Positions 1 through 64,000 of a stretch of 64,000 nt of DNA are shown here, one piece after another. Numbering within the stretch: position 1 is the first letter of the stretch; every line of letters starts with the position of its first letter. The stretch spans positions 248,001 through 312,000 of the forward strand of contig CAUYUJ010000192.1 in assembly GCA_963575745.1 (NCBI GenBank). The letters are read 5' to 3'. The stretch is from Prorocentrum cordatum. Its lineage: Eukaryota. A program made the translations under genes and the position numbers. The notes under the pieces are model-generated. The model was not told where the DNA came from. It saw only the letters and a program-made list of their open reading frames with translations, and made no database searches.

Positions 1-124
1 ATCCTAGAGACACGCATTTCAAGAAGCTCCCGAATGCCACTCCAAGAAATCCCGAGAAGCATCCGAGTCCCCTGGCCCACAACACGGGCACAGAGGTGGG
101 GTGGGCCGAAGGCCATCAGATAGT

Positions 125-1884
125 ACCAGGCCGATGCGCATATCTTCTTGGCCATAGTAAACATTCTGGTACCTGCTGGTGAGGTTTAGGGCAAAATTCT
201 TGACGATGTCGAAGCCCGTCTGTCTCAGAGAGCCGCTGCCATCGACTGCAATGACAAGGTCCTGCTTCGCGATGCAGATCTCATCGCCGACGCAATCCTG
301 GGTGTTGCATTCCCTCATCTGCAAGCGGTCGGGGTGCTTGGGCGAGGGGCACCTTCCGTTCGCGCGGATGGGGATGTCCACCTTGCGCACGCGCTCCTGG
401 ATCCCGCCGCCGCAAGCCATCGAGCAAGGCTCCCAGGCTGTCCACGGCAGGAGCGAACAATCGCGATCGCACGAACCAGTGTTGCACGGCTGCTCCTCGA
501 GCGTCGCGTCGCACTCCGTGCCACCGTTCTTGGGCTTCGTCAGGATGGAACGGGTCTTGCCCTGCGTGCCACCTCCGCATTCCTTCGAGCACTGTGAGAA
601 ACCAGACCATGCGGACATCACGCAGTTCACTGGGCAATGGAACTGGTTACACTTCATGCCTGCGGTCCCGTTCTTCCGCTCATAGAAAAGCGGCGGGCAA
701 GCCATGCCGTAACTGTTCGGTGATACGATGATCTGCCTCGTGAGGTGCTTCATCCCGCCGCATGCTTGGACATCAACGCCACCGACATCAACTGGGCAAC
801 TGTCATCGCAATCCACGGGATGCGAATTGCCTCTCCCATCGGTGGTGCATGGTCCCGCGGACCAGTCCGTCAGGTCGCAGTCCTTGATGCTATGCGTGGG
901 CGAGACCTTGCTGTACCTCATGAGTGCGTTGCGCACTGTCCGAGTGCCGCAAATGTTCGTGTAGAGGATCTCGGTCATGCGCTTCTTGCAGTCGCCCATT
1001 TTGGAGATATAAGCCTTATCGATGTCGCGGTGTTGCTGCTGTTTCTCGCGGGTTGCAGCGGTGATAGAATTGATCTCGGAGATGGCCTCTCCCAGCATCT
1101 CCGTGAATTTCATCTTGTTCGACCTCAGAGTTGCGATCTGCTCGTTCATGTTCTCCTTCTCGCCCTCGTAAGCGTCGCGGTTCTGCTGCATCTCGTACGT
1201 CAGCTCGTCGACGAGGTCCTTGAATTTGCCCCACTCAAGTGCCATGATGTCGTGGAGGAGGCCGCAATTCACCTGGCCGTTGATGCACTTCCTCGAGCCG
1301 CCCGACGGCGTCTTGACCCGATGAGGAGGTGGCGCCTGGCCCAGCTGCAGCAGCGAGGCAGCCTGACCGTCCTTCGTGCCCAGGATCTCGCGCAGGGCAT
1401 TCTGCACGCGCGGCGACCGCCGGATCTTGGCCGCGAGGGCGGTGTTGTTGGTGTCCACTGCGACCCCGTCAGGCGTGTCGCAGACGTCGAACTGAGCGAG
1501 GGAGTACGTGTCGTCCCCGTAAGCGTTGGGGCACTTCGACAGCTGGAGGATGGCGGTGAACACGTCCTGGTCGTCCTCGCGGAGGTTCAACTCGTACTGA
1601 TTCTTCTCACGGGTAGACTGGAAGCTTCGCTTCAGGTTGTCGAGGGCTGTCTCAAGATCATCAATTCGAGTTTTCATGTCCGCGATGCCGCCTTCAGCCT
1701 GGGCCTTCATGCGCTCCTTGTCAGCCTGATCCGAGCCGAGGTGCTCCAGATCAGTGACCACCTGGCTGAAGACCATGCGGTTGCTCTCCTCAAACTCCTT
1801 GCAGTCGACCTCGACGTTGTCAAGCTGCAACCAAGCATCGTACATCATGTTGTTCAGATACACGCGGCCTTTCGCCAACGACAC
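125..1884 (-). CDS. Long exon of a secreted/adhesive protein: coiled-coil region, thrombospondin type-1 repeats, start of a vWA domain (gene probably continues beyond the left edge)
   Basis: ORF 19..1971 has TSP1 motifs (CVMSAWSGFSQCSKECGGG..KTR; WTAWEPCSMACGGG..ERVR; a degenerate TDWSAGPC) followed by the vWA MIDAS start DLVIAVDGSGS. Acceptor CAG|GTG at 1885/1884. The 3' exon boundary near 125 is approximate. Confidence 0.85.
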
Positions 1885-2067
1885 CTGAGCGACGACGCAA
1901 AAAGAGGGTCTTACAAACGACTGCACAGCTACCATGCGCTCTGGCCTACGCACGCCGCCAGCACGGCACACTGCGAGAGAACGATAACGACCACGCGCGG
2001 CCCTAAGCGGGCAGCTTACGCGCGAATGAGACCCGTGCAGTCAACCAAGCTTCTTGACGTCGCCCAC

Positions 2068-2232
2068 CTCGCTGTATGCACCGGTCGCCTGCGCCTCCGC
2101 TCCACCGGACGAAGAGGAAGTGCGCAGCAGGGCCATCACGTCCTGGGGCAGCTGGCCCTCCAGCAGCGGCAGCGCGTCGCTCAGCTTCATCCTCTTGTGC
2201 AGCCGGTTGGCGATGTGCCGGGTGCTGATGTC
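2068..2232 (-). CDS. Upstream exon of the TSP1/vWA gene (DISTRHIANRL...GAYSE)
   Basis: Pyrimidine tract then AG|GAC at 2233/2232. Donor GAG|GTG at 2068/2067 joins in phase 0 to VSLAKGRV at 1884 (intron 1885-2067). Confidence 0.7.
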
Positions 2233-2410
2233 CTCTCGGGGGAGCAAGAGAAAGGTCACACGGCGACGATCTTCCGGCGACCGGGCACGGCCTCCCCCGC
2301 CACACTCCGGGCGAGAATGGCGTCATGGCCACGCCCCAAGAATTCCGAGGCGCAGCTAGCGGCCCTCTTTTCCGGAGCCCGCACGGAGCAATCGGAGGCC
2401 TGGGAGTGCA

Positions 2411-2583
2411 CAGTAGGAGCTCGACCACAAGAAACCGCTCACAAGAAACCCAGCCCTGAGACCCCAGGGCGTCCATTGATTGCTGGTGTGGGCACGCCAC
2501 GCTTTCCATAGGAAAAGCATCGAAACCCAAGACACCCAGGGCACAATGGAGGCAAGCATGGCGTTTCTTGGCATGGGTTTCCA
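2411..2583 (+). repeat. Dispersed repeat, second copy at ~38650-38821
   Basis: Both begin CAGTAGGAGCTCGACCACAAGAAACC and stay collinear to GGGTTTCCA. Confidence 0.8.
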
Positions 2584-2686
2584 CTGCATCAACATCAGGA
2601 CTTCTTACTCCTTCGGCACTCCCCTGGCGCACACATGGGTTGGAAAGGTATAGGGTACGAATGTGTAATAAACACCTCCAACACAC

Positions 2687-2860
2687 AGTCGACCTGTATC
2701 AGAAGGACGCGCGATGAGGATGCAAGGGCCTCGGAAGGCCATGCCGACAATTCGCGGGCGGGGCGCGGCCAGCGAAAGCGACCAAAGATGGGCCGAAGGA
2801 GAAGGATACCAGGGTGACCTTGGGAAAGTTGCTCATCCTTACCATTCGGGTTGACTGTTC
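2687..2860 (+). repeat. Dispersed repeat, copies at ~52604-52775 and ~60820-60993
   Basis: Shared GATGGGCCGAAGG core, with similar GGCCAGCGA upstream and GTTG..ATCC downstream in all three. Confidence 0.75.
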
Positions 2861-3180
2861 TCGATTATATGACCTGAACACTTCTCTCAACCCGATCCTC
2901 CCAACCCGTCAATTGTCTTTCTGAGTGCTTGTGCTCAATGCTTCTTTGTCTGGCTGCTGGGAGGCTAAGAAAACATTGGCCATGACTCTTGCGATTTCCT
3001 GGCCTCCGAGATCTTCTGACCCGGGTCAATCCAGACCCTGGTCCGCCAGGCCTTGCAAGATCCTGCACGGCCCTGCAGGATCCTGCACCCAAGGCTGGGC
3101 CAATGCAGACCTGGATCTGCAGGATACTGCACAATCCGGCGCTCTGACTGACCCCCGTCTGCGGTGACCCCCCATCTCTT

Positions 3181-3386
3181 TTGGTGGTCTCCAAACCAGG
3201 TGGTGAGACACCCGGTGGTGACCCCGATTCCCCACAAAAACAATTCTGGGTCACCACCGGGTTTGGGGACACGCGGTCGCCACGAGGTTTTGCGTTTCCT
3301 GGGCCAGCCAGCGCTCGAAAACCATTACCCAAATCGCCCAAAACTCACCACCGGGTGTTCTCACCACCACGTTTGGGGACCACCAA
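3181..3386. mobile_element. MITE with ~42-bp TIRs and a 5-bp TSD (CTCTT)
   Basis: TTGGTGGTCTCCAAACCAGGTGGTGAGA.. pairs with ..TCTCACCACCACGTTTGGGGACCACCAA. CTCTT at 3176-3180 and 3387-3391. Confidence 0.85.
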
Positions 3387-3710
3387 CTCTTGAGCCCCGA
3401 CGGCCGCCGCCCGGAAAGTTCGCGGCCCCGGTGGCCCCTGGCTGTGGCGAGCCTCCGGTCGCCGCCTGGGGTGCCCTCTGGCTGGTGCTCTGCCGTCCAC
3501 GCGCTAAGACCAGGGCCATCGTGGGGCTCAGGGGGGGCGCTGGTGTTGAGGCCGTTCCTTAGATGTAGGACGGGGGCCCGTGCGTGGCCAAGGCTCGCCG
3601 TGGCTAGAGAAGCCCCCTCGTTCCTCATTCAGCGTTGCCCGAAAAGTGCCTGGTGATTGGCCACCCGATGGTGCCCCATGCTTGGTGTGCTCAAATCGTA
3701 GCCCTCTGGG

Positions 3711-3860
3711 TCCTCCTCCTCCTCCTCCTCCTCCTCCTCCTCCTCCTCCTCCTCCTCCTCCCCCCTCCCTTGCTCCCCTCCTCTTGCTCCTCCTCTATCT
3801 CCTCCTCCTCCTCCTCCTCCTCCTCCTCCTCTCCTCCTCCTCCTGCTCCTCCTCACCCTC
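3711..3860 (+). repeat. (CCT)n microsatellite
   Basis: Direct reading. Confidence 0.95.
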
Positions 3861-4079
3861 GTTTTCATCTTCGTCGTCTTCAGGGTCGGCGGCACCGGCC
3901 GTAAGGCCTTCGCTCTCGTCGCCCTCTGGGTCCTGAGCCCCACTGGCTCTGCAGGAACTGCACTGCGCGCGCACTGCACAGCAGCGTTTCCCCAGCGCGG
4001 CCGCACGAGGCCACCGCCCTGGGCACGCGCTGGCAGTCGTACGCTTCTGAAGGAGGGCGCGCCGCTGGTCGGCCCAGAG

Positions 4080-4206
4080 CTGGCCATCGCTCGGACGTCC
4101 ATTCTCTGTGTTTTTTTCGGTGCCGTGCGTGGTTTTCGCAAATGATCAAGGATGCTCCTCGACGGTCCTCGCCGAAGGAAAAATGCACACGTCCAAGCGA
4201 TGCCAG
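4080..4206. mobile_element. Small MITE, related copy at ~58432-58547
   Basis: Ends CATCGCTCGGACG / CGTCC(A/G)AGCGATG are inverted; the interior TGCTCCTCGA.GGTCCTCGCCG is shared between the copies. Confidence 0.7.
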
Positions 4207-4454
4207 GAGAGGAGGGGGCGAGGGTTTGGACCCCCCCTCTCCTCCCTTTCCTCGGCCTGCCGGCCTTGGTCCCCCCCCCTTTCCGATCCATCATCCTGGA
4301 ACCATCCCCCCTCCCTTCCATCCAGAGGGGGACCCCCCCTTTCCGATCCATCATCCTGGAACCATCCCCCCCCTTCCATCCAAAGGGGGGCCCCGGCCCC
4401 CCCTCAAGAGGGGGGTGCAACGAGAATGGGCTTCAACGGCGAAAGAACTGAAAC

Positions 4455-5740
4455 TATGTTGTGCTTCCTCCGTTGTGTTTTTTGTTTGTTAAATGGTGTG
4501 TTTCTCGTTGTGTGTTATACGTTGTGTGGTCTACGTGTTGACATGCCGTGGATACCATGCTATCGTTGTTAGGTTATGGTCATTATGTTGGAAGTGGTTT
4601 CTACATTGATGTTATAATGTTGGGTGTTACTGCTGCATGTGTCTATGCTGTGATTTCGACGGTATGTTCTCTACGTTGTGTGTTCTACGTGGTGGTTTGT
4701 TCTACGCTGTGATGGTTACATTGTGCTGTCTACGTGGTGTTTCTACGTTGTTTTCTCCATTGTGATTGTATGATGTGTTGTTATCTTGCACTGTCTACGT
4801 TGTGTCTTATACATTGAGTGTTCTACACAGAGTGTTCTACTTTGTGTGTGCTACGTCGTGTGTTCTGCGTTGTGTTTCTATGTTGTGGCTTCTACGTTGT
4901 GTGTCGGTCGTGTGATTTCGACGTGGTGACGATGTTGTACTTACGTGTTGTATTTTCTACGAGTTAAGCTCTACGGTGAGGTTATTGTGCCTTTGACGTC
5001 GTGTGTTTTGCGCTGTATTCTGCGTGGTGTTTTCTACGATGTGTGTTCAACGTGGTGGTTTTCAGTGGTGTGTCTTACGTTGCGGCTTTTCTGCACGCTG
5101 GTTCCACACAGCGCTTCCCACCTTACATGGGTTTCTCTGTTGTGTGTTTACACGCTTTAGTGACTCTGCTATGTTTTACGTTGGTCTATGTATGCTTTGT
5201 GTTCACGTCGTGCTTATCATTGTCAGCAGATAATGCTGGCCATTGCGGACCCCAAACAATGTGCTTCTAGCAATCAGCGTTGTGCAGTAATACCGGCTGG
5301 ACAATCTATGGTGTCAATCTGCGTGGTGTAATCTACGTGGTTCAGCGTAAATTCTGCACACTATCTGGTGGAGAATGTGTTGTGCAAACCGTGCGGTGCA
5401 ATCTACGCAGCGAAGATTCTGGTGTGCAGGCTGCGAGGTGCAGTCTGCGTGGCGGAACCTGGGCGGCACAACCTACGTTGCGCAATCTATGTGGTGCAAT
5501 TGATGGTGAGCCGCCAAATGTGGTGCAACACGTGCTGTGCACCCTATGTCGTGCAACTTATGGTGTGCAGTCCACGTGGTCAATAGATGCGGTGCAATCA
5601 AAGTGGTGCAAACCATGTGGTGGCACCTGGGTGGTGCAATCTACGTGATGCAAACAATTTTGTGCACCCGCTGTGGTGCAATCTATGTGGACCACTATAT
5701 GGTGTGCGCCCTATGTGGTGCCATCTATGGTGTGCAACTG
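4455..5740 (+). repeat. Degenerate ~14-bp minisatellites (TTCTACGTTGTGTG-like, then GTGGTGCAATCTAC-like; the latter resumes at ~7505-7600 and ~7945-7968)
   Basis: Direct reading. Confidence 0.75.
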
Positions 5741-6059
5741 GTGTTAACAAACGAGTTGACACATCCCACGCTCTTGCAAACATCCCACCCACCCACCCGC
5801 AACTTGGCTTGCAAAACCAGTGTGGTGACGATTGCGATGAGTGTTTGGAGTTAGCTGGCCCATCTCTGCGGCCGCGCCAACCCAAGCGTGCGCGCAGCGG
5901 CCAACTAGTTTGGCGCGACCGACGCGGCCGCGGTGGCGCTGACTGCTGCCGGGCACATCCCAGCTGGCACTTCACTGCGGGTCGGCGACTTGGGCGGGCG
6001 CGGTATCATGGCAACGTCGACAACGGTAGACACGATGATGATCGCAGCGATGTTGGTGA

Positions 6060-6577
6060 CGATGTTGACAACGACGACGGCGCGGCCAGTACGGGCGCAG
6101 ATGTTGATCACGCCGTCGACGACACCGACGACGACACACCGAAGACGTCTCCAACGACTTCGACGACGCCGACAACGACGACGACGACGACGGCACCGAC
6201 GACGACAACGACGCCGACGCTGACGACGACGACGATGACAACGACGACGGCGACGATGACGACGCCGACGACGACGACAACGACGACACCGACGACGACG
6301 ACGACGACGTCAACGACGCCGACGACGACGGCGGCGACGACGACGACGCCGACGTCGACGACGAAGACGACGACGACGCCGACGCCGACGACGACGAAGA
6401 CGACGACGTCGCCAACGAAGACGACGACGAGGGAGGAGGGAGGACGACGACGGCGACAACGACGACAACAACGACAACGACGAGGGAGGAGGGAGGACGG
6501 CGACGACGCGAACGACGAAGAAGGAGGAAGGACGGCGACGCCGACGACGACAACGACGAGGGAGGAGGGAAGACGAC

Positions 6578-6611
<34 letters not shown>

Positions 6612-6826
6612 ACGAAATGGGAGGGACGACGACGAGACGCCGACGACGGACGACGACGACGACGAGGGAGGAGGAGGAAGGACGACCACGGCGACAACGA
6701 CGACGGAAACGACCACGACGCCAAAAAGGATGACGACGACGAACACGAGGAAAGACAGAGGACGACGTAGGCGACGACGACGACGCGGGAGGAGGGAGGA
6801 CGGCGACGACGACGACGACGACGACG
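6060..6826 (+). repeat. Cryptic (ACG)n microsatellite
   Basis: Direct reading; explains the poly-T/poly-V ORFs. Confidence 0.95.
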
Positions 6827-6844
6827 CAAGAGCGCGCGCGCACG

Positions 6845-7350
6845 CTTTTGTTGAAAATCCGTGTTGCGAAACCTTGTGTTTTTTTTGTTTTTCGGACACA
6901 CGATGTTGGAATCCTTCCGAAACCGATGGGTTTTGAAGGATTTCGGCATGCGCGCGCGACGACGCGCGCGTCTGCACTTCGTCCCATACTTTGCAAAGGA
7001 ATCTCGCGACGGCACACGCGCAAAGGCGTTCGACAGATTTCGACATGCGCGCGCGCGAAGCCCGTGTGGTAGCATGTTGTGAAAATATTGAAAAACCTAT
7101 GGTTTTTCTTTAGATTTCGCAAGAGCTCGCGCGTAAGCTTTTTTAGCAAATCAGTGTTGCGAAACCCTGTGTTTTGAATGTTTTTTTGGAAACTCGATTG
7201 CGACATCCTTCCGACACAGAAGGTTTTTGAAGGATTTCGGCATGCGCGCGCGGCGACGCGCGCGTGTGCACTCCGTCATATTTGTTCCAAGGGATTCGCG
7301 AAAAAGTGTGATGTTAGAACAAAAGGTGTCCCCGCGTATCGTTTCTTACA
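6845..7350 (+). repeat. Internally duplicated repeat, related copy at ~46690-47100
   Basis: TTTTGAAGGATTTCGGCATGCGCGCGCG occurs twice here; similar motifs and CAAGGGA at 46.7-47.1 kb. Confidence 0.6.
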
Positions 7351-7966
7351 AGGGAACCTCAGGGGAACCGATACCGGCTCCCCGGGGACAATGTAAATTC
7401 ATATTTCGAATGGACATGTGGTCAGAATCGCACATGATTTAAATACCCGAAAGGGGGGCGGCGAACGCCGGGGGAGATCCTATTCTGTTTCTTGAAAAGA
7501 GAATCCATGTGGTGCAATCTGTACGGTGCAATCAATGTTGTACAAATTATGTGGTGCAACCTGTGTGGTGCAATCTCTGCTCTGCCATCTACATTGCGGA
7601 ACATATTTGGCTCACACTACGCGGTGCACGGGCGACGGGGCGGCGAGGCGGCGACGGGGCGGCCACATAGCTGCCAGACCGACAGACACGGCACAAACAA
7701 CGGGCGGCGACGAAACGTCGGCGGGGCGGCGACGACGGCCAAATAGCCGCCAGAGCGACAGACACGGCCCAGACGACGGGCGGCGGCGAGGCGGCGACAG
7801 GGCGGCGACGGCGGCCACATAGCCGCCAGACCGAAGGACAAGCGCAGTTCCGTAGAACATGATCGCCAGCATGGGCTCCGAACGACGTGTTTCTAACAAC
7901 CGACGCTGATCAATCTGAATGGCGCGATATGTGAAGCTACATAAGTGGTGCACTCGATGTGGTGCA

Positions 7967-8001
<35 letters not shown>

Positions 8002-8002
<1 letters not shown>

Positions 8003-8811
8003 CCGCCGACCCCTTGGGGATCATCGGCGTGTGAGATGCTTCCCCCTCCCCAAACCCCTCCCCCGGGAGCCCGGTCCGGTCGATTTGGAGGGGGGGGGGG
8101 GGGTCGAGCGCGAGCGGGGGGGGTCCGGGACGAGCGGTTCACGGGGCTTTTCCGAGCCCAAGAGGGCCTCAAGACGGGCCAAGAAGCCCCCAAGAGGCCT
8201 CCAAGACGGCGCACGAAGGCTCCGAGACGCCAAACGACCGGTCCAAGACGCCCACGATGGCCCCAAGACGGGCCAAGAGGTCTCCAAGACGGCCTCCGAG
8301 GTCCCAAACAAGCCTCCCAAGAGGACCCCAAGAGTCTAAAATTGTTGATCTTCCATAGTGTTTTTCTATGTTTTTTGCTTTTCCGCCTTTTCGGCTTCCC
8401 GACGCTCCAAGACGGCCAAAGAGGCCCCCAAGAAAGCCCCAAGATGGCCCAAGAGGCCCCCAAGACGGCCTCCAGACGGCCCAAGACGGCCCCAACACGG
8501 CCCAAGAGGTCCCCATGACGGCCCAAGAGGGCTCCAAGACGGCACCAAGAGGGGCCCAAGAGGGCGACCAAACATGTTGAAACTCTAGCTTTCTGCCCCC
8601 AGGAGCCCCAGGGGGCCCAAGAGTGCCCCAAGAGGCCCCCAGAGGCCCTCACGAGGCCGCCCAGACGCCCCAAGGAACCCCCAAGAAGCACCCCAGAGGC
8701 TCCGAAACGGCCCCCAAGTGGCTCCAAAACTCGCTTTTCACCCCTTCGCAGCATCTACTACCCCCAGATTGGCATAAACAAGGGGTCGGCGGTGTGGCGT
8801 AAGCCTAAGAA
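8002..8811 (+). mobile_element. Non-autonomous rolling-circle element, family A copy 1
   Basis: Starts TCCGCCGACCCCTTG. Exact 14-bp inverted copy CAAGGGGTCGGCGG at 8779-8792, then hairpin GGC-GTAA-GCC (8796-8805) and TAAGAA. CCCAAGA-rich interior. Confidence 0.8.
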
Positions 8812-9961
8812 TCCACGTCCGGAGGTGACGTGCTGAGCGGTAGCGTTTTTCGGCGAACGCCTTAATGCAACGTATCCCATGTGTCCAATGATTGCACAAT
8901 CGATACATATTGTGTTTTGTTACAGTATTATGTCTCCCCCCCTAACCCCCCCCTGGAGTCGCGCCACAGCGCCGTACCAAAAGTTGGCCCCCCTCATTCT
9001 GGACCCCAAACCTACAAAAACCTACGTAAAATCAACAATTTCGGCCTTTTCGGCCTCTATTGCACAATTGATACATATTGTGTTTTGTTACATTATTATG
9101 TCTCCCCCCCTAACCCCCCCCTGGAGTCGCGCCACAGCGCCGTACCAAAAGTTGGCCCCCCTCATTCTGGACCCCAAACCTACAAAAACCGATGTAAAAT
9201 CAACAATTTCGGCCTCTTCGGCCTCTTGGGACTCCAAGAAGGCGTCAAGGGGGTTCCAGGATGGCCCCATGACGGCCCAAGACGGCCCAATACGGCCCCA
9301 AGACGGCCCCAGATGGTCCCAAGAGGGCCCGTCAGGCCCCCAAGACGGCCCAAGAGGGCCCCAAAATGATCCCAAAGGGCGCCTCCATGAGCCAAAATCA
9401 TAAATTTCCCAATGGCTTTTTAATAATTTTCGCGTTCTCGCCCTTGCCGGCTCTCAGAGGACCATGACGGCCCAACCAGCCTCCAAGGAGACCCCCAGAC
9501 GGCCCAAGAGGCCCCCATGGAGGTTCCAAGATGGCCCAAGGGGGCCCGACACGGCCAAAAGAGGCCCCCATGACGGGCCAAGGGGTCTCCAAGACGGGCG
9601 AAGGAGACTCCCAAAGAGCCCCAAGGCGGCCGCGAGAGGCCTCCAAGATGGCCTCCGAAGGGGCTGGGCGGCGCAAGAGCGCCCCAAGACGGCGCAAGAC
9701 GCAAGAAGAAGCCCCGAGAGGCCCCAAGGCGGCCCCAAAGATGCCCCAAGAGGATCCCTGGAGGCTTCCACGAAGCTCCCATGAGCCCTTCCAGGACACC
9801 GCCTCAAGCCCCGGGGATGGCAGGCCGGAGCGGCACACGCGCGCGGAGGCCGAGCATGTCACGCCATGTAACGCCAACATTTTCCACAGTTCTCCACGGC
9901 GGCGATGACCAGTTCGGATCGGATGCGCGGCGCCTACTCTGCCCGCCTGCAAGCGCGGCGC

Positions 9962-12900
9962 CTACTCTGCCCGCCAGCAAGCGGGGCAGAGCATGTCTGC
10001 TTTGTCGCGCTGGGAACTCTTCACGGCTGCTCGCATAAACACTGCCGAGCACTGGGCGCATTTCAGCCCCCCGCGCGGATCCCGGCACTGAGCGCAGGTC
10101 CACTCTTTCAAGTTCCACACTCTGTACTTGGCCGTCTTCGGCCGCGGAGTCGTGCCACATCTCGCGCACGGCGGGAATTTGCAAGACTCGCACCAAAACC
10201 CGGTGCTGTACGTCAAGCGGTCTGGAGGCCTTGCTCCGCAGCCTCCCTGACAGAGGGGCTTCCCTTTTTCGTCGAGACATTCTGTGCACGCGGCGTCTTT
10301 GACGCTCTTGTGCATCTGAAAAAAGGCTGCATCAAACTGATCCGCTGCCTTCTCCTGCGAGCAGATGCGGCACTTAAAAAGGCGGCCCTCCGACATAATG
10401 TTGAAATGCTGCCTCTCAGGGGGTGCAAGCGACGCAAACGGCAAGGTCCAGCGCCCCTCTTCCCGTCAAGTCATTGACCTCGCTGCGTCTGAAGTTCTTT
10501 AACGATTTAGTCTCCTTGCAGCGATTGCAGACGAGCACGTCTCTGCCTTTCGCGGCGAATGGCTCTGCAGCCGCGGCGGGCGCGCCCGCAGCAGAGGTCC
10601 GCTTCTGCGCGCACAGGGCGCACCTCCTCCACGCGCCCTGGCACAGCAACGCCACGGCGTGCTCTACGGGGTCGCTCGTTCTCATGCCGCTGCCTGGGAA
10701 GTTGCCCGCTCTCTTCCGCTGGTGGCAGTCGGCGCACTGGAAAGTGACGTCCACCAATTTCTTGGACGACCTGGACGCGGCTTCCTTCTCTGCCTTGGCC
10801 CAGCCGGCTTCCGCCTGCTCCGTCGTCATCTCCCCGGCTGTCAGGGAGTGCAAGAGCCATGGGCCCGTCTGATGCCCCTGGCGGAAAAGCATGGGCGAAA
10901 AAGGCTGCGTGATGATCAGATCGTCAGCCCTCCTGGTGCGGCTGATGGCCACGTAGCCCGTGGGGACCATGGCTGCGCGGGGCGTCGTGCGCGCGTCCAG
11001 GAGGTCGATAATGGCCTGCGGCAGCGTGGCGCCGGTGACGCAGTGGGCCGTGGCGGCGACGTGCGGGACCAGCGGGAACCCCGCGCGCTTCACCATGGCC
11101 TTGAAAAACAAAACAAAAAAAACTAGAAAGAAAAAAAAAAAAAAAACGAGAAAAAGACCCAAAACCAAAACAAAAACAACACACCCTCGCACCACCGCCA
11201 CCCCTCCCCACACCCCCACCCTCCCCCCCCACCCACCCGCCCACCTCTCCCCCCCCCCCCTCCCGCCCATCGCCTGCCATCTAACCCAGTACACCTCCCT
11301 CTGCAACCCTTGGACGCCCCCCTCGTTGCAGTCCATAACCCCAAGCGGGCCCGTGTCCCCGGAAATTGCAACCAAGATCGCCTCGGGCACGGTGCTTCAG
11401 TACCAGCACCCGCCCGGCACGGACCAGTTGTCTATATCACCAACTACGATCGTCGGTTGGAGACCCAGCCGACACGAGTACCTCAGGAGGGGCTTGCAGG
11501 CTCCCGCCTCCGCATTCTCCGTGGTGGTGAACCGCGCCCGCATCCCCTCGAAGATCGGCAGCACACCCGGAACTCTGCCAGTCTTGTTCTCGGGGTACAT
11601 GAGCCAGTTCTGCCTGGCGTGGGAGAGCGACTCCGTCGACCTGCATGCGTCGTCCCGAGTGAGGGGGACTTCGCGCGCCACCACCCAGAGGAGCTGCTTC
11701 CCAGCATTGGCTGCCGCATTCGCCGCTCGCAGCGTCAGAATCCTGCTCTTCGGGGCGTTGTACGGGTGCACGAACAGCGCGTCCGCGAACGCCGTGCTCA
11801 CCTCCCGCTGTCTGGCATCGCTCTGAGAGGCGACGCGGCAGCGCCGATGGCGTTCCGCGCTGCACTCAGCGCACTCCAGGGATTTCATGTCCTCCCAGGC
11901 CCGACCTTCTCCGAACATCCGTGGCCACTCAACTGACCAGAGCGCGCGGCACTTCGCCTTCCCGCAGCCGAAGTGCCCCGTCGAGGCCTCGGCGCTGCCG
12001 GGGCTTGCGGGCATCCAGGAGCCGGGCACATCAGTGGGGAAGCCGTGGACGAAATCGTACATCCTGTCCGACAGATTCCCAGCGCGCGCTTCGGCGAGAA
12101 AGCTTCTCCACCACACGTCTGAGCAGCGGTGCGACTGGGCCAGGGCGTAGCGGTTAGTCACCGAGTGCGGCAAGCCCTCTGTCCAGAACATCTCCAGTAT
12201 GCGGCCAACGTTGGCGGGTCTCTTGACAAATGGGTTGGCGGCAATACTGAGACTCCTGACGGGCGGTATCTGCCATAAGTCCCCGAGCAGCACCAGGTTG
12301 AGCCCTCCGAACATGGCGAACTGTTTTGGAACGCGTGCGTCCACGGCCCAGGGGTTTCCCTTGTCCCTCGTCGAGTCCTTCACCTGCCTGTGCACGGCGC
12401 CCAGCAACTCCACCGAAACGTTCTCCACCTCGTCGATGATGAGCCAGCGCATGTGCTGGATTTTCGTGTGCAGCATGTTCTCCGACAACTCCGGGTCCTT
12501 CTTCCCGCCGGACGCCGGACTGGACTCCCGTGATGAGGTCGATTCCGAGCTTGCTGAAGTTGTGGATGGTTCGCCCACCGATGTTGCTCGCCATGGAATT
12601 CATGGGGGCGGTCTTGATGAAGTGCACCTCGTGTTCCCATCCCATGCACGTGGGGAACAGCCCCACGCCCTCCTCGCACAGCCACCGGATGACCTCCGAT
12701 TTCCCTGAACCCGGCAGGCCGAGAACGAACAGCCGGGAGCATGGCGATCCGCGCAGCTGGTCCTGCTCGCGGGCCTCCTGGACGCACCTGTCGGCGACGG
12801 CGTCCAGGATGCTCATCTGCTGCGGGTCGGTGGTGATCTGGTGCGTCTGCAGTCCTGCGATCGGGCAGGGATGCGCATGGCCTTGCCTCCCTTCACACTA

Positions 12901-15900
12901 CCCACCTTACCGACGACTGCTGCACAACCCTGTCTGCTACACATCACACGTGCCGCGCCACCTGCCTGGCATGCCCAGACGTGTATACATCTGGGAAGTC
13001 CATGTTTATACATACACACACTATACGCGCGTGCACATGTAGACGCGTACGCGCACCTTCCACAGAGCACGCATGGCGCGACCGAGGCAATGCAAGCAAA
13101 CGCAGCGCCATCCTTTTAAGTGTATACACGAAGCCTCGCTTGTAATCAACCTTCCCCATACTTGGATCTACTCACCACTTACGACATGACGTTCTGGAGT
13201 ATACATGATGTGTACACATTCTGCACATGCTCTGTACAAACTCTGTTCGATACACGCCAGCTCAAACGCCGAGGTTTCCATCCTCGATATCTTCTTCCAG
13301 AGCGAGACGAATCGGGCGCCCCCGACCGAACTGCATCCAGATCGTGCTTTTGCCCACTGCACGTCTCGAGATTGCCCCCCCCCGGTCCTCTCCGCCAGCT
13401 CTGGATGTTGCTTGTCAGGTCAGCGTCGCCAGGGTACAGCTTCTCCCGCATCTTGGAGCGCGCAATCTTCCGCGGTGGCTCCTGGGCATTCCCGCGAGCC
13501 CCCGCTGGCATTGCACTGGAATGCCGAAGAGCAGACTGTCGCAGTGGCAAGTTCAACGTGGGCGCCCTGTTCGGCGGGTCCCAGAAGGACATGCTCTGCT
13601 CCAGCGCTTTGTGCACCGAATGGGAGAGGTTCCCAATGTCCTCGCCAGCGGCATCTGCCCCGGCGTCTCGGTCTACTCGCCGTAACTCTGCCATGATGCT
13701 GCTGGGACTGAGGACCGGAAACGCGTTCTCGGGTAGCGCCTCCACCGGCTTCGAGTCCTGGTCGTCCTCGCCCACGTCGGCGTTCTCCGGCATCGTCGTC
13801 ATGGTGCGGAGCACGTTCGCCCACAGGATGCGGTTGGACGGCGAGACGATGTGGCCGCGAAGGTAGCGCTTGAGGGCTACTCGGAAGCTCGGCGCGCTCC
13901 TCCCACAGCGCTGGCGCTTGGGCGGCAAGTTCAGATTCTTCGCTAGCGGAACAGGCCCCCGAGAAGATCCGCACTTGCACACCAATGTCCATGGTCGGAA
14001 GTACGCAATACAAAAATGCGCTGCGAGCGGCAGCGTCATTTCGCTGAGGCCTGATGGGCTCATGAAAGACGGGTAGCGCGGGGACGCCCCGGGGTACAAT
14101 CACGTACATGTGCGCAAACTCCATGTCGTCTGTATCTTCTTCGAGCGCAAAGTACCTGCATTCCTCCGTGGGTGGCTTCACGACATTGCGGACCCCAGAC
14201 CGTGGAGGCCCATCAGCCGCGGCCGGCGGCGAATTCGCCCTCCACTCCGTCGGGCCCGTCGATGGCTTCGAAGCATCTCTTGGTGGCGGGTACGTTGGTA
14301 CCACCTCGTACAAGCGGACGAACTCGCACGGGCTCAAAGCGGCATGATTGGGTCGGTAGGCGTACGCTCGCGCCGTCGCGTCCGGCGGAGTGGCCACCTC
14401 GCCTGCGTCCGTGAACACCACGGACCTCTTCTGGCGCCGCGCCGTCGCGCGCCCTACCCGAGTCTCGTCCGTCACGATCTGGAGGAAGCAGCCCGCGTAG
14501 AAGTCGGTGACAGGGCACGACGTGATGCACTCCGCTGCGAGCGGATTTGGCTTGTCCGCGAAGTGCGCCAAGTTCACCTCCTCGAAGATCGTCCGCGCCA
14601 CGCCCTTGGCCTCCCAGTCCCCGACGCAGCGGTGAACAGGGTTGATCGTCTGCTGCATCTCGGACTTCCCTTGGAGTCGCTCGGCCAGCGTGGACAGGCA
14701 GGTCTTCACCAGTTCCCGCGCCTTCTTCCCGACGCGCTGCACCTTGGAAATGTACCCGCCGATGTACCGCGAGGAGTTCGACATGGACCGCTGCACCGCG
14801 AATGCGATGCGTCGAAGGTGCCCTTCTTCTGTGTCTTCTCTGGAGCCGTGTCGACACAGGCAGTTCGGGTCGTGAGTAATGCCTGTGATCAGCGGGAGCC
14901 GGTTGTTCGGCGCCGTGTGCGTGTTGCTCCGAAATGCCACCGCCAATGCTGGACAAGTCCCGCTCAGGAAGTCGTCGTTCCGAGGCCCCGCGATCTCGCC
15001 CAACGCACTCCTCGGCCCGTTCACTTTAAGCCCGACTTCCCTGGCCACCTGAGGGCACACAACGCGGAATCTCGGTCCATCTGGGGCCGCCATGAGCATG
15101 GTCTTCGGGAAGCCGTGCTTGCACTTGTCGCCGTGTTTGCAGCCTTTCTTGATGCAGTGTGTGAGCGGCTTCCCGTTGGGATGGTGGTGATGCTGGACCT
15201 TCGAGAAGATCATCTGCGCATCTGCCTCGTAAGCCTGCTTGAAGGTGGCCGCGTCGGCGTCGCAGGCAACGGCATCGCACCCCTCGTCCCACTTCGTCTT
15301 CGGCTCGGCATGGTCCACATACGCGGGCCACCGACACAGACCTACGTGCTCCGATGCGCGGTGATTCTGCCGCCACTCAGACTCCAGCGACGGTAGGCTC
15401 TCCCGGTGCTCCTCGGGGGCCCAGTGCTCTTCCCTGTGGACCCACGCGTGCCACTCCTTAACCGCGTCCGCCAAGCCAGGGGACTCCCGAATTGTCCTCG
15501 CGATCTCAGTCAAGGGTGCGTGCTGGAACATGTTCGCGAGGTACACGAACCCGTGGAAGTGGAGCGTGCCTAGGTGCTGGTTCTCGACGGCGCCAAGCAA
15601 AGCTGCAGCAACCCCGAAAATCCCGCCCATGGGGCGCGAATTGGAGCCGAACTTGTCCGTGCAACAGCACCGGGGCTGCCTACGATATCTTCGCGCGACG
15701 CCGCACTCGGCGCACAACCGCAGACCCAGGAGGCGGCCCAAGATCACGTTCACGGCGACGCGGAAGCCCTGAACGACCGAGAGAGGATCATTGGCCACTT
15801 CGCACAGACGCAAATCGAAATCGGGGAGCTCCGCGTCGGCGCTCTCCGACAATGACGGCCACTCCCGTGACGCCAATCGTTTCCTCATGGCATTCCGTGC

Positions 15901-16780
15901 GTCGTCTGTGCACCCCGCGCGCAGCGGCGGGTCGCCCTGGCGTGCTCTGTGTAGACGCATCACCAAGCAGGACTGCTTCTGATTTGGCGAGATGGTGATG
16001 AAAAGCCCGTGCCCGTATCCAACCGCGCCAGACTGGAATACGTGGCCCATCCTGCGACGCAGCTCCTGGGTGCCTGCAAGGCTGCTCGTCACAGAGCGCA
16101 TGTTGTGCACGATCTGTTTCTGGGTTGTGTCCAGGCCATGCGCCATGTGCAGCACCGTCAAGTTGCCAGCAATTGGCCGCCTGTTCGGCCCGTAGTACCC
16201 CTTCGCCAACAGGTCGTGCAACCCGCGGACAGCCGCGGTCAGGCGCTCCGTGAAAGCGGATCCGTCTTCGTCCTTGTACTTCCTGACTTTGCTCCCCAAC
16301 CTCGCGGTGATGCCCAAAAAGCGGAAGTGGACATTGCGCATGCCTGGGATGAAGAGCCAGTCCGATCGGATATGGTGTTCCACTCGGCGACTCATGCCTG
16401 CAAGCCACATCCCCATGCTGATGGACGGCCGGTTTTGCACTTCCTCGGGCCGCCCCACCGCGCGCGCCGATCCGCTTCTCGGCAAAACCGTTGCGCCAAA
16501 TACCTCGTGAAGTCTGCCCCCCGCTCCTGCCACAGCGATCGTGTGCGGGAAAAGCGATCGCGGGTACTTCCCGCCACTGCTCCAACATGGGCCGCGCGGC
16601 GACGTAACGGACGACTGGCCCGCCCGTTCCATGCTCTCTGTTGCTTGGTGGGGGGGGGAAAAAACAAGCCACTGACTCCCGCGTCCCCTTGCCGGACTCG
16701 CATCTGGGGCGCGCAGGCGGTCGACTGGCATCGCGTCGAAAACCAAGCGACTCATGCTGTCCATCGCCCGCCTCGCGTGC

Positions 16781-16823
<43 letters not shown>

Positions 16824-19800
16824 TGCACACTGCTCCTGGACGGATCCGCCACCACCGTCGCCCGGTCCACGGCTGGCGGGACCTTCCCGTCGGTGTCCTG
16901 GGGGGTGCCGAGCCACGGGTAGCACTGCTTCACGCGCCTTTCAAACGCCTCCTTGGCAGCGGCGATTGCGATGGGATTGCCAGCAGCATCTCTACAAAAA
17001 GCGGGGTGGCCGCGGTCGATGAGCTCCCAGCCGAGCTGCAGCACCACATGAGCGCGGAGGCGCATGCGCTTCAGATGCTTCGACATGTCCTTGTCTTTCA
17101 TCCGGAACTCGAAGCGAACCAAGTGGGCCAGCGTCTCGCCGTCGTGGGGCAGCGCCGCAGCAGCACTGGAACTCTCCGTGATGGCGAGCAGGCGCTCCAG
17201 GACGTCGTCCCAATGCACCAGGAAGCTGGCCAGATTACCGCGGACAGCGTACCGACTGTGCGGATGCATGGCCTCTGGGGTTCGCCGTGCGAGCAGCGCG
17301 CCACTACCCCCCGTGCACCACTCGGCCACACTGCAGTTTCCAGGGGGGGCGGGGTCCGCAAAGAACAGAGAAGGGGCAGTGCCGCGCTACTTCGCGCAGC
17401 TCGCCTGATTGTTCATGAGGTGGCCCTTATCGCCCTCGACGTAGAACGCCATCAAACTCGTCCACACTGGCGTGGCCGCGGCCATCTCGATCCACCGGGG
17501 CTTGTGCTTCTCCCACCATGCCGACACGAACCCGACAAAATTGTCGTTGGCGATGGCGGGACGCGGGATTCGCTCCCGCACCGTTCGCGTCTTCGCGAAA
17601 ATGCCGCGGCACTGCCAGCACAGAGGTACGCGGCACGACTCGCACAGCTCATCAACAACTCCATGCTGACGGTCGCACACCACGTCTTCCGGGCAGCACA
17701 GGAAGCGCATGGAGTTCTGGCTTCCGTTCGGACCATTCCACCGCACCGTTCGCACCCACGGCGAAGACGCGGTTGTCTGCGTCGGATAGCGGTGCGACCG
17801 CGTCCCGCGGTGGTCCGGAGCAGGGTGCGGGAAGTGCGCCAGGAACGCGTCCAAGCCGAAGGCGTACTCCAGGAGCTCACGCGGACAACTGCGCAAGAGC
17901 CCGCGCAGTGGCGTCCATCCAATCTCACTGACTCCAGCGGACTCGGGGTCCTCGACACTCGTGTAGATCTGACCGCAGCAGAAGCACACACAGCGACCCG
18001 ACAAACAACACCGTTCGCCACTTGCCCTCATGTGCGAAAATATGCCCCCTCTCTTCAAATATGCCCCGAGAGCTGCATGCCCGTGCGCGCCCACCTCCAC
18101 CGCCTGGGCAGTAAATATGACCAGAATCCAGCTATCCTGCTCCTCCAATCACCTCGGCATGGACGCCGACATCGTCGGCGCTGTCAGCGAGTCTCTTGTT
18201 CCACCCCTGCCTCCACGCTGCTGGGAGGCAGGCCTGGTGGCAGCTGATTACGTGGCGCCGCAAATCCCCTTCCGTCTCCCCGGTCCTGCGGCACTGCCGA
18301 ACGGCGCAGTTGCAGATCGGCCACTGCAATCCGTCCATTACCTCCTGGATGTTGTCTGCGGCGTCCGACGGGTCGAACGGCGGAGGAAGCGTCGGGTCCT
18401 GCCGGAGAAATGCAGGGAAAGCCCGAGCTGCTTCGTGGGCGACGTCCAGCGTCGTGTGCGCCACGTCGGCGCCGCAGGCCAAGTGGTCAACGTCGGACTG
18501 CTCTGACCCGGCAGGGGCCTCCGACAGCTCGGAATTGGAGTCCGACGCCGGCTCTGAGGGCGATGACTCCCGGTCGGCGTCGGAGTCAGACTCGGGGGCC
18601 TCCGCGGCTGCAGCGGCATGCTCTTCGCGTTCGCCCTGCGGTCGGAGACGCCTTAGCGCGCGCGCAGCCGCGCCCCGTCGGCGGCCTTCGGGCGCGCGTT
18701 GCAGCCGAACTCCGCGCCCGCCGCACTCCCTCTCATTGAAACGCAAGCGCCCGGGGCCCCGGCTCAGGATGCGGCCCGGCGGAGAAAAGGCGCCCCGATC
18801 GGGCGGCGCCAGTCGGAAGAGTCTGCCCGCGCCGACTTCATGCGCGAAAGCGCGTAGGCCGGGTCAGGATGCGGCGGCGGCGGCGGAGGTGCAGCGTGGC
18901 GCGGTCTCCACTCCAGAGGGTCGGCGAGAAAACGTAAGAACCTATGAAGAAAGCCGCCACGTCCTTCCTCGCCGAATAGCGCATCCCACGTCATCGAAAC
19001 ACCGAACGGGTCGCTGAACCTTCCCCCGCACGCGCAAGTCGCTCTCCCAACGTCGCGGAGCGTTCGTGGCCAGACGTCGCCACTTCCCACCGCATCGTAG
19101 TGTGAAGACCCGTCGACGTCATAGTGGACAAAAGCAAAATCGAGCACTGGGATTTGCGCACGTCCCTGCAGCAACCCCTGGTCCGGGAAGATGGCCGCCT
19201 GGCTCCACGCGTTGAATGGCACGTACAGAGCGAGAGCGCCACAAGCCTCCAGGAAGTGCGTGATCACAACAGCGTCTGCATATCGGCGCGTTGCCGACAC
19301 GTCCTCCGAATGGAGGCCCATGCATATGTCCACGTAGAACACCTGCAGTGGGCGGGGGCAAGAGATAACGCGGGGGTCACTGCGACTCCGCCATTGAAAG
19401 CCAGACCAGTCCCCCAAAAAATTCCTTCGCCCGAGTGAACGCATAAGCGCGGCCCCAGACGCCCTCTCGGCAACGCCCCGACGGCCCCGCCCTCAGAGTT
19501 CGAAAGCATCGCGTGCCTCCTGTGCAAGCACTATTTGGGAAATGTGCTCCTGGATCTCCGGGCTCCGCGAAGGGCACCCCTTCCTCCCCGTGCCCGCGGC
19601 GCCACCTTCCAGTTGGGGAGACTGCCCCACGCGACGCCACTGGCCACCTGCGCTGGCAACTCCTTCTGCAGGCGGGCCCTCCTCTCCACGGCGTACTCGT
19701 CCAGCTGCAGCGCCGCGAACAATTGCTGGTTCCGCTGCTTCATCATCTTCACCAGCGTCCATCTGTACAGCTTCCAAGCCGCGCGGCCTGGAAGTCCCAG

Positions 19801-20025
19801 TTCGGCAGCCGCAGCGCGGAAAAAGCACAGCCCGTCTCCACGAACAGGGCGCACGGACAGCCGCATCCCTGGCCGCGTCGCCGAGAGCAGATCAGCCACG
19901 CGACCCAGCGACTCGTTGGCGCAACTAATGCGGGACCGCCTGATGGCCTCCCCGTCATCGTCGAGCCCAACCTCGCTCACGCGCGCCTGGTCGACTGCGA
20001 TCTCCTCGTCGCTCGACTCCGCCAT
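9962..20025 (-). CDS. Multi-exon RepHel transposase, frameshifted in this assembly
   Basis: Rep motifs GLFITISPN (~15983-16009), ENQHLGTLHFH (~15550-15585), YIGGYISK (~14743-14766). Pif1 motifs GLPGSGKS (~12697-12720), LIIDEV, FGGLNLVLLGDLWQIPPV, QSHR, ATAHCVTGATL, YVAISRTR. N-terminal OTU domain; C-terminal CxxC repeats. Confidence 0.93.
16830..18400 (-). CDS. C2H2-like finger, Cys-rich region and DUF6570-like region of RepHel (intron 17273-17404)
   Basis: CAVRQC..LRRHVISCH; CESCRVPLCWQC; PAIANDNFVG..WIE; AVRGNL; LRAHVVLQLGWELIDRGHPAF. Confidence 0.7.
19000..20025 (-). CDS. OTU-like cysteine protease exons of RepHel (intron 19343-19647)
   Basis: VRGDGLCFFRA in exon 1 and HYDAV in exon 2. 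CAG|GTG at both intron ends, phase 0. Confidence 0.8.
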
Positions 20026-21342
20026 GGCGCGCCAGAAGCGTCGCCGCCCCGCGGGCCAACTGGGCAGCCCTGACTGCGGCAAGACTGGACCCCGGAGCCG
20101 CTATCGAGCCCACATGGTTTACAGATGCCGCGCGCGCTGAGATGGGCCATTGTGGGACGCACGGCTAATGGGCGAATTCCGATGCGACCTCAGGTTGCGC
20201 GGCGCTCGGCGCATGCTCCGGGGTTGCTTTCAAAATGGTCTTGCATTGAAGCGTGATTTTCGGAAGGGCGCTCGCAGACGCCACGCAGCCCCCTGGGGCT
20301 CCACGATCCCGGAAGTCTAAAAGGACCTGGGGTTCACAGAGACAGAATGGATCACAACCTCCGATGCCCCAGCGAACGTGCTGCCCGCCCACAGGGGTCG
20401 GATCAAAAGGCCTCGAAGGTGCAGCCAGGAAGCAGAATCACAGAGCCCGAGATCGGCTTGGCCATCGCTCCCCGGTGTATCTCCCGCGGTCACTGCGGGT
20501 TCGCATTGAAGTTTAAACGCGACCTCAGGTTGCGGGACAGACAACGCAGAAGTTTTCCCCATCAGTGAAAGAAGACGAAGGTGGGTGCATATCATGAAGT
20601 GACAGTTATCGTGTGGACTCGTGCGCGCGGCGAGTGAATGAAGACGATGGTGGTTGCCGGAGATGTGATGCCGATGGTGGTGTTTGTCCGTCTGGATGGT
20701 GCTGAATGATGGCAGGTAAGATGATACATCGAGGCTATGATGAAGGAGGTTTCTTCAAAATCGACAGACCTACTGGAAACTTCAGAAAGATAGGGAGGAG
20801 TTTTGGCAACACGCTGACTACAAGCCTAACCAGCTTTGGGTAATGCTGCTTTCGCTTTATTGTGCTCGAAAAAGGTCAAAGCTAATGTACATGCAGCACC
20901 GTGCGAGCAGCTGCGGATCGAAAGTCCCGATAATCATGGGAGCGCGCTGCATGGCCGACGGGGAGAGCTGGAAAATGTTACTACCTGAGCGCTGGACTAC
21001 CTGAGCGCTGGAACGAGTCATGCGGGTTCACCCCTCAGTGTCAAGAGATGTGCAAGCACGACGAGGCGTTGGTCAAGAGGCCTGGTCAAAACTGCCGCTG
21101 AGAAGGCAAAGCTGGTTCTAGCCGAGTCTGTGGCTCGGCAGTCGTGGCGCTGAGAGGGCAAGGCTGGTTGTAGCCGAATATACTCGGGGGTTGCCAGGGG
21201 TGCCCCCGGCCCAATGCGCTTCTGGCTTCTCGTGCCATTTTAGAGCCCCCAGGGCCCTCTGACCCCCGCGAGGAGCGCTCTGGAGGCCGCGGGGGCCCCC
21301 GCGGTACTTCTGGGGCACCTTGGGCCAAGGACACCTTGAGCA

Positions 21343-22674
21343 TCAATCCGATAAAGCGCCGGCCAGCCAGCGCTCGGAGCGGCCTGCTTCCCTCGCGCCC
21401 TGGCGCGCCCGGGCGCGGCAAACCGCGGCGAGCATCGAGTGAGGGCGCTCACTGCTCAGCGTACTCCATGGCTCCAGGGCGCGCAGGAGGTCGCCCGTGG
21501 GGGGGCTGTCGCGCACGAGCACAAGCAGAACCTCCAGGCCGTCGAGCAAGGGCTCCAGCCCGTCGAGCTTCGCCTTGTCGTCCGCCAGCATGGCCGCCTG
21601 CGCATCTGCCTGCAATGATTCGAGGAAGCGATCAAGCTTCGCCACGATCTTCGCAACGGCCGCCTCCGGCGACATGTCCCTCGCCGCCGCCGCGGCTGCC
21701 ATGTCCCCCTCGAAGATCGTCAGGCGCTGCGCCCACTCGAGCCTTCGAACGGGGGTTGCATTTCCCGAAGCAACGCGCCCTCTGCGCCGCCGCATCGGGA
21801 GCGGTGCGCGGGGATCGGGAAGACCGCGACATGAACGCGATAATCATAGCCGCGCTTGCCTTCCCGAGGCGGAAACGCTCGGGCGCCCCCCCCGAAAATG
21901 CAACCCTCGCGCGGCAACCTGTCGGCCGGGAAAGCCGCCGCCGGCCAGCGAGACACGGTGCCCGCGAGCGCCTCCGCGCCGACCCCCGGCATCTCCACGA
22001 AACGCTTGACCGCGGCAGCGATGTCCAGCTGAATGCCCTTGAACGCACGGTATTTCGCCCTCTCCGCAGACTGCGCTGCGCTCCGCGCTTCCCCCGCTGC
22101 GAACGCCGTCGCCGCCTCGAGGTACGCGCCCACCGTCACCTCCGCCGCGGCGGCGGTCGGCGCCGGGACGGCGTGGGCCAGCGGCGCGGCCGCGGGCGCC
22201 GGCGCCTGCGCAACCCCGGCGACGCCCGCAGGCGGAGCCACCGCCGGGACCGCCAAGGCTCCGCCGCTGGCCATTGAAGCGGCACCGACCGCCGGGGCGC
22301 CCGCGGGCGCACGCGCCGGCGGCACGGCATCCGCGCCCGCGCCAACCGCCGCCAACGTCATCGCCCTCGACGCGGCAACGCCGCCCGCCGTCGCCACCTG
22401 GACGCTGCTGGCGGCGCGCTTCACTTCCCGTATCGCCGCCGCGGCCTCTGACCGCCGCGCCAGCGCCAACCGCCTCCACCCCCGCCGTCGGCGATTCAGC
22501 GACGCCGCCCGCCATCGACATCTGGAAAACGCCGGCGGCGGTTGTCTCTGTCGCCATCTCTGCCTGCGCCCCGCGCTGCCCCGCATCCACGGACAGCGTG
22601 ACCGCGGCGAAAAAAAAAAACAAAATAAAAAAAAAAAAAAAAAAATAAAAAAAAAAAAAAAAAAAAAAAAAAAA

Positions 22675-22707
<33 letters not shown>

Positions 22708-23660
22708 GAATCAAAAAAAAAAAAAGGTGGCTCCCGCGATGAGTTTGTCACGCGCGCCTTCACCGCGAGCAGCTGGCAGGAAGTCCCCTTCCGCCCGGGG
22801 GGCAGCCGTGAGAACGGACCGGGAACCGCTCCCACCGCGCTAGCGCCAATAGAGCTCCAGCCGGACGACGGACGGTTACCCAGCAACCCAGATTCGAGGA
22901 GCCCTCGACGTAACTTGTCGGCGACCAGTCCCACTGGGCGAATCTGCACGGAATGCCACGACGTCCACCTGGTATGGTTCGTGGAATTCGTGTTCTCCCG
23001 GAACAGCAGCTTCGACGCTCCGCCCTGGTGCGAGAACCCTCCTGGGCGGCCAACGGCATTTACGCCCATGGCCTCGCCGATCAGTTGGCGCAGCTCGGCG
23101 CGGAACTCCTCGAAGGTCTGCGTGTACATCCCGAAGCACCACGCACCTGGGGCATTCGCAATGCCGCCCTCTGCCGTTTCCTGGACGACAGCAGTCGGGT
23201 TGTCCTGGTGCGACGGGCTCATGTACTCGGCCACGACGTTCTGCGGCAACCCAGCATTGAATGCTGTGGCCCACTCGGGGACGTTGGCCGCATTCTTGGA
23301 AATCAAGCCGGACATCCAACGAACTGCGTTCTTGGACTCCTTCCTGCAGACAAGCTCGTCCGCATCCGCGAGCACTCCGACGATGCCGCCATCAAATGCC
23401 AGGCCCTTTGCCTGCACACTGACGTCGAAGAATACCTCCAGCACCATGGCCTGGACCTTCGAGTTCGCGTCCATCTCGCGGGCCTTCAGCGGGGAGCCAC
23501 CGGCCGACTGGAGGAACGAGGTCATGCTGAGGAAGTCAACGCGAGTTCGCTTGCCTGAGAGAACACCTTGGTCCGAAGTGGCTGCGGGACTTCCACCTTG
23601 CCTTCTCTTTCAGATGGACAGCCTTCATCTGCAGGGCTCTTGGCGTCCACGACGGCCCCA
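21343..23660 (-). CDS. Accessory/cargo gene inside the Helitron, distal part (frameshifted, function unknown)
   Basis: Globular-looking sequence at 22730-23525, an Ala/Pro linker, then a helical C-terminus (KIVAKLDRFLESLQADAQAAML..) ending at 21343. Interrupted by a poly-A block. Confidence 0.55.
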
Positions 23661-24422
23661 TATGCCTCCACAGTGACAGTAGGACGCCCAGAAGAGGCTC
23701 CCAATAATGCCTCCGCAGACCCAAAAGTGACCCGGCAGGCCTGCAAAATGGCGCAGCTCGCCCACGCGCATGAAAAGATATCCCCAGAATGCCTCCGAAT
23801 AAAATCAAATGATATAGCAGCGGTGCTGCGAAGACAGGAACGAATCCCACAGACGGGCCAAAGTAGCCCCAAGAGGCCCCAAGAAGGCCCCACAGATCCT
23901 CCCACGAACCCGCGAAAATGGCGAGCGGCCCCAAAGAGCCCCCGATGGGAAAGACGAACTGGCATTTTGAACCTTTCCCCCCAAGATGGCCCCCAAGAAA
24001 AAGAAAAGCCTCCCGCGGGCTCCCTGAAAAGACCCCAAAAGGCTCCAAGATGGCCTCGCGATGAGGCCCCCCAAAGCGCCCCAAGACAGCCCAAGGTGAC
24101 CCCAATAAGGTCGGCTGAAGAGGCTCCCAAAATGGCCTCAAGATCAGAGGCCCCCAAGAGTGCCCCAAGACAGCCCAAGGTGCCCCCAACAAGGTCGGGG
24201 ACGGCCAGCGCGACAACGAGTATGGACCAGGATGGACATCAAGACGGCCGACACGGCCTTCAACGTGAAGGCTGAGTGACTCTGAATGTGAGTGAGTCTG
24301 AATGTGAATGTGTCTTCGCGTGTGAGTCTGAATATGACTGAGCACACTGTTACTGTATCTGGGTGTGAGCGGCATGCGGAAGACTCAGTCAGGGAATCAG
24401 AGAATCTGAGTTGGAGTCTGAA

Positions 24423-24940
24423 TGGGCTGTAGGGCTATAGGGCTATAGGGCTCTAGAGCTATGCGGCTATAGGGCTATAGAGCTATGCGGCTATAGGGCT
24501 ATAGGGCTATACGGCTCTAGGGCTCAAGGGCAAAAGGGATATAAGGCTATAGGGCTATAGGGCTATAGGCCTATAGAACTATAGGGCTACAGGGATATAG
24601 GGCTATGGAGCTATACGGGTATGGGGATATAGATGTGAAGGAATATCGGACTACATTGCTATATGGGCTATTGGGCTATTGGGCTACAGGACTATAGGGC
24701 TAAAGGGTTATAGGGCTATAGGGCTATAGGGCTATACGGCTATAGGGCTATAAGTCTATAGCGCTATAGTGCTCTAGGGCTCTAGGGCTATAGGGCTATA
24801 AGGCTGTAGGGCTATAGGGCCATGTAGGCTATAGGGCTTTAGAGCTATGGGGCTATAGGGCTATAGAGCTATAAAGCTATAGGGCTCTAGGGCTCTAGGA
24901 ATATAGGGCTATAGGGCTACAGGGCTATAGGGCTATAGGG
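24423..24940 (+). repeat. (GGGCTATA)n minisatellite
   Basis: Direct reading. Confidence 0.95.
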
Positions 24941-25614
24941 CCTCCGAATGCCCCCAGAAAGCTCCAAAGATGCTCCAGGAGTGCAAAGTCGATCAGGGCC
25001 CCCGCTGGTGGCCCCGCAGGGTGACACCCATTCGGGAGCAGAGCCTCCCTCCTCCGGCTCTCCCCTTCCAATACGAAAGCGTCTGAGACTTCCGCGCTCT
25101 TGAGGTTCGTGAGAAACCGTCTTCAAGGCTTCCCCATTGTCGGACCCTCCCCTACGTCCGAACCGCTCCCATACTGCTTAAAACCTCACTCTTATCCGAA
25201 AACGTCTTGGCGCGATCTTGGAGGCTCTTCGGGCCGTCGTGGAGCGTCCGAGACACGAAACAGCGAGAAGCACACGACCACGACCTCTGACGGTGCGCTT
25301 TGACCAGAGTTCCGAAGTGAATCCAGCCGTGACGCCGAGGGTCCCCCAGGCGAAAACGAGGAAACGTAATCGGCATCGGTGTGTTTTCCTCCTCTGAGGG
25401 CAGGCAAGCCGTCCCTGCCAATGCCGAAAATGTGCGCTGCCTGGATTTGCCAGGTTACGCTGGATGGCTGCCCTTAATGTCGTCATGACTCTGGTGCGCT
25501 GCCCGGATCTGCCGGGTCACGCCGGATGCAGCGAGTCAAGCGAGAGACGGCTGGGAGTTCTGGTAGCAAGTAATAAAGCGAGAGGACCTCGAGGAGCACG
25601 TCCGGAGCACGTCC

Positions 25615-26220
25615 GGGGCCTCCCTGGAGGGGTACGAAACAATTTAAATAGTATGGTTTTCGGATACCCTCCTCGCTCAGGCAGGGCCTCCGTGGAGGTG
25701 TGGGAGGGGCACGAAACCATGTACATAGTATGGTATTCCGATACCCCCCTAGCTCAGGCGGGGCCTCCCTGGAGGTGTGGGAGGGGCACGAAACCATGTA
25801 AATAGTATGATTTTCGGATACCCTCCTCGCTCAGGCGGGGCCTCCCTGGAGGGGTGGGAGGGGCACGAAACCATGTAAATAGTATGGTATTCCGATGCCC
25901 TCCTCGCTCAGGCGGGGCCTCCCTGGAGGTGTGGGAGGGGCACGAAACCATGTAAATAGTATGGTTTTCGGTATGGAGTGGTCTGGAATGGTATGGTAGG
26001 TATGGTATGGTACGGTATGGTATGATATGGTATGGTATGGTACTGGAGGTATGGTATGGTATGGTACGGTGTGGCATTGGTGTGATATGGTATGGTATGC
26101 TATGGTACGCCATGGTATGGTATGGTACGGTATGGTACGTATGGTGTGGTATGGTATGGTATGGTATGGTATGGTATGTGTGGTAGGAACTCTGGTATGG
26201 TATGGTGTGTGGTATGGTAG
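25615..26220 (+). repeat. ~77-bp tandem repeat (about 4.5 units) followed by (TATGG)n
   Basis: GAAACCATGTA recurs at ~25713, 25790, 25867 and 25944. Confidence 0.9.
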
Positions 26221-26509
26221 GTTATTGTGTTGCATGGAAGATGGAGCGGGTGGTGGGTGGTAAGGAGAGGGTGTTCTGGGAAAACAAGAACCCCACTCAG
26301 GATGTGGGGGGCAAAAAAAGACCAGGGCCGAGCAAGCTCAAGCCAAGTGGTAGGGCGGAGGCGAGGCAAGTCCTTCGCGGCACCGTCCCCCTCCCTCTCC
26401 TCTTCCCCCTCCCACTCCCCTCTTCTTCCTCCTCCTCCTCCTCCTCCTCCCCTCCTCCCCCTCCTCCCCCCACGCCTCTCCTTCCATTCCCTCCTAGCGG
26501 CGCCGCACC

Positions 26510-27560
26510 TGCACCCGCTTAATAACGCACTCCGCTAAGAAAACGTAGGCGCCGATAGGCGCTAATGGACGCTCTGCACTCTTAGTTGCCCACTGCCCGT
26601 CTGCCGTCCCAGAACCCAGCCGCGTCCTGTCGCACTGAGTGAACTGCAACAACCCGGTCCCACTTTGGGAGCGCCCTCGCATCATCATCAAGGCTCCTGG
26701 TGAGAGGCCTGGCCCTGACGAGCGGGAGCCCGCATCCAGGGTGTCAGGGAAATCGTCCCCCTCCAAGTTGTAGATGACCGTGGTGAAGCGCTGACGCGGC
26801 TTGCCCTCCTGAGGTACCGGGGATCGCGTGATGGCCACGAGGCCCTGGCGGACGCGGTCCCTATCGATGGTTCCGCCCCCGGGCACCTCCCCGCGAATGC
26901 GCCGCGGCGCACGGACGAGGTCAACGGCGATCATATCCCTCGTGCAGAGACCCTCCTTACAGGGCGCCCGCCTGAAATCCTCACACCGCAACAAACCCTG
27001 GGCAGGAGGTCCGTCGCGCGAGCCGCGAACTCCGTCGCGAAGGTCGGCAACGCGGCGTCGGACACGAAAGCCGACCACGCATCCCAGAGCCGCGTCGCCA
27101 CGTCCTCGGCGAAGTTCAGCGAGACCGCCATGGGCAACGCTAGGTGCCCGTTAGGGGTCGCCTGGCGGATTGCCACAAAGCGGCAAAACTCCGTCTCCAG
27201 GAAAGTCAAGAACACGCTCAAGAAACGAACCCAGACGCCCTCAAACCCACCTCGCAGCTCCCCAGGGGCTGGCGCGGCCAGCGGCCGCGGCACGACGCCC
27301 TCCGCGCTGCGCAACTCGGCCGAGGCTGTCGCGGCCGACGGCGGCGACGCGACGGCTGCCGCTGCCAACGGCCGAAGAGGAGGAGGACGCGCTTGCGCCC
27401 TCGCAAGGTGCGCCGCCGCCTGGGCCACGAAGGGCCTCGGGCTGCGGCTCCGCGCCGTGGTGGGCGCAGCAGGAGGCGCCGGCGCTGGAGACCATGGCGC
27501 CGGAGGGTCGTTGGAGGCTGCTGCGCGGTCGCGTTTCTGTTTGCGCGCCCGGGCGCCCAT
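26510..27560 (-). CDS. Probable first exon of the Helitron accessory gene (one frameshift)
   Basis: ATG at 27560 (MGARARKQKR). Overlapping ORFs 26931..27749 and 26494..27078 give protein-like sequence ending at a CAG|GTG donor near 26510. Confidence 0.5.
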
Positions 27561-28060
27561 CTGTGGAGCAGAGGGCACGGAGGACGCGAGGCCCGAAAGA
27601 GGAAAGCTCCAGCGAGCGCAGAGTGGACTTGGGCCAACATGGGCAGCGGAGGAGCGACACGTCTGTAAGGAAAACAGACCCTTTGAAAAGGGAAGCTTCC
27701 GACTCCTGCATTCTCCCTTGTGCGTCTCGGAGGGTACGTGCCGGAGCACGACCCACGGGAGCAGCGCGCCTCGTCTCCTTCCTCCGTGCGTCCCAGAGGG
27801 TACGTGCGTCCCAGAGATGGTTGATTACCCTCCGCGGTCGCCACCCTCAATTGCGACCGCGAAGGGTAAGCAGCCATCTCTTCCCAGAACGTGTGAAACT
27901 AGTTTGAAACCACGGTGTGCGCCTCATGGATGAAACTCCTCCCTGGCTCTGAAACTCCTGGTCCGAACTTTGCGCGGGAGGCGCGCACTACAAAGCCACT
28001 TCAACTTCAACCGCGTACGAAACGTCCCTTCTAAGAACACGTCCAAGCTCCCTCCTGCCC

Positions 28061-28224
28061 TGGCGGCGCTCACAGGGAATGGCGCGAGAGGGGCCTGGCT
28101 TGTAAGAAAGCGATGGCTTCTTTGAAGGCGGGGGCCCTCTGAGAAGGTTTCTCAGAGCCGCGGGGGCTTCGAAAAAAAACCCGCCGCCTCCGTAGAACCC
28201 AGTCCCTCTCACGCCACGCCGCCA
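28061..28224. mobile_element. MITE related to the 55572-55774 element
   Basis: Ends TGGCGGCG / CGCCGCCA with an imperfect inner inverted repeat; flanks CCTGCCC / TCTGCCC. Confidence 0.55.
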
Positions 28225-29342
28225 TCTGCCCAAAGTGGAACATCCGCCACCGAGCAGCGAGGCACGAATTGGAGTACCCTCGCCTGTAGTCCAAAGTCCC
28301 CTGTCCTCAGGAATGAATATTGAGGGGCATGGACTCCAAACTTTCAACTGCTCCTGGGATCCCCTTGTGCTTCCCGCGGTTACCCAGCGTTTCCTGCATG
28401 ACTTTTCTCAGAGCCGCGAGCGTCCCAACACGGGCCAAGAAGGCCCCGAGACGCCTCCGACCTACCGCCCAGGTACGGTGGCGGGATGGGCCGAAGGCCA
28501 GCAGATGCCACGACACAACCGCAAACTCGTGCAGGCCGCGCGGATCCTCCGAGCCTGGCGCCAGACTTCCCTCCCCGCTCCACCAGCCCCGGCGCGTGGA
28601 GCGCGCCAGGGACGGCACTGCAGGCGGTCCAGCGCCGACCCGAAGCACCTCTGAGAGCTTGCAGCCCTCGCGCTGCCACAAATAGGGAGCCACATGCGAA
28701 CCCTGCCCCTGCCCCCCACGGCTTCTGGAGGGAGGGTGGGGCTAACTTCGCTCCCCCTTCAGACATCGTGGGGGCTAGGGGGCAGGATTCGAAGGTGGCC
28801 CCCTGACAAGAGTGGCTCGAAAGCAGGCGCGCAGGGGGGTTTTTCTTTCCCGGCCGCGGTGCGCCTCGGCCACGAGCCGGCTCCCCCGACCCAGGCACGA
28901 GGAGCGGGCGGCAGGAACGCCCGGGCCAGTCCCGAGGCGAGAGGGAGGGCCCTGCTCGCCACGTCTTGCCTGGCCCGGCTGCGCTCCTGCCCTCGAGGCC
29001 TGTGCAGGATGCGTGGCGCTCCTGCCCGCATCCCTCCCGAACCTGCTCTCCCGTGCTCGTGGACTTGAAGTCGGGCCCGCCCCCCCTACTGGGGGCTTCT
29101 GGGCTACAAAAAAAACAATTCCAACACTCCTCGTTTGCATCCCTCCCGCACCTGCTCTCCATGCTCCTGGATTTGAAATCGGGCCCGCCCCCCTACAGGG
29201 GGCTTCTGGGCTGCATAAACAACTCAAACATTACTCACCGAATGCCCCCAAACACTAAAACAGAACAACTCAAACATTACTCCCTATATGCCCCACAATA
29301 GTCAAAACATCGTCCCCAGACTATGTTTGGGTTACTTTTGAA

Positions 29343-29520
29343 TATTCGGGGATGGACATACCCCCCTGTAGTAAAACGTGGTGTAGCGAAAACGATCTGA
29401 GGCCCAAACCTGGCGGGCGCAAGCCTGGAAAATGACGGCCACGGCGCCATCTCGAGAACCGAAGACGGAAAATCCACGAGTCGACGTGCCACTGTTGGGG
29501 ATTCTGTCCACCCTCGAAGT
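29343..29520. mobile_element. MITE, second copy at ~58128-58313
   Basis: ATTCGGGGATGGACA / TCTGTCCACCC ends; identical core GAGGCCCAAACCTGGCGGGCGCAAGCCTGGAAAAT. Confidence 0.75.
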
Positions 29521-29856
29521 ATTCCTCCTGTAGATGGACAAGCCCGACTCTGCCCTGGACCGCCCCTCCTCGCGCGTCGGGCCCCCGCCGTGCGCGGCCA
29601 CCTCCTCGTCCTCGCGCCGCCGCCCTGGGAAAAATTGACGCCTCTCCGACGAAAGCCGCGGTGCGCGACGCGCGGCTCTCTTCGCGCCCGCGGAGGCGAC
29701 CCGATCCGAGGATCCCCTGCCCGAAGAGGAGGAGGAGCAGGAGGAGGAGGAGGAGGAGGAGGACGGGCGTCCAAATCTGGGGGTCCACATTGCGAAACTA
29801 ATTCCAAGGAGGAGGAGGAGGAGGAGGAGGAGGAGGAGGAGGAGGAGGAGGAGGAC

Positions 29857-30510
29857 CGTGCGTCCAAGAGGGCACGTGCCAGAGCACGACCCCCAGGAGC
29901 AGCACGAATCCTCCCTCCTCTCCTTCCTCCGTGCGTCCCAGAGGGTACGTGCCGGAGCACGACCCACGGGAGCAGCACGCATCCTCCCTCATCTCCATCC
30001 TCCGTGCGTCCCAGAGGGTACGTGCCGGAGCACGACCCAAGGGAGCAGCACGCATCCTTCCTCATCTCCTTCCTCCGTGCGTCCCTGAGGGTACGTGCCG
30101 GAGCACGACCCAAGGGAGCAGCACGCATCCTTCCTCATCTCCTTCCTCCGTGCGTCCCAGAGGGTACGTGCCGGCGGCACGACCCACGGGAAGCAGCACG
30201 CAATCCTCCTCATCTCCTTCCTCCGTGCCGTCCCCCAGAAAAAAAAAAAAAATAAAAAATAAGAATAGGGTACGTGCCGAGCACGACCCACGGAAGGCAC
30301 ACGGCATCCTCCTCATCTCCTTCCCTCCGTGCGTCCCCTCGAGGGTACGTGCCGAAGCACACCCACGGGAGGCGAGCACGCATCTTAACACCTCAGGGCT
30401 CCTTCCTCCGTGCGTCCCCAGAGGGTACGTGCCCAGAGGGTGCGTGCTGGAGCACGACCCAAGGGAAAGCCGCACGATCCGATCTCTTCCTCCGTGCGTC
30501 CCAGAGGGTC
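29857..30510 (+). repeat. Subterminal ~73-bp tandem array of the family B element (about 9 units; partial units at ~27720-27815 and ~33556-33620)
   Basis: Unit GTGCGTCCCAGAGGGTACGTGCCGGAGCACGACCCA..CTCCTTCCTCC. Confidence 0.9.
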
Positions 30511-30771
30511 CGCAGTTACTCACAGCTCGAAGCTCCCTCCACCTCCGCCTCCCGCGAAAGCGCGAATCCGTGACGTGACCAGCCCTCCTCTTCCCCCCCT
30601 TATGGGGTCACGCCTTGCCAGAGTGGAACCAAAAAGTGATTCCGATAACCCCCCAAGCTTCCCCAATCGGCCCCCAAGAGGTCCTCCGGAAGCTTCCCAA
30701 AAAACTCCCAAGGCGTCCAAAACGCCCGTACTCTCCGCAGTCCGGACGTGCACCCCGCGAAGCGAGAGGAA

Positions 30772-32546
30772 TCCACGTCCGGAGGTGACGTGCTGAGCGG
30801 TGAGGTCTTTTCGGCCGAACGCAACTTCATCACCTCCATGATCCCCATGTGTCCCATGAAACAATAGGAGCGGCATGAACTGAGACTTATGGCCCCCATG
30901 GGCCGTCTCCCCACCCATAACACCCCCCCCCATGTGAGAAATCGCGCCACAGCGCACGTACCAAAAGTTGGCAACCCCTCATTCTTGGACCCAAACCTAA
31001 CCCCACAAAAACCTACGTAAAATCAACAATTTCGGCCTCTTCGGCCTATATTGCGGAATTGATACATATTGTGTTTTGTTACATTATTATGTCTCCCCCC
31101 CTAACCCCCCCCTGGAGTCGCGCCACAGCGCCGTACCAAAAGTTGGCCCCCCTCATTCTGGACCCCAAACCTACAAAAACCGATGTAAAATCAACAATTT
31201 CGGCCTCTTCGGCCTCTTGGGACTCCAAGTAGGCGTCAAGGGGGTTCCAGGATGGCCCCATGACGGCCCAAGACGGCCCAATACGGCCCCAAGACGGCCC
31301 CAGATGGTCCCAAGAGGGCCCGTCAGGCCCCCAAGACGGCCCAAGAGGGCCCCAAAATGATCCCAAAGGGCGCCTCCATGAGCCAAAATCATAAATTTCC
31401 CAATGGCTTTTGAATAATTTTCGCGTTCTCGCCCTTGCCGGCTCTCAGAGGACCATGACGGCCCAACCAGCCTCCAAGGAGACCCCCAGACGGCCCAAGA
31501 GGCCCCCATGGAGGTTCCAAGATGGCCCACGGGGGCCCGACACGGCCAAAAGAGGCCCCCATGACGGGCCAAGGGGTCTCCAAGACGGGCGAAGGAGACT
31601 CCCAAAGAGCCCCAAGGCGGCCGCGAGAGGCCTCCAAGATGGCCTCCGAAGGGGCTGGGCGGCGCAAGAGCGCCCCAAGACGGCGCAAGACGCAAGAAGA
31701 AGCCCCGAGAGGCCCCAAGGCGGCCCCAAAGATGCCCCAAGAGGATCCCTGGAGGCTTCCACGAAGCTCCCATGAGCCCTTCCAGGACACCGCCTCAAGC
31801 CCCGGGGATGGCAGGCCGGAGCGGCACACGCGCGCGGAGGCCGAGCATGTCACGCCATGTAACGCCAACATTTTCCACAGTTCTCCACGGCGGCGATGAC
31901 CAGTTCGGATCGGATGCGCGGCGCCTACTCTGCCCGCCTGCAAGCGCGGCGCCTACTCTGCCCGCCTGCAAGCGGGGCAGAGCATGTCTGCTTTGTCGCG
32001 CTGGGAACTCTTCACGGCTGCTCGCATAAACACTGCCGAGCACTGGGCGCATTTCAGCCCCCCGCGCGGATCCCGGCACTGAGCGCAGGTCCACTCTTTC
32101 ATGTTCCACACTCTGTACTTGGCCGTCTTCGGCCGCGGAGTCGTGCCACATCTCGCGCACGGCGGGAATTTGCAAGACTCGCACCAAAAACCGGCGCTGT
32201 ACGTCAAGCGGTCTGGAGGCCTTGCTCCGCAGCCTCCCTGACAGAGGGGCTTCCCTTTTTCGTCGAGACATTCTGTGCACGCGGCGTCTTTGACGCTCTT
32301 GTGCATCTTAAAAAAGGCTGCATCAAACTGATCCGCTGCCTTCTCCTGCGAGCAGATGCGGCACTTAAAAAGGCGGCCCTCCGACATAATGTTGAAATGC
32401 TGCCTCTCAGGGGTGCAAGCGACGCAAACGGCAAGGTCCAGCGCCCCTCTTCCCGTCAAGTCATTGACCTCGCTGCGTCTGAAGTTCTTTAACGATTTAG
32501 TCTCCTTGCAGCGATTGCAGACGAGCACGTCTCTGCCTTTCGCGGG

Positions 32547-32577
<31 letters not shown>

Positions 32578-32594
32578 AGGGGGGAAAAGGATAA

Positions 32595-32631
<37 letters not shown>

Positions 32632-33868
32632 AGGGGAAGGGGGGGGGGGGGGAGGGGGAGGGGGGTGGGGGGGGGGGGGGGGGAGGGGGGGGGGGCGGGA
32701 GGAGAGGAAAGAGGGAGGGGGGCGGGGGGGGGGGGGAAAGGGGATGGGGGGAGCGGGGGGGGGGGGGGGGGGGGGCCTTTCGCGGCGAATGGCTCTGCAG
32801 CCGCGGCGGGCGCGCCCGCAGCAGAGGTCCGCTTCTGCGCGCACAGGGCGCACCTCCTCCACGCGCCCTGGCACAGCAACGCCACGGCGTGCTCTACGGG
32901 GTCGCTCGTTCTCATGCCGCTGCCGGGGAAGTTGCCCGCTCTCTTCCGCTGGTGGCAGTCGGCGCACTGGAAAGTGACGTCCACCAACTTCTTGGACGAC
33001 CTGGACGCGGCTTCCTTCTCTGCATTGGCCCAGCCGGCTTCCGCCTGCTCCGTCGTCATCTCCCCGGCTGTCAGGGAGTGCAAGAGCCATGGGCCCGTCT
33101 GATGCCCCTGGCGGAAAAGCATGGGCGAAAAAGGCTGCGTGATGATCAGATCGTCAGCCCTCCTGGTGCGGCTGATGGCCACGTAGCCCGTGGGGACCTT
33201 GGCTGCGCGGGGCGTCGTGCGCGCGTCCAGGAGGTCGATAATGGCCTGCGGCAGCGTGGCGCCGGTGACGCAGTGGGCCGTGGCGGCGAAGTGCGGGACC
33301 AGCGGGAACCCCGCGCGCTTCACCATGGCCTTGAAGCCGGGACTGCGATCCCAGGACACCTCCCTCTGCTTCACGGGGAAGACGCCCGCGGGCTGATTCC
33401 CAAAGCGGGGCGCCGTGTTCCCGGGAATTTGCACCATGATCGCCTCGGGCACGTGCTGCCAGTACCACAGCTCCTTCTCGGAACCTGTGGTCTTTTCAAC
33501 CCACTTCCGTCGTCGGGGTGAGGCTCCTATCCTTTCCCCGTGGCGTCCCAGATTGTACGTGCCTGGGCACGACCCAGGAGCGCACGAATCATCTCCTCCC
33601 TCCGTGCGTCCCAGAGGGTCTCAAGTTACTCAACATGCGAAGCTTCACGCGCCCCCGCCTCCCGCGGGCGCGAATCGTGTCGTGACCAGCCCCCTCCCCC
33701 CCTGGTCACGCCTGTGCCAGAGAACCAAAAAAGTGATTCCGATAACCCCCCAAGCTTCCCCAATAGGCCCCCAAGAGGTCCTCCGGAAGCTTCCCAAAAA
33801 ACTCCCAAGGCGTCCAAAACGCCCGTACTCTCCGCAGTCCGGACGTGCACCCCGCGAAGCGAGAGGAA
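30772..33868 (+). mobile_element. Family B copy 2: tandem, internally deleted 3.1-kb copy
   Basis: 30772-33450 repeats 8812-11390 and ~33560-33868 repeats ~30450-30771; identical termini. Confidence 0.85.
31953..33515 (-). pseudogene. RepHel 3' fragment (helicase motifs V-VI and CxxC repeats)
   Basis: FPLVPHFAATAHCVTGATL, YVAISRTRR and six CxxC..CxxC modules in a single frame. Confidence 0.9.
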
Positions 33869-33959
33869 TCAAAGAGGGCAAGGCTGTTCAATAAACACCC
33901 AAGGCCGTTCACTAAACGCCAATTGTCTGGTCCGGGTGATTGTTTCCTCCCTTGACCTA

Positions 33960-34090
33960 TGGGGGAGGGGCTCCACCTGCTCGAAACATGCGTCCAAACA
34001 GTCAAGGACTACTCCATGGGGCGAGGGAGGGTGGGGGGTGCAAGGGCCCGCGCCGATCCCGATCAGCAAAACAACGAACAAGAAAACGAG
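33960..34090 (+). repeat. Dispersed repeat preceding (CCT)n, second copy at ~58890-59020
   Basis: Shared CCACCTGCTCGAAACA..CTACTCCATGGGG..GGCCCGCGCC. Confidence 0.75.
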
Positions 34091-34429
34091 AACCCCTCCT
34101 CCTCCTCCTCTTCCTCCTCCTCATCCTCGCTCCTCCTCGCTCCTCCTCCTCCTCCTCCTCGTTCCTCCTCGCTCCTCCTCCTCCTCCTCCTCGTCCTCCT
34201 CCTCCTTTTCCTCCTCTTCCTCCTCTTCCTCCTCTTCCTCCTCTTCCTCCTCCTCCTCCTCCTCCTCCTCCATCCTAGCCCATTTCAGCGCACCCCTTGC
34301 AGTGGGCATACCTGTTACCGTACACTCGTCTTTACTCGCGCACATGACATACAGGCAGTGAACACTCATTTCTTACACGCACGTACATGGGGCTATAGCA
34401 GGACAGGCTCCAGGACCTCAGCAGCATTC

Positions 34430-37400
34430 TCAGGTCCAGCGCTATCCTTATCCAGGGTACCAGGCGACGAGTTCATGAATCTGATCCATATGATACAAAT
34501 TCTGGTCTTGACTACCATCAATTCCATGTCGGAAATCATCCTGAACGTGTCTTTTTTACCTAACAACTCATCCGAACAATGGCAGGCACTTGTCGGACAA
34601 AACACAGGTACACTTCCTCTCGCTGCGGAATATTACGGCGAACCAAACAACCTGGACAGCATTCTCACGAACGCCAAGCGCTCCTCCATCGTCGACGTGA
34701 TGTACGCTCTCCATGTCTACATACAATACAATATTCTACACATGGTGTTCTTTTATACTCATTGCAACATTGTCACAATCTCGTGCGGTGAGTCAAAGTT
34801 AATCGTCTCATTCGTCCATGTCAGGCAGCACGCGCAAAAACCCTCGACGAACAACGCCGACTCGACTTACAAGACGCCTGGCGAGGACGACGGCTCGCTG
34901 AAACATGGCACCTCGCTCGCCTCCTGACTCGCAAGCGTATCGGCAGACGTCTACGCAACTACCACAAAGCATCTCTACGACGACGATCTGAAGAATAATG
35001 GTTCTCTCAGCTTTCACAGGCTGGATCTCAAGGTGGATGGAATTGCATTCGACTTCCCATCTCTCAAGTCCGACAGGAGGTCTTCGACGATCACGACGAC
35101 ATCATTCATGTCGACTATTCCAGCCACGTTCTCGGAGAACCTGATCTCAAACAAACGCTTTGGCGGATTCGCAAAAGCTCGAATTGCCGATCACCTCCAC
35201 CACGGGTTCCAAACGAAATGTGGAAAATGATTATTTGGTCGCAGTCAGTATTTGAAGCCGAATATCATGAAGTTGGTCACGACGCATCTCCATTTGAACC
35301 ACACGAGCTCTTGACACGCCTACAGAAGATTAGCGAGACGACACGCGCAACAGGCCACAGCCCATATTAATTTCACCGCAATCAAGGTTTTCAGATCCCC
35401 CTACAAAGATGACGTCCACATCATTCACAGCATTTCGTTTGTTTCGAAAGCATATCACTGAGGTCTACGATGTCGTCCTGTCAAACATCGCCGACCACCA
35501 CCACACCATGCCTTTGCAGTTCCAGGGCGCCGCCGTGAAGAAGCTATTATTGCAAACATTGTGGTGTCGCATCGTTGTTCTAAACTTGGTCTTAGCATCA
35601 CCAATCTTCACTACGACGTGGTCAATGCCTTCGCTTGTCCCTCTCACGATATCATGGATTCTGCAACGCAGACGCTTATGCTGTCTCAGCCCGATGACGA
35701 TTTCCCAAACGAAGAAGACGCACATCTTCTTCACGATGCTGAACAGGACGAACGCCTACAACGCCAACGGCATCGCCATTCTACATGTACTTTACAGACA
35801 TCAGACGTGCCCGCCGAGTGTTGCCCCTGCAGTGGCACGTTTCAAAGCAATAGCGTCGCTACCAATGACTTTCACATACCATACTGGAAAGCTGTTGGGC
35901 ATTGGAGCCTGGAAACACAAGATCCTGACTTACTTGTTCCATCGCCTCTCAACACCGACATCATCGACTTAGCCATCACCTCCTTCGCCGACGATCTATG
36001 TAAACAGTATGGCATCACTACGCCTACGAACTTACATAGTACACAGGAAAATCACGACGTACGACTCGACAGTATAGTCGTGTAGTACACCATAGCGCAG
36101 CAGACGGGCAATAGCGAGTCTACTGTGCAGTTCGTTGGCACGAACGCGCACACATACCAGCGTATGGTTCACGAACAGCAAGCACAATGTAAAGTACTTA
36201 GCGCAGCACGCTATCTTGGGCCTTATTTACACTACCAAGCTGTTTCTTGGCTGAAAGAAACCTACGACTCCAGGCTGCTACGAAAGAATGGCGGATTTTC
36301 AGGCGGTACTGGTTTACCAAGACTGATCTTCGTTTTGGCGCACTGGTGTGTCGATGTACAATCTGGTCCGCATTATTTTCTGGACTTACCGCTTCTGCTC
36401 TAACTGAACATGTCTACACATGTGTAAACAGTACATCATATATCGCACACGCAAGCTCATGAAAGGCACGGCAACCATCAAGACCCCACTCGACGACGGA
36501 AATATCAAATATAAGCTTATTCCCACCATTGAAGTATGGCGCACTATCGGTCTAGCTGACACGACTACTGAGCTCAGAATTCAACGGCTTAATCTATATC
36601 GCATATCGCCACAATGTTCGGACGATTTGCCAGGATTCCCCAGGGACACCACCTGACCATCTGTGGCTTCAACAATTGCAGACAGACATCAATGCCCTCT
36701 CGTTGCTGGAATGTGCGTACTTTCTCGAGAACACTTCCCCGTTGCAGCTGATCGAGGCAGGCACGTTCCGTGACGATGTTCTCGAGATTATTGTGTCTGA
36801 ATTACGATCATACTTTCTTTCTGTCAACATCCCCCCAAACCATTATGACCAAAACACCTTACAGCCTACTGCATCATCATGTTCATTACCTACAGGCGAA
36901 TAGTATTGCCGGTCACCGACCTCGCCTTCATTACCTGATGGCAAGCTCTGCACACCGACCTTCCATACACCTAAAGCTCTAAAGCTACACCGTGCGCGTG
37001 AACAATCTGTGCATGGTATGATTACGCTAGACCCCATAGTACTTGCAGCTGTACGTCCCTGGTGCTCTACACATTTCCCTACACGAAGGATAACACAAGA
37101 ACATGCACGCAGAAGCTGGCACTATGGCAGATGCAAAATTGACCAAATATCTTCTTTCGCCCCCATCGTTTCCGACATGACATACGCATGTCCTCTCTGC
37201 AAACATATATGGCAACACCTACGAATGCGATAACATCTACGTCTGAAATCATCGTATCAGTACTCAGCATCTGTCTGATCCAAGACGCCTCGACTTCACG
37301 ACATCTAATTGCATATCTACTCGTGCGGCTGTGGCAGCAGATGGACCTCGGCCTCGCAGTGAGCTCGCCTCGTTCGCCACAGACGGAGCGCCGCAGGAGC

Positions 37401-38365
37401 CAAAGTCAGCACGACCTCGCAGCACTCGTTCTTCTCATCGCCAAGCTGGCCCTCAGTACTGCTATGTCGCCAAAGATGACCAGGGCAATCGGATTGGACA
37501 AATATCAGGTGAGCGAGAGCTCCGAGTACTTCGCCCAGGGGAGAAAGTATACCGAAAGCTATGCGGAGGCGGCCAAGACTTTTGGGAAAGACCAGAAGCA
37601 ACAGAAGATCGCAGCCCACGCCCATCCTCACGTTCACGTTTGGAACGCTTGGCTCATGGCCGCCAAGAAAGAGCTCGCCGAGAAAGACCTCAATCCACCA
37701 CAAGCGTCGAACCTCGACGCCTACATCGCCAAGAAGAAGAATGGATCGACGGACTCGAAGGAATACCTTCACACGCTGATGAAAGAAGTTCGCTACGCAC
37801 GCTGCTGCAAGACATACGACAACAAGATCAAGCGCCTCGAGGCGAACGTGGTGACCAATTGCGACAGCGACATCTGCTTCCAGCAAGTCACCGTACCACT
37901 TCGGATTCGTTCGAAAGCAGTGAAGCTCGAAGGAGTGGCGCCACTAGGAGATCTCGAACGCAGGATCCAGACGGCGATCGACGAGCTCGACGATCAGGCC
38001 TGAGCCCCGATCCAGATGTCGATGTTCCAGGCCCTCGCCGCCGACAGCCGTGCTACGGGTCTCCCCCTCGTCCAAGTCCTCCTCCTCCCTCTCCTCCTCC
38101 TCCGCTCAGTGTGAATGATGGCGTGTTTTTCGACACGTTTCCAGGAAACCCAACGCCGATTCCAACAGTCTCATCCCCCGTCTTAAGTTGTGTGCTGATT
38201 CAGGGCTTGCGTGTACTGTCGTCGGTGGGCTTAGCTCGTGTCACCCCCCATACAGTCGCGCGTCTCTCAGCGTATGAGCCCCTGTGCAATTGTCTCCCCC
38301 TTCAGGCTGATTCGACAGGCTCACGTACAATCGCTCTTGTGAGATGACTAGTATTATTACTATTA
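34430..38365 (+). mobile_element. Decayed non-LTR retrotransposon (weak APE remnant, RT, C2H2 fingers) plus downstream ORF and short TAT/TAC tail
   Basis: RT motifs in order: AFAVPGRRREEAI (~35510), HYDVVNAF, GTFQSNSVATNDF, TSFADDL (~35980), ARYLG (~36210). Then C..C..HRAREQSVH and PWCSTHF. Many stops and frameshifts. Confidence 0.75.
37341..38003 (+). CDS. Intact 220-aa ORF of unknown function directly downstream of the LINE RT
   Basis: Uninterrupted, GC3-rich, protein-like: IAKLALST..HPHVHVWNAWL..EVRYARCCKTYD..GVAPLGDLERRIQ. Confidence 0.7.
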   Translation: MDLGLAVSSPRSPQTERRRSQSQHDLAALVLLIAKLALSTAMSPKMTRAIGLDKYQVSESSEYFAQGRKYTESYAEAAKTFGKDQKQQKIAAHAHPHVHVWNAWLMAAKKELAEKDLNPPQASNLDAYIAKKKNGSTDSKEYLHTLMKEVRYARCCKTYDNKIKRLEANVVTNCDSDICFQQVTVPLRIRSKAVKLEGVAPLGDLERRIQTAIDELDDQA

Positions 38366-39228
38366 CCTCCTCCCTCTTCCTCCCTCCTCCTCCCTCCTCC
38401 TCCTCCACGTCCTCCTCCTCCTCCTCCTCCTCCTCCTCCTCCTCCTTCTGTAGGTCCCAAGACTGCGGCCCTCTGCGGGGGAGGGCAAGACGGCGTTGGG
38501 TAACAGCTCTTCCCCCGGATGCGGCTCCAGCATGACCCCGCGGGAGCAGGCACGGCCCGAGAGCCGAGGCGAGGACGTATCAATGACCACCGCCTCGGGG
38601 ACCTGGGGGATCGATCTTCGCGGACCTGCACAGGCGGTTGATATGGATACAGTAGGAGCTCGACCACAAGAAACCTTCCACAAGAAACCCAACCCTGAGA
38701 CCTCTGGACGTCCACTGATATTGGTGCGGGGACGTCACGCTCTCCATAGCAGAACCATCGAAACCCAGGAAACTCAGGGCACCCTGGTCAAGCAGGGTGT
38801 TCCTTGGTACGGGTTTCCATGGTAAAGATTGGACAGGGACGTTTCAAAGTGAGAAGGGGCAGGCCTTCTCCCAGGGCGGCGGGGCTTCTCAAACACCCCC
38901 CGGCCTTCTGAGAAGCCGTCTGTGTCTTCGAAGAAAGCTTAGGAAACTTCTCAGACGGCCGAAGGCCTTCCGAGCCTTTACCCATTGGGCTCGCCGCCAC
39001 CGATTGTCTGATTCCAACTTGCTGAGCGTGCAATTAAGCTGCACGCTCAGCAACGGAGAACAGTGAGAGTGGGGAGGAGGAATTATCCCGGCAAAGCAAC
39101 CTAACAGCGATGTGTATCAGCATATCTGGAAGCATTCCCCTTAAGATTCAGGTGATAATCCAGTTGTAGAATTCTGCTGTTCTCGCAGTCGCAGTCGCAT
39201 TCGCAATGACAGTCGCAGTGGCAACGGC

Positions 39229-39495
39229 CTTAGGATCCAATGGAATCCTAAGGATTCCTAAGGCATCCTTAGGCATCCTTAGGAATCCATAGGAATCCTT
39301 AGGACACCTTAGGAATCCTTAGTAATCCTGATTCCTAGGGATTCCTAGGGATTCTTAAGGATTCCCAGGGAATTCTAAGGATTCCTAAGGATTCCTGAGG
39401 ATGCTTAACTATGCCTACGGATTCCTAAGGATGCCTACGGATTCCTAAGAATTCCTAGGGATTCCTAAGGATTCCTATGTATTCCTACGGATGCC
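39229..39495. repeat. 10-bp minisatellite that switches strand (CTTAGGAATC, then GATTCCTAAG)
   Basis: The two unit types are reverse complements; switch near 39330. Confidence 0.85.
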
Positions 39496-40626
39496 TCAGC
39501 CTGCCTCAGTTTCAGCCTCAGCCTCAGCCTGCCTCGGCTTACCTCAGCCTCAGCCTCAGCCTGCCTGGGCCTCGGCCTCAGCCTGCCTCAGCCTCAGCCT
39601 CAGCCTGCCTCGGCCTCAGCCTGCGTCAGCCTCAGCCTCAGCCTGCCTCAGCCTCAGCCTGCATTAGCCTCAGCCTCAGCCTCAGCCTCAGCCTCAGCCT
39701 CAGCCTCAGCCTCAGCCTGCCTCGACTTGCCTCAGCCTCAGCCTCAGCATGCCTCGGCCTCAGCCTGCCTCGGCCTCAGCCTGCCTCAGCCTCCCCTCCT
39801 CCCCCCCCCTTCCCCCCCCCATTCAGCCTCACCTTGTCTCAGCTTCGGCCTGCCTCGGCCTCAGCCTCAGCCTCAGTCTCAGCCTCAGCCTGTCTCGGCC
39901 TGAGCCTGCCTCGGCCTCAGCCTCAGCCTGCCTCAGCCTCAGCCTGCCTCAGCCTCAGCCTCAACCTGTCTCAGCCTCAGCCTGCCTCAGCATCAGCATC
40001 AGCCTCAGCCTCAGCCTCAGCCTGCATCAGCCTCAGCCTCAGCCTGCCTCAGCCGCCGCTTGCCTCAGCCTCAGCCACAGCCTCAGCCTCAGCCTCAGCC
40101 TGCCTCAGCTCCAGCCTCAGCCTCAGCCTGCCTCGGCTTGCCTCAGCCTCAGCCTCAGCCTGCCTCGGCCTCAGCCTCAGCCTCAGCCTGCCTCAGCCTC
40201 AGCGTCAGCCTCTCAGCCTCAGCCTGCATCAGCCTCAGCCTCAGCCTCAGCCTCCTCAGCCTCAGCCTCAGCCTGCCTCAGCTCCACCTCACCTCGCTGC
40301 CTCGGCTTTCACTCAGTTCTCCTCACCTCAGCCTCAGGCCTCGGCCTCAGCGTCAGCCTCAGCCTGCCTCAGCCTCAGCGTCAGCCTCTCAGCCTCAGCC
40401 TGCATCAGCCTCAGCCTCAGCCTCAGCCTGCCTCAGCCTCAGCCTCAGCCTGCCTCAGCCTCAGCCTGCCTCAGCCTCAGCCTGCATCGGCCTCAGCCTG
40501 CGTCAGCCTCAGCCTCAGCCTGCCTCAGCCTCAGCCTGCCTCGGCCTCGACCTCAGCCTGCCTGGGCGTGCCTCAGCCTCAGCCTGCCTCGGCCTCAGCC
40601 TGCCTCGGCCTCAGCCTGCCTCAGCT
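39495..40626 (+). repeat. (CTCAGC)n satellite with CTGC variants
   Basis: Direct reading. Confidence 0.95.
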
Positions 40627-40659
40627 CGGGTATTCAAAATATGGCACAGGACTGATATC

Positions 40660-41020
40660 TGGGAACACGAAGATCACGAAGTGGCCCACATGTTGGCTGC
40701 AGGCAATCAAAATATGGTACAAGAATTGTGTTCTGGAAACACGAAGAACACGAGGTGGCCTACAGTCTGTTCCGGGCATTCAAAATGTGGCCTGGGAATA
40801 GTGTTCTGGGAACACGAAGAACACGAAGTGGCCTACAGTTGGCTCCGCGCATTCAAAATGTGGCCTGGGAATGGTGTTCTGGGAACACGAAGAACACGAA
40901 GTGGCCTACAGTTGGCTCCGCGCATTCAAAATGTGGCCTGGTAGTTGTGTTCTGGGAACACGAAGAACACGAAGTGGCCTACAGTTGGCTCCGCGCATTC
41001 AAAATGTGGCCTGGGAATGG
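40660..41020 (+). repeat. ~73-bp tandem repeat, about 5 units
   Basis: Unit TGTTCTGGGAACACGAAGAACACGAAGTGGCCTACAG..TTCAAAATGTGGCCTGG. Confidence 0.9.
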
Positions 41021-41360
41021 TATTCTGTTGGCTCCGGGCAGTCAAAATGCTGCTCCTGGCAATCAAAATGGGGAGTCACCGGTTTTCCCCGGCATCCCCC
41101 GGATCCTGCCCAGACCCCTCTGGGGAATCAGGATGCTTTCTTTTGACCCCACTAGAAACCTTGTTGAGTAAAAGGAAGAGGAAGAGGATGTGGAGGATGT
41201 GTACGAGAACGCAGCGTGCAACATGCATTATACATCACAAATCGTCGCGCCTCGTCGGAAGACGCACTCTCACCCGAAACCGGCTGGACCAGTTCAGGGC
41301 GCAACAACATTATGTTGACGGCAAGGCTGCTGGATGGGTGAGCATCGCCTACCACTCATG

Positions 41361-43091
<1,731 letters not shown>

Positions 43092-43592
43092 GATAAGGAT
43101 CATAATAGTTACTCCGACGGTAGGACCCCGCATGATAATCTGTTGAGCTGACCCTTTGCCTTTTCCTCCTCCCCCTGGCGGACACCCTCTCCTCTCGCCC
43201 TCTGCACTGCCCTCGATTCCTCCTTCTATTTGTCTTCCTCTTTGTCCTCCTCCTCCTCCTTCTCCTCCTCCTCCGCCTCCTCCTCCTCCTCCTCCTCCTC
43301 CTCTCGCGCCACCTCCTCCTCGTCGTCGCCCTCCCCCGCGCCCCTTCCCTCCTCACCCTCCTGCCTCTTCTCCATGTGCACCTCCCGTTCCCCCTGGTCG
43401 TGGCAAACAACTCGATTTTCCTCGGCGCCGTCGCCGCGTCGGCCAGCACGCGCGCGTTTGCCGACGGCTAGATCGCGAAGCCGTCGGGGCAGCCCTTCGG
43501 GCCAGGCCGTTGGGACAACCTCGCAGGCCGCAGGGGCGCGGGAGCCAGCCGTTGGGACAACCCCGCGGGCCTCCAGGTGCGCGCCGCGGCGC

Positions 43593-43920
43593 TCAGGCGG
43601 GTGGCAGCACGAAACCCAGCTCTGCCGCGAGTTGCTCCGCCTCAGCCCTGGAGCCCACCGCTCTCTTGTCAAACTCCTGTAGCGCCTTCCGCAGGGACGC
43701 CGGCGGCCCGCGTTCCAGGAACTCTCGCGCGGGCGGCCGCAGGATCAGCACGTTCCGCATGCGCGTGGCGAGGGAGAACATGTCGTAGAGGTGCAGCCAC
43801 CACATCTCGTCCGACATGCCCGTGCGGCCAGCGTCCTCATCCCTGGCGCAGTCGATGGTGACGCCCTTGCGCAGCGTCTGGCCCTGCGACAGCGTGGAGG
43901 TCAGGTAGGACGCATGCGTC
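43593..43920 (-). pseudogene. C-terminal fragment of a second, distinct Pif1-like (Helitron-type) helicase
   Basis: YLTSTLSQGQTLRKGVTIDC (motif V) and LYDMFSLATRM (decayed motif VI). Confidence 0.7.
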
Positions 43921-44373
43921 AGGATGACCCGCCCGGATTCGTAACATGATCTGCGGGCCCCATAGGGAAGGGGGCTCCCGCCTGAGACTTCCTCACACTT
44001 CACTCACAGACGAGGCACCCGCTCGATACTTCTTCCATATTCAAGCCTCAGGAGCCCAAAAGTGACGACAGTTACATGTTTCAGGAGGACCCGCCTCGGA
44101 TTAATAACATGATTTGCGGGCCCCATAGGGAGGGGGTTCCCGCCTGAGACTTCCTCACAATTCACTCACAGACGAGGCTCCCGCCTGATACTGCCTCCGC
44201 AATCAAACCTCAGGAGCGCAAAAATGACGACAGTTACAGGTTTCAGGATGACCCGCTCGGATTCGTAACATGATCTGCGGGCCCCATAGGGAGGGGGCTC
44301 CCGCCTGAGACTTCCTCACAATTCACTCACAGACGAAGTTCCCGCCTGATGCTTCCTCCATATTCAGGCCTCA
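43920..44373 (+). repeat. ~162-bp tandem repeat, about 2.8 units
   Basis: TGCGGGCCCCATAGGG..CCCGCCTGAGACTTCCTCACA occurs three times. Confidence 0.9.
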
Positions 44374-44386
44374 ATTCAGCGAGTAG

Positions 44387-44420
<34 letters not shown>

Positions 44421-45116
44421 CGTTCGACGCCGATGATGGTGAGTGATTGTGGGATGGTAATGGTGATGCTAATGGTGATGATGATGATGAGTGGGGAGTG
44501 ATGATGATGGTGATGATGATGCGGAGGAGGAAGCAAAGAGGAGCAGAGGAGAGGGAGGAGGACGAGAGATCCTGCGCGGAGGGTGTGCAGAGAAAACAAG
44601 AACCCCACTTAGGATGTGGGGAAAATAATTACCGACCCCCCCCATCCCCCGTAGAATCTTAACACGGGCGGTTTGCGGGGTCCGCGGATCCGATTTCTTC
44701 CGGCTCCCTGTTTTAATTGAATAATATAAATTTCAAACAAGGTAGAAATCGGATCCGCCGTAAAAAATGAGACCGGACACGGATCCAGCGAATCCGAAAT
44801 CGGATCCGTACGGACGGAAATCGGATCCACCGAAACAACAACCAAAACCACATTTGAACCCGCGCGCGCTTCATGGGATCCGACGGCGGTTATCTCATAC
44901 GGGTCTGCTCAAGACTTCACACCGTCGTTCCGGGCCCAAGAGGAAAAAAACTTTCGTCCTGGGGATGAGCGTTTTGGTCTTCGGACTCGTTGGTTACCAT
45001 CTTGCCGGCACTCCGCGTCTCACAGGCAGTCCGTTGTTGGTAACCACACAGCCGACACACCACATCTCACAGGCAGTCCTTCGGGTGAGGAAACGCAGGG
45101 CCGAAACGCATTTACG

Positions 45117-45658
45117 CAGGACGAAAGATTTTCCTCTTGGGGTGGAAAAAAGGCCATGAGGACTTCGCGAGACAACGTCGGCGCCGCCGGACGGACGGCG
45201 ACCGGACGAGCTCTTTGCAGCAACCGGGGGGGGAGGGATGTATGTTTTCATGTTGAATGGGGCCCGCTCGCGCGGGGAGTTGATGGGAGTGCGCGAGACG
45301 ACGCAAGGCCCATCGTGGAAAATTAATTACCGAACCCCCTCATCCCCCGTAGAATCTTAACACGGGCGGTTTGCGGGGTCCGCGGATCCGATTTCTTCCG
45401 GCTCCCTGTTTTAATTTAGTAATATAAATTTCAAACAAGGTAGAAATCGGATCCGCTGTAAAAAATGAGACCGGACACGGATCCAGCGAATCCGAAATCG
45501 GATCCGTACGGACGGAAATCGGATCCACCGAAACAACAACCAAAACCACATTTGAACCCGCGCGCACTTCATGGGATCCGACGGCGGTTATCTCATACGG
45601 GTCTGATCAAGACTTCACACCGTCGTTCCGGGCCCAAGAGGAAAACACTTTCGTCCTG
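45117..45658. mobile_element. ~540-bp TIR element, with a left-truncated copy at ~44622-44967
   Basis: CAGGACGAAAGATTTTCCTCTTGGG pairs with CCCAAGAGGAAAACACTTTCGTCCTG; ~340 bp near-identical to 44622-44967. Confidence 0.7.
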
Positions 45659-46136
45659 GGGATGTACTACGACTACGACTACAACAACAACAACAACAAC
45701 AATCACTTTACCCGAACGCTCAGTGTTCTCACCAGTGCCAGGGTTTTCATGCGACGCCAGCCAATACCCCCACTTTGTGGGGGGGCAGTGCAAGCTCTAC
45801 CAAATATCCACACGACTCTTCGCCACCACCCACACCCAGCTTCCCGCCCTATGACGTTCGGACACTTCACTTCGTGGCCTGCGGACGACCGTGGCTACTA
45901 CACTGGCGTGGAGTACACACCCACAGAAGTTGTTAAGCCTACGTTCGTACACCCACAGAAGTTGTTAAGCCTTGTTAACCCACAGAAGTTGTTAAGCCTT
46001 CCACAGAACATCTGTTGCATATGATGCATATGGTACATGATACACATGATACACATGATACGTACTCACAAGATAGTTGATCACATCTTTAGGGCAAATT
46101 CCTGAGGGATGTGGGAATACACAAGAGAGAGAGGAT

Positions 46137-46347
46137 ATGGTTGTCCCGATGGTTGTCTCGATGGTTGTCCCGATGGTTGTCCTGATGGTTGTGGTTGTCC
46201 CGATCGTTGTCCCGATGATTGTCCCGATGGTTGTCCTGATGGTTGTGCTTGTCCCGATCGTTGTCCCGATGACTGTCCCGATGATTGTCCCGATGGTTGT
46301 CCCGATGGTTGTTCCGATGGTTGTCCCGATGGTTGTCCCGATGGTTG
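46137..46347 (+). repeat. 12-bp minisatellite (GATGGTTGTCCC)n
   Basis: Direct reading. Confidence 0.95.
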
Positions 46348-49300
46348 TGAGCGATGCCGGATCCTCACGCCCCCCGCCGGAGGAGGAGGAGGAGGAGGAG
46401 CAGGACAAGGAGGAAAGGAGAGAAGAGAGAACGGAAGGAGGGGCGGGAACGGCGCTTGCACGCCCACCCACCGTCTTTTCCCCGCCGCGGCTCTAAAGAG
46501 ACGAGTTCGTGTGCTCGTCATCTTCTGGCATACGCCCGTCCCTGATGGCACGGATGGGGCGCAATGCTGCCAGCTGGGCTCCTGGCAGAAATACATCAGG
46601 GGCCAAGTGTCCAAGCATGGTGCCGATACGCCTCCTCACGGATACATCGCCCGTGCGTGCGAGGGGCGATGAAAATGATTAAATTCTTAAGAAGCCCAAT
46701 GGTTTTTGGAGATTTCGGCGTGCGCGCGCGAAGAAAAAACTAATGTGTCCCGCATGGTATTATTTGACAGGGATGATGGCCCTGGCAGGTGCGCAACCGT
46801 TGTCGCAGAAGTTCGAAAAAGTTGCTCGCAAAAGCCCGTTTGACAGAAATGTTTAAAAAGTGTTGGGTTTCCTACGAATCCGCAAGAGCGCGCGGGATGA
46901 GATTTTGACAGTTTTTTGTTGAAAAACCATTGGTTTTTTGATGTTTTTATGTTAAAATCGCTGCGAACACTAAGGTTTTGGAAGGATTTCGTCTTGCGCG
47001 CGCGAATGTCCACTTTACCTTATTTTTTGCAAGGGATTCTTGAAATTTGATTATATTAGAACAAGAAATGTCATTTTCTATTGTTTTTTGCAAGGGAAAG
47101 CGGATTACAACAAAACAACCGGATCCTGTACACACCCTCTTTTCTGAGGCTTCCTCACGAAAATGATGAAAATGTAGCTGCGGCCTAGGCGGCGCAGGGG
47201 GGGCGCGCACCAGGGGGCCCAACAATAATTATTCTTTAGAATAAATAATGTTCAACAACAACAACAACTACTACTACTACTACTATTACTACTACTGTCC
47301 TGCTACTGCTACTGCTTCTGCTGCTACTTCTATTGCTACTACAACTATTACTGCTGCAGCTTCTGCTGCTGCTACCAAAGTAACACTTCCAACTGCTACG
47401 GCTACTGTCGCTAATACGGAAGCCGCTGGTACTGGTGCTACCAATGCTACGCCTGCTGCTACAACATACAAACTATTGCAACTACCGCTGCTGCCGCAAC
47501 TACTATTGCTGATACTGCTGCTACGACTGCTGTTTCGGAATGCGTCACAGACTCCTGAAATTGGGGTGCCTACCCATGATGTTGCGTCTGATGCTGTTAT
47601 TCGTGCTACTACTGCTAGCTGCAAGGCTGTCAGCGCTGTTGATACTATTCTTATTGGCGCCACTGCACCTACTGAGTCTGCTGATACTGCCACAACTGCT
47701 TCAGGTGCTACACAGACTCCTGCTACTTCTGGTGGACACAGCAAGTGGGCGATCGCGGCAGCAACGGTGGGGACAAGTGGCACAAAACGACGCAAATCAC
47801 AAACGAACAAATGTTTTGGCCGACCAGAGACAGAGGTCCTTGTCGCACACGCAACTGCTGGCAATCTAAACTGCGCTGCCCTACTGGCTCATGGCCACTG
47901 AACCAACAAACGGCTGCACCGCGGAGTCGCAACATACGCGAGCGGATTTCGCCGCCCAGACGAGGCTCATGATCAAAGCATCAACGCACCCGTGCAACAT
48001 CCTGACGAGAGAAACGGCAAGACGCCTTTGACAGTAGAGGGCCAAGAACATCCAGAGACTCTCACGAACTGGTGATTGCAATATCCCTGCCCATTCCGAT
48101 GCGGCTTCTCATAAATCCGGTGCCTAGATTTGTTCAACACGGGTTCAGTGAAATCCAGACTCTTTTACCAAGGCCGGCTCTTAATCCTGAGCCGTCTTTG
48201 ACGGTCCCGAGAATTGGGAAAGGCTCCCGCAGAGGCCGAAACCTGACAAAACCGCAGCCTTCATTTTGTCAGTACCTTGTCACAGTCCCCGCAGTTGTTG
48301 ATACGAGTGAAGGTAGACGAGCGCGTTCCAATACTCGCAAAGTAATCACTCGCAAATGGCCTGGATCCGCCGCGGGGGGCTCTACGATAGATGGCATCGA
48401 AGCAGACACGTGCATTTCGGACGTTTGCGAGTCAGGCAATTTGCGAGTAGTGGAGCGCGCTCGGTGAGAAGGGGCGCCAAGACTCGGGCGCACCACGGGT
48501 TCTGCAGAGCTGACGCAAGACCGTCCGCCGCAGGTGCCGAGTCTTTTGTGGAAGGCATCGGGGGTGGGCTGGCCCGCCGCAAGCGCCGACCTGGCTGGAG
48601 CAAATGTCGCGCGGTCGGGTCGCGCCGATGGGTCGCGGCGCGGGTGGGTCGCGGCCGGGTGGATCGCGGCGTGTGCGGGTCGCGGGTGGGTCGCGCACGG
48701 GTGGGTTGCGGGTGGGTCTCGACGCTGGCGGGTCGCGAGGCGGGGCGGATGGCGACGGCGACAACAGGAGCGATCGCAAGAGCGGCCACAATCCGCACCG
48801 CGGAAGCCAACATTGTCGCCGCACCAGGGGAGAGAGTGAGAGCGTCCGGCGCTCTCGCTCTGACACTGGAGGCACGGGCTGGAATCAGGCACCCGGTCTT
48901 ACGATCGAAGTGTAGGTTGCAATAGCGATCGTGATACGTGCCAAGAAGCCACCACGCCTGACGGATCGACCCGCCCTGGATGCCAGACGGATAATCAGAT
49001 CCAGATTTGCTCAGTGTCTAGATACCAAGCGTGTCTGAGACCAGTATCAGTCGAATGCCCAATCGCCTGGAAGCAAACTGGCAAAGCTCTGGCAGGAAGG
49101 TCAGAGTATTAGATGTACTGGATTTGAACACGCGGTCGAGTGACATTCCCCACGTAGGTCCTTCGTCTTACAGCGGGTTCGTGTCGTGACGACCCTAGCG
49201 TTGGTCTCTGACACCGCGTGTACCGATCGACCTTGAACGATCGGCGGCTTCGCGATCGCCAGATCGTTCCATATTGGCAGATTCTGGGCCAACGAGGGGG

Positions 49301-51504
49301 CCAGATTGTAAGAATGTCTCGAGCGGCGTGTTTGTCTTGGTGGTCAGGCTGGTCTGCGTTCACATCAGATTCCGAGGATGTCTCGGCGAGGCGCTGGCTT
49401 CAACACCCCCCTTTGGGGGAGGGGGGGGCGCCAGGGAGTGTCTCATTCCCCGTCCGCGCCCAGATTGTGGGGATGTCTCAAGCGGTTTGCTTATCTATCA
49501 ACCCAACATCCTCTGCGTTCGGAGCTGATTCTGAGGATGCCTCAGGCGAGGCGCTGGTTTTCGCACCCCTGGTGGGCCAGACTGCGAGGATGTCTCGAAC
49601 AACTTGCTGGTTTTAGTGACCAAGCTCGTCTCCGAACATGAATATTACTCTCCTCTCCCCTAGTGACGTACGAAAAATGTCTGGCCCCCATCCGTGAACT
49701 GTGTTTTTACACTTCGAACTCCTGGGAAGTGGGTTTTCGCTGAAGCGCTGGCCCCATGTCTTCGCCTCTGGTTGTTCCAAATCGTGATCCCGCTGCAGCG
49801 CGGGCGTGTTCGGTCCTCCCAAGGCCCCAAAAATTTAAAACATGCCCCCCCCCCCCGAAAAAAACATCGGAAGTGGTTACACGTTCGGTGTCGATTCGTT
49901 GATTTCTGGGGCCGCAGAACCCCCCACACGTTGGGGCGTCGTCGTTTTGAGGAAGTCAAGCGGGAGCCCCGTTTCTGCTCTGAGAAGGCGGTATTGAAAG
50001 CAGAGCCAGCGGGTGTTCGTTCAGCCCCGCCTTGTGTGGAGCTTTTCAGGGAGCCCAAGGAGCTAGCCTTGGAGCCACGACTACAGACCGTCCCAGACCT
50101 CTCGAAGACGATCCACTGAGCCTCCAAGGAACCCCGAACCATGCCATGACATGCTGTGCGGTGTTGGTGCGCCGCTGTGTGATGCCATGCCTTGCGTTGC
50201 AGTGTTTTGTGATGCGATGCTTCACTGCGCAATGCACGCCATGCTATGGCATGCTACGTTCCGCCGTGATCTTCTACGCCATGTCATGCCGTGCTCTACC
50301 ATGCATCGCATACCCTCTCGCGATCACTGCACTGCTCGACATCCGACTGTGCGAAAAGAGAGGACATATACGCCATGGTAAGGGATTGGAGGGGGGGGGA
50401 CGTCAGATATGGCACGAGCGCACCTAGCTTGGCATTGCCTCTCTGCATAGCTTGGCATTGCCCCTCTGCTGTGGCTCCAATCTTGAGTGTGTTACGCATG
50501 GTCCTATATATATTGGGCCTCTCCTGGGACACGAATCCCCCCTAGGAGGCCCCAGGAGGCTCCAAGAGGCTCTGGGAGGCACCACGGGGCACGGGGAGGC
50601 ACCAGGAGGCCCCAGGAGGCCCCAGGAGGCCCCAGGAGGTCCCGAGAGGCCCCAAGAGGTCCCGAGAGGCCCCAGGCGGCTCCAGGAGGCAGCAGAAGCC
50701 CCGCGAGGCTCCACGGGGCTCTAGGAAGCTCCTGGAGGAGGCTACAGGAGTGGCTCCAATCCGATGTGTTTCTCGTATGTTCCCATCGATCGGGCCTCTC
50801 CTGGGGCACAAGGATTTGCCCTTCTCCTGTGGCTCCAATGCTGAGTGCTTTCCGCATGTTCCTACCGATTGGGCCTCTCTTGGGGCACGAATCCTTGGTG
50901 CTGTACGTCTGCTCCCATAGATTGCCCTTCTCCTGTGGCTCCGATCCTGCATGTTACGTACTTATGCTCTTATTGATCGGGGCCTCTCCTCTCCGTGTGG
51001 CGTGGCTGGCTCTCTACCACGGTCCAGCCACTGCGTGAGATCTTCTGGGCCGGCCGAGAAAGCCCAAGGATTTCGCACGGCGTCTGCACGACCGCCCCTG
51101 TTCCTTGCTTCATCATGGAGGGAAGGATCGCGTGGCCATTTCGACTCGGTCACGCCGAATCATGATGAGGCCACTGACGCGCAGATACGCCCATCCTGAG
51201 CTTTGACATGATCAGACCCATTCGCATACACTCACCCGTACGACTTAGACTCATTCACACTCCGACTCATTCACAATTAGATTCACTCCTAGTCTGTCGA
51301 TGCTCAAGCCTGTTTATAGTCAAAACAAATTGCGCCTAGGCTCTCACGGGTGAAAAGGTCTCTGCAAATAGGTGCACACATGTGGAGCCCCACGCGGTAA
51401 ATCCTACATTTACTGGGACCGTCATCGGGACCCTGGACCGTCATCGGGCTCTGGGGCCCGTCATCGGGCCCCGGGACCGTGAAACATTTTTACTCAACGG
51501 CGAG

Positions 51505-54500
51505 GCAGAAATGCTGCTCCAGCGGGCGGCGATCCAGGGACCGATACGCGAATTGGCCGGCCTGCAAGAGGAAAAAGGGGGGAACAGGGCGGCCGCGGAG
51601 GAGGGGGAGGAGGGGGAGGAGGAGGAGGAGGAGGAGGAGGAGGAGGAGGAGGAGGAGGAGGAAGGAGGAGGAGGAGGAGGCCACTCCGCACATGGATCCG
51701 GCACGAAAGACTGGCCCTGGGAAGGGGTCGGGAGCTCCAGGGTCGCGGATTCACGACATCAGATCGGAGGACGTCGGCCAAGACGCTGCTCTGCCCATTC
51801 GCCGAGCCTCGGCCACGAGCAGGCTGCTGCCCCGACCTCTAGACTCGGGGGCGGCCAAGAGGGGGGGCGCACATCATGGCCAGCGGTGTGCGCGGCCCAG
51901 CGGGGGGCCAGGGACGTCTGGAAAGAAGAGGCGCGCGAAATCTGGGAAGACCATGGCCCCCGCCATGACATCCCCCCCCCTGGTCATCACCCCCCTCTTG
52001 GCCGCCCCCGATGGACCCGAGGCGCAGCCCGAAGACCGAGAGCCCATCCTGGGCCCAAGGAGTGTGCCCTCTCTCGGGATCCTGGATGTAACACATCCCT
52101 CCTCCTCTTCCTCCTCCTCCTCCTCCTCCTCCTCCCCTCCTCCTCCTCCTCCTCCTCCTCCTCCTCCCCCCTCCTCCTCCTCCCCCTCCCCTCCTCCTCC
52201 TCCTCCTCCTCCTCCTCCTCATCCTCCTCCTCCTCACATCGCGCCCGAGCGACCGGCACTCCCCGGGACGGCGGCAGGACGTGGGCACACCTGGGGCACA
52301 TCCTGGGCCCCCAGGTGTGCCCCCTTTCGGACTTCTAGAGCCCCTCCTGAGGCTGGAGCCCCCTGTGGGCACAGTCTCAAAGGACTGGAGCCCCCATGTG
52401 GGCGTGGCTTAATGGGGGGGTCACAAATGGGGGGGGTCAGAAAAGGTCCCCTTTCGTGCCCCTTTCGGGCCCCTCCAGAGCCCCAGGGGGCTCGTTTGGG
52501 TACCGTTTGGGTACCTTTTCGGACCACGCTCGCCACCCCCCCATTTATGACCCCCCCAGTACGCGGCGCCCAAAAGGTGCCTTCTCTCGGCATCCCGGCC
52601 GTACAGTCGACCCGTATCACGAGGGTGCGCGGTGAGGAGGCAAGGGCCCTGGAGGGCCACGTTGGCGTTTCTCGAGGGAGGCTGGCCAGCGAGTCGCCGA
52701 GGATGGGCCGAAGGGGCAAGAATGCAAGGGTACCCTATGGAAGGTTGCCTATCCTTACTATGAGGGTTGACTGTAACATTACATGACGCCCGAGGGACCA
52801 GCACTCCGAGACTACGGCAGGTTGTTGACACACTTGGGCACATAATTGAGCAAGGATCTCGGCGAGAGCCGGCGGGCCAAGAAGGCAGATCGTCGCCGCG
52901 TTGGCACCAAAGCGCTCTTGAGGAAAACACATCCCAACCCCACCTTTAGCCAGGACACCCACTCAAGACCTGGTGATCCAGGGAGTTCTTGGCTGGCCCA
53001 CCGGCCCTAAAACAAACACCCCACACCCAGCCAAGACCCCGTGGATCACCAGGTCGGGCGTGGGGTCCCGGCTGGGGGTTGGGTTGGGTTGTGCGGTCCC
53101 CTGCTCGGGCATGCTCTGTGTCGCAGCTACAGTCCGTTGCATGATGCGACGTTGCACGATCTTCCCCCAAACAATACTGATGCCACCCTGAATTGGCGAA
53201 TCATTTGACCGTCGACGCCCGAGGTGCTATCAAGAGCCTCCTCGACAACTGGACAGATGGGCTCTCTGCAAACCGCAGTGCTCTGACAGAGCATCAGTAT
53301 CGCATCGTTGGCCTGCCATCCCTGCTTGAGACTGCTGCGAAGAGTCGCCAGCAGATCGCAAGTCAAACCTAAATTCCAACATCGGTCATGACGGGCCTTG
53401 GCTCGAACGGCACTTACGAGCCCCAGCAACATCTTTGAGGCGGCCTGGGCCTGGTGGGAGCACGTCGTCCGAGCTCAAGGCAACTCACAAGAGTCGTCTG
53501 CGATGCCTGTACGATGTGCCCCCCCCCCCTCCCCCCGGATAGGGGCACGAGGTGCGTGCACGGGTCCGCTGCGCAGCCAGGCACGCAGTCGATGGATGGC
53601 GGCGACCGAGGAGACGCCGTCTCCTGAACGGACTGGGCCAATCCGAGCTCTCGTGCGTCGACCCACTGGCTGCAGCACACGCCCAGCAGCTCCCCCCCCG
53701 ATGTTCCCGAACTGGCACTTCTCCGAGCGCGGAGATGGCACACGACCAGCGCGCAGAATTCAGAATTCGACCCACACGGCATCAGGCAGGCGCGCGATGG
53801 TGTTGGATGTTCGTTTGAAGAGCTTCCTGGAGCCACTCGCTTCACTCATGCGACGATACTGCGTCGAACGTCCGTCGAATTGTGTCGGACTGGAATCGAA
53901 CCTGGGTCGACCTTACCTCAAATACTGAAACGGACAGATCCGTCAGGCAGACCCCAGGGAGGTCCCCGAAACGAGCACCTGACAGATGCATCACAGAACC
54001 CCGCACGTTTCCCTGAGATCTGACGTCAAGAAACAAATACAGCATCGTCAAACAACAACTTGACCAGAGTCCTGGACCCCATCTCTCTGCGGCAACTGTC
54101 GAGTCGGATCGATTCGTGTGGGTCCTTGGGCCCGAAGCAAGGCAGCATCGCTAATTATGGTCACACTATACCTACACATCCGACGTCGTGATTGTTCCAC
54201 AATCTGGCTCCCCAGAACTCTGGCCTCTTTCTCCAGGACCAGCTTTTCATCCTGGATCGTTTCCTTTTGAACTTTTGAGCGCCCAAAAACGGGTACGGAA
54301 CAAAAATGGGCACACTGCCAAAGAACGAGTGGCATCCAAAAACCGACAGCGGCCGCCGTTGGGTAGGCTGCCTTCTGTCTCGAATGGGCAGCCTCCGCGG
54401 CGGCGCGGGCAGCGAGCCCTGCTCCAAGTGAGCAGGAACTGCAGCGGTGCGGTGACAGACCGTGCGGTGACCTCGAAATCCCCCAAGACCTCACCGCACG

Positions 54501-57500
54501 GTCCGTCACCGCACGGTCTTGGGAAACCCGGAGGCCCCCGCCGCCCGAGACATCCTCGGAGAACGACCCGAGTCCCAAAACCGTGCGGCGACCCCGAATC
54601 CCCACCGACTCACCGCACGGCGCGGTCACCAACCACCCCGTGTGGGGGCCCCCCGGCTGACGGGGCCCCGCGAGGGGCCCCCGAGGCGGACACCTGGCAG
54701 AAGCCCTCCGCGGGGACGCCTGCGCGGCGCGAGGGCGACTGGGCACCCCGGGCGGCCCGACGTGCCGAGCGGAGCGCGGGCGCGCGGGCGCGCGGCGCGC
54801 GGCGCGGGCGCGAGCCGCCGCGGCCTTGTCGTGCCGCGCCAGCTGGAGGACGCGGCCGCCCTTCTCGTCCAGGACGGCCTGCGCGGAGGCGGGTCTCGGG
54901 CGGGGGGGGCTCTCCGAGGAGCCGCCCTCCTGGCCCCGGATCCGGGGCTCCCGCTGGGCAGTGCTTCCCGTTTTTTCGTTGTCGTCGTCGTCGCTTCCCC
55001 TCGTGCTGTCCTCGTTCCGCCCCTGCTGCGAGGCGAGGTCAAAAGCTGTACGCGAGATCGCCGAAACGCCGGTTAGCCCGAGCCCTGCCTCGATTCTTCA
55101 ATACGTGCACACGCATGGGCAGGCCGCGCTGATGGACATCAGGCGCCTGGGCAGTGGCCCCACGCAGACAAGAGGGCCACCTTGGGAGGACGCGCCGGAT
55201 CCTCCGCGGAGAATCAGCAAAGGCCAGCACGGGCTGTGGAGGGGAGCTGGGAGGACGTGGGGGAAGACGAAGGCAGGAGGGAGGGAGGGAGGGAGGGAGG
55301 GAGGGAGGGAGGGAGGGAGGAGGAGGAGGAGGAGGAGGAGGAGGAGGAGGAGGAGGAGGAGACGCCTGGGAGGAATAAAAGGCTGCATAAACATATAACT
55401 CGGCACGGATCTCTCGGAGCGGCGACTGGCCGCCGCCCGTGGCACTCCCAGTGCGGCAAGGAGGGGGGTCCGGCGCGGATCCAAGACGTCCGCGCGGGCC
55501 TCCAGAAGGCTATGCGCATGCCATGCGTATGATGTTGCTTCACATCAGGAGACTGGGGCCTGGACAGAAGGTCGGCGGCGAGCGAGGGGGGGAAATGAGA
55601 AGGAGTAGGCCTTCTCGGAGGGCGGCGGAACTTCTCAGAGGCCCTCGCACCTTCTGAGAAGTTTTTGTCTGTCTTCGGGGAAGGCTTTTAACGAACTCCT
55701 CAGAAGGCCCTTGGGGCTTCCGAACCTTCTGAGCAGGCCTTCTCCTTCTCACTTCCCCCCTCGCTCGCCGCCGAGTTGTTTCACATTGGGAGACTGGGGC
55801 CTGGGCAGAAGGGACATCGTGCACGTGTTGAACGACGCCAAGGCGGTCGAGCGGTCTCTCGGACGGGGTCGACGTGGCCCGAGCTGCCGCGGAAGCGGTG
55901 GGGTGCACGGTGTCCGGCCGAGGCCTGGCGACGGTGGGGCTCGAGGCGCACCACCAGCTGCTACGGAGCTTCCAGGCAGCAAGCGGCCTTCGCTGCCACT
56001 CGGGCTGCGCAAGTGGACTCTGGATGCGAAGGCGTCGTGGTCCAAACGGTTGTGTTCGCGGAATGCGGCGGAAGCATAGCGAGCTGAGCACAGGCTTAGG
56101 TCCACGGGTACGCCTGGTGCACAGCAGGAACAGACACCTAGCCACGGCAACACAAACGCGAGCCGCATCTGGAGGAGCAACGCAACACACACTGCATTCT
56201 GAGGTCCGCGCAGGTTTAGGCCCGGCGCCGATCCAAGAGATCTGCGCGGACCCCCGAAAATCACTGGGACCAGAGCAGACGGGGCTTGAAGATGCCACCG
56301 CGTCAAGACAGACAGACAAACTGTCCTGGGGATCTCGTGTCTGGATGCTGGAGGCGGCCAGGAGGTTGAGAGCTGGCTGGGCCCCGAGAAAATTTGTCGA
56401 TAAGGAGGGATGAAGGCATGTCCGCTCAAAATCGGTCCTCAGACCCCTCCCAGGGTCCATCTTTGGAGTCCCGAAATGGTGCGGTGACAGACCGTGTGGT
56501 GACCTCGAAATCCCCCAAGACCTCACCGCACGGTCTTGGGAAACCCGGAGGCCCCCGTCGCCCGAGACAACCTCGGAGAACGACCCGAGTCCCAAAACCG
56601 TGCGGTGACCCCGAATCCCCACCGACTCACCGCACGGTGTGGTCACCACCCCGTTTGGGGGCCCCAGACCATCTGGTGCTGCGAGGTTGGTCACCCCGGA
56701 TCCGTGTTCGACGCTCCTGGGGCCCGAAAACAAAGCGGCCCCCTCTGACTGACTGCCTGAAGCCTTGCGCCCAGAAGACGCCTGGGCAAGACTGCGCGCG
56801 TGGCAACCGGCGGCGAGAACAACCGACTCGACCATGCGACAGACCTGGGCCGGCAACACCGGGCGGACAACAGGAGGGAAGGGGAGGAGGGCGGCGAGGG
56901 GGGGCAGGAGAGCCAAAAATCGAATCGACAAGTCGGATCGGAAGTCGACATGAATCGGATCGGCGGAAATCGGCAGCCGAGTCGGGAAAAGTCGAATCGG
57001 CGGGCATCGGCAGGCTGGTGTGCGTCCAATGAGAAATCGGAACCGAAATCCGAATCCCAAGTGGAATCGAATCGGAATGGGAATCCATCGAAATCGAATC
57101 GAATCGGAGGAATCGAAACGAGCCCTGGGGGGGGGGCAAACGAGTGACGCTCAGAGACACGCGCGCACAATCAGAACTGCCCCCCGGAGACCGAACAAAG
57201 GCAGAACACGCCCTCCCGCACCCCGGGGCCTCGGGCCTTCGCCCACCTCTCGCCTGCTTGCCGGCACTGGTGCCGGGCCACCTCGGACCTCCAGCCAGAA
57301 GTGACTACCTACCAGACCACCCCAACCCAACCCGAAGACCCGAAGTTCGGGTTGGGGGGGATAAGGGTTCCACCCGTGTTTTTTCAATGTTCCCCGACCC
57401 TCCCCCCCACTGGAAATGGAGGCCAAATTGAGGCCTTCGGGTTGGGTTGGGGTGGTTTGGTGGGTGGTGAAGAAGCTGGAGAGGCCTTCCGCGCGGTGTC

Positions 57501-60500
57501 AGAGCAGGTGGCGTCGGAGGCTCGCGCCGCATCACCGATGCATCACCGATGCATCGGCGATGCATCGGCGATGCATCGGCGACATCGGCGATGCATCGGC
57601 GACGTCGGCCTCGAGGAAGACGAGATCCACATCGAGCCGCATCGCCGATGCGTCGGCGATGCGGAGCGATCCTTCGACCCATCTACGGCTGGACCCAGGA
57701 CAGAAGAACATCCTTCAAGAACATGAGACCCTCCGCCGGCCAGAACTGAGGAGCATTCGAGGGTACCCTCCCACAGGATGCACAAGCACAGTCAACAAGC
57801 ACGAAAAACATTAGGGAACATCATGGCACCCTCCCCGAACCGACCTCGATCTTCTACCTCGGGCCGACCGCAAACGATTGGGCCGTGGTCGGGGCGAAAT
57901 GGGGGGGCCTTCCCAGAGCAACGGAGGGCTGCTTGGAGCAGCGGACCGGCCCCCTCCTGGGGCGTGCGCGCACAGTCCTCGTGCCACGATGTGGAACGCC
58001 TACCCATCGGTCGGAAGAGGTAAGTAGAAACATGAAGTCGGAAGGTGTTGAAAACAGGTTGGGTTTCCGCCCGCCCCCTAAAACGGACGGAAAAGATGAA
58101 GCCAGTCGATCATTGAGGTAAGAAGGCGCATAATTCGGGGATGGACAGACCTCCCTTTGGTAAAACGTGGTTTAGTGAAAAACAACCTGAGGCCCAAACC
58201 TGGCGGGCGCAAGCCTGGAAAATAACGGCCGCGGCGCCCTCTCGAGAACCGAAAACGGACAATTCACTAATCGACGTGTCACTGTTGGGGGTTCTGTCCA
58301 CCCCCGAATAATGTAGATTGGAATCAAGCGGCCCGAGCCCGACCCCCCCCCCCCCCCGAAAGCGGTCCCTGTTCCGGCGCCTTGGCTGCGGGCCTCTGGC
58401 ACCCCATCGGGAGGCCGAGACCAGCCGACGCCTCGCCATCGCTCGGACGTCCATTCCCTGTGTGTGTGTGTGTTTTTGCCCGGGAAACAACCGTGCTCCT
58501 CGATGGTCCTCGCCGTTAAACAGTGCACGCGTCCGAGCGATGCCGAGACTCCATTCTGATGGTGGCCTGTAGGGACGCGCAAAGCGTCGACGACACAGGC
58601 TCTTCGAATGCCACCCCCGCGCGCCAGGGGCGCCGCCCAGATTGATGTGGAGTGTGGAGAGGGGGCCCAGGGCTGACCCAAGAGACTCGAGCGGACCTTT
58701 GGTGAACGTTTTCTTATTCGGCGTTTCGACACTGGGCCGGAGGAGGGGTGGGGGGCTGGCTCCGGACCTTGACGGCGAGCGGGAATAAGATCCAATATGA
58801 GGAGAAAAAATACTAGAGCTCTAACGAATGGCTGAGTTTCGAGAAATTCAATTTGCTTAGGGCGGCTGTTTGCAGCAGTACGCCCCAGGGGGGGGAGATC
58901 CCACCTGCTCGAAACAGGCGCCCAAAGCAGCCAAGGTCTACTCCATGGGGGGAGGGGAGGGAGGCGTGCGACGGCCCGCGCCAATCGGCAAAACGATGGA
59001 CAAGACACGATCCCTTGGGAGCTCCTCCTCCTCCTCCTCCTCATCCTCATCCTATTCCTCCTCCTCCTCTCCCCCCTCCTCCTCCTCCTCCTCCTCCTCC
59101 TCCTCCTCCTCCTCCTCCTCCTCCTCCTCCTCCTCCTCCTCCTCCTCCTCCTCCTCTTCGATGGTCGACTCCTGGAATCGAAGCGGGCCGGCCGCAGTGG
59201 CCAGCGGATCGGACTGGACCGGGCCCGCGCGGACCCTGCACGGATGAAGAGTCTGCCTTCACCCCGATCGTCGCCCTGCTAGAAGAGAGGCACGGCGGAG
59301 GGCTGGTCCGAGTCGACATCGAGCCGGACAGATCGGATCGACATTAGGGGAAGACGCACTGGCACGGGCATGAACTTTCGGAGCTCCGCGCGGATTTCTT
59401 TTGGATCGCTGGGTCCCCCTGCCCGTCGCGCGCAGCGTGGTAGCACCAAGAGGCACAACGCCAAGCCGAGAAATCCGTGCAGATCTTTGAGAAGATACGT
59501 TGCTGCTTTTTTCCTCCTCCAGGAATGGACCCTGGACGATCCAATCGAATTGGATCGGACGAGATCGGATCAATCCGATCAAAACTGGGGAAACACAATG
59601 GTTCCGATACCGCTACTCCCAGGACCTGTCCCAGGATGCGTTCTGACCAGAATTTCGAAGCGAATCTAGCCGTGGCGTCACAAGCCTCCAAGGAGGCCCA
59701 AGAAGGCGAAAACGACGGAAGCGCAGCGGTATCGGTACCTTGTTTTCCTCTGACGTAAAGGCCTCCCAGATGTGGTCGGAGGGTCGCGCCGCACCGCCGA
59801 TGCACCAGCGATGTATCGGCGATGCATGGGCGATGTCGGCGATGAATCGGCGCCGTCGACGTGGAAAAATCTCGCTCCTCAGCGAACATCATGGCCGATG
59901 GCAGCATCGCCGATGCACCGACAGTGCGGCGCGATCCTTGACCCCTTGCTCCCACCAGCTCCACCCCCAGTAGAGAGGCCCAGAGGTATCTGTACCATCT
60001 CCTCCACCCAGGGTCGAATCGGATCGACGTGGGCCCAGGGAAAGCAAGAGTGCACAAATCCCCGGGCGGTGTTCCTTCTCATCGTCCTCGTCCTCCCTGC
60101 CGTGATCCTCGCCCTCGTCCCCGCCGTCCTCGCTCCCCTCGCCCCTTTCGCCCTCCTCCCCTTCGTCTCTCGTCCTCGTGGTCGTCTTCCTCGTCCTCGT
60201 CCTGATCGCCATCCTCGGCCTCGTCCCGCCTCCCCTTCGTCTCTCGTCCTCGTGGTCGTCTTCCTCGTCCTCGTCCTGATCGCCATCCTGGGCCTCGTCC
60301 TCGTCCTCGTCCTCCTCGTCGTCGTCGCCGCCGTCGTCGTGGTCGTCGTCGTGGTCGTCGTCGGCGTAGGTTAGGAGGAGGGGGAGGGGGAGGAGGAGGA
60401 GGAGGAGGAGGAGGAGGAGGAGGAGGAGGAGGAGGAGGAGGTCCCCGCGCCGCAGACGGCGCGCGCGGCGGTAGATCTGGCCGCGCCTGCACCTCGCCGC

Positions 60501-60570
60501 CGATGCGCCGCTCCACCTGCCCCCCCAGAGGCGTCGGCCCTCCCCGCGCGGCCCCCACAGGGCGAGGGCA
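51505..60570 (+). CDS. Possible multi-exon host gene made of short exons in MITE-filled introns (structure unresolved)
   Basis: Short protein-like blocks with AG|G-type borders: ~51505-51570 AEMLLQRAAIQGPIRELAGLQE; ~54843-54888 LEDAAALLVQDGLR; ~55038-55142 KAVREIAE..ALMDI; 55549-55570; 55812 onward; ~57470-57508; ~59240-59325; ~59650-59730. Confidence 0.35.
52412..52559. mobile_element. MITE with TA TSD (Tc1/mariner-like)
   Basis: TGGGGGGGTCACAAATGGGGGG pairs with CCCCCCATTTATGACCCCCCCA; TA at 52410-52411 and 52560-52561. Confidence 0.75.
53150..54170 (-). pseudogene. Heavily decayed LINE RT remnant
   Basis: GWQANDAILMLCQ..CRE..P..ALD resembles RT subdomains 2a-3; LLRAQGPTRIDPTRQL weakly resembles the LIPK..RPI region. 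Confidence 0.4.
55572..55774. mobile_element. MITE with ~55-bp TIRs flanked by a 38-bp direct duplication
   Basis: TCGGCGGCGAGCGAGGGGGG..TGAGAAGGAG pairs with CTCCTTCTCA..CCCCCCTCGCTCGCCGCCGA. Flanks 55534-55571 and 55775-55812 match at 34/38 positions. Confidence 0.88.
56462..56668. mobile_element. MITE of the 3181-3386 type, 5-bp TSD CCATC; close relative at ~54445-54655
   Basis: Imperfect TIRs; CCATC at 56457-56461 and 56669-56673. Confidence 0.8.
57305..57467. mobile_element. MITE with ~35-bp TIRs and a 3-bp TGA TSD
   Basis: CTACCTACCAGACCACCCCAACCCAACCCGAAG pairs with CTTCGGGTTGGGTTGGGGTGGTTTGGTGGGTGG; TGA on both sides. Confidence 0.8.
57511..57680. mobile_element. MITE with GCATCGGCGAT internal repeats, second copy at ~59773-59945
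   Basis: GTCGGAGGCTCGCGCCGCATC pairs with GATGCGGAGCGATCCTTCGAC. Confidence 0.7.
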
Positions 60571-60576
60571 GGAGAA

Positions 60577-60608
<32 letters not shown>

Positions 60609-60750
60609 GGAGGACGAGGACGAGGACGAGGACGACGACGAGGACGACGAGGACGAGGACGAGGACGACGAGGAGGACGACGACGAGGACGACGAGGACG
60701 ACGAGGACGACGAGGACGAGGACGAGGACGACGAGGACGACGAGGAGGAC

Positions 60751-60782
<32 letters not shown>

Positions 60783-60993
60783 GGACGACGAAGAAGATGA
60801 TGCTGGATTCTGCAGCAGCACACCCGTGTAATACGGACGCGGAATGAAGATGCAAGGGCCGAGGAAAAAGGCAATACCGACACTTTGCGAGCGGGGCGCG
60901 GCCAGCGAAAGCGGCCAAGGATGGGCCGAAGGGGGAAGCACGCAGCAAGGGTAAGGTTGGACAGTTGCTCATCCACACTATGCGGGTATCCTG

Positions 60994-62787
60994 TCCGCCG
61001 ACCCCGTTGGGGTCTCCAGGCGTGTGAGATTGTTCTCCCAGCCCTTACCCCCCCCGCAAGGGTCCCGAACTCGCTGGAAAAAGTTCGTTGCGAACTTTGC
61101 CCGGCTGACAATGGGGCCGCATTGCCGAACGGGCCGTCGGCGACGGGTGGGATCCCAACATTCCCGAATCGCCACTGTCGGCAATTTGACAATGGGGCCC
61201 CAGTGCCAAAAGGGCCATCAGCGACGGGTGGGACCCCAACTCCCACGATTGGCAATTTGACAGTGGGGCCCATTGTCAAACGGGCCATCGGCGATGGGTG
61301 GGGTGCGATTCCAGCGCGCCCAATTGGCTATTTGACAGTGGGGTGCCACTGTCAAATTGGCAATCGGCGACGGGCGGGGTGGGCTTTCAGCGCTTCCGGC
61401 TGGCAATTTGACAACGGGGCCTCATTGTCACATGGCCAATCGGCGATGCGCGGGGCGGGGTGGGACACATCCCCGATGCGAAATTGTATTAATGTTGTCT
61501 GAAAAAGGCACGACGGACAATCGCGCGAGAAGTAAATCTGGGAAAGATGTTTTCTGTAGGGCGTCACGCGAGCAGCAATCCACGGCCGCGCGATGGTGGT
61601 CGGCCATGGGTTTCCCCAGGAGAGAGCTTATCCTAAATGGGTTACGTACTATGAATTTTGCAGCGCGGAGTACCTGGGAAGCTCTCCCGCCCAGCCTTGC
61701 CGATGGTTGTCGCGCTCGGAACCTACGCGGGAAAAGGGGACCCGGCTCGGTGACGTCTGAATCGTCAATGATCAAGATGAAACATTTTCGTAGCGGGCAT
61801 GTAAGGATGCCGAGGGCCACGCTGCATCAAAACTACAATTAACACACTGCACCACCGCCTTGAGATGAGCATGAAAACGACGATGACGAGGAATCTGAAG
61901 CGTCCCATGCAGAGCGATTGCAATTTGAGCGGGTCCAAGTCGGAGTGATGTCCCGGCTTCTTTTGCGTGGGACGGAATGATCATCACAACACTGTAGGTC
62001 TACATCATGATACCAGAACCCTGCGCGCGCTTCGCGCGGTTGGGTCCTACCCAGGCACAAGCATCGGATGCGTCGCGAAGCGAATGAGGTCGGGAGCGGT
62101 TGCAGGAAAAGCGGTGGATAACTGATGACTCACTGAGGACCGCCAGGCATATAATCCACCCACTGGCACTCGTAACCATCGGCCCTCTCGATGAGCGGGA
62201 ATGGAAGAACTGAGAATCATCCCCGAACCTTGATCGTCGAGTCACTCCGCTGCACCCCCCCAGCAGCCCTCGAAAGTGGCGACAGTTTCGCAGATCGCAG
62301 CCCCTCAGGGATGGCTAGGCAGGAGGCAAGCTGGCACGCAGAAAGGAGCAGGGAAGGAGAAGACGCGCGGGCAATGTTCTGTCCAAAACGAGTACCCAAC
62401 GCAGAAGGGTTGGGAAAAACTGCCTCCAAGACGCCCCCGAGACGCCCCCCATGAGACCCCATCAGCCATCCGAATGGCCTCAGACCCGCAACCCAAGCAC
62501 GGTCGCGGGTCCAAGCACTGTGCCATAGGACATTCGATATTCAATCGTCGGGTGTTTTGACAGATGCCCTCTGTCTGTATACGCGGGTTCTCGCCCCATT
62601 CCCCATGCGTGCACCGCGAATACTGAGAATGTCAGCCCAAGAGGCCCCGAAAAGGCCCCCAAGAGGCCCCGATGATGCCCCAAAAGAGCTCCGAGAAACC
62701 CCCAAAAGGTGCACAAAAGCCCTCAGGAGCAGCACGCAACAACCGCCAGTTCCCCAAGGGGTCGGCGGTGTGGCGTAAGCCCAAGAA
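60994..62787 (+). mobile_element. Family A copy 2 (1.8 kb, different interior)
   Basis: Starts TCCGCCGACCCC..GGCGTGTGAGAT as at 8002; ends GGGGTCGGCGGTGTGGCGTAAGCCCAAGAA. Confidence 0.8.
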
Positions 62788-63665
62788 TCCACGTCCAGAA
62801 ATGACGTGTTGCCGGAGGCAGGTCCGCGGATGATGTATTGCAACGTGTCCGATGTATCCAATGACTGCACAATTGCAGCGTATCCGAATTGGTACAGATT
62901 GCATTGTGTTACTACATTATCATATCTCCCCCTGACTCTCCCATGGAGCCGCGCCACAGCGCCGTACCAAAGGTGGAGGCCCTCACTCTGGGGCTCAAAA
63001 CATATAAATATCAATGGCAACTCAACACATTCGGCCTCTTGAGGTTTCAATGTTGTTTTTGTTTCCAAGGGGGCCTCAAGATGGCCCAAGATGGCCCCAA
63101 GACGACCCAAGAAGGCCCCAAGACGACCCAAGATGGCCCCAAGAGGGCCCATGAGGTTCCCAAGACGGCCCCAGAGGGCCCCAGAGGGACCCAAGAGGAC
63201 CCCCGAGAGTACCTCCAGAGGCCAATGTCATTGTGTTTCCTCAGGTGTTTGAAAGATTTTAGCGTTCTCGTCTTTTTCTATCCTTAGAGGTCCTTGACGG
63301 CCCAAGCAGCCTCCAAAATGGTCCCACGACGGCCCCAGAGACCCTCAAGAGGACCCCACGCCGGCCCAGGAGGGCCCCAAGACGGCCCAAAGAGGCCCCC
63401 AAGACTGCCCAAGAGGACTCCAAGAGAGCCCCATGGCAGCCGCGAGAGGCCCACAGGATGGCCTCCGAAAGAGCCAAACGGCGCAAGAGCGCCGCAAGAC
63501 GGCCCAAGGCGCCTCCAAGAGGCCCAACGAGGCCCCAAAGAAGCCCCCGAGAGGCCCCAAGAAGCCCACAAGAGGTTTCCAAGAGGCCCCAAAGAGGCTT
63601 CCACCAGGCCCCACAACTTCTGGACTGCACGTGCTCCGGACGTGCACCCCGCGAAGCGAGAGGAA
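62788..63665 (+). mobile_element. Family B copy 3 (878-bp non-autonomous)
   Basis: Starts TCCACGTCCAGA; shares CGCGCCACAGCGCCGTACCAAA with copies 1 and 2; ends TCCGGACGTGCACCCCGCGAAGCGAGAGGAA. Confidence 0.85.
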
Positions 63666-64000
63666 GAAGTAGAACTCGCGCATATCGAGAGACCTACGCA
63701 AGACGGCTCGCACCATGCGAGTTATAATTCACATGGGGTCTTCTGACATGCGGAGCGTGAAGCAACACGTTAGCTGGAGCGCTCGCAACAGTCGGAGCCT
63801 CAATCTGCACCTGGTGGCAACGCACTCCGTACTGTTCGGCCCCTGGGGCGCTGGTGCTTGTGTTGGGATGGCCCGTCGCCGTATGAATTACTTTTTCGAT
63901 TCCTGAGGCTCTCGGCTTCTGATGGCCAACCTTTCACCGCTGCAAAGGCCATAAATTCGAGGGAGAGGTACAGGAACAAGAACCAGATCACAAACGAAAG

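What the first reader, a model, noticed from the sequence alone, without database searches (positions are those of the whole stretch)
8779..8823. Two rolling-circle families joined at the same base, twice (A|B at 8811/8812 and 62787/62788), plus B|B at 30771/30772
Seen: AAGAA|TCCACGTCC at both A|B junctions although the interiors differ (A 0.8 vs 1.8 kb; B 22 vs 0.9 kb), and GAGGAA|TCCACGTCC at B|B, with no spacer or TSD. Inference: either B targets the hairpin terminus of existing elements, or A+B moves as a composite by terminator read-through. Either way this would be a way of building head-to-tail element chains.
Basis: partly seen in the sequence, partly recalled or inferred. Interest (0 to 1): 0.8.

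Follow-up and report, generated by a model that had tools for sequence, protein, structure and literature searches.

The report
Head-to-tail chains of dinoflagellate Helitron2 transposons
Two related families of rolling-circle jumping genes in a dinoflagellate genome sit end to start with not one base between them, an arrangement already known from Helitrons of bats, maize and fungi but unusually consistent here.

Summary
Three junctions have no spacer: 8811/8812 and 62787/62788 (A|B) and 30771/30772 (B|B).

A and B are two related families of Helitron2-type rolling-circle transposons. Each has its own matching pair of asymmetric terminal inverted repeats, a 5' hairpin, and a small 3' hairpin followed by a tail ending in GAA.

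B1 (8812-30771) carries a Rep/helicase gene on the opposite strand. B2 is an internal-deletion derivative of a B1-like copy. A1, A2 and B3 are non-coding. Best protein matches are to Prorocentrum cordatum.

The window holds two chains, host-A1-B1-B2-host and host-A2-B3-host, with no target-site duplication. All 3 of 3 B 5' ends in the window abut another element's 3' end, whereas 2 of 3 B 3' ends abut ordinary DNA. Five metagenome contigs show the same join: 4 are B|B and 1 has a third A variant joined to B. That sample favours multi-copy junctions.

One recent segmental duplication is excluded. My best reading (about 0.4) is that incoming B copies are joined to the 3' terminus of resident elements. 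Moving a chain as a composite by terminator bypass, and rolling-circle concatemers, remain open.

Head-to-tail Helitrons, including unlike pairs, are already in print, so this is a new member of a known kind. Interest is moderate.

The parts
8002..8811 (+). A1, a non-coding Helitron2-type element (810 bp) with internal 10-11 bp CCAAGACGGCC repeats
   Evidence: The 5' homology with A2 starts at TCCGCCGACC. The 3' motif is found. The repeats are found.
8003..8015 (+). A1 5' inverted repeat (CCGCCGACCCCTT), 1 nt from the 5' end and inside a predicted 5' hairpin
   Evidence: It is a perfect 13-nt reverse complement of 8780-8792, read. The fold is (-7.8 kcal/mol, z -1.7).
8780..8792 (+). A1 3' subterminal inverted repeat (AAGGGGTCGGCGG), 19 nt from the 3' end
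8796..8811 (+). A1 3' mini-hairpin GGC-GTAA-GCC plus the tail TAAGAA; the last base of A1 is 8811
   Evidence: Read from the sequence. The energy model does not single this hairpin out.
8812..30771 (+). B1, a 21,960-bp putatively autonomous Helitron2-type element
   Evidence: It has matching B ends in the right order, with no other B end between them. Its 5' 2.3 kb and last 150 nt match B2 at 98-99% and 147 of 151.
8812..8832 (+). B1 5' inverted repeat TCCACGTCCGGA (8812-8823) within a 5' hairpin with 6-bp stems at 8814-8819 and 8827-8832
   Evidence: The fold is. The stem is kept in B1, B2, B3 and the 5 metagenome copies while the loop varies.
9977..17269 (-). Rep/helicase gene of B1 on the opposite strand, in several frames (introns or frameshifts)
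   Evidence: Pfam finds Helitron_like_N and PIF1. tblastn with Prorocentrum cordatum relatives covers the gene. HUH (LHFHG), YIGGYISK and Walker A GLPGSGKS are present.
30741..30771 (+). B1 3' end: inverted repeat TCCGGACGTGCA (30741-30752), mini-hairpin CGC-GAA-GCG (30756-30764) and tail AGAGGAA
   Evidence: The hairpin appears in the centroid fold of the 70-nt junction.
30772..33868 (+). B2, a 3.1-kb internal-deletion derivative of a B1-like element
31965..33482 (-). Helicase C-terminal remnant kept in B2
   Evidence: tblastn.
60989..62787 (+). A2, a non-coding A-family element of about 1.8 kb; its 5' end is ambiguous between 60989 and 60994
62788..63665 (+). B3, an 878-bp non-coding B-family element, 72-80% like B1

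Best explanation
What it is. A and B are two related families of Helitron2-type (HLE2) rolling-circle transposons in a dinoflagellate genome of, or near, Prorocentrum cordatum. Each element reads 5'-TCC[inverted repeat within a hairpin] ... [matching inverted repeat]-[3-bp-stem mini-hairpin]-[6-7 nt tail ending in GAA]-3'. B1 is the protein-coding form, with its Rep/helicase on the opposite strand. B2, B3, A1 and A2 are non-autonomous.

How the joins arise (inferred, not shown). The junctions are exact joins of one element's 3' terminus to the next element's 5' terminus. I propose that the Rep/helicase cuts just after the GAA tail next to the 3' hairpin of a resident element, as it must do when it ends a round of transposition. 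The freed 3'-OH is then joined to the 5'-TCC of an incoming B strand.

What follows from that. Every inserted B brings a new ...GGAA 3' end, so it recreates the target and the chain can grow. A elements land in ordinary DNA and seed chains. Homotypic B|B joins may also come from rolling-circle concatemers.
For: Shown here:
- End architecture and its match to the published Helitron2 description.
- A and B have unrelated inverted-repeat sequences, yet each pair is self-complementary: 13 of 13 for A1 and 11 of 12 for B1.
- The Rep/helicase has its catalytic motifs.
- 3 of 3 B 5' ends in the window abut an A or B 3' end, while 2 of 3 B 3' ends and 2 of 2 A 5' ends abut unrelated DNA. That asymmetry is what tail-targeting by B predicts.
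- Three different A tails (CTAAGAA, CCAAGAA, CTGGAGAA) are joined to the same first base of B.
- In the metagenome scan, 58 loci matched the pattern and 5 were true B 5' ends. All 5 are preceded by an element 3' end: 4 B-type and 1 A-type.
- The first 122 nt of B are 100% identical between the A|B contig and three of the B|B contigs, and 99% with the fourth. One B subfamily therefore has two kinds of upstream partner.
- The four B|B contigs are 92-96% alike, so they are not one locus.

From the literature (passages read): two unlike maize Helitrons joined CTAG|TC were attributed to consecutive insertions (PMC2267711).
Against: - Only 3 junctions come from an unbiased source, the window.
- Short-read metagenome contigs assemble multi-copy arrangements preferentially. 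A B 5' end next to single-copy host DNA would rarely be assembled, so the 5 of 5 is biased.
- That an A-type|B junction assembled at all hints that it is multi-copy. This fits composite amplification equally well.
- L051 resembles A2|B3 on both sides of the junction (84-87%). This is the congruence that a composite predicts.
- No empty site and no A 3' end without a B was seen (0 of 3, one of them found through its B).
- The small hairpins are not thermodynamically distinctive (z between +0.4 and -2.8).
- No biochemistry exists for any Helitron2 transposase that I know of (recalled).
Confidence: 0.4

Rival explanations
1. Composite movement by terminator bypass. After one chance or targeted juxtaposition, transposition starts at the 5' end of the upstream element. 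It skips that element's 3' terminator and stops at the next true 3' end, so A+B (or B+B) is copied as one unit with the junction inherited.
For: - End bypass is the accepted capture route for Helitrons (passage in PMC5148889 citing Grabundzija et al.).
- L051 resembles A2|B3 on both sides of the junction.
- 3 of 3 A 3' ends seen carry a B.
- An A-type|B junction assembled from a metagenome, which suggests many copies.
Against: - A and B each keep their own matching inverted-repeat pair. If pairing sets the end point, as Bao and Jurka propose, stopping A's run at B's end is disfavoured.
- The same B subfamily, 100% identical over 122 nt, follows an A in one contig and a B in four.
- A1 and A2 share only their ends, while B1 and B3 are alignable over about 700 bp at 72%.
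- The first juxtaposition still needs another mechanism.
- The chain A1-B1-B2 would be a 25.9-kb unit.
Confidence: 0.25
2. Rolling-circle multimers. Replication of a circular intermediate fails to stop and gives B-B-B concatemers that integrate as arrays. Unlike joins would arise by strand exchange between two cleaved circles.
For: - This is the classical explanation for tandem Helitrons (passages in PMC5876387 and PMC5148889).
- In the metagenome contigs the element upstream and the one downstream of the B|B junction are the same subfamily, with a unit of about 1.2 kb.
- At a B|B junction the two inverted repeats can pair as they would in a circle junction.
Against: - B1 (22 kb) and B2 (3.1 kb) are unequal, and after 30 identical nt their next 90-103 nt match at only 63 of 107 aligned columns.
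- A|B cannot be a concatemer of one circle.
- The four B|B contigs differ by 4-8%.
- No array longer than two units was seen.
Confidence: 0.2
3. Insertion at the 5' end of a resident B. The T that starts B serves as the downstream half of the target, so new A or B copies land immediately upstream of an existing B.
For: - This was offered as an alternative for the maize pair, and for three tandem copies in Metarhizium acridum (passages).
- Both chains share the upstream flank GTA if A2 starts at 60989.
Against: - It needs every B 5' end seen (8 of 8) to have been hit, while 2 of 2 A 5' ends were not.
- It needs two families to share this preference.
- With A2 starting at 60994 the shared GTA disappears.
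Confidence: 0.1

Closest known systems
Helitron2 group of Helitrons (Bao and Jurka 2013, PMC3627910; e.g. [quoted passage not shown]
   Same: - 5' inverted repeat 0-2 bp from the 5' end and inside a 5' hairpin.
- 3' inverted repeat about 20 bp from the 3' end, just upstream of a hairpin.
- 5' terminal T.
- No target-site duplication.
- Rep/helicase without an endonuclease domain.
[quoted passage not shown]
   Different: - The host is a dinoflagellate.
- The 5' flank is A or G rather than T (HLE2 usually insert between T and T).
- The 3' tail ends in RGAA.
- Every B 5' end seen abuts another element.
Helentrons and their non-autonomous HINE/DINE-1 partners (Thomas et al. 2014, PMC4067079)
   Same: Subterminal inverted repeats, a 3' palindrome, and internal short tandem repeats or microsatellites in non-autonomous copies (passages).
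   Different: Pfam finds no AP-endonuclease domain in the C-terminal ORFs. No T-rich target is seen.
Head-to-tail canonical Helitrons of maize (Du et al. 2008, PMC2267711) and bat (Pritham and Feschotte 2007, known to me only as cited there)
   Same: An exact 3'-end|5'-end join without the host target base. The maize pair are two unlike elements, read by the authors as consecutive insertions.
   Different: Those are canonical TC...CTAG elements and single or few cases. Here a Helitron2 family shows the join at all 3 of its 5' ends in the window, with two partner families.
Fusarium and Metarhizium Helitron2-like FoHeli elements (Chellapan et al. 2016, PMC5148889)
   Same: Asymmetric inverted repeats, inverted ORF orientation in some subgroups, joined-end products, and three copies in tandem in Metarhizium acridum. 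The authors explain the tandem either by insertion at a 5' end or by rolling-circle replication.
   Different: FoHeli copies mostly have ordinary flanks and a defined short target (TNAT|A). Tandems are the exception there.
IS91-family bacterial rolling-circle insertion sequences
   Same: HUH transposase, no target-site duplication, one-ended transposition and multimer formation (passages in PMC3627910 and PMC5876387).
   Different: These are prokaryotic and lack a fused helicase. No membership is claimed.

Membership tests
Helitron superfamily | Rep/helicase protein with an HUH motif, a two-tyrosine motif and a PIF1-type helicase | tested here: met
   Pfam Helitron_like_N scores 30.6 bits (cut-off 28.9). 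PIF1 scores 23.7 bits, just under its 25.9 cut-off. LHFHG, YIGGYISK and GLPGSGKS are present. tblastn with a 2001-aa relative spans 17065-9977. The gene is in several frames, so intactness is not shown.
Helitron2 (HLE2) | 5' inverted repeat 0-2 bp from the 5' end | tested here: met
   0 bp in B (8812-8823) and 1 bp in A1 (8003-8015).
Helitron2 (HLE2) | 3' inverted repeat about 20-30 bp from the 3' end, immediately upstream of a hairpin | tested here: met
   19 nt in both A1 and B1, each followed by GGC-GTAA-GCC or CGC-GAA-GCG. The hairpins have only 3-bp stems and are not distinctive by energy.
Helitron2 (HLE2) | 5' hairpin involving the 5' inverted repeat | tested here: met
   A 6-bp stem is predicted in B1, B2 and B3, and a longer one in A1 and A2. 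The stem is kept while the loop varies across 8 B copies.
Helitron2 (HLE2) | Rep/helicase falls in the Helitron2/HLE2 clade | not tested
   No reference HLE1 or HLE2 proteins were on hand. Only Prorocentrum and unnamed metagenome relatives were retrieved.
Helitron2 (HLE2) | Insertion between T and T (usual for HLE2) | tested here: not met
   The 5' flanks are A (or G for A2 under its alternative start). The 3' flanks are T (B2) and G (B3). Published Helitron2 families also deviate from T|T (TTTT|Y, TNAT|A).
Helitron2 (HLE2) | No target-site duplication | tested here: met
   The outer flanks of both chains share no repeat. No empty site was available to confirm this.
Helentron | [quoted passage not shown] | tested here: not met
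   Pfam found no such domain in the minus-strand ORFs 9807-11396. A weak OTU-like hit (E 0.016, below cut-off) lies at 19534-20100.
Canonical Helitron (HLE1) | 5'-TC ... hairpin ... CTRR-3' with no terminal inverted repeats | tested here: not met
   The 5' TC is present, but the 3' ends are ...AAGAA and ...AGGAA, and inverted repeats are present.
Rolling-circle tandem array (concatemer) | Successive units are copies of one element | tested here: inconclusive
   Not met for A|B. B1|B2 are unequal and mosaic. The metagenome B|B junctions join the same subfamily, but no contig spans more than one junction.

The most novel reading that the evidence does not exclude
B may be an obligate 'tail-inserter': a Helitron2 family whose integration site is the 3' terminus (hairpin plus RGAA tail) of resident Helitron2 elements, of its own or of a sister family. 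It would then never enter naive DNA and would build chains seeded by A. This would be natural evidence that the transposase's cut at a 3' terminus supplies the acceptor end for integration, and would make the Helitron2 integration step testable.
Probability: 0.3. Interest if true: 0.65.

Novelty: new member of a known kind. Interest (0 to 1): 0.42.

Why it matters
Helitrons reshape genomes by capturing and copying host DNA, yet how they choose and enter a target is poorly understood, above all for the Helitron2/Helentron branch.

A family whose 5' ends are always fused to another element's 3' end would point to a specific step: the cut 3' terminus acting as acceptor. It would also explain how arrays and satellite-like blocks arise from such elements.

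The finding also documents well-preserved Helitron2 elements with a coding copy in a dinoflagellate. My two literature searches (listings only) showed no paper describing the termini of dinoflagellate Helitrons. The HELIANO main text does not mention dinoflagellates or alveolates; its supplements were not examined and may list such genomes.

If the chains turn out to be composites moved by end bypass, this is an ordinary example of a known process.

Tried and rejected
No result:
- For sequencing runs, none was listed, so no reads could be laid.
- Scans of viral contigs and genome contigs for the B 5' or 3' motifs found 0 loci.
- Earlier-findings look-ups by place and by sequence were empty.

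Abandoned:
- A home-made scan for further inverted-repeat-plus-hairpin candidates on both strands was hopelessly unspecific (7694 and 1955 raw candidates).

Considered and rejected:
- The minus strand as the structural orientation of B, because the Rep/helicase is coded there. The end architecture fits Helitron2 only in the + orientation, and inverted ORFs are documented.
- One recent segmental duplication for the two A|B junctions.
- An assembly artefact, because the same joins occur in 5 independent metagenome contigs.
- The exact TCCACGTCC at 38404 as a fourth B end; it is low-complexity sequence.

Of the 58 metagenome loci, I dropped 53 as chance matches. They show no similarity to B beyond the pattern.

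Full report
**Observation**

The three junctions are as described...GGCGTAAGCCTAAGAA|TCCACGTCC at 8811/8812...GGCGTAAGCCCAAGAA|TCCACGTCC at 62787/62788, and ...CGCGAAGCGAGAGGAA|TCCACGTCC at 30771/30772.

- The A 3' motif (22 nt) occurs twice and the B 3' motif (24 nt) three times in the window. None is expected in shuffles.
- Exact TCCACGTCC occurs four times. Three are B starts; the fourth, at 38404, sits in a CCT run.
- Alignment of the three B 3' ends shows that homology stops exactly after GAGGAA. What follows is TCCACG (next B), TCAAAG or GAAGTA.
- A1 and A2 become alignable at TCCGCCGACC. A2's start is ambiguous by 5 nt.
- A random placement model gives about 5e-13 for three exact abutments.

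The elements on the + strand are:

| Element | Coordinates |
|---|---|
| A1 | 8002-8811 |
| B1 | 8812-30771 |
| B2 | 30772-33868 |
| A2 | 60989 or 60994-62787 |
| B3 | 62788-63665 |

They form two chains, host-A1-B1-B2-host and host-A2-B3-host. Neither has a target-site duplication at its outer flanks.

**What the elements are**

The window is eukaryotic: about 60% G+C and full of low-complexity repeats.

Inside B1, on the minus strand, lies a Rep/helicase gene.
- Pfam finds Helitron_like_N above its cut-off and PIF1 just below it.
- The closest proteins are unnamed Prorocentrum cordatum products at 62-91% identity, plus unnamed metagenome proteins.
- tblastn with these relatives tiles 17269 down to 9977 in several frames.
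- The HUH motif (LHFHG), a YIGGYISK two-tyrosine motif and a Walker A box are present.

B2 keeps only the helicase C-terminus (33482-31965). It is an internal-deletion derivative of a B1-like copy: 98-99% identical over 2.3 kb at the left, and 147 of 151 over the last 150 nt.

A large minus-strand ORF further inside B1 has 95-97% identical multi-copy relatives in P. cordatum, so that part also belongs to repeated DNA.

**End architecture**

- B starts with TCCACGTCCGGA, which is part of a 6-bp-stem hairpin. Near its 3' end it carries the complement TCCGGACGTGCA (11 of 12), then CCC, the mini-hairpin CGC-GAA-GCG and the tail AGAGGAA.
- A starts with T-CCGCCGACCCCTT inside a hairpin. Near its 3' end it carries AAGGGGTCGGCGG (13 of 13), then TGT, GGC-GTAA-GCC and TAAGAA.
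- In both, the 3' repeat ends 19 nt from the terminus.

This is the published Helitron2 layout (passages read in PMC3627910): a 5' repeat 0-2 bp from the end and inside a 5' hairpin, a 3' repeat 20-30 bp from the end and upstream of a hairpin, and a 5' terminal T. The same passage says that some Helitron2 elements carry the Rep/helicase in the opposite orientation. Chellapan et al. report the same for FoHeli4 and FoHeli5.

The two families have unrelated repeat sequences, but each pair matches itself. That is covariation in favour of a working pairing.

Both families hold 10-11 bp CCAAGACGGCC arrays, like the central repeats of Helentron-derived non-autonomous elements.

The small hairpins are not distinctive by folding energy (z from +0.4 to -2.8). 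Their support is conservation of position, and of the B stem across 8 copies while the loop varies.

At a B|B junction the two repeats can pair around the nick site, as they would in a joined-end circle (z -1.2, not significant).

**More copies**

No genome is held for this window and no sequencing run was listed.

One scan of metagenome contigs with the B 5' pattern returned 58 loci. Of these, 53 are chance matches with nothing else in common with B. The other 5 are true B 5' ends.
- Four (L014, L026, L047, L052) are preceded by a B 3' end.
- One (L051) is preceded by a third variant of the A 3' end: ...GGGGTCGGCGGATGTGGCGTAAGCCTGGAGAA|TCCACG.

So 8 of 8 B 5' ends seen are fused to an element 3' end.

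The four B|B contigs are 92-96% alike, so they are different copies. Upstream and downstream units are the same subfamily, with a unit of about 1.2 kb. The first 122 nt of B in L051 are 100% identical to those in L014, L026 and L047, and 99% to L052.

Caveat: short-read metagenome contigs of a low-coverage eukaryote assemble multi-copy arrangements preferentially. These five show that the joins are common. They do not show that free B 5' ends are absent.

One recent segmental duplication is excluded.
- The last 33 nt of A1 and A2 agree at 32 of 33, but the 100 nt before them agree at only 61 of 107 aligned columns.
- The first 90 nt of B1 and B3 agree at 67 of 93.
- The interiors of A1 and A2 are unrelated.

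For repeated joining:
- Three A variants and B itself serve as upstream partner.
- One B subfamily has both kinds of partner.
- In the window B 5' ends are never free (0 of 3), whereas B 3' ends (2 of 3) and A 5' ends (2 of 2) are free.
- Each chain starts with an A.

For composite movement:
- L051 resembles A2|B3 on both sides of the junction (84-87%).
- Every A 3' end seen carries a B (3 of 3, one of them found through its B).
- An A-type|B junction was abundant enough to assemble.

Against composite movement:
- If pairing of matching repeats sets the end point, as Bao and Jurka propose, a run begun at A should not end at B.

Concatemers can account for B|B among like units. They cannot account for A|B or for the unequal, mosaic pair B1|B2: their first 30 nt are identical, and the next 90-103 nt agree at only 63 of 107 aligned columns.

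**Mechanism proposed (inferred)**

The transposase cuts after the GAA tail beside a 3' hairpin. The resident 3'-OH then accepts the 5' end of an incoming B strand. Because B ends in ...GGAA, each insertion recreates the site. I give this about 0.4, composite movement 0.25, concatemers or circle exchange 0.2, and insertion at B's 5' end 0.1. These are not exclusive: a first targeted join could later be amplified by bypass.

**Comparison with what is known**

Exact head-to-tail Helitron joins lacking the host base are known.
- Du et al. described two unlike maize Helitrons joined CTAG|TC and argued for consecutive insertions. They cite bat tandems from Pritham and Feschotte (passages).
- Grabundzija et al. 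2018 list head-to-tail junctions and arrays in plants and bats as support for rolling-circle transposition.
- Chellapan et al. list tandem insertions in bat, Drosophila, rice and maize. They found three Helitron2-like copies in tandem in Metarhizium acridum.
It is an analogy only and was not tested here.

What is new is the host and the consistency of the join, with two partner families. HLE2 elements are said to insert between T and T; that does not hold here.

I file this as a new member of a known kind, with moderate interest. The bolder reading, that B is an obligate tail-inserter, remains open.

Noticed in passing
window 19-2040 (-): A long ORF with two thrombospondin type 1 repeats followed by the start of a von Willebrand A domain (Pfam). 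This is a TRAP/MIC2-like adhesin layout in what looks like a dinoflagellate.
   Followed up: no
window 8812-8931 vs 30772-30904: B1 and B2 are identical for their first 30 nt. The next 90-103 nt agree at only 63 of 107 aligned columns, and then identity returns to 98%. B1's version of that stretch resembles B3 and the metagenome copies. The 5' region is therefore mosaic, which suggests exchange between copies.
   Followed up: partly
window 8891-9226: A 168-bp unit is duplicated in tandem (97% identity) just inside the 5' end of B1. B2 has one good copy and one diverged copy.
   Followed up: no
window 32546-32774: B2 carries about 230 bp of nearly pure G (poly-C on the coding strand) that B1 lacks. 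It lies between helicase residues that are adjacent in relatives.
   Followed up: no
window 11106-11252: An A-rich then C-rich low-complexity block of about 150 bp interrupts the helicase reading frame in B1 but is absent from B2. It may be an intron or a later insertion.
   Followed up: no
window 54446-54652 and 56478-56665: An unexplained 200-bp dispersed repeat (87% identity) that contains short inverted repeats.
   Followed up: no
window 39200-42300: A block of several different tandem arrays, with periods of 10, 16/22 and 73 bp and long ACT/ACG triplet runs.
   Followed up: no
L014, L026, L047, L052, L051: The first 122 nt of the B 5' end are 99-100% identical among five metagenome contigs whose remaining sequence differs by 4-8%. 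This may reflect constraint on the 5' end or consensus assembly of repeats.
   Followed up: partly

What the first reader, a model, noticed from the sequence alone, without database searches (positions are those of the whole stretch)
55534..55812. TIR element with a 38-bp target duplication that forms a perfect GT-AG intron
Seen: a 203-bp element with long TIRs, flanked exactly by GTTGYTTCACATYRGGAGACTGGGGCCTGGRCAGAAGG (34/38 identical). The last G of the left copy plus the element's first T gives AAG|GT (55571); the right copy supplies AG|G (55811). Splicing 55571-55811 removes the element plus one duplicate and restores the pre-insertion sequence. Known: eukaryotic TIR transposons usually make 2-10-bp TSDs, long variable ones are known from bacterial IS1549/IS1634, and introners co-opt TSD splice sites. 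Inference: a long-TSD intron-generating element. A relative at 28061-28224 has only a ~7-bp duplication, hinting at variable TSD length.
Basis: partly seen in the sequence, partly recalled or inferred. Interest (0 to 1): 0.78.

Follow-up and report, generated by a model that had tools for sequence, protein, structure and literature searches.

The report
Hairpin transposon with 38-base target duplication
A small, hairpin-shaped, non-coding jumping element sits in repeat-rich DNA of a GC-rich protist and is flanked by an unusually long 38-base copy of its landing site, but nothing shows that it lies in a gene or works as an intron.

Summary
A 203-bp element (55572-55774) with inverted ends folds end to end. 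It is flanked exactly by a 38-nt direct repeat, 34 of 38 identical.

The element belongs to a high-copy family. In contigs of four public runs, matches break off at 55572 and 55774 and run into dissimilar sequence. A database protein that translates another copy also diverges at the left end. The 38-mers are therefore target DNA, and a target duplication made at insertion is the best reading.

The intron reading has no support:
- No Pfam domain, homologue or codon periodicity marks a gene here.
- No RNA run was available.
- A sequence-restoring GT-AG register appears by chance in 11% (one strand) or 24% (either strand) of random 38-mers from the window.

No other long-repeat-flanked inverted-repeat element is in the window. 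The one distant relative whose flanks can be read has a 6-7-bp duplication.

Verdict: a MITE copy with a probably one-off long target duplication. Whether the family makes long duplications regularly could not be tested, because no genome was held.

The parts
55534..55571 (.). Left copy of the 38-nt duplicated target
   Evidence: It is unique in the window apart from its partner: the best other local score lies within the range of shuffled queries.
55572..55774 (.). 203-bp non-coding hairpin element (MITE-like), a member of a high-copy family
   Evidence: Inverted ends. End-to-end hairpin with z = -8.4. High summed depth in all four runs laid, with loose ends at 55572 and 55774. P0005 translates another copy.
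55572..55622 (+). Left inverted-repeat arm
   Evidence: pair I2 (20 nt, 100%) and pair I1 (36 nt, 86%).
55725..55774 (-). Right inverted-repeat arm
   Evidence: pairs I1 and I2.
55775..55812 (.). Right copy of the 38-nt duplicated target (34 of 38 identical to the left copy)
55571..55811 (+). Dinucleotides only; no evidence of splicing.
   Evidence: Register 37. The chance rate is 10.8% on one strand.
55560..55800 (-). Equally hypothetical GC-AG interval on the other strand. It shows how easily such registers arise.
   Evidence: Register 12 on the minus strand. With GT, GC or GA donors, 65% of random 38-mers give a register on one strand or the other.
38828..38999 (+). Truncated, degenerate copy of the same family. 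Its ends are too decayed to read a target duplication.
   Evidence: 73.5% identity over 136 nt. nhmmer E = 7e-15, element positions 20-158. Local score 61 against a maximum of 18 in 500 shuffles.
28061..28224 (.). Distant relative with T-GGCGGCG ends. It is flanked by CTGCCC (28055-28060 and 28226-28231), which is 6 nt exact or 6 of 7.

Best explanation
The 203-bp stretch is one copy of a high-copy, non-autonomous DNA transposon with inverted ends (a hairpin MITE) in a GC-rich, repeat-rich protist genome. When it inserted, 38 bp of target were copied to both sides. That is far more than the few bases usual for such elements in eukaryotes.

I think this is most likely a single irregular event. 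Either the two ends joined the target strands 38 nt apart, or an excised element was captured in a break with long staggered ends that were then filled in.

The site lies in non-coding, repeat-rich DNA. The GT...AG that a 38-nt duplication ending in AGG creates next to the element's first T is a coincidence, not a working intron.

Shown: the anatomy, the family membership, the exact boundaries, and the lack of gene signals.
Inferred: the duplication arose at insertion, it is a one-off, and it is not spliced.
For: - Anatomy.
- High copy number. All four runs laid (X1, X2, X8, X9, as contigs at 80% likeness or more) show summed depths in the hundreds to thousands over 55504-55837. Depth over 55838-56171 is zero or near zero.
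- Boundaries. At 55774, 64 X1 contigs run on into sequence with only 0.35 agreement. At 55572, 9 X8 contigs are preceded by sequence with 0.44 agreement. P0005 matches the translated element (residues 463-527 of the 536-aa frame) and then diverges after '...ISPPRSPP', which is the left end.
- The repeat abuts both ends to the base, and no further short duplication lies between repeat and element.
- Only this locus in the window has a direct repeat of 14 nt or more directly enclosing inverted ends. The 6 other rows of the scan lie in the palindromic or tandem arrays at 39.2 and 42 kb.
- The distant relative has a 6-7-bp duplication.
- No gene signal:
  - None of the 98 ORFs of 200 aa or more across the window has a Pfam hit at 54-58 kb.
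  - None of the 138 ORFs of 70-199 aa in 47-64 kb has a hit above its cut-off; the two hits listed are weak and lie elsewhere.
  - There is no steady 3-base GC periodicity over 55400-56100.
  - All 23 hits to the 536-aa minus-strand frame fall on repeat-derived parts, and none on residues 245-462, the unique part.
  - The + frame 55832-56410 has no homologue.
- Chance rate of a restoring GT-AG register: 10.8% on one strand, 23.9% on either.
Against: - Only one intact copy could be read as DNA, so 'one-off' is an inference. I could not measure duplications in other copies.
- The runs laid are contigs of what appear to be low-coverage or related genomes. They say nothing about this locus itself or its transcription.
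- No RNA data were available, so splicing is untested, not disproved.
- Gene-poor signals are weak evidence in a lineage where many genes have no known domain.
- The proposed splice geometry (last G of the duplication plus the first base of the element as donor, AG from the duplication as acceptor) has a real precedent. It is class 12 of the Polarella glacialis introner-like elements (passages of bioRxiv 10.1101/2020.10.14.339549).
Confidence: 0.6

Rival explanations
1. The family's own integration machinery regularly makes long or variable target duplications, from about 6 to about 38 bp. This would be a eukaryotic counterpart of the bacterial insertion sequences that leave long variable repeats.
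For: - The duplication abuts both ends exactly, as a transposase-made one would.
- A distant relative has a different, short duplication, so length does vary between relatives.
Against: - The sample is one copy of the family proper plus one distant relative. That relative may be moved by a different enzyme.
- No other long-repeat-flanked inverted-repeat element is in 64 kb.
- The passages I read give 3-9 bp for introner families (PMC9860276) and 3-8 nt for the dinoflagellate classes described (10.1101/2020.10.14.339549).
Confidence: 0.15
2. The element is an introner. It inserted into a transcribed gene and is spliced out as a 241-nt GT-AG intron (55571-55811, + strand) or as a GC-AG intron on the other strand (55800 down to 55560). 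Either removal restores the pre-insertion message.
For: - The dinucleotides are in the right register.
- The geometry matches class 12 elements of P. glacialis.
- The hairpin would bring the two ends together in RNA.
Against: - No gene signal was found on either strand.
- The chance rate of such a register is 11-24% for GT-AG, and 65% if GC and GA donors are allowed.
- The donor GTCGGC has C at +3, and the acceptor is preceded by a purine-rich stretch. Both are weak by the general eukaryotic consensus (my own knowledge, not tested for this organism).
- The element carries no splice site of its own.
Confidence: 0.06
3. The 38-mers were not made at insertion. Either the element landed exactly between two pre-existing tandem copies, or the palindrome later provoked a local duplication through fork stalling or template switching.
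For: - Long palindromes are known to provoke rearrangements (general knowledge).
- The last 15 nt of the 38-mer are 13 of 15 complementary to an inner motif of the element (pair I6).
Against: - It needs both junctions to fall, to the base, on the ends of the mobile unit as defined independently by other copies, and with no duplication of its own.
- The resemblance to the inner motif is marginal: p about 0.02-0.06 by shuffles, and 5.6% of random window 38-mers score as high.
Confidence: 0.12
4. Assembly artefact: a false duplication round a hairpin-forming sequence.
For: Palindromes trouble sequencing and assembly (general knowledge).
Against: The two copies differ at 4 of 38 positions, all transitions. 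Two are an adjacent CA / TG pair, as expected from decay of one CG in each copy. That points to evolutionary divergence, not read error.
Confidence: 0.03

Closest known systems
[quoted passage not shown]
   Same: Short (203 bp), non-coding, with inverted ends and an end-to-end hairpin. High copy number with sharp boundaries, and flanked by duplicated target.
   Different: The duplication is 38 bp. The passages read give 3-9 bp for introner-type MITEs (PMC9860276) and 3 nt for Micromonas (PMC11282704). No autonomous partner or transposase was found in the window.
Introner-like elements of dinoflagellates (Polarella glacialis classes, especially class 12; Symbiodinium; Amoebophrya)
   Same: Non-autonomous elements with inverted ends and target duplications. 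In class 12 the donor is the last G of the duplication plus the first base of the element, and the acceptor AG comes from the duplication. That is the geometry proposed here.
   Different: In the passages read, the classes whose duplication length is given have 3-8 nt and were defined from thousands of spliced introns in genes. Here the duplication is 38 nt, no gene is evident and no splicing is shown.
Bacterial IS1634 / IS1549-type insertion sequences with long, variable direct repeats
   Same: A long duplication of target at an element with inverted ends.
   Different: Those are prokaryotic, and their behaviour is a family-wide property of a known transposase. Here the host is a eukaryote, a single case is known and no transposase is known. 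I checked it in no paper.

Membership tests
MITE (non-autonomous DNA transposon with inverted ends) | Short length with no coding capacity of its own | tested here: met
   The element is 203 bp. ORFs that include it have no Pfam hit. The only protein hit to its translation is a 103-aa orphan.
MITE (non-autonomous DNA transposon with inverted ends) | Terminal inverted repeats | tested here: met
   20 nt perfect, continuing as 36 nt at 86%. 0 of 100 shuffles had 2 matches.
MITE (non-autonomous DNA transposon with inverted ends) | Many copies with the same ends in different flanking DNA | tested here: met
   High depth in all 4 runs laid. Loose ends at 55572 (9 contigs, agreement 0.44) and 55774 (64 contigs, agreement 0.35). 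P0005 diverges at the left end.
MITE (non-autonomous DNA transposon with inverted ends) | Target-site duplication of a length fixed for the family | tested here: inconclusive
   A duplication is present, but it is 38 bp in the one readable copy. Copy e38 is too decayed to read, and distant relative e28 has 6-7 bp.
MITE (non-autonomous DNA transposon with inverted ends) | Autonomous partner with the same ends | not testable with these tools
   None is in the window and no genome is held.
Introner (intron-generating transposon) | Copy lies inside a transcribed gene and is removed by splicing | tested here: inconclusive
   No gene signal was found. No run on record as RNA was listed, and no joint 55571-55812 is among the joints shown (62 more joints were not shown).
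Introner (intron-generating transposon) | Splice sites carried by the element or recruited from the duplication | tested here: met
   GT at 55571-55572 and AG at 55810-55811. The chance rate is 10.8% on one strand and 23.9% on either, so this carries little weight.
Introner (intron-generating transposon) | Many family copies form introns in unrelated genes | not testable with these tools
   No genome or annotation is held. No longer protein carries the element's translation.
Long-duplication transposons (IS1634-like behaviour) | Long and variable duplications across many copies of one family | not testable with these tools
   Only one intact copy is readable. The scans of metagenome, prokaryote-genome and viral contigs gave chance matches or nothing.

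The most novel reading that the evidence does not exclude
A hairpin MITE family of a GC-rich protist (its repeats are shared with proteins labelled as dinoflagellate and as Pyramimonas sp.) integrates with target duplications that range from about 6 to about 38 bp. Because the element starts with T, any target ending in AGG then yields a ready-made GT-AG intron that restores the original message. That would make it a long-duplication introner.
Probability: 0.07. Interest if true: 0.7.

Novelty: new member of a known kind. Interest (0 to 1): 0.27.

Why it matters
If the 38-bp duplication were typical of the family, it would point to an integration mechanism not described for eukaryotic inverted-repeat transposons. 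It would also give a new route by which insertions supply both splice sites.

As it stands, the locus is one irregular insertion of an otherwise ordinary, uncharacterised MITE in non-coding DNA. It is useful mainly as a pointer: a genome-wide census of this family's flanks in the source assembly would settle the matter quickly.

Tried and rejected
- Whole genome: none is held for this window, so no census of copies was possible.
- Sequencing runs: 12 were listed, 10 of them holding a small share of the words (0.13 or less). No RNA holder was listed.
- Laying X1, X2, X8 and X9 (contigs) covered only the repeats. The unique flank 55838-56171 had no cover, apart from 4.27 in one bin of X9. No joint across 55571-55812 was among the joints shown. 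This says nothing on expression or splicing.
- Metagenome scan with an inner-arm motif: 8 loci, and none of the 8 showed similarity beyond about 37 nt around the 21-nt motif.
- Prokaryote-genome scan with both ends: 0 matches.
- Viral scan with the 18-nt end: 1 match, with 19 nt alike only.
- Rfam at gathering thresholds and a tRNA scan over the window: nothing.
- nhmmer with the element found only e38 besides itself.
- A scan for GGCGGCG...CGCCGCC pairs gave no further convincing element.
- Resemblance of the 38-mer's last 15 nt to an inner motif of the element: marginal, and not pursued.
- A possible third copy of the 38-mer near 55138-55160: scores lie within the null.
- Earlier scan notes: none for this genome or sequence. 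Notes on long duplications concern prokaryotes.
- Organism: labels on related repeat-derived proteins disagree, so I name no source. Six of the 10 looked up are 'Pyramimonas sp CCMP1952' in EukProt. One carries Prorocentrum cordatum and Polarella glacialis names. Three are unnamed.
- A paper on Arctic algal genomes turned out not to include a Pyramimonas genome.

Full report
**1. What is there**

- A 38-nt direct repeat (55534-55571 and 55775-55812, 34 of 38 identical) encloses a 203-nt stretch, 55572-55774.
- The ends of that stretch are a perfect 20-nt inverted repeat. After a one-base offset it continues as a 36-nt pair at 86% complementarity.
- Neither feature is chance. The 38-mer consensus and the 20-nt end each occur only at these two places. 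No match to the 38-mer consensus appeared in any of 100 shuffles, and none had two matches to the 20-nt end.
- Folded as a single strand, the whole element is one long hairpin: -69.7 kcal/mol, z = -8.4, with 0 of 200 shuffles as good.
- The four differences between the 38-mers are all transitions. Two of them are adjacent, CA on the left and TG on the right, each one step from CG. This is what independent decay of one CpG in each copy would give. It argues for real age rather than an assembly error.

**2. The element is a mobile family and the 38-mers are target**

No genome is held for this window, so I used public runs. Twelve runs were listed, all with small shares of the words and none on record as RNA.

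I laid the contigs of four of them (X1, X2, X8, X9) on 53500-58499 at 80% likeness or more.
- All four show very high summed depth over the element's bins. They show none over the unique flank 55838-56171, apart from 4.27 in one X9 bin.
- The pattern fits low-coverage or related genomes in which only repeats assemble.
- Matches break exactly at the element's ends. At 55774, 64 X1 contigs run on into sequence with only 0.35 agreement. At 55572, 9 X8 contigs are preceded by sequence with 0.44 agreement.

A search of 1.84 billion representative proteins with the 536-aa minus-strand frame that reads through the element gave 23 hits. One of them, P0005 (103 aa), matches the translated element (residues 463-527) and then diverges right after the element's left end.

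The mobile unit is therefore 55572-55774, and the 38-mers belong to the landing site. They abut both ends to the base, with no additional short duplication. A target duplication made at insertion is the simplest account.

**3. Other copies in the window**

- nhmmer and blastn find one more family member, at 38828-38999. It is 73.5% identical over 136 nt (E = 7e-15), truncated, and has decayed ends, so no duplication can be read.
It scores 24, against at most 17 in 500 shuffles and at most 20 in 587 random window segments. It has similar T-GGCGGCG ends and is flanked by CTGCCC, 6 nt exact or 6 of 7.
- I scanned the window for direct repeats of 14 nt or more that directly enclose inverted ends. 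It returned this locus plus six rows inside the palindromic and tandem arrays at 39.2 and 42 kb.

So there is one long duplication, one short one in a distant relative, and no means here to read more copies. The scans of other collections gave chance matches or nothing: 8 loci in metagenomes, 0 in prokaryote genomes and 1 in viral contigs.

**4. Is it an intron?**

The dinucleotides are there. The interval 55571-55811 begins GT and ends AG, and its removal leaves one 38-mer.

That is weak evidence. I placed 20,000 random 38-mers from the window round this element as identical duplicates.
- A sequence-restoring GT-AG register appeared in 10.8% on one strand and in 23.9% on either strand.
- With GT, GC or GA donors the figure was 65% on either strand.
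- The minus strand of this very locus offers a GC-AG register, 55800 down to 55560.

The element carries no splice site of its own, since it starts TC and ends GA.

Nothing marks a gene.
- None of the 98 ORFs of 200 aa or more in the window has a Pfam hit between 54 and 58 kb.
- Of the 138 ORFs of 70-199 aa in 47-64 kb, only two have hits. Both are below their cut-offs and lie elsewhere.
- GC content by codon phase shows no steady periodicity over 55400-56100. By contrast, the recognisable ORFs of the window have GC3 of 0.72-0.81.
- The 23 protein hits all fall on repeat-derived parts of the long minus frame, and none falls on residues 245-462, the unique part.
- The + frame 55832-56410 has no homologue.
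- No protein of 169-2000 aa carries the element's translation.

Splicing itself remains untested, because no RNA run was available.

**5. Mechanism**

The best-supported reading is a non-autonomous cut-and-paste element that was integrated once with an irregular 38-nt stagger. Two routes seem possible. The two ends may have joined the target independently, or an excised copy may have been captured in a break with long overhangs that were then filled in. These routes are inference. What is shown is only that the duplication is exact and target-derived.

Rivals, in order of my odds:
- A family-wide long or variable duplication (0.15).
- A pre-existing tandem repeat or a palindrome-provoked duplication (0.12). 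This is disfavoured because both junctions coincide to the base with ends defined independently.
- A working intron (0.06).
- An assembly artefact (0.03).

**6. Comparison with what is known**

From passages I read (not whole papers):
- Introner families show 3-9-bp duplications (PMC9860276).
- Micromonas introners show 3 nt and Amoebophrya introners 3-5 nt (PMC11282704).
- Where the passages give a length for a P. glacialis class, it is 3-8 nt. Class 12 builds its donor from the last G of the duplication plus the element's first base (bioRxiv 10.1101/2020.10.14.339549). That is the geometry proposed here.
- Prorocentrum cordatum is described as a 59.7% G+C, repeat-rich genome with introner-type introns (bioRxiv 10.1101/2022.07.25.501386).

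The window has about 50-66% G+C. Its repeat-derived ORFs resemble proteins with differing labels. Six of 10 looked up are 'Pyramimonas sp CCMP1952' in EukProt. One carries P. cordatum and P. glacialis names. Three are unnamed. I therefore name no source organism.

I found no paper on this element family. The searches were made, and none was by sequence. Supplementary datasets with introner sequences were not read and could hold relatives.

**7. Verdict**

This is a new, uncharacterised member of a known kind (MITE) with one unusually long target duplication. Interest is modest unless a genome-wide census shows that long duplications are the rule.

Noticed in passing
window 11400-16929 (-): Helitron-like ORFs: Helitron_like_N in the 1169-aa frame 13423-16929 (E = 4.9e-7), and a PIF1-like helicase piece in 11400-12599 (E = 4.2e-5, just under its cut-off).
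   Followed up: no
window 22-2040 (-): A 673-aa open frame with two thrombospondin type-1 repeats and the start of a VWA domain. It is the only clear cellular gene signal in the window.
   Followed up: no
window 8932-11105 and 30905-33335: A segmental duplication of about 2.2 kb at 98-99% identity.
   Followed up: no
window 54446-54652 and 56478-56665: A dispersed repeat (87% identity between the two copies) with very high depth in all four runs. Its translation matches short orphan proteins labelled Pyramimonas sp CCMP1952 (EukProt) and one labelled Prorocentrum cordatum / Polarella glacialis. The labels disagree on lineage.
   Followed up: partly
window 55400-55503 and 56219-56259: Another high-copy repeat lies 30 bp upstream of the left 38-mer, with a partial copy downstream. 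In one contig each of X8 and X9, the element's right end (55774) is joined directly to the reverse strand of 56261 downward. Elsewhere, then, the two families lie side by side.
   Followed up: no
window 55557-55572 vs 55724-55739: The last 15 nt of the 38-mer plus the element's first T are 88% complementary to an inner motif of the element. The significance is marginal (p about 0.02-0.06).
   Followed up: partly
window 57529-57609 and 59798-59858: Tandem arrays of a palindromic 11-mer (CGATGCATCGG). Summed depth over 57508-57674 in the runs laid ranges from 241 (X8) to about 72,000 (X2).
   Followed up: no
window 39228-39499, 39493-41027, 42008-42627: Palindromic and tandem satellite arrays in the lower-GC middle of the window.
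   Followed up: no
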